From positions 1-41,485 of the forward strand of contig DATFGK010000105.1 of NCBI GenBank assembly GCA_035249485.1: a DNA stretch of 41,485 nucleotides. The letters run 5' to 3'. The DNA comes from Actinomycetota bacterium (GTDB lineage Bacteria > Actinomycetota > AC-67). The translations under genes and the position numbers were made by a program. The notes beneath the pieces were generated by a model. The model made no database searches. It worked only from the letters and a program-made list of their open reading frames with translations, and had not been told where the DNA came from. Positions within the stretch are counted from its first letter, which is position 1. Each line of letters starts with the position of its first letter. Below, one piece after another: positions 1-41,485 of this stretch.

Positions 1-1020
1 GAGGCTGCAGATCTGCGGCGCCGTCATGCCGAGTTCATGCTTCGGCTCGCCGAGTCTGCCAACCTGACGAGCGAGGCGGGCGGGGTGCAACAGCACGGGC
101 TCGTCATCCCGGAACAGGACAACATGCGTGCGGCGCTCGAGTGGGCGATGACCTCTGATCAAATCGAGTTCGGACTAGATCTGATGATCGCGCTCGAGAG
201 CTTCTGGGTCACCAGCCATCCATCTGAGGGGGCGCGCTGGTTCGCACAGCTCTTGGAGCGAGCCGACGACATCGATCCCAGGCTCATGGCGCGAGCGCTC
301 CGAGACTGGGGCGGCTGTGCTCAGATCGCTGGCGACATCGACCGGGCCGAGGAGCTGTACAACGAGAGCCTCGAGCGATTCCGTGCCCTTGGTGATGAAA
401 AGTATGTCGGCGAACTCCTCCATCGAATCGCAACGACCTCGATCTCGCGGGGCGAGACAACCGGGGTACACCCATTGCTCGCGGAGAGCCTCGAGATCGC
501 GCTTCGCGTCGGCAATCGATGGGGCCAGTGCCAAGTGTTCGGGTCGCTCGCCCATATGACCCGGTACGAAGGCGATCTCCATCGCGCTCGCGAGCTGTTC
601 TCCAGGAGCGCTGAGCTTGCGATAGAGATCGGCAACGTCTGGTGGGAGACAAACATGCTCGCGAATGTGACGGAGATCGACTTGGCCACCGGACGGGTCG
701 ACGACGCCGAGCACAACGCGAAGCGCACTCTCGCCCTAGCGCGTTCCATCTCCGACGTCACCATCGTCGCCTGGAGCCTTGTCTATCTCGCCCGGGTCGC
801 CGCCGCTCGCAGCGATCTGGAGCGGGCGGGATTGATCTGGGGCGTCGTTCAGGCAGAAGAGGCTCGCGGTCGAATCAAGACTGTTACAGATCCGGATTGG
901 GCCTCACTCGTGGCGCCGCTGCTCGAGATCGAGAATGCGGCCTTCGAACGGGGCCGAGCCGAGGGTCAGAAGCTCAGCCTTACCGAAGGGGTGGAACGCA
1001 TCCAGGCCAGCGATGCTTAA
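1..1020 (+). CDS. C-terminal TPR/helical-repeat domain of a large signal-transduction regulator (5' end lies outside the window)
   Basis: Frame 1 is open from nt 1 (EAADLRRRHAEFMLRL...). Repeated Ala/Leu/Glu-rich helical hairpins (ARALRDWGGCAQIAGDIDRAEELYNESLERFRALGD, GDLHRARELFSRSAELAIEIGN) are typical of the TPR tails of AfsR/LuxR/STAND-type regulators. TAA stop at 1018-1020. Confidence 0.6.
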   Translation, partial: EAADLRRRHAEFMLRLAESANLTSEAGGVQQHGLVIPEQDNMRAALEWAMTSDQIEFGLDLMIALESFWVTSHPSEGARWFAQLLERADDIDPRLMARALRDWGGCAQIAGDIDRAEELYNESLERFRALGDEKYVGELLHRIATTSISRGETTGVHPLLAESLEIALRVGNRWGQCQVFGSLAHMTRYEGDLHRARELFSRSAELAIEIGNVWWETNMLANVTEIDLATGRVDDAEHNAKRTLALARSISDVTIVAWSLVYLARVAAARSDLERAGLIWGVVQAEEARGRIKTVTDPDWASLVAPLLEIENAAFERGRAEGQKLSLTEGVERIQASDA

Positions 1021-2585
1021 CCGAGCGTGACGACCTTCGCGTCCTTCGCTTCCGACCCGTCGACCAGTTCCTTCAGCACATCGGCATCGATCGGCTGATC
1101 GACGGTCAGGCACATCAGCGCCTCGCCGCCCTTCTCCTGCCGGCCCACGCGCATGTCGGCGATGTTCACCCCGGCACCGCCCAGGATGGTCCCGATCGCT
1201 CCGATCACGCCGGGCCGGTCGTCGTAGCGAAGGAAGCACATGTGCGGGCCCGGCGGGAAGTCGACCTCGAAGTCGAAGATCCGTACGAGCCGCTCCTCGT
1301 TCTTCACGCCGACGAGCGTCCCGGCGACGGCGGCGTCGGCGCCGGAAACCTCGACGAGGTTCACGTAGTCGCGGCTCATCGCGCTCTTCATCTCCTCGAA
1401 CCGGATCCCGCGCTCGGCCGCCATCAGCGGCGCGTTCACGAACGTGACCGGCTCGTGGACCACGGCCGAGAACATCCCCTTCAACCCCGACAACGTCAGC
1501 ACCCGCGTGTCGTGGTCGGCGATCTGACCTTGATACGAGAAGCGCACGTCATGGATGTGTCCACCGGAAAGTGCCGTGAAGATCCGGCCGAGCTTCTCGG
1601 AGAGCGGCAGGAACGCACGCACGACGTCGGAGAGTTCGCGCCCGGCCTCGACGTTGACGGCGTACGGCGCGAGCTCTCCCCGCAGCGCGAGCGCTACCTG
1701 TTCGGCGATCGCTTCGCCGGCTTTGGACTGCGCCTCTTCGGTGGAGGCGCCGAGGTGTGGCGTCAGAACGATCTGCTCGACGGCGAACAGCGGCGAGTCG
1801 CCGGGCGGCTCGTTCTCGAATACATCCAGCGCGGCTCCGCCGAGCTTGCCGGACGAAACGGCCTCAGCCAGCGCCGCCTCGTCGACGATCCCACCGCGCG
1901 AGGTGTTCACGATCCGCGCGGTGGGCTTCATCAATGCCAGTTGCGCAGCGCCGATCAGCGCGGCGGTCTCGGCGGTCTTCGGCAGGTGGATCGTGACGAA
2001 GTCGGCTGCGCGCAGCGCCTCCTCCACGGTGCCGACGAGCTCGACGCCCATCTGCCCGGCGCGCTGCTTCGCCACATAGGGGTCGTAGGCGACCACGCGC
2101 ATCCCGAACGCCAGCGCGCGCTGTGCCACCAGCGTCCCGATGCGGCCGAGCCCGAGGATCGCGAGCACCTTGCCGTGCAGCTCGACGCCCTCGAACCGCG
2201 CCCGTTCCCACTTGCCGGCGCGGACCGACTCGTTCGCGGCCGGGATGTTGCGCGCCTGCGAGAGCATCAGTGCCATCGCGTGCTCGGCGGCCGACAGCAC
2301 GTTCGACTGAGGCGCGTTGACCACGACGATCCCGTGGCGCGTGGCGGCGTCGACATCGACGTTGTCGAGTCCGATCCCGGCTCGGCCGATCACCTTGAGG
2401 TTCTTGCCGCGATCGATCAGCTCCGCGTCGGCCATCGTCTGCGAGCGAACGATGAGCGCATCGTAGCCCTCGATGATCTCGAGCAGTTGCTCGCGGGTCA
2501 GGTCGGTCTTGACGTCGACGGTCGCCTCCGCACGGAGGCGCTCTACACCCCCCTCGGCGATCGTCTCCGCGACGAGAACCTTCAC
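1017..2585 (-). CDS. serA: D-3-phosphoglycerate dehydrogenase (long form with C-terminal ACT domain)
   Basis: VKVLVAETIAEGGVERL... with Rossmann motif ILGLGRIGTLVAQRA and a 2-hydroxyacid dehydrogenase core. The GTG start at 2585 overlaps the upstream TGA as GTGA. The longer ORF-track N-terminus (to 2744) is Arg/Gly junk. Confidence 0.95.
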   Translation of the reverse strand: MKVLVAETIAEGGVERLRAEATVDVKTDLTREQLLEIIEGYDALIVRSQTMADAELIDRGKNLKVIGRAGIGLDNVDVDAATRHGIVVVNAPQSNVLSAAEHAMALMLSQARNIPAANESVRAGKWERARFEGVELHGKVLAILGLGRIGTLVAQRALAFGMRVVAYDPYVAKQRAGQMGVELVGTVEEALRAADFVTIHLPKTAETAALIGAAQLALMKPTARIVNTSRGGIVDEAALAEAVSSGKLGGAALDVFENEPPGDSPLFAVEQIVLTPHLGASTEEAQSKAGEAIAEQVALALRGELAPYAVNVEAGRELSDVVRAFLPLSEKLGRIFTALSGGHIHDVRFSYQGQIADHDTRVLTLSGLKGMFSAVVHEPVTFVNAPLMAAERGIRFEEMKSAMSRDYVNLVEVSGADAAVAGTLVGVKNEERLVRIFDFEVDFPPGPHMCFLRYDDRPGVIGAIGTILGGAGVNIADMRVGRQEKGGEALMCLTVDQPIDADVLKELVDGSEAKDAKVVTLG

Positions 2586-3727
2586 TTCTGCGCGTACACC
2601 TCTTCGGCGGCCGCGACCGCGGCGCCGGGCTTCGCGGGATATCCCATCTCCTTCAGGCAGGACTCGAGCGCCGCCATCGCCTGCAGCACGTCCCCGGCGT
2701 CGATGTAGCCGAGGTGCCCGATGCGGAAGACCTTGCCCTTCCACTTCCCCTGCCCGGGGGCGAACACGATCCCGAACCGCGAACGTACGAGCGCGGTCAG
2801 GTCGTCGCCGTTCACGCCTTCGGGCGCACGGATCGCCGTGACACAGACCGCGCGGTCGAGGTCTTCACCGACGAGGTCGAGCCCGAGCGCCTTCACGGCC
2901 TCCTTTACGGCGCGTGCGTTAAGGCGATGCCGCGCGAAGACGTTCTCGATCCCCTCTTCGCGGAGAAGGCGGATCGCCTCGCGCAAGCCGAGGTACAGCG
3001 ATACCGCCGGCGTGTAGGGGTTCTCCGGCTCCTTGCGGTTGTAGGCGTCGCGGACCGGGCCCCAGTCGAAGTAGAACCGCGGCAGCTTCGCCTGCTCGTA
3101 GGCCTTCCAAGCCGCGTCGCTGATGCTCACGAACGCGATGCCCGGCGACATCATGAGGCCCTTCTGCACGCCCCCGATCGCGACGTCGATCCCCCATTCG
3201 TCGACGAGCAGCGGCGTCGCGCCCAGCCCGGAGATCGTGTCGACGACGAGCAAAGCCGGGTGGTCCTTGACGACTGCGCCGATCGCCTCGATGTCGTTGA
3301 CGACGCCGGTCGAGGTCTCGGAGTGCTGGATCAGCACGCCCTTGACGCCGGGCTCCAAAGCCGCTTTCACGTCCTCGGCCTTCGCGACCCGGCCCCAGTC
3401 ATACTCGAGCAGCTTCACGTCGAGCCCGTACGCGCCGGCGATCTTGGCGAAGCGCTCGCCGAAGTTGCCGACCGACACGACGAGCACGCGGTCGCCCGGC
3501 GAGAACAGGTTCACCACAGCGGACTCCATCCCGCCCGAGCCGCTGGCCGTGTAGGTCAGGACGTCGTTCGAGGTGTTGAGGAGCCACTGCAAGCCCTCGG
3601 TGCACTCGCGCAGCACCGCCGCGTAGCCGGGGCCTCGGTGGTAGACGATCGGCGCGCCCTGGGCGAGCAGCACCTCGGCCGGGACCGGCGTAGGGCCGGG
3701 CGTCATCAAGATCTCGGGTTTCCGCAC
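2582..3727 (-). CDS. Class-V (AGXT/serine-pyruvate family) aminotransferase, likely the phosphoserine aminotransferase partner of serA
   Basis: 381 aa, MRKPEILMTPGPTPVPAEVL... matches the class-V aminotransferase fold signature. The stop overlaps the serA start (GTGA). GAGG lies 6 nt upstream of the GTG start at 3727. Confidence 0.85.
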   Translation of the reverse strand: MRKPEILMTPGPTPVPAEVLLAQGAPIVYHRGPGYAAVLRECTEGLQWLLNTSNDVLTYTASGSGGMESAVVNLFSPGDRVLVVSVGNFGERFAKIAGAYGLDVKLLEYDWGRVAKAEDVKAALEPGVKGVLIQHSETSTGVVNDIEAIGAVVKDHPALLVVDTISGLGATPLLVDEWGIDVAIGGVQKGLMMSPGIAFVSISDAAWKAYEQAKLPRFYFDWGPVRDAYNRKEPENPYTPAVSLYLGLREAIRLLREEGIENVFARHRLNARAVKEAVKALGLDLVGEDLDRAVCVTAIRAPEGVNGDDLTALVRSRFGIVFAPGQGKWKGKVFRIGHLGYIDAGDVLQAMAALESCLKEMGYPAKPGAAVAAAEEVYAQK

Positions 3728-3769
3728 GTCAAGCCTCGCTTCCGGGGAAGACCGTGGTCGCCTGACGCC

Positions 3770-3775
3770 ATTCTA
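3770..3775 (-). promoter_or_regulatory. Candidate -10 hexamer TAGAAT for the aminotransferase-serA operon
   Basis: The minus strand reads cgtgaacgccTAGAATggcgtc about 45 nt upstream of the GTG start, inside a short GACGCC/GGCGTT imperfect palindrome. The -35 is weak. Confidence 0.25.
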
Positions 3776-3892
3776 GGCGTTCACGACGGCACGTCCCCCT
3801 CCATATCGGGCCGATCCACGAGGTTCGCCTTTCAGAGTGGCAGCACGGCAGTCACGACTGCCACCTCCCGAAGGAGGTACCCGCGCGGTTCC

Positions 3893-5299
3893 CTACCGGG
3901 ATGGCTTGATGTTCTGGTTCAGGTTGAACACGTTGGCCGGATCGTAGGCGTCCTTGAGCGCGACCAGTCGCTTGTAGCGCTCGGCCCCGTAGGCCTTCTC
4001 GACCCGTTCGGAGCCTTCGTCGCCGATGAAGTTCACGTAAACCCGGTCAAGCGTGTGCGGCTCGAGCGCAGAGGCCAGCTCGCGCGTCCAGGCGATGTTC
4101 TCGTCGTCGGCCTCCGGGTCGGGCCAGCTCGAGTCCATCTGAACGACGTAACCCGAGTCGCGCAGCGGGAAGGCCGTGTCCATCTCCCCCACCGCGGCGA
4201 TCGCACCGCCGAACCGGCCGATGAGCACGCTGCTGTTCGGCGCAGGTGCGGTCGGCCCACGCGAGGCGATGACCCCGATCGCTTCGGATGAAAGCTCCTT
4301 CAGATACGCCGACTTCCAGTAGTTCCGCGATCCCCACGGCTCGTTCTCGTCTTGGATGGTCTGCAACATCGTGTACGGCATCGGCAGTGCTATCTCGAAC
4401 GACGGCTTGCCGAAAGCTTTGATCGGGGCGATCGCTTTCTGTCCTTCATCGGGGTCGCCGATCCAAGCGGCGAAGATCGCGCACATCTTCTTGCCGAGGA
4501 TCTCGGGTGGGAAGATCGGCATCGGCGGCTGCTCCGGCACGGTGAGGAAGATGCCCATGAAGGCGAGGTCGGCCGGGGCGTCGACGTAAAGCCCCTTCAA
4601 GAAATCGAGCATCTCGGCTCCCTGATCGGGTGAGTACATCGACATGCTGACGAGCACATCCCCGACCGGGTGCAGCCGGTACTCGAACGAGGTGACGATC
4701 CCGAAGTTGCCGCCGCCCCCGCGCAACCCCCAGAAAAGGTCGGGGTGCTCGGTCTCGCTCGCCACGAGCACCCGCCCGTCCGCGGTCACGACGTCGGCCG
4801 AAACGAGGTTGTCGCAGGAGAGCCCGAGCTTGAAGGAGAGGATCCCGAAGCCGCCTCCAAGGGTCAGGCCGCTGATCCCCGTGTGCGAGACGACCCCGCC
4901 GGGCGTGGCGAGCCCGTACACCTGGGTCTCGCGATCGACGTCACCCCAGAGTGCGCCGCCTTGTGCTCGAACGGTCTTCGCATCCGGGTCGACGTGGACA
5001 CCGCGCATCCGCGACAGGTCGATCACCACGCCGTCGTCCACGCTCGAGAACCCAGCGACGCTGTGACCGCCGCCGCGGATCGCGATCGGCAACCCCGCCT
5101 GGAGCGCGAAGCCGAGCGCAGCCTGCACGTCGGCCGTCCCGGTGCAACGCGCGATCAACGCGGGACGCTTGTCGAACATCGCGTTGTGGCGCGCGCGCGC
5201 TTCGTCGTACCCCGGCTCGCCGGGCCGGATCAGATCTCCGCGGAAGTTGAAACGAAGTCCCTCGACGGCGCCGTCCTCGACGATCTGCTTGGTCACCAT
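3893..5299 (-). CDS. FAD-binding (PCMH-type, berberine-bridge-like) oxidoreductase
   Basis: AIRGGGHSVAGFS...VIDLSRM...GGALWGDV...GGVVSHTGISGLTLGGGFG is the FAD_binding_4 signature. The C-terminal AYDPANVFNLNQNIKP is a BBE-like tail. ATG at 5299 is preceded by GAGGGGGAG. Confidence 0.85.
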   Translation of the reverse strand: MVTKQIVEDGAVEGLRFNFRGDLIRPGEPGYDEARARHNAMFDKRPALIARCTGTADVQAALGFALQAGLPIAIRGGGHSVAGFSSVDDGVVIDLSRMRGVHVDPDAKTVRAQGGALWGDVDRETQVYGLATPGGVVSHTGISGLTLGGGFGILSFKLGLSCDNLVSADVVTADGRVLVASETEHPDLFWGLRGGGGNFGIVTSFEYRLHPVGDVLVSMSMYSPDQGAEMLDFLKGLYVDAPADLAFMGIFLTVPEQPPMPIFPPEILGKKMCAIFAAWIGDPDEGQKAIAPIKAFGKPSFEIALPMPYTMLQTIQDENEPWGSRNYWKSAYLKELSSEAIGVIASRGPTAPAPNSSVLIGRFGGAIAAVGEMDTAFPLRDSGYVVQMDSSWPDPEADDENIAWTRELASALEPHTLDRVYVNFIGDEGSERVEKAYGAERYKRLVALKDAYDPANVFNLNQNIKPSR

Positions 5300-5365
5300 C
5301 GCTCCCCCTCGATCGCGCGGATGTGACTCCACCCTACGCCGGGGCGAAGCGAGAGGGGAAGCCGC

Positions 5366-5797
5366 TTAGCGGCCTTCGAGGACGCGCTTGAGGTTCGCCA
5401 GGAAGCCCTGGTTACTCTTGCCGATCATCATCTTGATCATCGGCGTCATGAGCTTCATGGCGCCGGGCGGTTCGAGCTCGACCCGACGGGTGACGCGGGT
5501 CCCGGTGCCGTCCGTCTCAACGAGGTTCGTAACGGTCGGCGCCATCTTCCCCATGCGGCCCTCGAACTCGACGAGCTTCGCAGGCTCGAGCCGCCGAACG
5601 GTCATCGTGCCCTCGGACACGCCCATCGACGGCTTAACCTTGACGTTGAACACCGTCCCAACGCCGACCGTCTCCGTCGAGGAACTCGCCTCGAGAACGT
5701 CGGTGTGCCACGACGGATCGTTGCGGATGTCCGCCATGTAGGCGAGGACGTCGCCGGGCGGCTTCGCGATCGAGATGCTCCGCTCAACCGTAGCCAT
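5366..5797 (-). CDS. SRPBCC (polyketide cyclase/dehydrase-like) family protein
   Basis: 143 aa, MATVERSISIAKPPGDVLAYMADIRNDPSWH... is typical of the SRPBCC/START-like fold. ATG at 5797 is preceded by GGGGGAAGAG. The long N-terminal extension in the ORF track (to 6646) overlaps ilvC and is rejected. Confidence 0.75.
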   Translation of the reverse strand: MATVERSISIAKPPGDVLAYMADIRNDPSWHTDVLEASSSTETVGVGTVFNVKVKPSMGVSEGTMTVRRLEPAKLVEFEGRMGKMAPTVTNLVETDGTGTRVTRRVELEPPGAMKLMTPMIKMMIGKSNQGFLANLKRVLEGR

Positions 5798-5808
5798 CGC
5801 TCTTCCCC

Positions 5809-6804
5809 CTACTTCTTCGCGATCCAGGGCATCATCGCGCGGAGCTTCTCGCCGACCTCCTCGATCTGATGGTCGGCCTGCTCCTTGCGGGCGGCGTTGA
5901 AGTTCGGCGCGCCTTCCGCGTTCTCCTTGATCCACTCTCGCGCGAACCGGCCCGAGGTGATCTCCTTCAGGATCTTCTGCATCTCCTTGCGGGTCCGCTC
6001 GTTGACGATCCGTTTCCCGCGCGAGTAGTCGCCGTACTCGGCTGTGTCGGAGATCGAGTAACGCATGTACTTGAACCCGCCCTCGTAGAGCAGGTCGACG
6101 ATCAGCTTCAGCTCGTGGAGGCATTCGAAGTACGCGACCTCCGGCTGGTAACCCGCCGCCACGAGTGTCTCGAACCCGGCATGTACGAGCTCCGACGTTC
6201 CGCCGCAGAGCACCACCTGCTCGCCGAACAGGTCGGTCTCGGTCTCTTCCTGGAAGGTCGTTTCGATCAGCCCGGCCCGCGTCGCGCCGAGACCCTTCGC
6301 GTACGCCTTCGCGATCGCGTGCGCGTTGCCGGTCGCGTCCTGATGGACGGCGAGCAGCGCCGGTGTGCCGATCTTCTCGGTGAAGGTGCGGCGGACCAGA
6401 TGCCCCGGCCCCTTCGGCGCGACCATCGCGACGTCGACGGTCTTCGACGGGCGGATCTGCTTGAAGTGGATGTTGAAGCCGTGCGCGAAGAACAGCGCAT
6501 CGCCCTTCTTGAGATTCGGCTTCACGGACTCGTCGTAGACCTTCTTCTGAACCGTGTCCGGCAACAGCATCATGATCAGATTGGCTTCCTTGGCGGCCTC
6601 GGCCGCCGGAAGGACCCGAACGCCGTCGGCCTCGGCCTTGGCCCACGACTTCGAGCCTTCGTACAGCCCGACGCGAACGTCGACGCCGGAGTCCTGCAGG
6701 TTCAGCGCATGCGCGTGTCCCTGCGATCCGTAGCCGAGGATCGCGACCTTCTTGTCGTCCAGCACCGAAAGGTCGGCGTCGTCGTCGTAATAGATGGTCG
6801 CCAT
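5809..6804 (-). CDS. ilvC: Ketol-acid reductoisomerase
   Basis: [40 protein letters not shown]... is the canonical class-I KARI sequence, 331 aa. Confidence 0.97.
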
Positions 6805-6811
6805 GGAAAAG

Positions 6812-7336
6812 TTAAGCCCCCTTCTCGGCCAGGCGGAGCGCCTTGTCTGCGATCCCGCGGTCCCCGCGTGCCAGCGCGACGAGCCCCGTGCGGACGAACT
6901 CGCGCACGCCGTAGGGACGCAGCATGTCGGTCATCGCTTGCAGTTTGTCAGGCGAACCCGTCGCCTCGATCGTGAGCGCCCCGGGAGCGACGTCGACGAT
7001 CTTCGAGCGGAAGATGTCGGCGATCTCCACGATCTGGGCGCGCGTCTCGGCCGCCGCCTTGACCTTGATCAGAAGCAGCTCGCGCTCGACCGACTGATCC
7101 TTGTCGAGCTCGACGATCTTGATCACCGGCACGAGCTTGTTGAGCTGCTTCACGACTTGCTCGAGCGGCTTGGTCTCGACGTTGACGACGATCGTCATCC
7201 GGGAGACATCGCTTATCTCCGTCGGGCCGACCGCGAGGGACTCGATGTTGAAGCCGCGACGCGCGAACAGCCCTGCGATCCGGGCGAGCACGCCCGGCTT
7301 GTTCTCCACCAGAACCGAGAGCGTGTGCTTGGCCAT
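6812..7336 (-). CDS. ilvN: Acetolactate synthase small (regulatory) subunit
   Basis: [40 protein letters not shown] is the ACT-domain signature, 174 aa. ATG at 7336 overlaps the ilvB stop (ATGA). Confidence 0.95.
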
Positions 7337-9090
7337 CAGATGATCGCCTCCGGGGTGTCCACCAGTATGTCGGCGTGTTCCTTCTCGTACTCCGGTCCGA
7401 GGATGATGTCGTCGTTCGATGCTCCAGCCGGGACCATCGGGTAGCACTTCTCTTCCGGATCGCAGCGGAAGTCGATCACGACCGTGCGGTCGTCGATCTC
7501 GTTCGCTTTCCGGATCGTGGCCTCGACCTCGCCGGCGGACTCGCACCGGAGTCCGACCGCGCCGTACGCCTCGGCGAGCTTCACGTAGTCGGGCACGTCG
7601 TAGCCGAACTCAACCGCCGAGAAGCGCTTGTCGTAGAAGAGCTCCTGCCACTGCCGGACCATCCCGAGGAACGCGTTGTTGATGATCCCGATCTTCACCG
7701 GGATGTTCTCGGTGGTCATCGTCGCGAGCTCCTGGCAGGTCATCTGGAAGCAGCCGTCGCCGTCGATGGCCCACACTTGCTCGTCGGGCCGCCCGACCTT
7801 CGCGCCCATCGCGGCCGGGACGGCGTAGCCCATCGTCCCGAGCCCGCCGGAGTTCAGCCAGGTGTTCGGCCGCTTGAACCGGATGTACTGCGAGGCCCAC
7901 ATCTGGTGCTGGCCGACGCCGGCGACGTAGATCGCGTCGCCGCCCGTGATCTTGCCGATCTGCTCGATGACGTACTCGGGCTTGAGCGGGCCGTCGGAGG
8001 TCTGCGTGTACCGGTACGGGTATTTCTTCTTCCATCCCTTGACGGTCTTCGTCCACTCGCCGTACTCGGGCTTGCCGCGCTCCTCGATCATCGCCTCGAT
8101 GACCTCGTTGAGCTCGTGGATCACGGAGCGCGCGTCGCCGACGATCGGGACGTCGACCCCGCGGTTCTTGCCGATCTCGGCCGGGTCGATGTCGGCGTGG
8201 ATCACCTTGGCGTTCGGCGCGAAGGTCGCCAGCTTGCCGGTCACGCGGTCGTCGAACCGCACACCGAGCGACACCAGCAGGTCCGTCTTCTGCATCGCCG
8301 TGACGGCCGTGTAGTTGCCGTGCATCCCCGGCATACCGAGGCACAGGTCGTGGTCGTCGGGGACGGCGCCGCGACCCATGAGCGTCGTGACCACCGGGAT
8401 CCCGGTGAGCTCGACGAGACGGCGCAGCTCGTCGGATGCTCCGGCGCGGATGATGCCGCCGCCTGCGTAGATCACGGGCTGCTTGGCCGACAGGATCAGC
8501 TTCGCAGCCTCGCGGATCTGCTTCGGGTTGCCCTTGGTGACCGGACGGTAGCCGGGGAGGTCGACCTCCTCCGGGTACCACCAGGCCATCTCGGCCTGGA
8601 GCACGTCCTTGGGGATGTCGACGAGCACCGGACCGGGCCGACCCGTGCGCGCGATGTGGAACGCCTCGGCGATCGTCTGCGGGATCTCCTGCGCGTCCAT
8701 CACGAGGAAGTTGTGCTTGGTGATCGGCATCGTGATCCCGGTCGCGTCGCACTCCTGGAACGCGTCGCCGCCGACCGCCCACGTCGGAACCTGACCCGAG
8801 ATCGCGACGACGGGGATCGAGTCCATGTACGCGCTCGCGAGCCCGGTGACGAGGTTCGTCACGCCTGGGCCCGAGGTCGCCATGCACACGCCGACCTCGC
8901 CGGTCGCCTGCGCGTAGCCGTCGGCGGCGTGCGCGGCGCCCTGCTCGTGGCGGCACAGGATGTGCCGTACGGGCGAGTCGAGGATCGGGTCGTACGCCGG
9001 CAGGATCGCGCCGCCGGGGATGCCGAAGATGACCTCGACCCCTTCTTGCTCGAGCGAGCGAACCATCGCCTGTGCTCCGGTGATCTTCAC
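7336..9090 (-). CDS. ilvB: Acetolactate synthase large (catalytic) subunit, ThDP-dependent
   Basis: 584 aa, [33 protein letters not shown]... with the ThDP motif [19 protein letters not shown]...IDGDGCFQM...NN. GTG start is preceded by GGGGAG. Confidence 0.97.
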
Positions 9091-9107
9091 GACACCACTC
9101 CCCTGGG

Positions 9108-9704
9108 CTAGTTGTTCGAGATCCGGTCCGACGCCCGTGCGACCTCGCGGATGACCTCTTCCGCGGTCGCGATCCGCACGCCGATGGCGGAAAGGTCCGC
9201 CAGATTCACGCGATGCGTCTCGTCGCTCGTCGTCGCGAGCGCGTCCGCAACCGCCACGACGTCGTAGTCGAGCCCGACCGCGTCGTACATCGTGGTGCGC
9301 GGACAGTTCGGCAGGTTGACACCGACGACCACAACCTTCGTCACGCCGGCCCGCCGCAGCAGAAGATCGAGCTCAGTGAACGCGAAGGCGCTGAACCGTT
9401 GCTTCACGATCACCGGCTCGCCGGGCTCGGGCACGAGGCGGTCGATGATCTGCGCGCCCCAAGTGCGCTCGACGAGGAAGCCGCGATCGTTCTGGAAGAA
9501 CGGGACGCGGAACCGCTCGACGTCCCACGTATCGGCGCGGTATGAGCGGACGACATGGAGCACGGGCTCCTTGGCTTCGCGGAACGCGTCGAGGATGGCG
9601 TTCATCACCGGGGCCTTGTGGACGGCGTCCATGATCGGTGCGCGCCCTTCCCCGTGTGCCATGTCGTTCTGCATGTCGATGATCAGCAACGCCGTCCTGC
9701 CCAT
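9108..9704 (-). CDS. Isochorismatase-family (cysteine) hydrolase, first cistron ahead of ilvB
   Basis: [15 protein letters not shown]... [19 protein letters not shown] matches the isochorismatase fold with its catalytic Cys context. ATG at 9704 lies 5 nt after GGAGG. It ends 17 nt upstream of ilvB. Confidence 0.85.
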
Positions 9705-9752
9705 CACAACCTCCGCGTTTCAAACTTCGGCGGGCGAAACGTTCGCCCCAAC

Positions 9753-9778
9753 GAAAAAACCTCTCGGCATCCGAGAGG
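9753..9778 (-). terminator. Intrinsic terminator of the ilv leader (attenuator)
   Basis: The minus strand reads CCTCTCGG-atg-CCGAGAGG followed by TTTTTTCG: a perfect 8-bp GC-rich stem, 3-nt loop and U-tract. It lies between the leader ORF and the isochorismatase/ilvB genes. Confidence 0.6.
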
Positions 9779-9812
9779 TCACGCGCACGCCCCCGTAGGA
9801 GCCCGCGCGCGG

Positions 9813-9860
9813 TCAGATAACTACGAGGACGCTCGCCGAAAAGGCCTCCCTGGAAAGCAT
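9813..9860 (-). CDS. Candidate ilv leader peptide MLSREAFSASVLVVI (15 codons)
   Basis: ATG CTT TCC AGG GAG GCC TTT TCG GCG AGC GTC CTC GTA GTT ATC TGA on the minus strand. The last five codons are Val-Leu-Val-Val-Ile. The stop abuts a GC-rich stem-loop (9782-9809), which is followed by the terminator. Confidence 0.55.
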   Translation of the reverse strand: MLSREAFSASVLVVI

Positions 9861-9869
9861 AGTGCGCGG

Positions 9870-9898
9870 ATTCTGCCAGCGCCGGTAGCCAGTGTCAA
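9870..9898 (-). promoter_or_regulatory. Candidate sigma-70-type promoter of the ilv leader (TTGACA-N17-CAGAAT with an extended -10 TGn)
   Basis: The minus strand reads ggTTGACActggctaccggcgcTGgCAGAATccgcgcactATG. The -35 is a perfect TTGACA at 9893-9898 and the -10 is at 9870-9875. The predicted TSS is about 3 nt before the leader ATG, so the transcript would be nearly leaderless. Confidence 0.45.
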
Positions 9899-9914
9899 CC
9901 TGTATCGCCGCAGG

Positions 9915-10310
9915 TCACGCCGTGTTCCGGGCTGGGGGCACATCGCCGAGCGCACGCTCGACGGCCTCGAGAGCCTCTCTCGTGTCGTAGCCAAGCTGCC
10001 TGGCCCCGACCGCGAACGCGTGGGCGGCCTGATCGAGTAACCCCCGTGTTTCCTTGGTGGGCTGCCGACGAGGACTGCCGACGACGAACGAACCGTGGCG
10101 ACCTCTCGTCGCGATCACGCCCGTGTCTTCCAGTTCACGGTACGCTCGTGCAACGGTCCCACCGGCCAGCCCAAGATCATCGGCCAACTGCCGGATCGGC
10201 GGAAGGCGAGTCTCGGCAGGAAGCGTTCCCGTTGCGACCATGCTCGCGATCTGCGACCGGATCTGCTCGTAGGGCGGGATCGGCGCTTCCGGATCGACGC
10301 TCAGGATCAC
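9915..10310 (-). CDS. GntR-family transcriptional regulator, short YtrA-like subfamily
   Basis: PPYEQIRSQIASMVATGTLPAETRLPPIRQLADDLGLAGGTVARAYRELEDTGVIATRGRHGSFV is the GntR winged-HTH domain, about 131 aa in total. The GTG start at 10310 overlaps the upstream stop (GTGA). Confidence 0.85.
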   Translation of the reverse strand: MILSVDPEAPIPPYEQIRSQIASMVATGTLPAETRLPPIRQLADDLGLAGGTVARAYRELEDTGVIATRGRHGSFVVGSPRRQPTKETRGLLDQAAHAFAVGARQLGYDTREALEAVERALGDVPPARNTA

Positions 10311-11308
10311 GCGGTGCTCGCTTTCATCGCGGCATTGCGCCGCACGATCCATGGCTGATCGATACCGAGGTACAGCCAAGCGAAGGGCGTAGCGACGGCC
10401 GCGAAGACCATCACAACGACGAAGGGCATCTGGACCCAATCGGGATTCAGGAAGCCTTGAAGCTCACTCAGATTCCGGGCGAGACTTCCGAGGAGCAACG
10501 CCAATCCGGCTCCGAACAATCCGTGAAGCGCGGTCGAGCGGATCGCGTCGTCGACGTCGATGTGCGCTCCCGAGACCACCGGCTGGGGACGGCGAACGAT
10601 CCGTCTCGCGGTGGCCTCGATGAAGAGCGCGAGAATGACAGACGCGATCGTCCATCCGATAACCGAACCGATATCGGCTTCGGCTCCCCTTCCAGTTTCC
10701 CCTATGTAGAACGAACCCCGTCGGTTGTCGGCGGCATCACGAACGAGCGGCCATGTCGCGACTGCGAGCACCGTCAGGACCGGCACGAGCCGAAGGCCGA
10801 CGACCGCGAAACCGGGGACGTAATCGGTGAGCTTGCGGGGGGCGAGCGATGCCGCGCGTACCCGACCCGGCTGCGGGCGGAGCGTCCAGATCTCAGCCGC
10901 CGCGGCGCCCAAGAGATATCCGCCGAACGTCGCCGTGATCCATCCGAACGGCAGCTCGTCGTGGGTGACCATCCCGTAGATCGTGTAGCCGAGGTACCCG
11001 CCGAGCGCTCCAGCCGTTCGCATCCGTCGGCCGTGGAGCAAGTATCGCTTGACGACCTCGCGGTTTGCCTCGTTGATCGTCACACCATGAGCTTTGCTCC
11101 ATCTCGCCAGGTAGTCGTCGGGCAGCGTGAACCCCGGGATGACGACGAGGGCAACGATGAGGACGAACGGGACCGAGAGGGCGACATACATCCCCCAGCT
11201 GCCCGGGATCAGGAGAGCGGAACCGAGCATCACGCCGATGGTCCCGAGAAGTATCGCGAGGAACTTCAAGAAGCTTCGTGTCTTGGAGCGTCTGGCCACG
11301 GAACCCAC
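10307..11308 (-). CDS. Polytopic membrane protein of unknown function, co-transcribed with the YtrA-like regulator
   Basis: 333 aa with several hydrophobic segments (FLKFLAILLGTIGVMLGSALLI, VPFVLIVALVVIPGF, VVGLRLVPVLTVLAVA, FVVVMVFAAVATPFAWLYLG). GTG start at 11308. I recognise no family. Confidence 0.7.
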   Translation of the reverse strand: MGSVARRSKTRSFLKFLAILLGTIGVMLGSALLIPGSWGMYVALSVPFVLIVALVVIPGFTLPDDYLARWSKAHGVTINEANREVVKRYLLHGRRMRTAGALGGYLGYTIYGMVTHDELPFGWITATFGGYLLGAAAAEIWTLRPQPGRVRAASLAPRKLTDYVPGFAVVGLRLVPVLTVLAVATWPLVRDAADNRRGSFYIGETGRGAEADIGSVIGWTIASVILALFIEATARRIVRRPQPVVSGAHIDVDDAIRSTALHGLFGAGLALLLGSLARNLSELQGFLNPDWVQMPFVVVMVFAAVATPFAWLYLGIDQPWIVRRNAAMKASTA

Positions 11309-11317
11309 CCCCCGGCT

Positions 11318-11351
11318 GTTTGTATCAACGCCTCAATACAATAATACAAAC
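11318..11351 (-). promoter_or_regulatory. Candidate GntR/YtrA operator overlapping the promoter
   Basis: An unusually AT-rich patch, GTTTGTATcaacgcctcaATACAAtaATACAAAC. GTTTGTAT and ATACAAAC form an inverted repeat, with an extra ATACAA direct repeat. It lies 10-40 nt upstream of the GTG start at 11308. The GT..AC core resembles GntR-family operators. Confidence 0.4.
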
Positions 11352-11404
11352 CCGATGGGTGTCAAGTCCTAATTTGTGAGGTCCGTCCCCGGCGGTCGGG
11401 TGCG

Positions 11405-12244
11405 CTACATATCAGGCCGCGCCAGGACCCCGATGTGGCCCGGCCCGACATGCCCGGTGAGCAGCTTCGCGAGCATGACGCGCCGAAGCGCGATCCCGCC
11501 GACCCGCCAGCCGGCCCGACGGACGCGTTTCATCGTCGGGATGATCCCACGCGCGCCGAAGCCCGCTCCCATCTCGAGCGCGTATCGCTTGCCTTCCGTC
11601 ACGACCTCGTACCCCGCGACCTCGAGCGCACGCAGGAGCCCGAACCTGTTCATCTGGAACCACTGATCCTGGACGCCTCGCAGCTCGAATAGCGCACGCC
11701 GCGGGTGACGGATGCTGAGCCACGGATCGACGCCTTCGGTCGCCAGCAGCTGTCCCGCGCAAACCTCCCGCATCCGCTCGAGTGCGCGGATCGGGTCGCG
11801 CAGATGCGTGAGGATGCTCCCGCAGACGATCAGATCGAAGAAGCCGACCCGTTCCGGCGACAGGTCGTAAACGTTGCACGCGACACGCTGGACATTCGAG
11901 CCGAGGACTTCCTTGGCGAGCTTGAAGCCTTTCCCGCGCTCGGTGCCGGCCTTCTCGATGAGCGCCTTCGGACCGCTCTCGCGCATGCGCGCCGGCCAGT
12001 CGAGCGTCTCGTAGTCGTCGATGTCGAGCGCAACGACCTCGGCGGCGCCGCGGCGTTCCATCTCGAACGCGAGGAACCCGTCGAACGTTCCGACGTCGAG
12101 ACAGCGCTTGCCGCGCAGGTCCGGCCACGGGATCTTGTCGACGACCGGGCGGTAGTCGTAGAAGCCCGGCGTCACGATCCCGTCGCCGAGATCGATCGTG
12201 TGGTACCAGGTGTGAGAGTTGACTTTCTCGAGCAGATCGTCCAC
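11405..12244 (-). CDS. Class I SAM-dependent methyltransferase (DUF1698/CmoB-like N-terminal WYHxIDL motif)
   Basis: ...NSHTWYHTIDLGDGIVTPGFYDYR...KRCLDVGTFDGFLAFEMERRGAAEVVALDID. I prefer the GTG start at 12244 (GGAG 5 nt upstream) over the ORF-track start at 12304, which has no RBS and lower GC3. Confidence 0.78.
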   Translation of the reverse strand: MDDLLEKVNSHTWYHTIDLGDGIVTPGFYDYRPVVDKIPWPDLRGKRCLDVGTFDGFLAFEMERRGAAEVVALDIDDYETLDWPARMRESGPKALIEKAGTERGKGFKLAKEVLGSNVQRVACNVYDLSPERVGFFDLIVCGSILTHLRDPIRALERMREVCAGQLLATEGVDPWLSIRHPRRALFELRGVQDQWFQMNRFGLLRALEVAGYEVVTEGKRYALEMGAGFGARGIIPTMKRVRRAGWRVGGIALRRVMLAKLLTGHVGPGHIGVLARPDM

Positions 12245-12355
12245 GACGACTCCGATGCGATCGACGTCGGCCCAACAACGGTGGATCGGAGCGAGTCTGC
12301 GCACTTTGTCGCAGAATCCGGATCGGCGCTAGGAGACGAATGCCACACTTCGAGT

Positions 12356-12391
12356 AAACCACCAACAAACGCGCCGACTATTTTCTGTCGG
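12356..12391 (-). terminator. Weak candidate terminator downstream of ilvD
   Basis: The minus strand reads CCGAC-agaaaata-GTCGG followed by a T-rich tail, cgcgTTTGTTGGTGGTTT. The stem is only 5 bp. Confidence 0.25.
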
Positions 12392-12471
12392 GAAAGTCGC
12401 TCGCATCACTCGGACCGTATCCGGTGGGGCAAATCAGGCACTACGTGAGGCGCGGAACGAGCGGTTTGGGC

Positions 12472-14160
12472 TCAGCCGCAGACGGCGCCGTGGCTGGCGT
12501 CGGAGACGAGACGCGCGTACTTCGCCAGCGCGCCCGTCGTGTAGCGCGGCGGCGGCGGCGACCACTCCCCCATCCGTCGCTGAAGCTCCTCGGCCGAGAC
12601 GTCCACGTCGAGCTTCCGGTTCGGGATGTCGAGCACGATGGTGTCGCCCTCGTGCACGAGCGCGATCGGTCCGCCGTCGGTGGCCTCGGGGACGATGTGA
12701 GCGACCATGTTGCCGTGTGTCGCGCCGGAGAACCGGCCGTCGGTGATGAGGCAGACGTGATCGCCGAGCCCCGCGCCGTTCACGGCGCTGGTGACGGCGA
12801 GCATCTCGCGCATCCCGGGGCCGCCGCGGGGACCTTCGTACCGGATGACGATGACGTCCCCCGGGTTGATGCCGCCGTGCGTCACGGCGTCGAACGCATC
12901 TTCCTCGCGATCGAACACACGTGCCGGTCCCTTGAAGACGCGATCGTGGAGTCCGGCCATCTTCGCGACGCATCCGTCCGGGGCCAGCGTCCCGCGGAGG
13001 ATCGCGAAACCGCCCGTCGGCGAGATCGGCTCCGCGATCGTCTTCACGACGTCCTCATTCGTAGGATGGCCGACGCTCGCGAGGTTCTCCGCCACCGTCT
13101 TGCCGGTGACAGTCAATGCGTCGCCGTCGATCATCCCGGCGTCGAGCAGCTCGCGCATGATCGCCGGCACGCCGCCGCAGCGATCGACGTCGAGCATCAC
13201 GAACCGTCCCCAGGGCTTCATGTCGGCGATGATCGGGGTCTTCCGTGCGATGCGGTCGAAGTCGTCGACCTCGAGCGGCGCGCCGACCTCGTGCGCGATC
13301 GCGAGCAGGTGCAGCACGGCGTTGGTCGATCCACCGCACGCCACCACGACCGTGATCGCGTTCTCCAAGGCGGCCTTCGTGATGATGTCGCGCGGCGTGA
13401 TTCCTTGCTCGAGCAGCCCCATCACCGCCTCGCCGCTTGCGCGGGCGAACTCCGCGCGCCGCGGATCGACGGACGCGGGGCTCGCGCTACCGGGCAGCGA
13501 GACGCCGAGCGCTTCCAGGGCCGTTGCCATCGTGTTCGCGGTGAACATCCCGCCGCACGAGCCGGCGCCGGGACACGCGTTGCGCTCGAGCTCGAGCAGC
13601 TCCTCGTCGCTCATCGTTCCGGCGGCGTGCGCACCGACGCCCTCGAACACGTCCTGGATCGTGACGTCCTTCCCTCGATACTGGCCGGGGAGGATCGTTC
13701 CGCCGTAGAGGAAGACGCTGGGCAGGTTCAGCCGCGCGGCTCCCATCACCATGCCCGGCAACGACTTGTCGCATCCGGCGATCGTCACGAGCCCGTCGAA
13801 GCGTTCCGCGTGCGCGACGAGCTCGACGGAGTCGGCGATGACCTCGCGGCTCACGAGCGAGGCGCGCATCCCTTCGTGCCCCATGGCGATCCCATCCGAG
13901 ACGGACATCGTCATGAACTCGACCGGGACGGCGCCTGCCGCGCGCGCCCCGGCTTTCGCCTGTTGCGCGAGCGCGGCGAGCCCGTAGTTGCACGGCGTGA
14001 CCTCGTTCCAGGATGAGGCGACCCCCACCTGCGGCTTGCCGAAGTCGTCCTCGCTGAACCCCACGGCGCGGAGCATCGCCCGCGCAGGAGCGCGCTGCGG
14101 GCCCTCGGTGACGTCGCGGCTGCGGTGCCGGGGATCGGCCTTCGTGGTCTTGGAAGCCAT
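12472..14160 (-). CDS. ilvD: Dihydroxy-acid dehydratase
   Basis: [35 protein letters not shown]...[12 protein letters not shown]...[16 protein letters not shown]...[12 protein letters not shown] is the canonical IlvD sequence, 562 aa. The ORF-track extension to 15252 is rejected. Confidence 0.97.
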
Positions 14161-14170
14161 AGCGCGCGAA

Positions 14171-14199
14171 AGGATACCGCTCCCCAGGAGGAATATCCT
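14171..14199. promoter_or_regulatory. Nested imperfect palindrome in the 45-nt ilvD/lipoprotein divergent spacer
   Basis: AGGATAccgCTCCccaGGAGgaaTATCCT: outer arms AGGATA/TATCCT and inner arms CTCC/GGAG. It includes the AGGAGG Shine-Dalgarno of the plus-strand gene. Confidence 0.3.
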
Positions 14200-14205
14200 G
14201 AGCAC

Positions 14206-15171
14206 ATGTTCACCCGCCGATCGGCGACAGGCCTCGTGGCCGCCGCGTTGCTGGTCCTCGCATCGTGCGACCCCGGCTCGATACGACCGATCGACACACT
14301 CGAGCAAGTGGACGGTCCCGAGATCGACCTGTACATCAGGAGCCACGGCGAGGACACGATCGAGGTCTACCTGGACGGATCCGCCTCCGACCGTCGGCAG
14401 ATCGCGGAAGCAACGGCGGCCTGGCTCGGTTTCTCCGGCCGGATCGCGCACGAGAACGAGTTCTTCCCCGACACGGCGACGGTCGAGCTCGGCGATCGTC
14501 TGATCGAGCCGGGCGTCGGAGACGAGTGGGTTCTCGATCTCGATACGGGACGCCTGCTGTCGCTCCTCCGGACGACCGGATACGACGAGGCGTCGCTCGT
14601 GCTGTGCACCCCCTCCGTCGAGACGCGGCTGCGCGCCTCGCGGCCACCCGACATCGACCTCTTCGGGACGGTCTGCGAATTCCACGGGATCGGCTGGACG
14701 ATCTCCAGCGCCGACCAGCCGCTGCGTGTTCGCGCGACGTTCCTTCCGGAACCCGCGCATTACCTCGCGTATGCGGCCGGCACGCTTCTCGGCTCGATCC
14801 TCATCGGGGCGCTCGCGTGGTGGCTCGGGGACCGGCTCCGGCGCGGACCTTTCCGCCGTCGTTCGGGCGCGAGCGTCGCCATCGGGCTCATCGGCGGCGG
14901 CATCGCCGCGATCGGCCTCGCCGCGCTCACCGCCGGGATCGGCGCCGTCGCGGGTCCGGCCGACAACCTCGCGCTGTCTCGAGACCTCACCGTGGGAGGG
15001 TTCGTCCAGGCGACCCTCTACCCCGCGTTGATCGCCGCCGGGCCCGGCATCATCTTCATGCTCATGCTCGTCCGGCGACGGCCCTGGTCGGACGAGGATG
15101 CGCTGCCGCCGATGCCGGTTGGAACGCCGGGGTCTGCGGGTCCGCCGCCGCTGCCGTGGACGGCCGGCTGA
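14206..15171 (+). CDS. Probable lipoprotein with C-terminal transmembrane segments and a Pro-rich tail
   Basis: [24 protein letters not shown] has a signal peptide and an LASC lipobox. The C-terminal half carries hydrophobic helices ([53 protein letters not shown]). AGGAGG lies upstream of the ATG at 14206. Confidence 0.65.
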
Positions 15172-15175
15172 TCGC

Positions 15176-15895
15176 CTAAACGGGAGGTGCCGGCGGTCCG
15201 GCGGGCGCCGCCGGAGGAGGCATGGCTCCTTCGACTTCGATGCCGAGACCACGGATCAACGCGTCCTCGACCGCCGCGTCGTCGTCGAAGTGGCCGTTGC
15301 CGTCCATCATCGTCACGTAACGCCAGTAGAGCGTGGAGATCCCCAATGTGACGATCGACAGCAAGACGTAGAGTCCCGTGCTGCGATCACGGACCGGCTG
15401 CCGGCGCTGCGGGACCTGGACCGGATACCCGAGCCGGCTCATGACCCACTCCGTGTTCGCAGCGAACGACGCTTCCCACTCGTCGTAGAAGCGCAGATCC
15501 TTGTTCAGGAAGTGATTGATGTACGCGCCGACGACGGTCACGACGAGGCGGAGGATCATCCACAGGACCGGCTCGCGTTTGTTGCGGCGCTCGAAGGCCT
15601 CCATCTGCTGATAGATGCGAGAGAGGTTGTCGAGCCCCTCCTGCACCTCTTCCTTCTTGCCGAGTGCCTCGGCACGCGCGTTGAGGGCGTGCCACAGGTA
15701 GGACTGGAACGCGAGTCGGCGTTGGGCGTGCAGGTGTCGGCGCTCGACGAGCTTGTAGGTCCCGTAGGCCGAATAGATGCCGAACGTTAGGATCGTCCAG
15801 CCGAGGTACGTCCAGTAGCTGAAGCGATAGTCCGTCGTCTCACGGCGACGCACCTCCGCGAGGACGAGCTGCTCGTACGTAACTTGCTGGCTCAT
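15176..15895 (-). CDS. Membrane protein with two DUF4234-like (T.GIY..Y) segments and a Pro-rich tail
   Basis: 239 aa. [19 protein letters not shown] and [17 protein letters not shown] resemble DUF4234 helices. The C-terminus is [14 protein letters not shown]. Confidence 0.6.
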
Positions 15896-15904
15896 GGCCC
15901 TAGA

Positions 15905-16108
15905 TTAGAGCTGTGCCCGGCACCAGGCACAAGTCTTCGGCGGAGCGAGCCGCGCGTCGAAGACGGTCGGTCGGTGACAGCGCCAGCATCGGATCGTCTC
16001 GACCTTCGAATGCGTCGCGGCAGGAGGCGTCGGAGCGGAGTAGCTCTCCAGCAGCAGCCCGAGCTCCGCCTCGCGCTCCTCCTCGTGACGCTTGCGGAAG
16101 ATCCCCAT
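15905..16108 (-). CDS. Small zinc-ribbon protein (CxxC-N17-CxxC)
   Basis: 67 aa, ...ETIRCWRCHRPTVFDARLAPPKTCAWCRAQL. GGGGG lies about 7 nt upstream of the ATG. It sits 9 nt upstream of the next gene and 54 nt downstream of gatB. Confidence 0.5.
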   Translation of the reverse strand: MGIFRKRHEEEREAELGLLLESYSAPTPPAATHSKVETIRCWRCHRPTVFDARLAPPKTCAWCRAQL

Positions 16109-16162
16109 CGTGCACCCCCACGACGAGGCTAGACCTTTGGGGGACGAAAGGGAAGTGCGGGA

Positions 16163-17617
16163 TCAGCCGCCGAGCGCTTCGCGGAGGAGGCGCTGCACGA
16201 CGTCGGGCTTCCCTTGACCCTTCAGCGCCTTCATCGCTTGCCCCATGAGGAAGCCGACCACTTTCTCCTCGCCGGCGCGGAACCGCTCGACCTCTTTCTG
16301 GTTCGCTGCGAGGACCTCGGCGATCGCCGCTTTGATCGGGCCTTCGTCGGAGACCTGAGCGAGACCACGCTCCGCGACCAGCGCGCTCGGATCGGTCCCG
16401 GCCTCGAACGCGTCCTGGAACACTTTCTTCGCGGTATTCAGGTTGATCGTTCCGTCGGACACGAGCTTGATCAGCGCAGCGAGGGCCGCGGCTTCGATCC
16501 GCGACTCGGCGATCCCGAGCCCGGCGGTGTTCAGCGCGCGCGCCAGCTCCCCCGCCATCCAGACCGCGGCGTCGCGCGGCGCGATCCCGGAAGCGAGCAG
16601 CCGCTCGAAGTAGGCGAGGCTCTCGGTCGAGGCTCCGACGGTCGCCGCCTGCTCGGCGGTCAGCTCGTGATCGGCGGCGAGCCGCTCTCGCCGGGCGCGA
16701 GGAAGCTCGGGCAGGCTCGCGCGGAGCCCCTCGATCCACTCCTTCTCCGGTTCGATCGGGACGAGGTCGGGCTCCGGGAAGTACCGGTAATCGAACGCCT
16801 CTTCCTTGGATCGCAAGGTGCTGGTGACGCCGGTTCCCTCGTCGAAGTGCCGCGTCTCCTGAACGAGCGGCTCGCCGGCGTCGAGCGCCTTGGTCTGGCG
16901 CTCGATCTCGAACACGAGCGCGCGTCCGACCGAGCGGATCGAGTTGAGGTTCTTGACCTCGACCTTGACGCCGAACCCTTCGCCGGGCTTGCGGAGCGAC
17001 ACGTTGGCGTCGCAGCGCATCGAGCCTTCCTCCATCCGGACGTCGGAGACGCCGAGGGCTTCCAGGATCCCGCGCAGCTCGGAGACGTAGCGCATCGCTT
17101 CGGCCGGGGAGCGGATGTCGGGCTCCGAGACGATCTCGACCAACGGGATGCCGGCGCGGTTGTAGTCGACGAGCGAGTACTTCGCCTCGGCGATACGGCC
17201 GGTCGCGCCGACGTGGAGCGTCTTGCCGGTGTCCTCCTCGAGGTGCACGCGCGTGATCCCGACCCGGCTCGACTCGCCGTCGACGGTCACGTCGAGCGCG
17301 CCGGCGACGCACAGCGGCAGGTCGTACTGCGAGATCTGATAGTTCTTCGGCATGTCGGGATAGAAGTAGTTCTTCCGGTGGAACAGCGAGTGCGGCGCGA
17401 TCTCGCAGCCGAGCGCAAGCCCGATCGCCATCGTGTACTCGATCGCCTTGCGGTTCGCGACGGGGAGCGAGCCGGGCTCGCCGAGGCAGACGGGACACGT
17501 CCGCGTGTTGGGCTCGCCGCCGAACGTCGTCTCGCAGCCGCAGAACATCTTCGACGCCGTCGCGAGCTCGACGTGGCACTCCAGCCCGATCACCGTCTGA
17601 TACCCGTTCGCGCTCAC
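16163..17617 (-). CDS. gatB: Asp-tRNA(Asn)/Glu-tRNA(Gln) amidotransferase subunit B
   Basis: VSANGYQTVIGLECHVELATASKMFCGCETTFGGEPNTRTCPVCLGEPGSLPV... is the canonical GatB sequence, 484 aa. The GTG start at 17617 overlaps the upstream TGA (GTGA). Confidence 0.96.
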   Translation of the reverse strand: MSANGYQTVIGLECHVELATASKMFCGCETTFGGEPNTRTCPVCLGEPGSLPVANRKAIEYTMAIGLALGCEIAPHSLFHRKNYFYPDMPKNYQISQYDLPLCVAGALDVTVDGESSRVGITRVHLEEDTGKTLHVGATGRIAEAKYSLVDYNRAGIPLVEIVSEPDIRSPAEAMRYVSELRGILEALGVSDVRMEEGSMRCDANVSLRKPGEGFGVKVEVKNLNSIRSVGRALVFEIERQTKALDAGEPLVQETRHFDEGTGVTSTLRSKEEAFDYRYFPEPDLVPIEPEKEWIEGLRASLPELPRARRERLAADHELTAEQAATVGASTESLAYFERLLASGIAPRDAAVWMAGELARALNTAGLGIAESRIEAAALAALIKLVSDGTINLNTAKKVFQDAFEAGTDPSALVAERGLAQVSDEGPIKAAIAEVLAANQKEVERFRAGEEKVVGFLMGQAMKALKGQGKPDVVQRLLREALGG

Positions 17618-17958
17618 GCGGCCTTCCTTCGGAGCCCGTAGTACTCGCGGATCTGCGGCCAGCTCTGGCTCGCGATGAGTGCGATCGCGATCGTGATCAC
17701 CGTTCCGATCGGCGGGATCAAGAGCAGCAGCGTGCACGCGACCAGCCCGGCGACCAGGCCGCCCGTCGTCGGCCGCGTTCCGAGGAACGCCATGATCGCG
17801 GTGAACAGCAAGATCCCCGCGATCACCGCCCAGATCTTCGCGAGCTCGTCGAACCCGAGGAGCGCGCCGATCCCGAACGCAACGAGCGAGAGCAACAGCG
17901 CAGCCCACCCGGCGAACCCCAGCACCCGGACCGGAAGCGGACGCGACTCGGAGGCCAC
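17614..17958 (-). CDS. Small 4-TM membrane protein (copy 2) between gatA and gatB
   Basis: 114 aa, [36 protein letters not shown]...IREYYGLRRKAA. The GTG start overlaps the upstream TAG by 1 nt (TAGTG) and the stop overlaps the gatB start. Confidence 0.6.
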   Translation of the reverse strand: MASESRPLPVRVLGFAGWAALLLSLVAFGIGALLGFDELAKIWAVIAGILLFTAIMAFLGTRPTTGGLVAGLVACTLLLLIPPIGTVITIAIALIASQSWPQIREYYGLRRKAA

Positions 17959-18323
17959 TACTCGCTCCCCTTCTCGTTCCGGTAATAGTCCTTGAGCTTG
18001 TCTTTGCTCGCCTTCAGCAAGAAGAACGCAACCGCGAGGAACGGCAGCGAGAACCACGGTGTCGCGAAGGCGAGCAGCAGCGCGAGGACGATCGCGCCGA
18101 TGAGACAGATGAACCCAAACATGTTCCGGATGCCGGCCAGAACCGCGACGACGCCCCAGCCGACCCCCATCACACCGATGATCTGGCCGAGGCACTCGAG
18201 CCCTTCGCAATCCAGACCGTCGATGAGGATCCAGGTTCCGAAAACGAGTGCGGCCGCGCCGATGAGCTGAACGACGCGCGTGAGTATGGGGACGGGCGGC
18301 TTCGGCCGGATCACCACGTTCAT
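17958..18323 (-). CDS. Small 4-TM membrane protein (copy 1) between gatA and gatB
   Basis: 121 aa, [34 protein letters not shown]...[12 protein letters not shown]. The ATG overlaps the gatA stop (ATGA). It has the same architecture and the same C-terminal [KR]-[DE]-Y-Y motif as copy 2. Confidence 0.6.
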
Positions 18324-19792
18324 CGCGACTCCCACAGCGGCGGCGTCGGTAGGGGCCCCAGGTCCTGCTCGAAGGCGTAGCCGGCGCGGAAAAGCAGCTC
18401 CTCCGACAGCGGCGGCCCCAGCAGCTGGAGCCCGACCGGAAGTCCGTCGTCGGCGAGTCCGCACGGCACGCTGATCGCCGTGGAGCCGGCCAGGTTCGTC
18501 GGGATCGTGAACAGGTCCGACAGGTACATCGCGAGCGGGTCGTCGGCCTTCTCGCCGATCTTGAACGCCGTCGTGGGGCTCGTCGGGCAGATCAGGAAGT
18601 CGAACTTCCCATAGGCCAGATCGAAGTCGCGGATCACCAGCGTTCGAACCTTCTGCGCCTTCCCGTAGTACGCGTCGTAGTACCCGGCCGACAGCGCGTA
18701 CGTGCCGAGCATGATCCGCCGCTTGACCTCGTCGCCGAAGCCGTACGCACGGCTCCGCATGTTCATGTCCATGACGTCGCGCGGGTCCTCGGCCCGGTAG
18801 CCGTAGCGGACGCCGTCGTAGCGCGCGAGGTTCGAAGAGCACTCGGCCGGCGCGATCAGGTAGTAGGCGGACAGCGCCAGATCGAACGACGGCAGCGACA
18901 CCTCGTCGACCGAGCATCCCATCCCGGCGAACCGCTCGGCGGCCTCCGTGACCCGAGCTTTGACCGCCGGTTGCGCGCCCTCCCCCATCCCCTCTTTGAC
19001 GACGCCCACCCGCAATCCGGCTACACCGTTCTCGAGCGTCGCGAGGTAGTCGGGGACGGGCTTCGCGATGCTCGTCGAGTCGCGCGGGTCGTGGCCGGCG
19101 ACGGCGTGCAGCGCGGCCGCCGCGTCGCGAACCGTGCGCGCGAACGGGCCGATCTGATCGAGCGACGACGCGAACGCGATCAGCCCGAAGCGGGAGACGA
19201 GCCCGTACGTCGGCCGAACACCGACCACGCCGCACAGCGATGCCGGCTGCCGGATCGAGCCCCCGGTGTCGGTGCCATAGGTGATCGGCGCCATCCCGGC
19301 CGCGACGGCCGCCGACGAGCCGCCGCTCGAGCCGCCGGGCACGCGCGCGAGGTCCCAGGGGTTCCGGCTGACGCCGAAGGCCGAGTTCTCGGTCGAGGAG
19401 CCCATCGCGAACTCGTCCTGGTTGGTCTTGCCGAGCAACGGCATCCCGGCCTCGCGCACCTTGATCGTGCCGGTGCCGTCGTACGGCGGCACGTAGTTCT
19501 CGAGGATCCGCGAGCCTGCCGTCGTCGGCACGCCGTCGGTACAGAAGATGTCCTTCAGCGCGACGGGGACCCCCGCCAGCGGGCCGAGCGTCTCGCCGGC
19601 CGCGCGCTTGCGGTCGACCTCGCCGGCTTGGGCACGCGCCAGCTCCGGCGTCAGCGTGATGAACGCGTGGACGTCGGGCTCGACGGCGTCGATCCGCGCG
19701 AGATGCGCGTCGACGACCTCGCGGGCGCTCACCTCGCCGTCGCGCACGGCTTTCGCGAGGGCGGCCGCGTCCAGCTGCCACAGCTCTGGCAC
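18320..19792 (-). CDS. gatA: Asp-tRNA(Asn)/Glu-tRNA(Gln) amidotransferase subunit A
   Basis: 490 aa with the amidase signature [42 protein letters not shown] start. Confidence 0.97.
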
Positions 19793-19794
19793 GG

Positions 19795-20088
19795 CTACTG
19801 CTCCTCGATGATCCGGGGAACCTTGAAGCGTCCGTCCTCGGACTCGGGCGCGGTGGACAGCGCCTTCTCCGGCGGGAGGCTCGGCTCGACGACGTCGTCG
19901 CGGAAGACGTTCACGAGCGGGAGCGGGTGCGAGGTCGGCGGAACGTCGTCGGTCGCCACCTCGGTGACCCGCGCGGCGTGTTCGAGGATCGCCGAGAGCT
20001 GGCCGCGGAAGCGTTCGACCTCGTCGTCGGACATCGCGAGCCGCGCGAGCCGCGCGACATGGAGGACCTCTTCCCTCGTGAGCGCCAT
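19795..20088 (-). CDS. gatC: Asp-tRNA(Asn)/Glu-tRNA(Gln) amidotransferase subunit C
   Basis: 97 aa, [38 protein letters not shown]... is the canonical GatC sequence. Confidence 0.95.
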
Positions 20089-20099
20089 CGCCGGGCAGT

Positions 20100-22318
<2,219 letters not shown>

Positions 22319-22390
22319 CGGGTCTCCTCGCGTCGGGGGGACGAACCGATTATACGGCGGCGCCCGCGGTTTTCCCGCTCTCCAGCGCGA

Positions 22391-23470
22391 TCAGCGCAGC
22401 GAGCGGGTGATGGTCCCGCCGCCGAGCACCTCGTCGCCGTCGTAGAAAGCCACGAGCTGGCCGGGGGCGATGCCGCGCTGCGGCTGCGCGAATCGGACGA
22501 TCGTGCGATCCGGATCGACGGCCTCGAGGGTCGCGGGGATCGCGGCGCCGTGCGCGCGGATCTGGACCGTCGCGGTGGTGCCGCCGGACGGCGCCTCACC
22601 GAACCAGGTGACACGCCCGGCCTCGAGGCCGCCGCGCGCAAGGAGCTCGCCGGTGCCGACGATCACCCGGTTGGCGGTCGCGTCGACCTCGACGACGTAC
22701 CGCTTCTCGGCGAGACCCAGGCCGAGCCCGCGGCGCTGGCCGACCGTGTAGCGATGAACGCCGCCGTGCCCGCCGAGGACCGTTCCGTCGGCGTCGACGA
22801 TCTCACCGGCGGGGATGGAGCCGGGCTCGGCGAACCGCTCGACGAAACCGGCGGCGTCGCCGTCCGGCACGAAGCAGATCTCGTACGAGTCGGGCTTGTC
22901 GGCGGTTCGGAGCTTCAGCGAGCGCGCGAGCGCGCGGGTCTCGTCCTTGGTCTGCGCACCGATCGGGAACCGCGCGAACGACAGCGCCTCCTGCCCGATG
23001 GTGGAGAGCACGTACGACTGGTCCTTCGCGTGGTCGGCGCTCCGGTACATCCGCCACGTGTCGCCCTCGAACCGCGAAACCGCGTAGTGGCCGGTTGCCA
23101 CGGCGTCGAAGCCGGCGGCGCGGCCCCGCTCGAGCAGCGCGCCGAACTTGACGGTCTCGTTGCAGCGGACGCACGGGTTCGGCGTGCGGCCGCCCGCGTA
23201 CTCGGACACGAAGTCATCGAGCACCCCGCGCGAGAACTCCTCGGTCAAATTCCAAACGTAGAACGGGATGTCGAGCACCTGAGCGACGCGGCGGGCGTCG
23301 TCGGCCGCCTCGACCGTGCAGCACCCGTGGACCCGGCCGTCGGATTCGGACGAGGTCGCGTACGAGGAGAGCTTCATGTGCACGCCGGTCACGTCGTGAC
23401 CGTCGCGCGCGACGATCGCGGCGGCCACCGACGAGTCGACGCCGCCGGACATCGCGACGAGGACCTTCAT
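22391..23470 (-). CDS. mnmA: tRNA 2-thiouridine(34) synthase
   Basis: MKVLVAMSGGVDSSVAAAIV... has the PP-loop SGGVDS and catalytic Cys residues, 359 aa. The ATG overlaps the upstream TGA (ATGA). Confidence 0.95.
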   Translation of the reverse strand: MKVLVAMSGGVDSSVAAAIVARDGHDVTGVHMKLSSYATSSESDGRVHGCCTVEAADDARRVAQVLDIPFYVWNLTEEFSRGVLDDFVSEYAGGRTPNPCVRCNETVKFGALLERGRAAGFDAVATGHYAVSRFEGDTWRMYRSADHAKDQSYVLSTIGQEALSFARFPIGAQTKDETRALARSLKLRTADKPDSYEICFVPDGDAAGFVERFAEPGSIPAGEIVDADGTVLGGHGGVHRYTVGQRRGLGLGLAEKRYVVEVDATANRVIVGTGELLARGGLEAGRVTWFGEAPSGGTTATVQIRAHGAAIPATLEAVDPDRTIVRFAQPQRGIAPGQLVAFYDGDEVLGGGTITRSLR

Positions 23471-24612
23471 CGCCGCAGCCTCGCAACGCCGTCGACGATC
23501 GCCTCCGCGGCTCGGTCGATCTCCACTTCGGTCGTTCCGCGTCCGAGCGTCAGCCGGAGCGTTCCGCGCGCGAGATCGCGGGGGACGCCGAGCGCCGCGA
23601 GCACGTAGCTCGGCTCCGCCGCGCCCGAGGAGCATGCCGACCCCTGCGACGCCGCGACGCCGGCCGCGTCGAGCAGGAGGATCAGCGGCTCGCCGTCGAT
23701 CCCTTCGATGCACACGTGGAGGTTGTTCGGGAGCCGCTCGGCCGGGTGACCGTTCACGCGGACGCCGGGGATCCGTTCGCTCAGGTGCCGCTGGAGGCGG
23801 TCGCGGAGCGGGCCCACGGCGGACGCCCACACGTTGCGGTGCAACGCCGTCTCCTCGGCCGCCGCGCCGAAGCCGACGATCCCGGCGACGTTGTAGGTCC
23901 CCGAACGCACCTCACGCTCCTGACCACCGCCGTGCAGCAGCGGCTGGATCTTCACGCCGCGCCGCACGACGAGCGCTCCGACGCCTTTCGGGCCGCCGTG
24001 CTTGTGCGCGGCGATCGTGAGCAGATCGGCGATGCCCGCTTCGACGTTCAGCCATGGGACGGCCTGCACCGCGTCGGTGTGGAAGACGGCGCCGGCGTCG
24101 TGCGCGATCCGCGCCGCTTCGGCGACGGGCTGGATCGTGCCGACCTCGTTGTTCGCCCACATCACGCTGACCAGCGCGGTCTTGTCGTCGACGGCGGCTG
24201 CGAGCGCGTCGAGCCGTACGACGCCGTGCTCGTCGACACCGACCTCGCGCACCCGGAACCCCTGTCGCGCCAGCCACCGCGATGGATCGAGGACGGCGTG
24301 GTGCTCGATCGCCGTTACGACGATGCCGTCGCGCCCTTGCTCGCGCGCGTGCCAGGCGGCGCCTTTTATCGCGAGGTTGTCCGCCTCGGTTCCGCCCGAG
24401 GTGAAGACGATCTCGTCGGGGCGGGCGCCGACGGCCGCGGCGACGCGCTCGCGCGCCTCGTCGACGCCTTTGCGAGCCTCGCGGCCGGGCGCGTGCGCCG
24501 AGGACGCGTTGCCGAAGCGCTCGTCGAGGTAGGGAGCCATCGCTGCGCGTGCCGCCTCAGAAAGCGGCGTCGTGGCGGCGTGATCCAGGTAGATCGTGAG
24601 GGAAGCGCTCAT
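23467..24612 (-). CDS. iscS: Cysteine desulfurase (NifS/IscS class-V PLP enzyme)
   Basis: 381 aa, IYLDHAATTPL...FTSGGTEADNLAIKGA...AHKHGGPKGVGALVV...SQGSACSSG contains the PLP lysine and the active-site Cys loop. Confidence 0.92.
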   Translation of the reverse strand: MSASLTIYLDHAATTPLSEAARAAMAPYLDERFGNASSAHAPGREARKGVDEARERVAAAVGARPDEIVFTSGGTEADNLAIKGAAWHAREQGRDGIVVTAIEHHAVLDPSRWLARQGFRVREVGVDEHGVVRLDALAAAVDDKTALVSVMWANNEVGTIQPVAEAARIAHDAGAVFHTDAVQAVPWLNVEAGIADLLTIAAHKHGGPKGVGALVVRRGVKIQPLLHGGGQEREVRSGTYNVAGIVGFGAAAEETALHRNVWASAVGPLRDRLQRHLSERIPGVRVNGHPAERLPNNLHVCIEGIDGEPLILLLDAAGVAASQGSACSSGAAEPSYVLAALGVPRDLARGTLRLTLGRGTTEVEIDRAAEAIVDGVARLRR

Positions 24613-24636
24613 CGCCGCCAGCCTAGCAGCGGCGCG

Positions 24637-26778
24637 TCAGCTGAGATCGATGAACACGATGACCGCGTCGCCCTGGGCGTTCTCGTCCCGCAGATACCAC
24701 CGTGGATCGCGGAACACGCCGGCAACGTCGATGCCGGGGTCCTGGCCGTGCTCCTCCCACTGCCCGACGACGAACGCGTCGGTACTGCTGCCGTAGAGGA
24801 ACGGGTCGACGTCGTGGAACCCGTCCCGGTTGTTGTTGAGGTACCAGGTTATCCCGCGGACCACGCCCGCCGAGTCGATGCCGTCCCCGTTCCAATCGCC
24901 GGCGAGCTTCGCGTCGGTCGGATTGCCGTAGAAGAACGCGGCCCCGTCATGGAAGCCGTCGAAGTTGTCGTTCAGGTACCAGGCATTGCCGCGGACGACC
25001 CCGACGGAGTCTTTGCCGTCGCCGTTCCAGTCGCCGGCCAGCGGCACGTCGCCCGGGTTGCCGTACGGAAAGATGATGTCGGCCGTCGCATCGGTGGTGT
25101 TGTTCAGTAACCACAAGTTCCCGCGCACCGCGCCGGGGGTCGCGGTTCCGTTCCCGTCCCAGTCGCCGGCAACCGGGCGGTCCATCGGATTAGCGTAGAG
25201 GAACTCGACGTCGGGCTCGCCGTCGAAATCGTTGTGGAGGAACCACTTGCGCCCGATGACCGTTGCCGGCGTCTCGACGCCGTCGCCGTCCCAATCGCCC
25301 GAGAGTCGATACGGCGTCATCACCGAGAAGGTGCCCTCGGCCGGCCGCACTTGCTTACCGGCGAGGTCGGCGGCGGAGATCGACCACTTCACGACGCCGC
25401 CCTTGGTCAGCGTCCCGTCCGGATCGAGCCCGTTCCACGTCACGCCGGAAAGGCTCGTCCCGGTACCTGCGAACTCCTTGATCAGGGTGCCGTCCGACCA
25501 GCGGAACTGGACCTTCCATACGACGGTCGTCGTGAACGTGCCCGTGAGAGCGACCGTATCGCCGAGGCCGTCACCGTCCGGCGAAACAAGTGAGTTGCTC
25601 TGCGTCGGCAGGTAGAGCTTGGGGAGACCGATCTGCGACACCGCGGTCCGGATGGAAGGCAGGAGGTTGTACACCCTGCCGCCGGGACAGGTGGTCTGCT
25701 GTCCGTCGCGATGCCCGGAGATCCGGTTGAAGGTCTTCTTCTTCCCGACGGGATAGAGGTCCGAGCCGCCCGAGGTCATCACGACCGTCCCCACGGGCGG
25801 GATGTGGTGCACGTCCATCTTCCAGGCGAGGAGGTTCTTCAGTGACGCGACCATGTTCGACGTGGGCGAGACGGTCGAGAACGTTCCCATGAGCGAGATG
25901 CCCGTGCTGCCGGTGTTGAAGCCCAGCACGTGAGCGCCTATGACGGGCAACGTCATCCCGCCGTAACGGCCCTCGAAGATCTGGCCGTACTTGTCGACCA
26001 GGAAGTTGTAGCCGATGTCGCTCCAGCCGCGATTCTTCACGTGGTAGGCGTAGATGCTGCGCACGATCGCCGGGGACTCAGAGCTGCTGTAGGAATTGGA
26101 GCCCGCTGTGTGATGGACGAACGCCATGTTGACCGCGGTCGCATAGCGGGGGCAGCACTCGCGTATGGACTCGTTCGCACCCCACCCCGCCCGCGTGATG
26201 ATGCCGGGCTGCACCGTCATCGCGTGCGCCTTCGTGCCGCGGAAGAAGCTCGAAACCGAACCGACCACACGCTGGAGCAGGTTTGGCTTGCTCGCGTTGC
26301 CAAGCGAGTTGATGAGGTGAAGCTTTAGATCCTCGGCGGGAGGCGAGCCCGCCGGCGCGAAGTACCGGAGCTGCATCGCACCGGCCGTGCCGACCCAGAT
26401 CGGACCGGCGAAGACGCGCGTCGACGCGCGCGCGGCCTCCGGGCGGTCGGGAGCCTCATCGGGTTCGATGACCAGCTGCTGCCACTCGGACCATCCCGTC
26501 GCCGATCGGAAGCGCCCCTCGACGACGACTTCCTCGAGCGACTCATGATCCGCGTGGGGAGAATCGAACGACGCCGCAACCATGTTCGTGTCGATGGGTA
26601 GCTCGATCGAACGCTCGAGCCACGCGCCGACGCGGGCGGACGTCCGGATCGTGCCGGGCTCGACGGCGAGATCACGCGTTACCGTTTCGGGCGGAGCGGA
26701 GCGCGCGGACGACGGGAACGGAACACCGACGACGGCGATCGCCGTGAGCAGAACAAGGATGAAAAGCCGTCTCCCCAT
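24637..26778 (-). CDS. Secreted N-acetylmuramoyl-L-alanine amidase (Amidase_2/PGRP) with a FlgD-Ig-like domain and five C-terminal FG-GAP-like repeats
   Basis: Signal peptide MGRRLFILVLLTAIAVVGVPFPSSARSA. The amidase core is AFVHHTAGSN...GWSDIGYNFLVDKYGQIFEGR...GHRD...TTCPG. SPDGDGLGDT marks the Ig-like domain. Repeats occupy the last ~224 aa. The start was moved to the ATG at 26778. Confidence 0.85.
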   Translation of the reverse strand: MGRRLFILVLLTAIAVVGVPFPSSARSAPPETVTRDLAVEPGTIRTSARVGAWLERSIELPIDTNMVAASFDSPHADHESLEEVVVEGRFRSATGWSEWQQLVIEPDEAPDRPEAARASTRVFAGPIWVGTAGAMQLRYFAPAGSPPAEDLKLHLINSLGNASKPNLLQRVVGSVSSFFRGTKAHAMTVQPGIITRAGWGANESIRECCPRYATAVNMAFVHHTAGSNSYSSSESPAIVRSIYAYHVKNRGWSDIGYNFLVDKYGQIFEGRYGGMTLPVIGAHVLGFNTGSTGISLMGTFSTVSPTSNMVASLKNLLAWKMDVHHIPPVGTVVMTSGGSDLYPVGKKKTFNRISGHRDGQQTTCPGGRVYNLLPSIRTAVSQIGLPKLYLPTQSNSLVSPDGDGLGDTVALTGTFTTTVVWKVQFRWSDGTLIKEFAGTGTSLSGVTWNGLDPDGTLTKGGVVKWSISAADLAGKQVRPAEGTFSVMTPYRLSGDWDGDGVETPATVIGRKWFLHNDFDGEPDVEFLYANPMDRPVAGDWDGNGTATPGAVRGNLWLLNNTTDATADIIFPYGNPGDVPLAGDWNGDGKDSVGVVRGNAWYLNDNFDGFHDGAAFFYGNPTDAKLAGDWNGDGIDSAGVVRGITWYLNNNRDGFHDVDPFLYGSSTDAFVVGQWEEHGQDPGIDVAGVFRDPRWYLRDENAQGDAVIVFIDLS
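24640..25311 (-). repeat. Five tandem ~44-aa coding repeats (GDW[DN]GDG-x-VVRGNxWYLNN-FDG-x-FxYGNxxD)
   Basis: Periodicity is visible in the translated sequence of the amidase C-terminus. The last unit is degenerate (GQWEEHGQDPG...RWYLRDE). Confidence 0.8.
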
Positions 26779-26908
26779 TGAAGGCACAACCCCTATCACA
26801 TCGCGGCGCTCCAAGCCGCTATCGACGAAGAGCGAAACGCGCTTGAGCGGAGCGACCAGGGCTGGTGAACAAGGACAACTCGGGCTTAGAGGAACGGCGG
26901 TGCGGGAA

Positions 26909-28510
26909 CTACGGCTGGATCGACTTATCCCAATCGCCGGCGACCGCGAAATCCGATGAGGCGCCGAGCGCGAAGGGTGCGATGTTGTGCGTGCCGTCGA
27001 AGTCGTTGTTGAGGTACCAGACGTTCCCGCGGATGACGGCGGGTGTGGACTTTCCGTCCCCATCCCAGTCTCCGACAAGTTTCCGGTCGGACGAGGCGCC
27101 GTACGTGAAGGCGGGAACGGTCTGAGCTCCCGTGAAGCCGTCGCTCAGGTACCAGCGGTTGCCGCGGACGACGCCGGGGGTCATCCTCCCACGGGAGCCG
27201 TTGTCGTCGTCGTCCCAGTCGCCGACCACGAACCTGTCCGTCGAATTGCCGTACCGGAACGGTGCGATGTCGTGGTCGCCGTCGAAGTCGTTGCTCAGGT
27301 ACCAGGTGTTCCCGCGGATCACGCCGGGGGTCCAAGTCCCGTCGCCGTCCCAGTCTCCGACGACGGGGACGTCGGTCGAGTTCCCGTAGGCGAACGCAGG
27401 GATGGTCTGTGAGCCGGTGAGGTCGTCGCTGAGGTACCAACGGTTGCTGCGCCGGACACCGACCGTAGTGACGCCGTCGCCGTCCCAATCGCCGGCGAGC
27501 CGGACGTCGCCGGAGCCGCCGTACGCGAAGGCGGTCACGTCATGATCGCCGTCGAAGTCGTTGCTGAGGTACCAGGCGCTCCCCCGCACCACGCCGGGCG
27601 TGAAGCCGAACTGCGGAAGCGTGAAGGTCTCCTCGATCGATCCCACCTCGTTGCCTTGCGCGTCCTTGACGCGGTCCTCGGTCGGGACGTTGCCGGGATT
27701 GACGATGGTCCGGTAGGTCTGACCGGCTTCCAGCGGGTCGGTCGGGTTGATGGTCGCGGTCCGTTCCTCGGAGTCGTACTCGACGGTCGCCGGGAGATTC
27801 GTGCCGCCGAGGAGGCCCTCACGCACGACCACGTTCTGTGCGTCGACGCCGACGACGTTCTCGGAGAACTTCCAGACGATGTTCCCGTCCGGCGACATGG
27901 GAGCCGAGATCAGCTCGGCCGTCGGGGCGATGTTCGCCGTGATGGCCCCGCTCGTTCCTCCATCGCATGAATCCAGGAGGTTCGAAGGCTGGTACTCAAA
28001 CGCACAGCCCAGAATGGGCTCCGGGATCGTCACCGTGAAATCGTCGCCGTCGCCGATCGAGTCGGAGGTCTGCACCGCGAGGAAGTAGGTGTAGCTGCCC
28101 TCGGCCGACGCGGGGATCCCGGAGCTGACCACGATGTCCACCGTGCCACCCGTGTTCTCGAAGGAACTGCTCACCAGAGTGTCACCGTCGTCGAGCGCGT
28201 CCTCGTCCGTACCGGTGTCGCGATACACGGCGACGCCCACCGGCGATGTCTCGAGGTCGCTCAGCCCGGCGAGGTCGAAGTCGCCGTCGCCGTCCTGATC
28301 GGCGAACTGGACTTGCAGCCCTTGGAGCGTCCCGCTTCCGGTCATATTGATTCCGAATACCGCCTTCCGTGCCTCGACGCCGATCGTGCCGGGCGCGGTC
28401 ACATCGGTGACCGTGATGTTTACGGCGGCATGCGCCGCCGGCGTGCCGAGCATCATCGCGATGGACAGAAACACAAGAAGACCCGCCAAGCGGACGTTTC
28501 GGGCGCGCAT
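26909..28510 (-). CDS. Secreted protein: N-terminal Asp-rich beta domain, bacterial Ig-like (SbsA/Big_5-type) domain, five FG-GAP-like repeats
   Basis: Signal peptide MRARNVRLAGLLVFLSIAMMLGTPAAHA, with GGAGGA 5 nt upstream of the ATG at 28510. VVVREGLLGGTNLPATVEYDSEERTATINPTDPLEAGQTYRTIV is Ig-like. It has the same C-terminal repeats as the amidase. Confidence 0.75.
   Translation of the reverse strand: MRARNVRLAGLLVFLSIAMMLGTPAAHAAVNITVTDVTAPGTIGVEARKAVFGINMTGSGTLQGLQVQFADQDGDGDFDLAGLSDLETSPVGVAVYRDTGTDEDALDDGDTLVSSSFENTGGTVDIVVSSGIPASAEGSYTYFLAVQTSDSIGDGDDFTVTIPEPILGCAFEYQPSNLLDSCDGGTSGAITANIAPTAELISAPMSPDGNIVWKFSENVVGVDAQNVVVREGLLGGTNLPATVEYDSEERTATINPTDPLEAGQTYRTIVNPGNVPTEDRVKDAQGNEVGSIEETFTLPQFGFTPGVVRGSAWYLSNDFDGDHDVTAFAYGGSGDVRLAGDWDGDGVTTVGVRRSNRWYLSDDLTGSQTIPAFAYGNSTDVPVVGDWDGDGTWTPGVIRGNTWYLSNDFDGDHDIAPFRYGNSTDRFVVGDWDDDDNGSRGRMTPGVVRGNRWYLSDGFTGAQTVPAFTYGASSDRKLVGDWDGDGKSTPAVIRGNVWYLNNDFDGTHNIAPFALGASSDFAVAGDWDKSIQP
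26912..27610 (-). repeat. Five tandem ~44-aa coding repeats of the same GDWDGDG/RGNxWYLSN/YGNSTD family
   Basis: TPGVVRGSAWYLSNDFDGDHDVTAFAYGGSGDVRLAGDWDGDG... recurs five times and ends with an orphan GDWD motif. Confidence 0.8.
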
Positions 28511-28540
28511 CCGGTCCTCCGAATCGAGCAAATGAGTTCT

Positions 28541-28569
28541 TCAGAAAGATAAACGCACGAGTCTCGTGC
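28541..28569 (-). terminator. Weak candidate terminator after the PaaK-like gene
   Basis: The minus strand reads GCACGA-gac-TCGTGC followed by a T-rich tail, GTTTATCTTTCT, in an unusually AT-rich spacer. The stem is only 6 bp. Confidence 0.3.
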
Positions 28570-28592
28570 TGGTTATGAGCGATGGAACGCGC

Positions 28593-30026
28593 TCAGCGCT
28601 CCGCGAAGCGGCGGAACAAGCCTTCCGTGGCGTCGAGGCGCTGCCGGAGCTCCTCCTCGCCGGAGACCACGATCTGCGACGGTGCGGTCCCCCACCGTTC
28701 CAGCTCCTCGAAGAGCTCGATCAGCGGGGTCGGGTCGTCGGTCCGCGGCCGGATGTACACGAAGAACTGACCGTCATCCTCGGTTCCGGTGAGCTCGATC
28801 TGGAACTCCAGCGCACGCGGGACCGCCGACACGGCGGGGTACCGGAAGTCGAAGCGCACCGGGCGTCCGTTCAAACGCGTCCGGCGTTGCCAGGCGTTGC
28901 GCCGCACGCTCGGCCCGACGCGCGGCACGGTGCGGCCGCAGTTCGGGCAGGACTGCGTCGTGATGCCTCCGAGCGCGAGGTCGCCCGACCGCCACCGCGG
29001 CACGCCGCCGCCGCGGAAGCCGAGCGGCGTTACCGTGACTTCTCCCGGCGTCTGCTCGGCCAGCGGCGAGCCGGTGTCCGGAGACAGGACCTCGACCAGC
29101 TCGAGATCGGGGTAGGTGTGGAACCCGAACGTCTCGGTCTTGCCGACGGGGATCGCGCACTCGCCCCACAGCACGCGCCCCTCGGCGGGTCCGTAGGCTG
29201 CGGCGATCCTCGCGTTCACCGCCCCGGCGGCTGTGAGCGCCTCGCCGAGCTGCTCCCGTTCGGCCTTGGTCAGCGACCGGCCGACGGCGAGCACGACGTT
29301 GATCTCGCTCAGGTCCAGTGCGGCGTTGCGCGCAGCCTCGGGGAACTCCGCGACCTCGTCGGCGGGGATCGCCACCGCGGTCGGACGCGCCGCGTCGAAC
29401 GCGGCGAGCGCCCGAACGATATCGCCGCCCTCGCGACGCGTGTGGACCGCGCTCATCCCGACGCCGTGTGCCATGTAGAACACGCCCCAGAAGTCCAGCG
29501 TCGGCCCGAACGGGATCAGGTTGAGCAGGCGATCCTCGCGGTCGATCCCGGCGATGGTTGCCAGGCGGGCGCCGGCGCGCGCGAACAGCTCGAGATCGTC
29601 GCGCGTGTACGCGATGGGGATCGGCCCGCCGGGCCCGAACGCGATGTGCTGGTGGATCGGACGCGACGCTGCCTCGATCGCGAGCGCCTGCACGTCCTCT
29701 CCGCCGACGAGCCGCGCCGCGGCGACCCGCCGGAGCGTCGCGCGGTCGCTGAAGCGGCGCACTCCTTCGGCGGTCCCTTGGAGCACCATGCCCCGCGCGC
29801 CGTCGACGTTGCGGACGGGATCGAGCACGTCGGCCCGGGTCGCGGTCGGTACCTTGTTGAGCTCGTCGAGGCCCTTGAAGCTCCGCGCGTCGAGCCCGGC
29901 GGCCGACAGCCGTGCGCGCGCGGTGGGCACGTGCGCGAGCTGCATCTGCAGCAGCGTCTGACGCAGCAACGTGTCCTGCGTACGGCGGTAATCCTTCGGG
30001 GAGACCTGGTCCCAGGGGCGAGCCAC
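28593..30026 (-). CDS. PaaK/CapK-like adenylate-forming (ANL superfamily) protein with a degenerate P-loop and a Zn-ribbon-like insert
   Basis: 477 aa. The N-terminus, LLQMQLAHVPTARARLSAAGLDARSFKGLDELNKVPTATRADVL, and the overall layout resemble phenylacetate-CoA ligase/F390 synthetase/CapK. FGPGGPIPIAYTRDDLE sits where PaaK has SSGTTGKP..YT..D. Also contains SCPNCGRTVPR. GTG start at 30026. Confidence 0.7.
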   Translation of the reverse strand: MARPWDQVSPKDYRRTQDTLLRQTLLQMQLAHVPTARARLSAAGLDARSFKGLDELNKVPTATRADVLDPVRNVDGARGMVLQGTAEGVRRFSDRATLRRVAAARLVGGEDVQALAIEAASRPIHQHIAFGPGGPIPIAYTRDDLELFARAGARLATIAGIDREDRLLNLIPFGPTLDFWGVFYMAHGVGMSAVHTRREGGDIVRALAAFDAARPTAVAIPADEVAEFPEAARNAALDLSEINVVLAVGRSLTKAEREQLGEALTAAGAVNARIAAAYGPAEGRVLWGECAIPVGKTETFGFHTYPDLELVEVLSPDTGSPLAEQTPGEVTVTPLGFRGGGVPRWRSGDLALGGITTQSCPNCGRTVPRVGPSVRRNAWQRRTRLNGRPVRFDFRYPAVSAVPRALEFQIELTGTEDDGQFFVYIRPRTDDPTPLIELFEELERWGTAPSQIVVSGEEELRQRLDATEGLFRRFAER

Positions 30027-30032
30027 GGCGCC

Positions 30033-30039
30033 TATTCTA
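30033..30039. promoter_or_regulatory. Overlapping face-to-face -10 candidates (minus TAGAAT, plus TATTCT) in the divergent spacer
   Basis: cctATTCTAc: the minus-strand TAGAAT ends 7 nt before the GTG start at 30026, which implies a leaderless mRNA. The plus-strand TATTCT could serve the methyltransferase/GH57 operon. Confidence 0.35.
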
Positions 30040-30112
30040 CGGACGGGCCGGGTCCGCGCTTGCCGCTCGGGAATGGCTCCTCGAGGGCCTGCCGACTACC
30101 ATTCCGAGCCCC

Positions 30113-30856
30113 GTGGACGACACCGCACCGGCATCCGACCTCATCCTCACCGGCGAAAGAACCCTCCCCGGCATCCCCGAGGAGAACTACTGGTTCCAGC
30201 GCCACGTGGTCGCCTACCGGCACGCGGCGGATCGCATCGCCGGGATGAACGTTCTCGACGCGGGCTGCGGTGAGGGGTACGGGTCGGCGATGCTCGCCGA
30301 ACACGCCGCGTCGGTCGTCGGCGTCGACCTTGAGCGCGACGTCATCGAGCACGCGGCCGAGCGCTACCCGAACGTTCGCTTCCAGACCGGCGACCTCGCC
30401 ACGCTCGGCTTCCCAGACGCATCGTTCGACGCCGTCGTGACGTTCCAGGTGATCGAGCACATGCAGAGCCCGCGCGGCTTCCTCACGGAGTGCGGGCGCG
30501 TGTTGCGGCCCGGCGGGCTGCTCGTGCTCTCGACGCCGAACCGGTTGACGTTCTCGCCGGCAGGCGTACGCAACCCGTTCCATACCGTCGAGTTCGCGCC
30601 GGCCGAGCTGCGTTCGGTTCTGGAAGACCGATTCGTGGTTCAGCTCCTTGGAGGGACGTTCCACCGGTGGCGGCTCGACCTCGTCGAGCGGATGATGCGC
30701 GCCAGTCTGCCCGAGCGGCTCATCTCGCAACCGGTACCCGAGTGGCCGGCGTGGCTCCGGCGCGTCGTCACGGCAGTTACGCCGCGCGACTTCGTGATCC
30801 GCGAGTCTCACGTCGAGCGTTCGCTCGATCTGATCGCCGTGGCCCGCCGGCGATAA
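30113..30856 (+). CDS. Class I SAM-dependent methyltransferase (Rv3030-like)
   Basis: MNVLDAGCGEGYGSAMLAEHAASVVGVDLE is SAM motif I and LRPGGLLVLSTPN is motif III. The start is uncertain: GTG at 30113 is the first plausible in-frame start past the divergent gene. It ends 10 nt before the GH57 gene. Confidence 0.78.
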   Translation: MDDTAPASDLILTGERTLPGIPEENYWFQRHVVAYRHAADRIAGMNVLDAGCGEGYGSAMLAEHAASVVGVDLERDVIEHAAERYPNVRFQTGDLATLGFPDASFDAVVTFQVIEHMQSPRGFLTECGRVLRPGGLLVLSTPNRLTFSPAGVRNPFHTVEFAPAELRSVLEDRFVVQLLGGTFHRWRLDLVERMMRASLPERLISQPVPEWPAWLRRVVTAVTPRDFVIRESHVERSLDLIAVARRR

Positions 30857-30866
30857 CGCCGAGCCG

Positions 30867-32405
30867 ATGGGCGTCTTCTCGCTCGTCCTCCACACCCATC
30901 TGCCGTACGTGCGGCGCAACGGCGTCTGGCCGTCGGGCGAGGACTTCTTCCACCAGGCGGCGACCGAGAGCTACCTGCCGATGCTGGAGACGATCGAACG
31001 GATCGCGGAGGGTCACGCGGACGGCCCCGCGCTGACGGTCGGCATCACGCCGCTGATCGCACACCAGATGGAAGACCCGTACATGCTCCGCGAGCTGACG
31101 CTGTACCTCGGACGCTACGACCTGCGGGCGCTGTGGCAGGTTGCCAACTACGACGGCGTCTACACCGAGGAGTTCAAGGACATCGCCGGCTTCTACGCGC
31201 GCTTCGCCCGACGCCAGCTCGCGCGCCTCGAGTCGCTGCCCGGCGGGATCGCCGGCGGGTTCGGAACGCTCGAGCGTGCCGGGGCGATCGAGATCGCCGG
31301 CGGCCCGGCGTCCCACCCGGTCCTGCCCGAGATCGGCGAGCCGGCGGTGATGCGCGCGCAGGTCTTCCACGGCATCGCCGAACACGAGCGTCACTTCGGC
31401 CACAAACCGAAGGCGATGTGGATGCCCGAGTGTGCCTACCGCCCGGCGCTCGGGATCGAGGAGCTGCTCGCCGAGGCGGGCATCACCCACGTCGTCGTGG
31501 ACGGCCCGACGATGCTCCGCTCGGACGGGCCCGGTGCGACGTTCGCGCCGCGTCGGATCGGAGCGACCGACGTCGCGGCGTTCTCGCGCAACCTCGACGT
31601 CACCTACCGCGTGTGGTCGCCGACCGGCGGGTACCCGGGCAACAAGTGGTACCGCGAGTACTTCGCGTACGACATGACCGCGGGCTTCAAGAACTGGCGC
31701 GTCACCTCGACGAAGACGCCGATCGCGGGCAAGAAGCCCTACGACCCGGCGCGCGCGATCGAGCGCACCGAGAAGGACGCCGCCGACTTCGTGCAGCTGC
31801 TCGACGACTCGCTGACGGCGCACGAGGAGCGCACCGGCTCCGAGGGAGTAGTCGTCGCCTGTTACGACACCGAGCTCTTCGGCCATTGGTGGTTCGAGGG
31901 GCCGACGTTCCTCCAGAACGTGTACGCGATGCTCGAGAACCATCCGCGCGTGCGCGCGATGTCGCTCGGCCGCGCGCTCGAGGCGGTCCCGCCCTCACGC
32001 AGCGTCGAGCTGCAGGAGGGCTCGTGGGGATTCCGCAAAGACCTCCGATCGTGGATCGCGCCGGAGACCGAGGAGATGTGGCGTCTGCTCGCCGAAGCCG
32101 AATCCGAGACGATCCGGATCGCGCGCAAGTACACCGACCCAGACGCCGCACAGGAGCGCGCACTCGCACAGCTCGTCCGCGAGCTGTTCCTGCTCCAGTC
32201 GAGCGACTGGCCGTTCATGGTCCTCCGCGGCAAGAACGCGGGCTACGCGCGCGAGCGGTTCGATGGACACCGTGAACGGTGGGGGCGGCTCGTCGAGGCG
32301 CTTCTCCGCAGGACGCCGGCGGGGCCGCTCGACCGCCTGACCGGCGAGCTTGCCGAGCTCGACAACGCGTTCCCGGAGCTCGGTTACAAGCTGTTGATCT
32401 CGTAG
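30867..32405 (+). CDS. GH57-family alpha-glucan branching enzyme (Rv3031-like)
   Basis: 512 aa, MGVFSLVLHTHLPYVRRNG.WP.GE...HPVLP...MWMPECAY...CYDTELFGHWWFEGP is the GH57 signature (HTHLPY, catalytic E in PECA, D in YDTELFGHWW). Confidence 0.9.
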   Translation: MGVFSLVLHTHLPYVRRNGVWPSGEDFFHQAATESYLPMLETIERIAEGHADGPALTVGITPLIAHQMEDPYMLRELTLYLGRYDLRALWQVANYDGVYTEEFKDIAGFYARFARRQLARLESLPGGIAGGFGTLERAGAIEIAGGPASHPVLPEIGEPAVMRAQVFHGIAEHERHFGHKPKAMWMPECAYRPALGIEELLAEAGITHVVVDGPTMLRSDGPGATFAPRRIGATDVAAFSRNLDVTYRVWSPTGGYPGNKWYREYFAYDMTAGFKNWRVTSTKTPIAGKKPYDPARAIERTEKDAADFVQLLDDSLTAHEERTGSEGVVVACYDTELFGHWWFEGPTFLQNVYAMLENHPRVRAMSLGRALEAVPPSRSVELQEGSWGFRKDLRSWIAPETEEMWRLLAEAESETIRIARKYTDPDAAQERALAQLVRELFLLQSSDWPFMVLRGKNAGYARERFDGHRERWGRLVEALLRRTPAGPLDRLTGELAELDNAFPELGYKLLIS

Positions 32406-33289
32406 GGCCGCGGCCACGGGTTCGGCTTGCAGGTCCGGTCGCCCGTGGTGAGACCCTTCGACTGCTGCATCATCACCGGCGCGTAGGCGCCGTCCTTCGG
32501 GCAGCCACGGTGGTGCTGGCCGAGCGTGTGGCCGACCTCGTGGTTGACGAGCATCTGCCGGTAGACGGGCACCGCTCCCGGCCAGTACTTCGAGCCGGTG
32601 AACCAGCGGTCCGAGTTGAACACGACCTCCCGGTAGCCGGCGCACGAGTAGTAGAAGTTCACGCTGAGCCCGATCAGCTGCATGCAACGCTTCTCCGCGG
32701 CGGCCGGCTTCCGGAGCCCGAGGAGCAGCGCCCCCTCGGGGTCGTACCGGAACCGAACCTCCCCGCTCGCGATCCAGGAGCGCTCGTCGCACAGGATCGA
32801 GAGCAGGTCCGACACGAATCTGGCCGGCGTGGTCGCGAGGCCGTCCTCGACGAGCACCCGGAACTTGATGAGCCTGGCGCCGGGACTGCCGCAGGTCTTG
32901 CTCGGCTGGGAGGGACCGCTGCTGGCCAGGAAGGACGGGGAGGCAGCCTTCTGGACCGGGATCTTGCTCGGTGCCGGGGACGGCGTGACGGACGCGAGCT
33001 GGGTCGGCGTCGCCGGCGCGGAGGGCGGGAGCAGCGCGACGGCCTGGTTCTGCGGCCTGCTCGCGTCGGCGAGAAGCGCGTTCCCGGCTCCCCCGCCGAA
33101 GCCGATCAGCAAACCGAACAGTGCGCCGAGATAGATCGGCCACCAACCCAACCGGAAACGACTCAGATCGAACCCCCCTGGAGCGAACCCGGAAAGGATA
33201 TTCAGGCGGGAGCCTTCGAGCGACTCGCCTGAACGATGCTGGAGTTTTGCCCGGTACCTGCCGCGCGTGACACGATGCCGCGAGTTCAA
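32384..33289 (-). CDS. Membrane-anchored HExxH zinc-metallopeptidase-like protein (DUF3152-like)
   Basis: TM anchor LGWWPIYLGALFGLLIGFGG, a Pro/Ser/Ala linker, then a C-terminal domain with MLVNHEVGHTLGQHH. There is no in-frame ATG, and the start is uncertain (TTG at 33289, or a downstream CTG/TTG). The 3' end overlaps the GH57 3' end by 22 nt. Confidence 0.65.
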   Translation of the reverse strand: MNSRHRVTRGRYRAKLQHRSGESLEGSRLNILSGFAPGGFDLSRFRLGWWPIYLGALFGLLIGFGGGAGNALLADASRPQNQAVALLPPSAPATPTQLASVTPSPAPSKIPVQKAASPSFLASSGPSQPSKTCGSPGARLIKFRVLVEDGLATTPARFVSDLLSILCDERSWIASGEVRFRYDPEGALLLGLRKPAAAEKRCMQLIGLSVNFYYSCAGYREVVFNSDRWFTGSKYWPGAVPVYRQMLVNHEVGHTLGQHHRGCPKDGAYAPVMMQQSKGLTTGDRTCKPNPWPRPYEINSL

Positions 33290-33300
33290 GGGGCCAGCTC

Positions 33301-34575
33301 ATGCGGATCCTCATCCTTTCGTGGGAGTACCCGCCGCGCATCGTCGGCGGCTTGGGGAAGCACGTCCATCGCCTCGCGACGGCCCTCGCCGACGCCGGAC
33401 ACACGATCCACGTGGTGACCCGAGACCATCCCGACGCCCCGGCCGAGGAGGTCGTCGACGGCGTCCACGTGGTGCGCGTCGGCGAGTACCCGCCGATCGT
33501 CCCGTTCGACGAGCTGATCCCCTGGGTGCTCCAGTTCAACGTGGGCGTGCTCGAGCGCGCGACGAAGATCCTGCTCGAGGAGGAGGTCGACCTCGTCCAC
33601 GCGCACGACTGGCTGGTCGCGTACGCAGCGGCGGGCGTGAAGAACCTGTTCGACGTGCCCCTTGTCTCAACGGTCCACGCAACGGAGTACGGTCGCCACC
33701 AGGGCTACCTGCCCGGCCCGATGAACAAGCTGATCCACCAGATCGAGTGGTGGCTCACCTACGAGTCCCGCCGCACGATCACGTGCTCGCGCTACATGCA
33801 CGACCAGATCGAAGAGATCTTCCAGCTGCCGCCCGAAAAGCTCGACGTGATCTCCAACGGCGTCGACCTCGAGGCGGTCCACAAGCCCGAGGGCGTCGAG
33901 GAGTTCCGCGCGAAGCTGCTCGACCCCGGCGACAAGATGATCTTCTTCGCCGGCCGGCTCGAGTACGAGAAGGGAGTGCAGACGATGCTCGACGCGCTCC
34001 CGCTCGTGAACGCGGAGGTTCCGGTCCGGTTCTTCGTCGCGGGCGTCGGCACGCACGAGCAGGCGTTGCGTGAGCACGTGGAGCGGGACGGGCTCGACGC
34101 GCACGTGGAGTTCCTCGGCTTCGTACCCGACGAGGAGCTGGCCATGTACTACGCGGCAGCCGACCTCGCGGTGGTGCCGTCGCTCTACGAGCCGTTCGGG
34201 ATGGTGGCGCTCGAGACGATGGCGGCCGGGACACCGTGCATCGCGGCCGACACGGGCGGCCTGCGCGAGCTCGTCGTGCACGACGCGACCGGGCTGCGGT
34301 TCTCGCCGGGCGACCCGGCGTCGCTCGCCGGGGCGATCCTGCGACTGCTGACCGACACGCGACTCGACCGCCGGCTCACGCTCGATGCGCGGCGGATGCT
34401 CAACGATCAGTTCTCCTGGCGCTCGATCGCGGACCGGACCGTCGACGTCTACAGACGAGCGATCGAGGAGGAGCGCAAGCTCCGCCGGACCCACCGCCGC
34501 GATGAGCGCGCACCGCTCCGGGTGATCCTCGGCCGGTCGGAGATCCTCGGATTCGCCGACGAAAGCGCTGGCTAG
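33301..34575 (+). CDS. GT4-family alpha-glucosyltransferase (Rv3032-like / glycogen-synthase-like)
   Basis: 424 aa, MRILILSWEYPPRIVGGLGKHVHRLA... and the EX7E region PSLYEPFGMVALETMAAGTPCIAADTGGLRELV. AAGGGG lies upstream of the ATG. Confidence 0.9.
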   Translation: MRILILSWEYPPRIVGGLGKHVHRLATALADAGHTIHVVTRDHPDAPAEEVVDGVHVVRVGEYPPIVPFDELIPWVLQFNVGVLERATKILLEEEVDLVHAHDWLVAYAAAGVKNLFDVPLVSTVHATEYGRHQGYLPGPMNKLIHQIEWWLTYESRRTITCSRYMHDQIEEIFQLPPEKLDVISNGVDLEAVHKPEGVEEFRAKLLDPGDKMIFFAGRLEYEKGVQTMLDALPLVNAEVPVRFFVAGVGTHEQALREHVERDGLDAHVEFLGFVPDEELAMYYAAADLAVVPSLYEPFGMVALETMAAGTPCIAADTGGLRELVVHDATGLRFSPGDPASLAGAILRLLTDTRLDRRLTLDARRMLNDQFSWRSIADRTVDVYRRAIEEERKLRRTHRRDERAPLRVILGRSEILGFADESAG

Positions 34576-34644
34576 GACCTCGATCGGAGATCCGGGACCC
34601 AAAGCTGCTCAAGCCGTGGCCGGGTTCGGGCGACAATCCCAAGG

Positions 34645-34800
34645 ATGATCGCTTTCCTCGCCGGCTTGTGCCTGAAGGGCGACGGCAACGTCTGTCCGCC
34701 GGGCAGCACCGAGATCCCCGCGATCTACGCGCTCTCGGGAGGCTTCCTCTTCCTCGCGGTGCTCGGCTTCGCGTGGCTCGGCTACCGCAGCAAGCGCTGA
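34645..34800 (+). CDS. Candidate 51-aa small membrane peptide (not in the ORF track)
   Basis: MIAFLAGLCLKGDGNVCPPGSTEIPAIYALSGGFLFLAVLGFAWLGYRSKR. Third codon positions are almost all G/C, as in genuine genes here. It has one clear TM helix with a basic anchor. The RBS is poor (aagg abuts the ATG). Confidence 0.35.
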   Translation: MIAFLAGLCLKGDGNVCPPGSTEIPAIYALSGGFLFLAVLGFAWLGYRSKR

Positions 34801-34803
34801 ACC

Positions 34804-35490
34804 CTAGAACCGATAGCCGAACCGCTCCAGGTCCGGACGGAAGACCTGCTCAACGATCTTCCGCGCCTCGTCCGTGTAGTACGAGCGATAGTCGGCCGCG
34901 CGCGGCGTGGGGTTGATGTTGGCGAGCTCCATCCCCGTCGGCGCCCCGATCTTGGCGAGCACCTCGTCGAGGTCCTCGTGCAGCCGTTCGAAACGCATGA
35001 TGTGATCGACCCGCTTCAGGTAGCGCTCGTACATGTGCCGCGGACGGACCGCCCTCAACCGCTCCATCCGCCCGCCGGGCAGGTAGCGGTCCTTCACCCA
35101 GTCGCTGAACGAGAGGTCCGCGGCTCGCCGCACGTCTTCGAGCGCGCCGGGCTTCTTGTGCAGGAACGAGTTCGGGTCGTCGACGAGCTTGGAATACGTC
35201 GTCTGGGTCTTGACGAACAGGGAGACCAATGAGTCGAACGGGTTCCGGACCGCGCATACCTTGAACAGGGCCGCGATGTCCTGCGCGGAGACCAGCCCGT
35301 AATAGAGGAGGTCGGGGATCGTGCTGTGCTTCGAGTCGACGAGCAGCTTCCCGTCGTCGTCGAGGATGTCCTTCCAGGGAACGCGGGTTCCCTCGAGATG
35401 AGGCACGATCACGCCGTACGCGATCGAGGTACACCCGGTGCGCGGCGACATCACGAACAGGAACCGATACGGGTGCGAGATGAACGCCAT
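34804..35490 (-). CDS. Carbohydrate-type sulfotransferase (Sulfotransfer_2/3-like)
   Basis: 228 aa. FVMSPRTGCTSIAY resembles the 5'-phosphosulfate-binding loop (P-[KR]-T-G-[ST]-T-S). AVRNPFDSLVSLF resembles the 3'-phosphate-binding R-[DN]-P-x-x-R-x-x-S motif. The start was moved to the ATG at 35490. Confidence 0.78.
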   Translation of the reverse strand: MAFISHPYRFLFVMSPRTGCTSIAYGVIVPHLEGTRVPWKDILDDDGKLLVDSKHSTIPDLLYYGLVSAQDIAALFKVCAVRNPFDSLVSLFVKTQTTYSKLVDDPNSFLHKKPGALEDVRRAADLSFSDWVKDRYLPGGRMERLRAVRPRHMYERYLKRVDHIMRFERLHEDLDEVLAKIGAPTGMELANINPTPRAADYRSYYTDEARKIVEQVFRPDLERFGYRF

Positions 35491-35498
35491 CGCGCGCC

Positions 35499-36236
35499 CT
35501 AGGTTCCCCTCTGTACGGCCGCCCCGCGGGACTTGAGCACCCGCGCCGGCACTCCGCCGACGATCGACCGCGGCGGCACGTCGCGGTTGACGAGCGCGTG
35601 CGACGCGATCACCGAGCCTTCCCCGACCGTGACGCCGCGCAGGATCGTCGACTTCTCGCCGATCCAGCAATCGCGTCCGACGACCACGGGCGACTTCACG
35701 ATCCCTTGCTTCTTGATCGTGACGTTGAGGTCGTCGTACTTGTGGTCGAAGTCGCAGACGTAGATCCAGTCCGCGAAGATGCAGTCGTCCCCGATGTCGA
35801 TGTCGAGATAGCAGTTGATCGTGTTCTTTGCTCCGAACACGACCTTGTTTCCGATCCGCAGATTCCCTTCGTGGCATCGGATCGCGTTGCCCTTCCCGAT
35901 CCACACCCACCGTCCGAGGGTCAGTCGCCCGTAGCCGCGTCGCGCGTACACCTCGACCTTCGGTCCGAGAAACACGAACCCTTCCGTCTTGATGTGGGGG
36001 TGGGTGACCTTGAACCTCAGGAAGCGGATCCCGAGGACCCAGTAGCGCCAGGTATACAGGCGATGGCTCCAGATGAATCGAAGCGTCCGCCCGACGCGGA
36101 CCGGGAAAGACCGCGCGACCGGTGGCGGAGGAGGGACGGGCGCCAGCTCGGGCCCGCGGCTCGCCACGACGGCGTCGGCTTCGGGCACGACCGGCTCGTC
36201 GCCGGCGCCGGTATGGAAGGGCCTGGGATCCTCCAT
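35499..36236 (-). CDS. Left-handed beta-helix (hexapeptide-repeat) acyl/acetyltransferase (Rv3034c-like)
   Basis: IGNKVVFGAKNTINCYLDIDIGDDCIFADWIYVCDFDH...VVVGRDCWIGEKSTILRGVTVGEGSVIASHALVNRDVPPRSIVGGVPARVL are hexapeptide repeats. ATG at 36236 is 11 nt after the upstream stop. Confidence 0.8.
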   Translation of the reverse strand: MEDPRPFHTGAGDEPVVPEADAVVASRGPELAPVPPPPPVARSFPVRVGRTLRFIWSHRLYTWRYWVLGIRFLRFKVTHPHIKTEGFVFLGPKVEVYARRGYGRLTLGRWVWIGKGNAIRCHEGNLRIGNKVVFGAKNTINCYLDIDIGDDCIFADWIYVCDFDHKYDDLNVTIKKQGIVKSPVVVGRDCWIGEKSTILRGVTVGEGSVIASHALVNRDVPPRSIVGGVPARVLKSRGAAVQRGT

Positions 36237-36247
36237 CGGGTGCGAGC

Positions 36248-37201
36248 CTACCGCTCGGCCGACGGCTTCTCCGCGTAGAAGAGCAGGTTGTAGAAAAGGG
36301 GCTTCGGGACGAGCCGGCGCGTGATCGTGTCGTCCATCCGGTAAAGCCGGAGATAATTCCTGTACGCCCACCACGCCCACTTCTCGCCGAGCAGCCCCGG
36401 AGCCGAGAGCGCCTCGATCGTCCTCACGCTCCAGCCGAAGAACCCGGAGATGAACTCCTCGGTGCGGATCCGCAGCGGCCCGAACCCCGTGTCTTGGAGC
36501 CAGCGCTCGACCATGTGGGGGTGGAACTCGTGCAGGTCGACGTGCTTCTCGAGCGCTGCGGCGGGGTCATCGTGCCCCGTGACGCTTCGATCGGGGTTGA
36601 GCAGTCCTGGGCGCACGCGCCCGACGGCCTTGAACGCCGTCGCGGTCGCCCGGCGCGCCAGCTTGTTGACCGCGTGACCTATCCGGGTCGGCTCCCCGGC
36701 GATCACCAGCGCGCCTCCCGGCTTGAGCACCCGATAGCACTCGGCGAGCGCCGCCGGCACGTCGGGCACGTGGTGGAGCACCGCGTGACCAACCACCAGA
36801 TCGAAGGTCCCCGTTTTGTACGGGAGCGTCTCCGCGTCGGCCGCGCGCCCCTCGAGGTTCTTCAAGCCGACGAGCCGCGCGTTCCGCTGACACACCTCGA
36901 CCATCCCCGGCGAGATGTCGGTGGCGAACGCCTGCCGCACCAACCCTGCCTGCCACAGGTTGACGATGAAGAAGCCGGTGCCGCACCCGATCTCGAGGAC
37001 CTTCCCGTACTTCCGTTCGGGCGCGACCTTGGTGAACTTCTCCTTCGCGTAGGAGATGCAGCGCTCGTCGAACGAGATCGACCATTTGTCGTCGTACTGG
37101 GTCGCCTCCCAGTCGTGGTAGAGGATGTTTCGTGTCTTGGCGTCGAGCTCCGTCAGCTCTCCGTCGTCCACGGAGGGGAGGGAGGTAGGGGCCGTCGTCA
37201 T
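36248..37201 (-). CDS. Class I SAM-dependent methyltransferase (Rv3037c-like)
   Basis: 317 aa. KVLEIGCGTGFFIVNLWQAG is motif I, followed by LKPGGALVIAGEP. The extended C-terminal domain is typical of the long actinobacterial methyltransferases in this locus. Confidence 0.85.
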   Translation of the reverse strand: MTTAPTSLPSVDDGELTELDAKTRNILYHDWEATQYDDKWSISFDERCISYAKEKFTKVAPERKYGKVLEIGCGTGFFIVNLWQAGLVRQAFATDISPGMVEVCQRNARLVGLKNLEGRAADAETLPYKTGTFDLVVGHAVLHHVPDVPAALAECYRVLKPGGALVIAGEPTRIGHAVNKLARRATATAFKAVGRVRPGLLNPDRSVTGHDDPAAALEKHVDLHEFHPHMVERWLQDTGFGPLRIRTEEFISGFFGWSVRTIEALSAPGLLGEKWAWWAYRNYLRLYRMDDTITRRLVPKPLFYNLLFYAEKPSAER

Positions 37202-37361
37202 CGGTCTCAGGATTCAACATGCCGCCCCGGTGAGCAAACCAGCCACTAGGGGCAACGGAGGGCAGACGGGGCAGGTGACTTCAATCTGGACACCTCGGAC
37301 CGAACGCCGTTAGTATTCGCCGAACGCTTTCCGTAGCAGTTCGAGCCTCAGGGGGTACGGG

Positions 37362-38537
37362 GTGAAGCGCGCAATTCTCATCGCCGTTACGGCCACGCTC
37401 TTCGCGGGACTCTTTTCGCTCCCGGCCCACGCCGCCGCGTGCACCAACGACAACTTCGCCGACGCGACGCTCATCAACACCCTCGATCATTCCGACCAGT
37501 GCGACAGTTCCGCCGCGACGACGGAGACCGGTGAACCGATGACGAGCTGCGCCGTCGGCAAGAATGTCGGCAAGACGACGTGGTGGAAGTACACACCCGA
37601 CGGGTCCTCGGCCCGGCCGCTGCACATCAAGGTCAACACCTACGCCAGTCCCTTCAACACGCTGATCGCCTTGTGGCGGCAGGACGGCAGCGGCTTCGCC
37701 GGCTTGACGCCGGTTGCCTGCAACGACCAGCTTGGGATCCACAAGACCTCTCGAGTCACGCAGGCGCTCACCATCGGGAAGACGTACTACATCCAGGCCG
37801 GCGGCGTGAGTCAGGCCGGGGGCACATTGAACCTCCGAGTGAAGCCCCGCATCTGGCACGTGGGCGTCGTCCGCGGTGACGACTGGTACGTCAACCGTGG
37901 CCACGACGGGCTCGCGGAATACCACTTCGTCTATGGGAAGAGCACGGACCAGTTCCTCGCCGGCGACATCATCGGCCACGGCGTTCACACGCCGTGGGTG
38001 CGTCGCGGCAACCTGTTCATCCTCAACGATTGGTTCGACAGCGGCTTCGTAAAGCAGTTCTCATACGGCAACTCGACGGACAAGGCGCTCGTCGGTGACT
38101 GGAACGGCGATGAGGTCATGACACCGGTGGTCCGCCGTGGCGGCACCTGGTACTTCAACAACGGTTACGACGGCTCGCACGAGTTGAGCATCGCGTACGG
38201 CAACTCGAGCGACGTGCCTCTGGTCGGGGACTGGAACGGCGACGGGATCTGGACGCCCGGCGTGCGGCGAGGGAACATCTTCTACCTCAACAACGGGTTC
38301 GACGGCGCCCACGACATCGCGGCCTTCGCGTACGGCATGACGTCGGACGTGGTGGTCGTGGGCGACTGGAACGCCGACGGCAAGATGACGCCCGGAGTCG
38401 TGCGCGGCAGCGGCTGGTACCTAAGCAACGGCTTCACCGGGGTGCAGGACATCCCGTCATTCGCGTACGGGAATTCGACCGACAAGAAGATCGTCGGAGA
38501 CTGGAACGGCATCGTCGAATCGGACGGTGCCGGCTGA
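37362..38537 (+). CDS. Secreted protein: N-terminal beta-sandwich domain (NDNFADA...TETGEP...WWKYTP...FNTLIALW...CNDQ...TYYIQAGG) plus five FG-GAP-like repeats
   Basis: Signal peptide KRAILIAVTATLFAGLFSLPAHAAA with a GTG start after GGGGG. The C-terminal 227 aa carry the same repeat family as 24637-28510. Confidence 0.8.
   Translation: MKRAILIAVTATLFAGLFSLPAHAAACTNDNFADATLINTLDHSDQCDSSAATTETGEPMTSCAVGKNVGKTTWWKYTPDGSSARPLHIKVNTYASPFNTLIALWRQDGSGFAGLTPVACNDQLGIHKTSRVTQALTIGKTYYIQAGGVSQAGGTLNLRVKPRIWHVGVVRGDDWYVNRGHDGLAEYHFVYGKSTDQFLAGDIIGHGVHTPWVRRGNLFILNDWFDSGFVKQFSYGNSTDKALVGDWNGDEVMTPVVRRGGTWYFNNGYDGSHELSIAYGNSSDVPLVGDWNGDGIWTPGVRRGNIFYLNNGFDGAHDIAAFAYGMTSDVVVVGDWNADGKMTPGVVRGSGWYLSNGFTGVQDIPSFAYGNSTDKKIVGDWNGIVESDGAG
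37854..38534 (+). repeat. Five tandem ~44-aa coding repeats of the GDWNGDG/RRGNxFYLNN/YGNSxD family
   Basis: VGVVRGDDWYVNRGHDG...YGKSTDQFLAGDIIGHG... recurs five times and ends with an orphan GDWNG motif. Confidence 0.8.
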
Positions 38538-38582
38538 CGCCGCCGGAACGACGGGGGCCACCGAAGACCTCGACCTCCGTCG

Positions 38583-39368
38583 CTATCGTCCCGAGAACGT
38601 CGCCTTGCCGGGACCGCTCTCGAGGAACGAGTGCATCCCCGTCTTCTGATCCTCCGTCGAGAACAGATTCACGAACAGCTCGCGCTCGATCAGAAGGCCG
38701 TTCTGAAGATCGGTCTGCAGTCCCCGATTGATCGCGATCTTCGCCGCGCGCAGTGCGACCGTCGGCCCCCTCGCGTACCGGGCCGCGATCTCGACGGCCT
38801 TTCCGTAGGTCTGGTCCTGAGGCACGACGACATCGACGAGTCCGAGATCGAGCGCCTCGACGCATTCGATGAACCGCCCCGAGAAGATGATGTCCTTCGC
38901 CTTCGCCGGGCCGACCAGGCGCGGCAGACGCTGCGTACCGCCGGCGCCGGGGATGATCCCGAGCAGGATCTCCGGCTGACCGACCTTGGCGTTGTCGGCC
39001 ATGACCCGGAAGTCGCACGCGAGCGACAGCTCGCACCCGCCGCCGAGCGCGAAGCCGGTGATCGCCGCGATGACCACCTTGGGGATCTCCTCGACCTGCG
39101 TGAAGACGGCCTGCAGACCGCCCATCCGGTCCATCATGTCGATCGGAGAGGCTTCGGCCATCTGCTTGATGTCCGCGCCGGCCGCGAAGATCTTGTCGCC
39201 CCCGAAAACGACGACGGCTCTCACGCGGTCGTCGGTGGCCGCCTCGCGGGCGGCAACCTCGAGCTCCGAGACGACCTGATCGTTGATCGCGTTCATCGGC
39301 GGCCGGTCGAGCCGGATCGTGCCGACACCGTTCGACTCGTCGACGAGGAGGTTGACGAACTCACCCAC
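38583..39368 (-). CDS. Enoyl-CoA hydratase/isomerase (crotonase family)
   Basis: 261 aa, GVGTIRLDRPPMNAIN...VVVFGGDKIFAAGADIKQM...AAITGFALGGGCELSLACD is the crotonase oxyanion-hole signature. GTG start. Confidence 0.9.
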   Translation of the reverse strand: MGEFVNLLVDESNGVGTIRLDRPPMNAINDQVVSELEVAAREAATDDRVRAVVVFGGDKIFAAGADIKQMAEASPIDMMDRMGGLQAVFTQVEEIPKVVIAAITGFALGGGCELSLACDFRVMADNAKVGQPEILLGIIPGAGGTQRLPRLVGPAKAKDIIFSGRFIECVEALDLGLVDVVVPQDQTYGKAVEIAARYARGPTVALRAAKIAINRGLQTDLQNGLLIERELFVNLFSTEDQKTGMHSFLESGPGKATFSGR

Positions 39369-39407
39369 GGCGCACCTCGCTTGGTCTCGAGAAAGCGCCG
39401 GATTCTA

Positions 39408-39896
39408 TCAAGCGCGCGCCGCGAGCCAGTCCTCGAACTCGCGTACCAGCGACTCGCCGCCGCGCGGCGGCTCCTTCGGATCGAGCCACGAGCGGCGCTT
39501 GGCATCGTCCTCGAGCACGACCCACTCGTAGCCGTACGTCCGGGGCCCCGCCCAGAACGGCGCGGGGAGCCAGCGTTCCTGGACGAGCTCGGCGACCGCC
39601 GCGTAGCCGACGCGCGGCCGCCCGGCCCAGAACTCTTCCACGTCATGCAGCGGCGAGCCTCTCGTCCGCGCCCGAACCTCGTCGACGCCGAAGTACTCGC
39701 CGATCCACGAGATCTTGACCGCGGCTCTCGCCACGAACAGCCCGCCGTGGAGCTGGACGTGGACGACGTCGGACTCGAACGCCCCTGACTTGTGCGCCGG
39801 GCCTTTGCGGTCGCGGGTCTCGACGGCGTATCCGAGGCGCGGTCCCGCCTCCGAGCCCGTCAGGTGCTCGAGCCTGCGGATGACGACGTGATCCAC
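39408..39896 (-). CDS. Hypothetical cytoplasmic protein
   Basis: 162-aa ORF with high GC3. The GTG start is 3 nt after the upstream stop. I recognise no motif. Confidence 0.5.
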   Translation of the reverse strand: MDHVVIRRLEHLTGSEAGPRLGYAVETRDRKGPAHKSGAFESDVVHVQLHGGLFVARAAVKISWIGEYFGVDEVRARTRGSPLHDVEEFWAGRPRVGYAAVAELVQERWLPAPFWAGPRTYGYEWVVLEDDAKRRSWLDPKEPPRGGESLVREFEDWLAARA

Positions 39897-39899
39897 GAC

Positions 39900-40403
39900 T
39901 CAGGAGGCTACCGCGACCGAGCCCACTTCCACCTCGTCGAGCACGAACACGAGTCGCTCGGCGCGCCGGACGGCCTGGATGTCGAGCGCGAGGAACGACT
40001 CGAGCCCGCCGATGGCCGCGGCGCAGAACTCGGCGGGCGGCGGCGCCGACTCGGCTTCGACCGTGATGACGGTTCCCTTCACCGTGATCCGCGTCGTGCG
40101 CACCGTGTGCCCGAGGCACCCCTCGACCTTCCACCAGGCCGCGAGCCCGGCCTCGCTGGCGAGCAACGGCGGCAGCGCGTCGGCGGCGCCCGGCTGGCAG
40201 TCGTTCTGACGATCCCAGACGTCCTGCCACTGCGCGGCGCTGAGCGCGAGGGCGAACTCCGGGCCTTGGACGCACAGGCTCGCGTTCTGACGCTCGGAGA
40301 TGCGGCGGAACCCGACGTCGACCGGGCCGCCGAACGGAAGGATCGCGTCGTCGCCGCACGCGCTCATCAAGACCAGCACAGACGCGACGATCGCCTTCCT
40401 CAT
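39900..40403 (-). CDS. Probable lipoprotein
   Basis: MRKAIVASVLVLMSACGDD has a signal peptide and a lipobox-like MSAC, 167 aa, with four further Cys. The ORF-track N-terminal extension is rejected. Confidence 0.6.
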   Translation of the reverse strand: MRKAIVASVLVLMSACGDDAILPFGGPVDVGFRRISERQNASLCVQGPEFALALSAAQWQDVWDRQNDCQPGAADALPPLLASEAGLAAWWKVEGCLGHTVRTTRITVKGTVITVEAESAPPPAEFCAAAIGGLESFLALDIQAVRRAERLVFVLDEVEVGSVAVAS

Positions 40404-40457
40404 GCCGTTCCAGACGCTAGCCGACCGGCGCGAGCCTCGCCCGATAGGATTCGCTTC

Positions 40458-40949
40458 GTGAAGCTTCCGGGACGACTCGGTAACCGCCGTCGCATCGACG
40501 AAGCCGGCGAGCTCCGCCGCACGGGCGACGCCGCCGGCGCCGTCGAGCTGCTCGCGCCCGTGCTGATGGCGGACTCGGAGAATCCTGCCGCCAACGTCGA
40601 GATGGCCCGGGCGCTGCACGTGCTCGGCGACCTCGACGGCGCCGAGGAACACTACCGACGCGCGATCCGCGAGGAGCTGGAGTACGCGCTCGTGGTCGAG
40701 CTCGCCGGCGTCGTCGGCGCGGCCGGGCGGATCCCGGAAGCCGAGGAGCTGCTCGGCGCGGCGCTGCAGATGACGCAGATCGAGGAGGGACTCGACCCCG
40801 GCGAGGCGCTGCTCGTGAGCGCGACGCTCGCCGCCGGCCAGGGGAGGACCGACGACGCGCGCGCGATCCTGGACGAGATCGAGGCGGGGTCGCCGGGCCC
40901 GGCCGTGCGCGAATACGCGACCCGGCTCCGCAAACAGATCTCACGCTAG
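40458..40949 (+). CDS. Small TPR-like helical-repeat protein
   Basis: VKLPGRLGN...GDAAGAVELLAPVL...ARALHVLGDLDGAEEHYRRAI...GRTDDARAILDEI are TPR-like Ala/Leu helices. GTG at 40458 was chosen because upstream in-frame sequence overlaps the divergent lipoprotein gene. Confidence 0.45.
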   Translation: MKLPGRLGNRRRIDEAGELRRTGDAAGAVELLAPVLMADSENPAANVEMARALHVLGDLDGAEEHYRRAIREELEYALVVELAGVVGAAGRIPEAEELLGAALQMTQIEEGLDPGEALLVSATLAAGQGRTDDARAILDEIEAGSPGPAVREYATRLRKQISR

Positions 40950-40961
40950 TACTTCGACGAG

Positions 40962-41453
40962 ATGCCCGACTCCCGACCCGGCGTCACGCTCCTTGCGATA
41001 GACGCGTCGACCAGCGGCGAAACTGCCGTCCCGCTGGGCGGCACGCCTCCCTACGGGGCCTACCGGAGCGGTGGTTGGATGGGGGCCATCCCACGGCTCA
41101 TGCAGCGGATCTCGTTCACGCTTTGGTACCGAACGTACGTGATCGACCTCGATGGGGATGCCGTGACCGTTTACCGTGCCACCCGCCGGCAGGGTCGTCG
41201 CGGAAGGGTCGTCCGAAGCGCTCCGAGAGCGCGAGTGGTGGTCAGCTCTTACGTGGAGGAGCCGGACGACACGATCCCAAAAAACCGGTTCGAGGCCGCG
41301 ATCGAGCGCGTGCTCTTCGGTACCGACTACTTCCTGGGCGACGTCGAAATGGCACTGTCATTCCCGGAAGGTGCGGAGTTACGTGTCACAGTCCCGGGGC
41401 ATCAGCGCGACCGCGCACGCGCCGTCCGTGACGGGCTCGATCAAGGCGCTTGA
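40962..41453 (+). CDS. Hypothetical protein
   Basis: 163-aa ORF starting at an ATG 12 nt after the preceding stop. I recognise no family. Confidence 0.45.
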   Translation: MPDSRPGVTLLAIDASTSGETAVPLGGTPPYGAYRSGGWMGAIPRLMQRISFTLWYRTYVIDLDGDAVTVYRATRRQGRRGRVVRSAPRARVVVSSYVEEPDDTIPKNRFEAAIERVLFGTDYFLGDVEMALSFPEGAELRVTVPGHQRDRARAVRDGLDQGA

Positions 41454-41485
41454 TCCTCAAGCCACCGGCGAGAGCGCGAGACCGA

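Follow-up and report, generated by a model that had tools for sequence, protein, structure and literature searches.

Three secreted proteins and their heads

The 41,485-nt window, meaning the whole stretch of DNA analysed here, encodes three proteins, A, B and C, which carry different heads and share a common C-terminal tail of about 225 residues (Table 1). All three have Sec-type N-termini. Genes A and B lie in tandem on the minus strand, and gene models and repeat scan agree with the original prediction that each of them ends in five repeat units. For gene A the most likely start is the ATG at 26778, giving a protein (MGRRLFILVLL...SSARS) with a signal-peptide-like N-terminus, and an alternative, longer open reading frame from a TTG at 27078 would overlap gene B. 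Gene B starts with the ATG at 28510, preceded 5-6 nt upstream by GGAGGA, a position which coincides with the end coordinate given originally.

Table 1. Genes, domains and repeat units of the three-member family in the window.
Feature	Position	Strand	Description
Gene A	24637..26778	-	713 aa; signal peptide, N-terminal domain without annotation, Amidase_2, Ig-like linker, five-blade module
Amidase_2 catalytic domain of A	25681..26139	-	N-acetylmuramoyl-L-alanine amidase, PGRP/T7-lysozyme type; Pfam PF01510
Linker domain of A	25315..25596	-	~95 aa, beta-rich, putative Ig-like
Module A	24640..25314	-	five blades, intact-blade frame, strands A-B-C-D x5
Module A units	25168-25299, 25036-25167, 24901-25035, 24766-24900	-	unit HMM
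Module A fifth unit, weak	24682-24759 (HMM match)	-	unit HMM
Gene B	26909..28510	-	533 aa; signal peptide, Asp-rich N-terminal domain without annotation, Big_5, five-blade module
Big_5 (bacterial Ig-like) domain of B	27638..27895	-	Pfam PF13205
Module B	26912..27610	-	five blades, permuted frame: strand B (PGVVRG) first, extra strand A (AVAGDWD) last
Module B units	27494-27601, 27359-27493, 27224-27358, 27074-27223, 26939-27073	-	unit HMM
Gene C, third family member	37362..38537	+	391 aa; signal peptide, ~135-aa N-terminal domain without annotation, five-blade module
Module C	37848..38534	+	five blades, permuted frame as in B
Module C units	37854-37961, 37962-38093, 38094-38225, 38226-38360, 38361-38495	+	unit HMM

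The heads were only partly as expected. The PGRP-type amidase proposed for A was recovered as Amidase_2 (E 1.6e-16, 61.3 bits against a cut-off of 26; aa 314-466 in the numbering of the long reading frame), and the SbsA-type Ig domain proposed for B as Big_5 (E 9e-8, 33.2 bits against a cut-off of 23.6; aa 213-298 of a 540-aa reading frame), which we take to be the same domain. The FlgD-Ig-like domain suggested for A finds no support in Pfam or the PDB: the linker matched nothing in Pfam except weakly DUF7497 (E 0.013) and no PDB entry by sequence. The Asp-rich N-terminal domain of B matched no family, and no Pfam family was found in C, whose close homologues (376-394 aa) have an identical architecture. 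Gene B is 48% identical over its full length to its orthologue in locus L001, and B and A remain neighbours in a related metagenome-assembled genome (MAG).

A predicted five-bladed propeller with divergent VCBS-type blades

A six-frame scan of the whole window with a unit HMM found 15 units, five each in A, B and C and none elsewhere, the number and the three family members that had been predicted; since this HMM was trained on the very 15 units that it scanned, its scores are circular, but the positions are exact. The units are 44-50 aa long, and the 12 complete ones share a mean pairwise identity of 51% (range 37-69%), which is far beyond chance. The consensus of 1,382 units from 254 homologues, G-D-W-[DN]-G-D-G-x-D-T-x-G-V-x-R-G-n-x-[WFY]-[YF]-L-x-N-x3-G-x-a-D-x2-F-x-[YF]-G-x3-D-x-P-[VL]-V, agrees with the one initially proposed from the window. 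Its loop positions are occupied by D (98%), D/N (97%), D/N (94%) and G (89%), and GDW, R15, [WFY][YF]L-x-N, [YF]G and D40 are the invariant residues specific to the family. A calcium-type loop, Dx[DN]xDG or a close variant, lies between strands A and B of every blade except the degenerate fifth blade of module A (GQWEEHG), where the motif is lost; in blade 2 of module C, the first GD-loop unit (GDIIGHG), the calcium loop is degenerate. The conserved loops R-G-N and [YF]-G-x3-D-x-P could have a structural rather than a ligand-contacting role. Five is the modal unit count (133 of the 254 proteins), and proteins of about 10 units also occur. At the DNA level, a tandem repeat of 135 bp spans 24789-25065, inside module A.

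Structure prediction with AlphaFold2 returned 20 strands (5x4) both for module A (pLDDT 95.2, pTM 0.89), in the order A-B-C-D repeated five times, and for module B (pLDDT 93.9, pTM 0.90), which begins with B-C-D and ends with strand A. In these models the tail is a compact, closed five-bladed beta-propeller made of four-stranded blades of about 45 aa, so that the propeller suggested from the sequence is now well supported by prediction. The mid-unit start and orphan GDW[DN] end noted for two of the three members are real in the sequences of B and C, and the predicted strand order in B supports this permuted frame, which would be expected of velcro closure.

When the two models were compared with the PDB by Foldseek, the best matches were all FG-GAP/VCBS propellers, headed in both cases by UmbA4 with teichuronic acid (9oee_A, E 1e-5 and 5e-7). 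Next come three fungal lectins for GlcNAc, namely PVL, PAL and AAL2, which bear calcium loops and bind sugar between their blades. Further matches are KICSTOR chain B, which we take to be the FG-GAP protein ITFG2, a Tc toxin chain (6h6f), presumably the TcB component, Bap1, and a chain of the integrin alpha5beta1 headpiece, presumably the alpha5 subunit. Together with the conservation of the loop, these neighbours bear out the earlier suggestion of FG-GAP/VCBS-like calcium-loop blades. TM-scores to the lectins are only 0.45-0.51, because the lectins have six or seven blades. The titles of PDB entries state that PVL-type propellers bind GlcNAc.

Against Pfam FG-GAP_3 (PF13517) the window copies scored E 0.73 and 10.9 bits, far below the cut-off of 26.9, and an NCBIfam search of the window proteins gave no match to the module; some other family members do exceed the PF13517 threshold, with 10/79, 3/75 and 6/88 relatives matched in three sets (about 4-13%). 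In two of these relatives (P0066 and P0088) the match covers a whole unit: it begins in one GDWxGDG loop, takes in the WYL strand and reaches the following loop, which corresponds to positions 1-56 of the 61 in the profile. RGNxWYL, initially taken to be foreign to the FG-GAP consensus, is therefore no new element but forms the ordinary B and C strands of a diverged VCBS blade. The idea of an undescribed module survives in so far as Pfam and NCBIfam leave it unannotated here and the family has no name, but the kind of repeat is known, and the best reading is a divergent, unnamed family within the described VCBS supercluster (Pereira and Lupas 2021, PMC8023676).

Distribution, fusion partners and a possible role in envelope targeting

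The family comprises 22,613 clusters at 50% identity in many phyla; it is widespread and is missed by standard annotation. It is not restricted to actinobacteria, being present also in Chloroflexota, Acidobacteriota, Myxococcota, Saccharibacteria and Methanomicrobiales, and since diderm phyla and archaea are among the carriers, a single wall ligand is unlikely. A search of phages did not find the module, though wall-binding domains are common in phage lysins. The module stands C-terminally, less often N-terminally, beside many different heads, which include at least 10 unrelated peptidoglycan-active ones (Amidase_2, Amidase_3, CHAP, NlpC/P60, M23, M15_4, GH25, Glucosaminidase, SpoIID and SLT_3) as well as polysaccharide deacetylase, and 88 representatives gave 23 peptidoglycan-related domain matches. 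These partners fit the wall or polysaccharide targeting first proposed; however, many heads are not wall enzymes (CAP, S8/M10/M12 proteases, GSDH, DUF5122, alkaline phosphatase, an archaellin-like domain), so that "lectin-like extracellular targeting domain" is a safer name than "cell-wall module", which may describe the family too narrowly.

We lean towards reading the module as a lectin-like targeting domain which binds an envelope glycan and keeps fused enzymes there. Exported via Sec, it would then fold, probably stabilised by up to five putatively bound Ca2+ ions, and would use several equivalent sites to bind a repeating envelope glycan, either a glycopolymer linked to the wall or the glycan strands of peptidoglycan, so holding any fused enzyme at that surface. 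In A it would concentrate the muramoyl-L-alanine amidase on the wall, and the heads that it would carry in B and C have no assigned activity. Both the identity of the ligand and the wall targeted, be it the producer's own or a competitor's, are matters that we infer. A search of the literature turned up no binding data for any family member. Among relatives, the propeller lectins of UmbA recognise teichuronic acid of the wall and dictate the choice of target cell (PMC13274773), and FG-GAP_3 is annotated in 155 UmbA proteins (PMC11062931 supplement).

Propellers that bind proteins, namely KICSTOR, BBSome and WIPI subunits and integrin alpha5, also stand among the structural neighbours, the heads are very heterogeneous, down to CAP domains and proteases, and the retained adjacency of B and A could mean a common partner. 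The propeller might hence be a docking platform for a surface protein, an S-layer or a partner complex, like integrin, BBSome or WD40-like propellers, and no lectin. We regard this as improbable, given that the best-scoring ligand-bound neighbours are carbohydrate binders (UmbA4, PVL, PAL, AAL2), that the high blade-to-blade identity (51%) and multivalent symmetry are typical for lectin propellers (PMC4735018), that fusion to the peptidoglycan-cleaving families indicates a polysaccharide substrate, and that no conserved partner gene adjoins gene C or most homologues examined.

If the module is lectin-like, its target may instead be a polymer of the environment or of prey (chitin, exopolysaccharide, walls of other microbes), serving nutrition or antagonism and not upkeep of the producer's wall, a possibility to which we give a small but real chance. 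It would suit the polysaccharide lyase 14, apiosidase-like, NAGPA, GSDH, Laminin_G_3 and protease heads, and UmbA4, the closest characterised relative, recognises a competitor's wall polymer. The module also diverges faster than the amidase head, with 43% against 62% identity between A and its L001 orthologue, as expected for a faster-evolving recognition domain, and paralogues are numerous in some genomes (one Blastocatellia MAG accounts for 5 of the 80 loci). Still, this invokes the same lectin mechanism with another target and is a variant of the envelope-glycan reading, not its opposite, and the window contains no toxin, immunity or umb-type locus marker, the neighbours being housekeeping genes (ligA and mnmA, assigned by reading translations, and a cysteine desulfurase).

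It is less probable still that the module has no specific ligand and, depending on calcium, serves only to aid the folding and stability of exported multidomain proteins and to guard them against extracellular proteolysis. Conservation is indeed highest in its Dx[DN]xDG loops and core residues, and it occurs at either terminus with almost any extracellular head; but a 225-aa propeller of five-fold symmetry would be a costly stabiliser, relatives of known function employ the fold for ligand binding, and this reading would not account for the enrichment of peptidoglycan-active heads.

Comparison with known systems

The targeting role that we favour has its counterparts in LysM, SH3b, SLH, CW_binding_1/2 and PG_binding_1, which gave no Pfam match in A, B or C and have folds unrelated to that of the module, whose wall binding is putative, and which are likewise non-catalytic, often repeated and fused to many unrelated peptidoglycan-cleaving domains. 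Closer in blade number is tachylectin-2 (PF14517), a GlcNAc/GalNAc lectin and a member of the VCBS supercluster (PMC8023676), whose five blades measure about 45-47 aa and are highly identical to one another, and which shows the same velcro versus intact-blade permutation (PMC4735018). Tachylectin-like propellers, however, are without the Asp-rich AB loop (PMC8023676) that is the most conserved feature of the module; Tachylectin had no Pfam match in the window proteins, and tachylectin-2 is not in the top 50 Foldseek matches.

The module resembles the VCBS supercluster and PF13517 (PMC8023676) in its four-stranded blades, in the Dx[DN]xDG loop that links strand A to strand B, in its occurrence in multidomain proteins secreted by prokaryotes, and in having PVL, integrin and the propeller of the Tc toxin as structural neighbours. 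Its blades are of 44-45 aa and fixed at five, whereas characterised VCBS members have seven or eight. The lectins PVL, PAL and AAL2 (PDB 2bwr, 5mb4, 4tqm) are proven sugar binders with the same VCBS-type blade geometry (Foldseek probability 1.00), but they are stand-alone eukaryotic lectins of seven blades of about 57 aa, 14-17% identical to the module.

The UmbA proteins of the Streptomyces umbrella toxins (PMC13274773, PMC11062931) show no sequence similarity to the module detectable by HMMER, and have a trypsin-like head and an assembly with UmbB and UmbC, none of which is in the window. UmbA4 has six blades against five in the module; UmbA families include five-bladed propellers (5BPF, compared by description only) as well as FG-GAP_3 types. 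What the two share is a secreted actinobacterial propeller with conserved calcium-type loops, carried as a C-terminal targeting appendage.

Repeat units and predicted propeller fold

The interval 24637-28510 is occupied by two tandem minus-strand genes, A and B, and the proteins that they encode end, like that of gene C on the plus strand, in five units of 44-50 aa. When the six frames of the window were searched with an HMM of the unit, 15 units were found, all within A, B and C, in agreement with the five-fold repeat that the original prediction had described, and the 12 complete units share a mean identity of 51% (range 37-69%). For gene A there is an alternative ORF with a TTG start at 27078, which is longer and overlaps gene B. 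The N-termini of all three proteins, read by eye, look like Sec signal peptides (B, …TPAAHA/AV; A, …PSSARS; C, …LPAHA/A).

Genes, modules and associated features of the window
Feature	Position	Strand	Remarks
Gene A	24637-26778	-	713 aa; most plausible start MGRRLFILVLL
Module A	24640-25314	-	
Module A, blade 5	24640-24765		Dx[DN]xDG lost, GQWEEHG
Gene B	26909-28510	-	533 aa; ATG 5-6 nt 3' of GGAGGA
Module B	26912-27610	-	
Module B, C-terminal orphan strand	26912-26938		ends as truncated GDWDK
Cluster between B/A and C	29912-37201		SAM methyltransferase, GH57 with branching-enzyme C-terminal domain, DUF3152, GT4 glycosyltransferase, sulfotransferase, hexapeptide acyltransferase, second methyltransferase
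DUF3152 protein	32384-33289	-	
Gene C	37362-38537	+	391 aa; tail as in A and B
Module C	37848-38534	+	
Module C, blade 2	37962-38093		Dx[DN]xDG lost, GDIIGHG

The consensus derived from 1,382 units in 254 homologues is G-D-W-[DN]-G-D-G-x-D-T-x-G-V-x-R-G-n-x-[WFY]-[YF]-L-x-N-x3-G-x-a-D-x2-F-x-[YF]-G-x3-D-x-P-[VL]-V. Conservation is strongest at a perfect Dx[DN]xDG motif (D in 98% of units, D/N in 97%, D/N in 94% and G in 89%); this motif is the AB loop, the metal-binding loop by which the VCBS/integrin supercluster is defined (Pereira and Lupas, 2021, PMC8023676). Also conserved across all blades are the BC loop (R-G-N) and the loop from strand D to the next strand A ([YF]-G-x3-D-x-P), and variation is greatest in the CD loop. 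In the window, 12 of the 15 loop positions carry GDW[DN]GDG or a near variant (nine exact, three with one substitution), and of the other three, two are degenerate and one is a C-terminal orphan cut short, so that five calcium sites cannot be intact in every module. Under a rival explanation, to which we give little weight, the module is a calcium stabiliser without a ligand. At the DNA level, a tandem repeat of period 135 bp (24789-25065, 2.1 copies, 78% matches) spans blades 3-4 of module A and suggests a recent blade duplication or gene conversion.

AlphaFold2 models of modules A and B, built with a 79-sequence alignment, each contain 20 beta-strands in a 5x4 pattern (module A, pLDDT 95.2 and pTM 0.89; module B, pLDDT 93.9 and pTM 0.90). 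We read this pattern as the five-bladed propeller of the original prediction, and the assignment to a VCBS-type fold and superfamily is very probably correct. Module A runs through strands A-B-C-D five times, and modules B and C begin at strand B and finish with an extra strand A, in line with the mid-unit start and orphan end seen in their sequences. This difference in frame matches that between the velcro and intact-blade permutations of five-bladed lectins (PMC4735018); how the blades of the models pack, how the velcro closes and what shape the pockets take were inferred from DSSP strand order only. The frame of module A, with the same strand-D tail (…VTFVDL), appears to be kept in its orthologue at L001, a locus of a related Actinomycetota MAG (JBKKCR010000089.1).

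In Foldseek searches of the PDB, both models placed FG-GAP/VCBS-type propellers at the top, led by UmbA4, a lectin subunit of Streptomyces umbrella toxins, in complex with teichuronic acid (9oee_A, E 1e-5 and 5e-7) and followed by the fungal GlcNAc lectins PVL, PAL and AAL2. TM-scores to the lectin propellers were 0.45-0.51, lying near 0.5 because the matched propellers have six or seven blades. Further matches were KICSTOR chain B, a Tc toxin chain in 6h6f, Bap1 and a chain of the integrin alpha5beta1 headpiece; we take the first to be the FG-GAP protein ITFG2, the second the TcB component and the last the alpha5 subunit. Searches of PDB sequences with 3-sequence and 79-sequence profiles found no propeller, and their sole match, a CAP-domain protein, was aligned via heads present in the alignment.

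Placement among FG-GAP and VCBS propellers

In a Pfam scan of modules A and B and full-length protein C, run up to E 10, module A reached FG-GAP_3 (PF13517) with 10.9 bits (E 0.73) against a gathering cut-off of 26.9 bits, and neither module B nor protein C matched FG-GAP or VCBS. A search of NCBIfam returned no family for A or B. By threshold the window modules are thus outside Pfam FG-GAP_3, and the original prediction was right that the module is unannotated in these proteins. Among relatives, FG-GAP_3 was matched at E <1e-3 or 1e-4 by 10 of 79, 3 of 75 and 6 of 88 proteins (4%-13%). Full-length matches were mapped in two of them, P0066 (aa 145-199) and P0088 (aa 164-215), where profile positions 1-56 of 61 are covered; the match begins at a GDWxGDG loop, passes over the WYL strand and reaches the following loop, so that the whole repeat is included. 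It follows that RGNxWYL makes up the B and C strands of a VCBS blade that has diverged, and the idea that this strand lies outside the FG-GAP consensus has to be given up. The question of whether Pfam covers the units in full or only at the loop therefore has a divided answer, the window copies remaining below threshold and the units of these two relatives being covered throughout.

The FG-GAP-like character of the units proposed in the same prediction agrees with the Dx[DN]xDG loop and the FG-GAP/VCBS neighbours in Foldseek, and on motif, modelled fold, structural neighbours and partial Pfam detection we assign the module to the VCBS/FG-GAP supercluster. What is new here is a compact five-bladed family, unannotated, inside the known VCBS propellers. 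Many uncharacterised "hypothetical propeller" clusters, together with "VCBS actinolectins," have been reported (Pereira and Lupas, 2021, PMC8023676), and work on Umb proteins has defined 12 families of five-bladed propellers, 5BPF-1 to -12 (PMC13274773); compared by description only, the present family may coincide with a cluster of any of these three kinds. The precomputed Pfam lists of two homologues, P0005 and P0063, carry PF27111, which is probably a duplicated Cys-containing C-terminal domain and not the propeller.

Heads, distribution and genomic setting

The head of protein A matches Amidase_2 (PF01510, E 1.6e-16) and that of B the Big_5 Ig-like domain (PF13205, E 9e-8), and the remaining head regions of A, B and C, including the N-terminal domains, have no Pfam match. 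A "FlgD-Ig-like" domain had been proposed for the linker of A, but Pfam and PDB searches lent it no support, the sole match being DUF7497 at E 0.013. The head of gene C (37434-37847, ~135 aa), without a Pfam match, is kept in the homologues P0002-P0022, proteins of 376-394 aa with the same layout, and a further homologue, P0109, has a PPC domain at the equivalent position.

When 1.84 billion representatives of 50%-identity clusters were searched exhaustively with a profile, 22,613 proteins were returned at E <=1e-3, 14,649 at 1e-10 and 2,847 at 1e-30. The modal number of units is five (133 of 254 proteins, in a sample picked with a five-unit profile and hence biased towards five), with some proteins of ~10 units; giant proteins, among them P0121 (3,432 aa) and P0172 (3,101 aa), show 8-10 matched stretches, which implies several propellers. 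With one genome per species, relatives are encoded in at least 423 stretches, several genomes having multiple module loci. Most belong to Actinomycetota (Acidimicrobiia, Nitriliruptoria, Rubrobacteria, Georgenia, Micromonospora, Geodermatophilus), with further relatives in Chloroflexota, Acidobacteriota, Myxococcota, Verrucomicrobiota, Saccharibacteria and Methanomicrobiales. The archaeal members include a Methanomicrobiales locus and one fusion to an archaellin-like domain. With module B as tblastn query, no match was obtained in 50,697 phage records, and all that Foldseek returned from the viral models of BFVD were generic WD40 or BTB propellers (E >0.009), hence no evidence for the module in phage endolysins.

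The module is mostly C-terminal, with an N-terminal position in ~15% of the genome-locus homologues and in more of the homologous protein set. A C-terminal sorting signal was considered and rejected, given this N-terminal fraction, the length of 225 aa and the folded state. The peptidoglycan-active heads are Amidase_2, Amidase_3, CHAP, NlpC/P60, M23, M15_4, GH25, Glucosaminidase, SpoIID and SLT_3, and in the 88 representatives these domains, together with VanW and polysaccharide deacetylase, were matched 24 times (23 times if VanW is set aside). The other heads are CAP, which is the most frequent head of short proteins, S8, M10 and M12 proteases, GSDH, DUF5122, DUF3152, NAGPA and alkaline phosphatase.

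At L001 the gene order is that of the window, AMP-binding (PaaK-like), B, A and cysteine desulfurase (L001 720-7796, window 23467-30026). B is 48% identical to its orthologue over the full length, and A is 62% identical in the head and 43% in the module, which indicates that the module diverges faster than the catalytic head; in the orthologue of A, ~240 additional residues separate the Ig-like region from the propeller. The neighbours of A, B and C in the window are housekeeping genes, among which we read ligA, mnmA and cysteine desulfurase, and a glucan-synthesis and modification cluster; no toxin or umb locus marker was found among them. The cluster resembles the mycobacterial methylglucose-lipopolysaccharide (MGLP) cluster, Rv3030-Rv3037c, to which it may correspond. 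A functional tie of the module to these genes was rejected: MGLP-type polysaccharides are cytoplasmic, which counted against it, and L001 has the B-A pair, the comparison concerning the pair and not the cluster. In other organisms DUF3152 is fused to the five-blade module (P0061 and one member of A4).

Proposed function and comparison with known systems

The closest ligand-bound structural relatives of the module bind GlcNAc or a wall glycopolymer, and the module has been repeatedly recombined with unrelated wall-cleaving catalytic domains. A wall-binding role may reasonably be inferred, and we give glycan-mediated targeting an even chance. The propeller would bind Ca2+ on the AB and CD face and engage a repeating envelope glycan multivalently, and so would tether the fused enzyme to a wall, be it that of the producer or of a competitor, and in the case of gene A a muramoyl-L-alanine amidase would be held at its substrate. 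One rival explanation takes the propeller for a protein-docking platform, to be weighed against these glycan-binding relatives and with the KICSTOR and integrin chains also among the structural neighbours. Another, in which the carbohydrates that the module binds belong to foreign or environmental polymers, is in effect a variant of wall-glycan binding. Our literature search found no experimental study of the five-bladed module.

A broader proposal, which we consider rather doubtful at present, is that the module is a major overlooked recognition module for cell-envelope glycopolymers in Actinomycetota and several other phyla, doing for peptidoglycan hydrolases what LysM, SH3b and SLH do; as in Umb lectins, the fast evolution of its blades would make the recognition of wall polymers specific to a species, and proteins of the gene A type would act as targeted lysins, with the propeller as the part from which their specificity could be read or through which it could be re-engineered. 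The annotation gap itself amounts to ~14,600 50%-identity clusters at E <1e-10 and ~22,600 at E <1e-3, most of them missed by Pfam and NCBIfam, and since the module is invisible to both in most members, thousands of secreted hydrolases are annotated as lacking a targeting domain. If a lectin is confirmed, high-GC Gram-positives, in which classical wall-binding domains are poorly charted, would gain a wall- or glycopolymer-binding module, autolysin-like enzymes would be linked to the recognition principle of umbrella toxins (propeller lectin and teichuronic acid), and a small, symmetric and probably Ca-dependent scaffold would be available for cell labelling or lysin retargeting. If glycans are not bound, the outcome is a useful family definition and nothing beyond.

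Among known systems, the proposed likeness in action is to UmbA, whose propeller lectins recognise teichuronic acid and decide which cells become targets (PMC13274773); 155 UmbA proteins with annotated FG-GAP_3 domains have been described (PMC11062931). What defines UmbA proteins is a trypsin-like domain at the N-terminus and a link, genomic or physical, to UmbB and UmbC (ALF repeats), whereas the window proteins have Amidase_2, Big_5 or unannotated heads, no UmbB or UmbC lies nearby, and no trypsin catalytic motif was present in the 75 locus proteins scanned. In architecture the module resembles LysM, SH3b and SLH, and neither for these nor for CW_binding or PG_binding did Pfam list a match in the three proteins, with the E limit set at 1 and, for modules A and B and protein C at full length, at 10. 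Tachylectin (PF14517) likewise gave no Pfam match at E up to 10 and agrees only in blade number and length, tachylectins being without the Asp-rich AB loop that is the hallmark of this five-bladed family. The "VCBS actinolectins" are confined to actinobacteria, with the propeller alone or after a TIM barrel (Pereira and Lupas, 2021), whereas the present family occurs in several phyla with dozens of heads, the two being set apart by description only. By fold the module resembles PVL-type GlcNAc lectins, and the AlphaFold2 models and Foldseek searches returned the features by which the VCBS supercluster is recognized, namely four-stranded blades and VCBS, PVL, TcB and integrin propellers as nearest neighbours.

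What the first reader, a model, noticed from the sequence alone, without database searches (positions are those of the whole stretch)
28593..37201. MGLP-like polymethylated alpha-glucan locus with extra, non-mycobacterial tailoring functions
The set below matches what I recall of the M. tuberculosis genes implicated in 6-O-methylglucose lipopolysaccharide synthesis (Rv3030, Rv3031, Rv3032, Rv3034c, Rv3037c), and in the same relative order:
- SAM methyltransferase (30113-30856);
- GH57 branching enzyme (30867-32405);
- GT4 alpha-glucosyltransferase (33301-34575);
- hexapeptide acyltransferase (35499-36236);
- long SAM methyltransferase (36248-37201).

This version additionally encodes:
- a carbohydrate-type sulfotransferase;
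- a PaaK/CapK-like adenylate-forming protein, divergently transcribed from the methyltransferase-GH57 operon;
- a membrane-anchored HExxH protein on the opposite strand between GH57 and GT4;
- a possible 51-aa membrane peptide.

This predicts a methylated and acylated alpha-glucan oligomer or polymer that may also be sulfated. To my knowledge that chemistry has not been described for polymethylated polysaccharides.
Basis: partly seen in the sequence, partly recalled or inferred. Interest (0 to 1): 0.7.

Follow-up and report, generated by a model that had tools for sequence, protein, structure and literature searches.

The report
Methylglucan gene cluster with added sulfotransferase
An uncultured actinobacterium carries the same gene cluster, in the same chromosomal position, that mycobacteria use to make their methylated glucose lipopolysaccharide, and a small subgroup of these bacteria has added a sulfate-transferring enzyme to one of its operons, which suggests, but does not prove, a sulfated version of that sugar polymer.

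Summary
All nine ORFs exist at or near the stated coordinates. Pfam and NCBIfam identities and third-codon-position GC (GC3) frame analysis support the calls.

**Orthology.** The five core genes are MT, GH57, GT4, hexapeptide acyltransferase and MT. They are bidirectional best in-locus matches of the genes at the Rv3030–Rv3037c position in Mycobacterium, Rhodococcus and Nocardia genomes. They share the same order, strands and flanks (ligA–mnmA–iscS upstream, echA downstream). This is the positional ortholog of the MGLP locus in a deep-branching, uncultured Actinomycetota lineage.

**The four "extras" are not equivalent:**
- **Sulfotransferase (34804–35490, −).** It has intact PAPS-binding motifs and is under purifying selection. 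It starts 8 nt after the acyltransferase stop. All seven contexts with ≥62 % identical orthologs show the same position. Two sister genomes have the identical locus without it, and all ≤51 % homologs whose context could be read lie outside this locus, mostly beside other glycosyltransferase or sulfotransferase genes. It is a recent, clade-specific recruitment.
- **PaaK-like protein.** It has a PaaK fold but a degenerate P-loop. Its linkage is explained by macro-synteny with iscS.
- **DUF3152.** It is a membrane-anchored metzincin-like protein, probably extracytoplasmic.
- **51-aa ORF.** It is conserved but of unknown function.

Sulfation of the methylglucan is plausible (about 0.45) but unproven. 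This is a new variant of a known system, of moderate interest.

The parts
30113..30856 (+). SAM-dependent methyltransferase MT1, positional ortholog of the Rv3030-type (6-O-) methyltransferase. It lies 10 nt upstream of the GH57 gene.
   Evidence: Pfam Methyltransf_11, E = 1e-25. It is 44-49 % identical to the MT immediately upstream of GH57 in Mycobacterium, Rhodococcus and Nocardia loci. The reciprocal hit scores 200 bits against 50 bits for MT2.
30867..32405 (+). GH57 branching-enzyme-type protein (Rv3031 position).
   Evidence: Pfam GH57 plus BE_C. PDB 3N8T at E = 7e-98. It is 36-40 % identical to the Actinomycetes locus genes.
32384..33289 (-). DUF3152 protein: metzincin-like HExxHxxGxxH motif, N-terminal hydrophobic anchor and conserved cysteines. 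It is probably extracytoplasmic. The start codon is uncertain. It is a lineage-specific insert between GH57 and GT4.
   Evidence: Pfam DUF3152, E = 2e-27. Alignment A4 has invariant H250, E251, H254, G257 and H260 and several invariant Cys. It is present in L001, L085-L087, L089 and L172, and absent from all 80 GTDB loci.
33301..34575 (+). GT4 alpha-glucosyltransferase (Rv3032 position).
   Evidence: Pfam Glycos_transf_1 and Glyco_transf_4. It is 38-44 % identical (about 250-290 bits) to the GT4 downstream of GH57 in Mycobacteriales loci, against 96 bits to the GlgM structure 6TVP.
34645..34800 (+). 51-aa small membrane protein (CxK..CPP motif, one hydrophobic helix, basic C-terminus). Function unknown.
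   Evidence: GC3 of 0.92 in frame. Conserved as a 51-52-aa ORF in L001, L089, L085, L172, L092, L093 and a JGI contig. dN/dS is 0.3-0.8.
34804..35490 (-). PAPS-type sulfotransferase (Sulfotransfer_2), 228 aa. It is the last gene of the MT2-acyltransferase-sulfotransferase operon and a subclade-specific insertion.
   Evidence: Pfam PF03567, 33 bits against a cutoff of 22. The start lies 8 nt after the acyltransferase stop. In 70 sequences, PRTGCT, KH and RNPxDS are invariant or nearly so. AF2 pLDDT is 95, and every Foldseek top hit is a sulfotransferase, although the matches are weak. dN/dS is 0.19-0.26. All orthologs at 62 % identity or more occupy this position. It is absent from the sister loci L085 and L172.
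35499..36236 (-). Hexapeptide-repeat acyltransferase (Rv3034c position).
   Evidence: Pfam Hexapep. NCBIfam WbbJ/WcaF/maltose O-acetyltransferase-like matches. It is 49-58 % identical to the locus acyltransferase in Actinomycetes.
36248..37201 (-). SAM-dependent methyltransferase MT2 (Rv3037c position). It lies 11 nt upstream of the acyltransferase gene.
   Evidence: Pfam Methyltransf_11, E = 3e-27. It is 44-50 % identical to the MT next to echA in Actinomycetes loci. The reciprocal hit scores 268 bits.
28593..30026 (-). PaaK-fold adenylate-forming-like protein with a degenerate P-loop, transcribed divergently from MT1 (86-nt gap). It is a conserved neighbour and probably not specific to the glucan pathway.
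   Evidence: Foldseek PaaK1 2Y27 at E = 1e-26. The PaaK motif SSGTTG aligns to AFGPGG. The family shows GPGG and no invariant C-terminal Lys. The distant homolog in L091 sits directly upstream of iscS.
22391..24612 (-). mnmA and iscS, the upstream synteny anchors shared with mycobacterial loci.
   Evidence: Pfam. tblastn finds them in the same order and orientation in L016, L032, L044, L049 and others.
38583..39368 (-). Enoyl-CoA hydratase, the downstream synteny anchor (echA17 position).
   Evidence: Pfam ECH_1, E = 1e-69. It is adjacent to MT2 in the Actinomycetes loci.
37362..38537 (+). 391-aa secreted repeat protein inserted between MT2 and echA in the same subclade that carries the sulfotransferase.
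   Evidence: Signal-peptide-like N-terminus. It is present in L001 and L089 and absent from L085 and L172, where MT2 abuts echA.

Best explanation
The region is the positional ortholog, in an uncultured deep-branching Actinomycetota lineage, of the mycobacterial methylglucose-lipopolysaccharide (MGLP) locus Rv3030-Rv3037c.

Inferred pathway, from the mycobacterial assignments:
- The GT4 elongates an alpha-1,4-glucan.
- The GH57 enzyme makes the alpha-1,6 linkage or branch.
- MT1 and MT2 O-methylate the glucan.
- The hexapeptide transferase O-acylates it.

In one shallow subclade, a cytoplasmic PAPS-dependent Sulfotransfer_2 enzyme was inserted as the last gene of the MT2-acyltransferase operon. 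Its relatives sit in polysaccharide gene clusters rich in glycosyltransferases and other sulfotransferases. The most likely consequence is O-sulfation of the methylglucan or of its oligosaccharide precursor. This would add a fixed negative charge, conceivably in the way succinyl esters do in mycobacterial MGLP.

What is shown and what is inferred:
- Shown: gene identities, orthology and synteny, operon-like spacing, clade-restricted presence, conserved PAPS-binding motifs and purifying selection.
- Inferred: the product is a polymethylated glucan, and it is the acceptor of the sulfotransferase.

The PaaK-like, DUF3152 and 51-aa genes are lineage-specific neighbours. Their participation is not supported (PaaK-like, DUF3152) or unknown (51-aa ORF).
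For: Orthology:
- All five core proteins hit the corresponding genes in Mycobacterium, Mycolicibacterium, Rhodococcus and Nocardia loci, with the same order and strands, flanked by ligA-mnmA-iscS and echA.
- Reverse searches from L044, L032, L016 and L024 return the same window genes, with MT1 and MT2 clearly distinguished.
- The wider window follows the order serA-ilvC-ilvB-ilvD-gatB-gatA-ligA.
- The composition of the Mtb cluster comes from PMC2674218 and PMC4555173.
- MT1 precedes GH57 in 51 of 53 actinobacterial loci (the other two are truncated at GH57). No MT1 homolog lies within 10 kb of GH57 in any of the 27 non-actinobacterial loci.

Sulfotransferase:
- The Pfam match is above threshold.
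- The ATG lies 8 nt after the acyltransferase stop, and MT2 to acyltransferase is 11 nt. In L089 the two genes overlap by 1 nt.
- The 5'-PSB (PRTGCT), KH and 3'-PB (RNPxDS) motifs are invariant or nearly so.
- The AF2 model is confident, and the Foldseek top hits are exclusively PAPS sulfotransferases.
- dN/dS is about 0.2.
- All seven contexts with orthologs at 62 % identity or more show acyltransferase-sulfotransferase | 51-aa | GT4.
- The sister loci L085 and L172 are otherwise identical but lack the gene.
- Homologs at 35-48 % identity lie outside the locus. The annotated ones (L003, L088, the contig) sit in clusters with glycosyltransferases, Wzx or ABC transporters and further sulfotransferases, and L090 sits beside a sugar epimerase. 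Among 78 further metagenome loci none has a locus-type neighbour, and 25 carry a distant GT4-family gene within 6 kb.
Against: - No biochemical or chemical data exist, and the organism is uncultured.
- Only contigs are available, so PAPS synthesis genes (cysC/cysNC) and the MGLP primer genes (gpgS, gpgP, octT) could not be looked for.
- Insertion at the 3' end of an operon, between convergent genes, is also where a selectively neutral hitchhiker would be tolerated.
- The sulfotransferase evolves two to three times faster than its neighbours: 62-72 % against 87-92 % amino-acid identity. This may mean weaker constraint.
- A second unrelated gene (the 391-aa secreted protein) entered the locus in the same subclade, and other relatives carry different inserts. 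The locus therefore tolerates unrelated insertions.
- GH57 identity to mycobacterial orthologs (36-40 %) is barely above that to Chloroflexota GH57 (34 %). Orthology therefore rests on synteny.
- Foldseek matches of the sulfotransferase model are weak (E about 1e-2, TM about 0.45).
Confidence: 0.5

Rival explanations
1. The sulfotransferase is a hitchhiker. It was inserted at a permissive site at the end of the MT2-acyltransferase operon, but it sulfates an unrelated acceptor, such as a surface glycan, a glycolipid or a small metabolite. The locus product is an ordinary, unsulfated MGLP-like glucan.
For: - Its relatives at 51 % identity or less whose context could be read lie outside this locus. 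The annotated ones sit in glycosyltransferase- and sulfotransferase-rich polysaccharide clusters, two of them with a Wzx flippase or ABC transporter.
- The locus accumulates unrelated inserts: the 391-aa secreted protein in the same subclade, and a GH36 melibiase, LemA/DUF3137, a MarR-like gene and unknown ORFs in L086 and L087.
- The sulfotransferase diverges faster than its neighbours.
Against: - The 8-nt spacing (a 1-nt overlap in L089) to the acyltransferase gene is maintained in every ortholog examined.
- The gene is retained under purifying selection in that exact position across lineages with synonymous divergence dS of about 0.8-0.9.
- No other glycan-synthesis genes lie in the 20-kb neighbourhoods.
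Confidence: 0.33
2. In this lineage the conserved MT-GH57-GT4-acyltransferase-MT genes do not make an MGLP-like polymethylated lipopolysaccharide. They make a different alpha-glucan or glucoside, or the methyltransferases act on other substrates. The MGLP analogy would then fail at the product level.
For: - MGLP has been demonstrated chemically only in mycobacteria and Nocardia (PMC9883506).
- The core proteins are only 36-54 % identical to the mycobacterial ones.
- The primer genes could not be checked.
- GH57-GT4 pairs without methyltransferases occur outside Actinomycetota, for example in L047.
Against: - The whole five-gene set, its order and strands, the 10-nt MT1-GH57 spacing and the chromosomal position are conserved from Mycobacterium to this lineage. 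This argues for a conserved pathway.
Confidence: 0.12
3. The PaaK-like enzyme (acyl activation), the DUF3152 protein, the 51-aa peptide and the sulfotransferase together form an extended tailoring system for the glucan.
For: - The PaaK-like and DUF3152 genes are conserved next to or inside the locus throughout the lineage.
- PaaK-like and GH57 proteins share contigs in at least 27 cases (matching contig lengths).
Against: - A distant PaaK-like homolog sits directly upstream of iscS-mnmA on a contig that ends before the glucan-gene position (L091). The co-occurrence with GH57 therefore reflects macro-synteny.
- Its P-loop is degenerate and no conserved catalytic Lys was found.
- DUF3152 looks like an extracytoplasmic metzincin.
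- The extras have different phyletic ages.
Confidence: 0.05

Closest known systems
Mycobacterium tuberculosis MGLP biosynthetic cluster Rv3030-Rv3037c (Rv3030 MT, Rv3031 GH57, Rv3032 GT4, Rv3034c acyltransferase, Rv3037c MT)
   Same: - It has the same five enzyme families in the same order and on the same strands.
- It occupies the same chromosomal position, between mnmA-iscS and echA.
- The in-locus best hits are bidirectional against Mycobacterium, Mycolicibacterium, Rhodococcus and Nocardia loci.
   Different: - Identity is only 36-54 %.
- The etfAB-type genes between iscS and MT1 are replaced by Amidase_2, Big_5 and PaaK-like genes.
- A DUF3152 gene is inserted antisense between GH57 and GT4.
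- A 51-aa ORF follows GT4.
- A sulfotransferase is appended to the MT2-acyltransferase operon.
- None of these extras lies within 10 kb in the 80 GTDB loci.
- The product has not been characterised.
Bacterial PAPS-dependent polysaccharide sulfotransferases in extracellular polysaccharide clusters (e.g. the synechan xss cluster of Synechocystis, PMC8205485; sulfated Vibrio capsule, PMC11641403)
   Same: - It is a cytoplasmic PAPS-type sulfotransferase encoded inside a glycan biosynthesis locus.
- The 43-46 % identical relatives of the window enzyme whose contigs were annotated sit in clusters with glycosyltransferases, further sulfotransferases and a Wzx flippase or ABC transporter.
   Different: - Here the host locus encodes what is, in mycobacteria, an intracellular lipid-binding methylglucan, and it has no exporter or flippase.
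- No sequence comparison with those characterised enzymes was run.
Mycobacterial Stf0 (trehalose 2-sulfotransferase of sulfolipid-1 synthesis)
   Same: Both are actinobacterial PAPS-dependent O-sulfation of an alpha-glucoside (from my own knowledge).
   Different: - By my recollection Stf0 belongs to a different Pfam family from Sulfotransfer_2, but no sequence comparison was run.
- The genomic context differs.
- The acceptor is a disaccharide that becomes a surface glycolipid.
PaaK-type phenylacetate-CoA ligases (ANL superfamily; PDB 2Y27, 4R1L)
   Same: It has the same overall two-domain fold (Foldseek E = 1e-26) and a conserved CPxCGR segment.
   Different: - The P-loop SSGTTG is replaced by GPGG.
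- No invariant C-terminal lysine was found.
- The Pfam AMP-binding score is below the gathering threshold.

Membership tests
Mycobacterial MGLP locus (Rv3030-Rv3037c) | SAM methyltransferase immediately upstream of, and co-directional with, a GH57 branching-type enzyme | tested here: met
   The gap is 10 nt. The same pairing occurs in 51 of 53 actinobacterial loci, and no MT1 homolog lies within 10 kb of GH57 in any of 27 non-actinobacterial GH57 loci.
Mycobacterial MGLP locus (Rv3030-Rv3037c) | Rv3032-type GT4 alpha-1,4-glucosyltransferase downstream of GH57 | tested here: met
   It scores about 250-290 bits against the locus GT4 of Mycobacteriales, versus 96 bits against GlgM 6TVP. A DUF3152 gene is intercalated on the opposite strand.
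Mycobacterial MGLP locus (Rv3030-Rv3037c) | Hexapeptide acyltransferase and a second, longer SAM methyltransferase on the opposite strand | tested here: met
   The acyltransferase is 49-58 % and MT2 44-50 % identical to the locus genes, with reciprocal hits.
Mycobacterial MGLP locus (Rv3030-Rv3037c) | Same chromosomal position (mnmA-iscS upstream, echA downstream) | tested here: met
   Examples are L016, L032, L044, L049 and L059.
Mycobacterial MGLP locus (Rv3030-Rv3037c) | Genome also encodes the primer pathway (GpgS, GpgP, OctT) | not testable with these tools
   Only a 41-kb contig and 20-kb pieces of related contigs are available.
Mycobacterial MGLP locus (Rv3030-Rv3037c) | Product is a 6-O-methylglucose-containing acylated lipopolysaccharide | not testable with these tools
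   This needs chemistry.
PAPS-dependent sulfotransferases (Pfam Sulfotransfer_2, PF03567) | Profile match above the curated threshold | tested here: met
   33.3 bits against a cutoff of 22. PF03567 is precomputed for nearly all 120 homologs.
PAPS-dependent sulfotransferases (Pfam Sulfotransfer_2, PF03567) | 5'-phosphosulfate-binding loop (PKxGxT[ST]-like) and 3'-phosphate-binding motif (RxP...S) | tested here: met
   P16, R17, T18, G19, C20, T21 and R82, N83, P84, D86, S87 are invariant or more than 90 % conserved in 70 sequences.
PAPS-dependent sulfotransferases (Pfam Sulfotransfer_2, PF03567) | Sulfotransferase fold | tested here: inconclusive
   AF2 pLDDT is 95. All top Foldseek PDB hits are PAPS sulfotransferases, but with E about 1e-2 and TM 0.38-0.46. 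A sequence search of the PDB finds nothing.
PAPS-dependent sulfotransferases (Pfam Sulfotransfer_2, PF03567) | PAPS-dependent sulfate transfer, and the identity of the acceptor | not testable with these tools
   This needs an enzyme assay.
PaaK-type adenylate-forming enzymes (ANL superfamily) | Two-domain PaaK fold | tested here: met
   Foldseek 2Y27 at E = 1e-26, TM 0.61-0.68.
PaaK-type adenylate-forming enzymes (ANL superfamily) | Ser/Thr/Gly-rich P-loop (SSGTTGxP) | tested here: not met
   It aligns to AFGPGGPIP. The family consensus is GPGG(R/P)IP.
PaaK-type adenylate-forming enzymes (ANL superfamily) | Pfam AMP-binding match above the gathering score | tested here: not met
   22.1 bits against 29.9. 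NCBIfam PaaK models score 38-72 bits against cutoffs of 646 and 700.
Metzincin-like zinc metallopeptidases (for the DUF3152 protein) | HExxHxxGxxH zinc-binding motif | tested here: met
   HEVGHTLGQHH at 250-260, with invariant H, E, H, G and H in six orthologs. Peptidase activity was not tested.

The most novel reading that the evidence does not exclude
A subclade of uncultured soil Actinomycetota makes a sulfated polymethylated alpha-glucan. This would be an intracellular, lipid-binding MGLP-type polysaccharide whose negative charge comes from sulfate esters, installed by a sulfotransferase recruited from polysaccharide-sulfation gene clusters. It would be the first sulfated member of the polymethylated polysaccharides and a rare example of a sulfated intracellular bacterial glycan.
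Probability: 0.35. Interest if true: 0.65.

Novelty: new variant of a known kind. Interest (0 to 1): 0.45.

Why it matters
**Age of the locus.** The MGLP gene set and its chromosomal position predate the Mycobacteriales. They are conserved across Actinomycetota, including lineages never examined chemically. That widens where polymethylated polysaccharides should be looked for.

**A possible new modification.** The clade-restricted sulfotransferase, if it acts on the glucan, would add a new chemical modification to this class. It would also offer a natural experiment on how charge (sulfate versus succinate) affects the proposed acyl-CoA-sequestering role.

**Testability.** The enzyme is small (228 aa), soluble and easily synthesised. 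The prediction can therefore be tested directly with PAPS and MGLP or malto-oligosaccharide acceptors, even though the organism is uncultured.

Tried and rejected
1. **Sequence search of the PDB with the sulfotransferase.** It returned no meaningful hit.
2. **NCBIfam.** It has no specific model for any of the locus proteins. All hits are far below their cutoffs.
3. **GTDB genome scan with a GH57 alignment.** It gave Mycobacteriales and other Actinomycetes loci but not M. tuberculosis itself and not the window's own lineage. Close relatives were reached through exact-protein look-ups instead.
4. **Base composition as a sign of recent transfer of the sulfotransferase.** GC3 of 0.91 equals that of its neighbours. 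The lower overall GC comes from amino-acid composition. There is no signal.
5. **Co-occurrence of PaaK-like and GH57 proteins on at least 27 contigs.** I first read this as a functional link. I rejected it after L091 showed a PaaK-like homolog beside iscS-mnmA, so macro-synteny explains the co-occurrence.
6. **The 252-aa ORF in L087 at the sulfotransferase's position.** I considered it as a divergent sulfotransferase. It has no similarity and no Pfam hit.
7. **Promoter and terminator scans.** Counts were at background level.
8. **Rfam and tRNA scans.** They found nothing in the window.
9. **The sulfotransferase as a pseudogene.** I rejected this: the reading frame is intact, the motifs are conserved and dN/dS is about 0.2.

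Full report
**Observation**

The window is a 41.5-kb contig of about 68 % GC. Its proteins match only metagenome-assembled 'Actinomycetota bacterium' records.

| Gene | Coordinates (strand) | Main evidence |
|---|---|---|
| PaaK-like | 28593-30026 (−) | weak AMP-binding match |
| MT1 | 30113-30856 (+) | Methyltransf_11 |
| GH57 + BE_C | 30867-32405 (+) | archaeal and Thermus branching-enzyme structures at E = 1e-78 to 7e-98 |
| DUF3152 | 32384-33289 (−) | HEVGH motif |
| GT4 | 33301-34575 (+) | Glycos_transf_1 |
| 51-aa ORF | 34645-34800 (+) | GC3 of 0.92 |
| Hexapeptide acyltransferase | 35499-36236 (−) | Hexapep |
| MT2 | 36248-37201 (−) | Methyltransf_11 |

- The sulfotransferase needed refinement. 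The mechanical ORF 34804-35910 overlaps the acyltransferase gene.
- The frame plot and the sequence put the true start at the ATG at 35490. This gives 228 aa, 8 nt after the acyltransferase stop, with a purine-rich stretch just upstream.
- The gaps are 11 nt (MT2 to acyltransferase), 8 nt (acyltransferase to sulfotransferase) and 10 nt (MT1 to GH57).

**Orthology with the mycobacterial MGLP locus**

- The literature defines the M. tuberculosis cluster as Rv3030 (MT), Rv3031 (GH57 branching-type), Rv3032 (alpha-1,4-glucosyltransferase), Rv3034c (acetyltransferase) and Rv3037c (MT) (PMC2674218, PMC4555173).
- A GH57-anchored scan of one genome per GTDB species returned 80 loci with 10-kb flanks.
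- tblastn of the window proteins against these loci shows one pattern in Mycobacterium/Mycolicibacterium (L032, L044, L049), Rhodococcus (L016, L033, L059) and Nocardia (L024, L083). The pattern is ligA-mnmA-iscS, about 4 kb, MT1-GH57-GT4, then acyltransferase (−), MT2 (−) and echA (−).
- Typical identities in those Mycobacteriales loci are about 47 % (MT1), 37 % (GH57), 41 % (GT4), 53 % (acyltransferase) and 46 % (MT2); across all the actinobacterial loci the ranges are a few points wider.
- The window has the same order, strands and flanks.
- Reverse searches from four of those loci return the same window genes. MT1 and MT2 are clearly distinguished (200 against 50 bits; 268 bits).
- The GT4 is much closer to the locus GT4 of Mycobacteriales (about 250-290 bits) than to the GlgM structure (96 bits).
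- The rest of the window (serA, ilvC, ilvB, ilvD, gatB, gatA, ligA, mnmA, iscS) follows the order I know from the H37Rv Rv2996c-Rv3025c region (own knowledge).
- MT1 precedes GH57 in 51 of 53 actinobacterial loci (the other two contigs start at GH57). No MT1 homolog lies within 10 kb of GH57 in any of the 27 non-actinobacterial loci.
- I conclude that this is the positional ortholog of the MGLP locus. GH57 sequence similarity alone would not show it (36-40 % to Actinomycetes against 34 % to Chloroflexota), so the case rests on synteny.

**The sulfotransferase**

Evidence that it is a working enzyme:
- Pfam Sulfotransfer_2 scores above threshold.
- In a 70-sequence alignment the PAPS-binding elements are invariant or nearly so: P16-R17-T18-G-C20-T21 (5'-phosphosulfate loop), K54-H55, and R82-N83-P84-x-D86-S87 (3'-phosphate motif).
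- The AlphaFold model is confident (pLDDT 95). Every top Foldseek PDB hit is a PAPS sulfotransferase, although the matches are weak (E about 1e-2, TM about 0.45).
- It has no predicted membrane segment.
- dN/dS against orthologs is 0.19-0.26.

Distribution:
- Every ortholog at 62 % identity or more whose context could be read lies between the acyltransferase and the 51-aa ORF/GT4. These are the window, L001/L002, L089, a JGI contig, L092 and L093.
- Two sister genomes whose GH57 is 74-76 % identical (L085, L172) have the identical locus, including the PaaK-like, DUF3152 and 52-aa genes. In them the small ORF abuts the acyltransferase directly and no sulfotransferase is present.
- More distant relatives (L086, L087) and all 80 GTDB loci also lack it.
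- Homologs at 51 % identity or less lie elsewhere. The contigs that were annotated show clusters with glycosyltransferases, a Wzx flippase or ABC transporter, APH-like kinases and further sulfotransferases, and one sits beside a sugar epimerase. Among 78 further metagenome loci none has a locus-type neighbour, and 25 carry a distant GT4-family gene within 6 kb.
- The gene is therefore a single, recent, clade-restricted recruitment of a glycan-type sulfotransferase into the 3' end of the MT2-acyltransferase operon.
- GC3 is indistinguishable from that of its neighbours.

**The other 'extras'**

- **PaaK-like protein.** It has a convincing PaaK fold (Foldseek 2Y27, E = 1e-26). However, the ATP P-loop SSGTTG aligns to AFGPGG, the family consensus is GPGG, and no invariant C-terminal lysine exists.
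- **PaaK-like linkage.** Its family of about 170 proteins is confined to uncultured Actinomycetota and shares contigs with GH57 in at least 27 cases. Yet a 32 % identical homolog sits directly upstream of iscS-mnmA-ligA, next to etfA, in L091. In the window it shares its strand with Big_5, amidase, iscS and mnmA. The linkage is best explained by conserved macro-synteny, not by a role in glucan tailoring.
- **DUF3152.** It carries an invariant HExxHxxGxxH motif, a Met-rich segment, several invariant cysteines and an N-terminal hydrophobic segment. This is a membrane-anchored, probably extracytoplasmic metzincin-like protein. It is conserved between GH57 and GT4 across the lineage but absent from Actinomycetes loci.
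- **51-aa ORF.** It is real by conservation (CxK..CPP motif, one helix) and predates the sulfotransferase. Its role is unknown.
- **391-aa secreted repeat protein.** It entered between MT2 and echA in the same subclade as the sulfotransferase. L086 and L087 carry other inserts. The locus therefore tolerates unrelated insertions.

**Mechanism**

- The best-supported reading is that the core genes build an MGLP-type acylated, O-methylated alpha-1,4-glucan, as in mycobacteria. This is inferred from orthology.
- In the sulfotransferase-bearing subclade, the enzyme is co-expressed with MT2 and the acyltransferase, and uses PAPS to O-sulfate the glucan or a precursor. This is inferred from operon structure and strict positional conservation.
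- A speculative corollary is that sulfate supplies the negative charge that succinyl esters supply in mycobacterial MGLP.
- My estimates: orthology about 0.9, an active sulfotransferase about 0.85, and the glucan as acceptor about 0.45.
- The main rival is a hitchhiking sulfotransferase with another acceptor. It is supported by the family's contexts in other polysaccharide clusters, by the locus's tolerance of insertions, and by the faster divergence of the sulfotransferase (62-72 % against 87-92 % for its neighbours).

**Novelty**

- No paper in the searched library combines polymethylated polysaccharides with a sulfotransferase. The only paper that combines methylglucose lipopolysaccharide with 'sulfated' is a review of mannose derivatives as anti-infective agents.
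- The sulfated bacterial polysaccharides turned up by the literature search are extracellular (e.g. PMC8205485, PMC11641403).
- MGLP itself has been shown chemically in mycobacteria and Nocardia (PMC9883506).
- This is a new variant of a known system, predicted from gene context only.

**Limits**

- PAPS synthesis genes and the gpgS/gpgP/octT primer genes could not be sought, because only contigs are available.
- M. tuberculosis itself was not among the retrieved loci.
- All functional statements are inferences.

Noticed in passing
L005, L006, L012, L013, L018, L025, L027, L036, L043, L065, L071 (genome-contig loci): The MT1-GH57-(GT4)-acyltransferase-MT2-echA core occurs well outside Mycobacteriales. 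Examples are Candidatus Nanopelagicales (L005, without an adjacent GT4), Geodermatophilaceae, and many Pseudonocardiales (Amycolatopsis, Prauserella, Kutzneria, Lentzea, Actinokineospora, Umezawaea, Streptoalloteichus). MGLP-type polysaccharides may be far more widespread in Actinomycetota than the chemistry done so far indicates.
   Followed up: partly
window 37362-38537 (+): A 391-aa protein with a signal-peptide-like N-terminus and 'VGDWNGDG'-type repeats lies between MT2 and echA. It is present only in the subclade that also has the sulfotransferase (window, L001, L089). It is absent from L085 and L172, where MT2 abuts echA. So two independent insertions entered the locus in the same lineage.
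   Followed up: partly
window 24637-28531 (-) and 37362-38537 (+): The Amidase_2 protein, the Big_5 protein and the 391-aa protein cross-hit each other in tblastn (L001 rows). They appear to share a repeated C-terminal module, which suggests a family of secreted cell-wall-associated proteins around the locus.
   Followed up: no
L087:14140-14898 (-) and L087:6999-9212 (+); L086:12217-13469 and 16239-18160: More distant relatives carry different inserts in the same inter-operon slots. L087 has an unknown 252-aa ORF exactly where the sulfotransferase sits, plus a GH36 melibiase between the PaaK-like gene and MT1. L086 has DUF3137/LemA genes, a MarR-like gene and unknown ORFs. The locus behaves as an insertion hot spot.
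   Followed up: partly
L091:3890-5299 (+): A 32 % identical homolog of the PaaK-like protein lies 61 nt upstream of iscS-mnmA and near etfA in another Actinomycetota MAG. A PaaK-fold protein with a degenerate P-loop and a conserved CPxC, persistently next to a cysteine desulfurase and a tRNA 2-thiouridylase, might have a sulfur-relay or tRNA-related role.
   Followed up: no
window 32384-32405 and 33289-33301: The 3' ends of GH57 and DUF3152 overlap by 22 nt (convergent). The annotated TTG start of DUF3152 lies only 11 nt from the GT4 start (divergent). Either the DUF3152 start is further downstream (orthologs are called at 194-275 aa), or the two promoters lie inside each other's coding regions.
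   Followed up: partly
L003:4650-19037: A 46 % identical sulfotransferase homolog lies in a cluster with at least seven sulfotransferase genes of three Pfam families, APH-like kinases, GT2 and GT4 glycosyltransferases and an ABC transporter. It looks like a heavily sulfated surface glycan locus in an uncultured bacterium.
   Followed up: no
window 34804-35490 compared with L093 and L001: The sulfotransferase diverges much faster than its neighbours. In L093 it is 62 % identical while the acyltransferase, the 51-aa ORF and GT4 are 87-92 % identical. dN/dS is about twice that of the core enzymes.
   Followed up: partly
window 12472-15252 (-): The ilvD-type ORF is 926 aa, but its Pfam matches start only at residue 406. 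A high-GC3 ORF on the opposite strand (14017-15171) overlaps the upstream part. The true gene structure there was not resolved.
   Followed up: no
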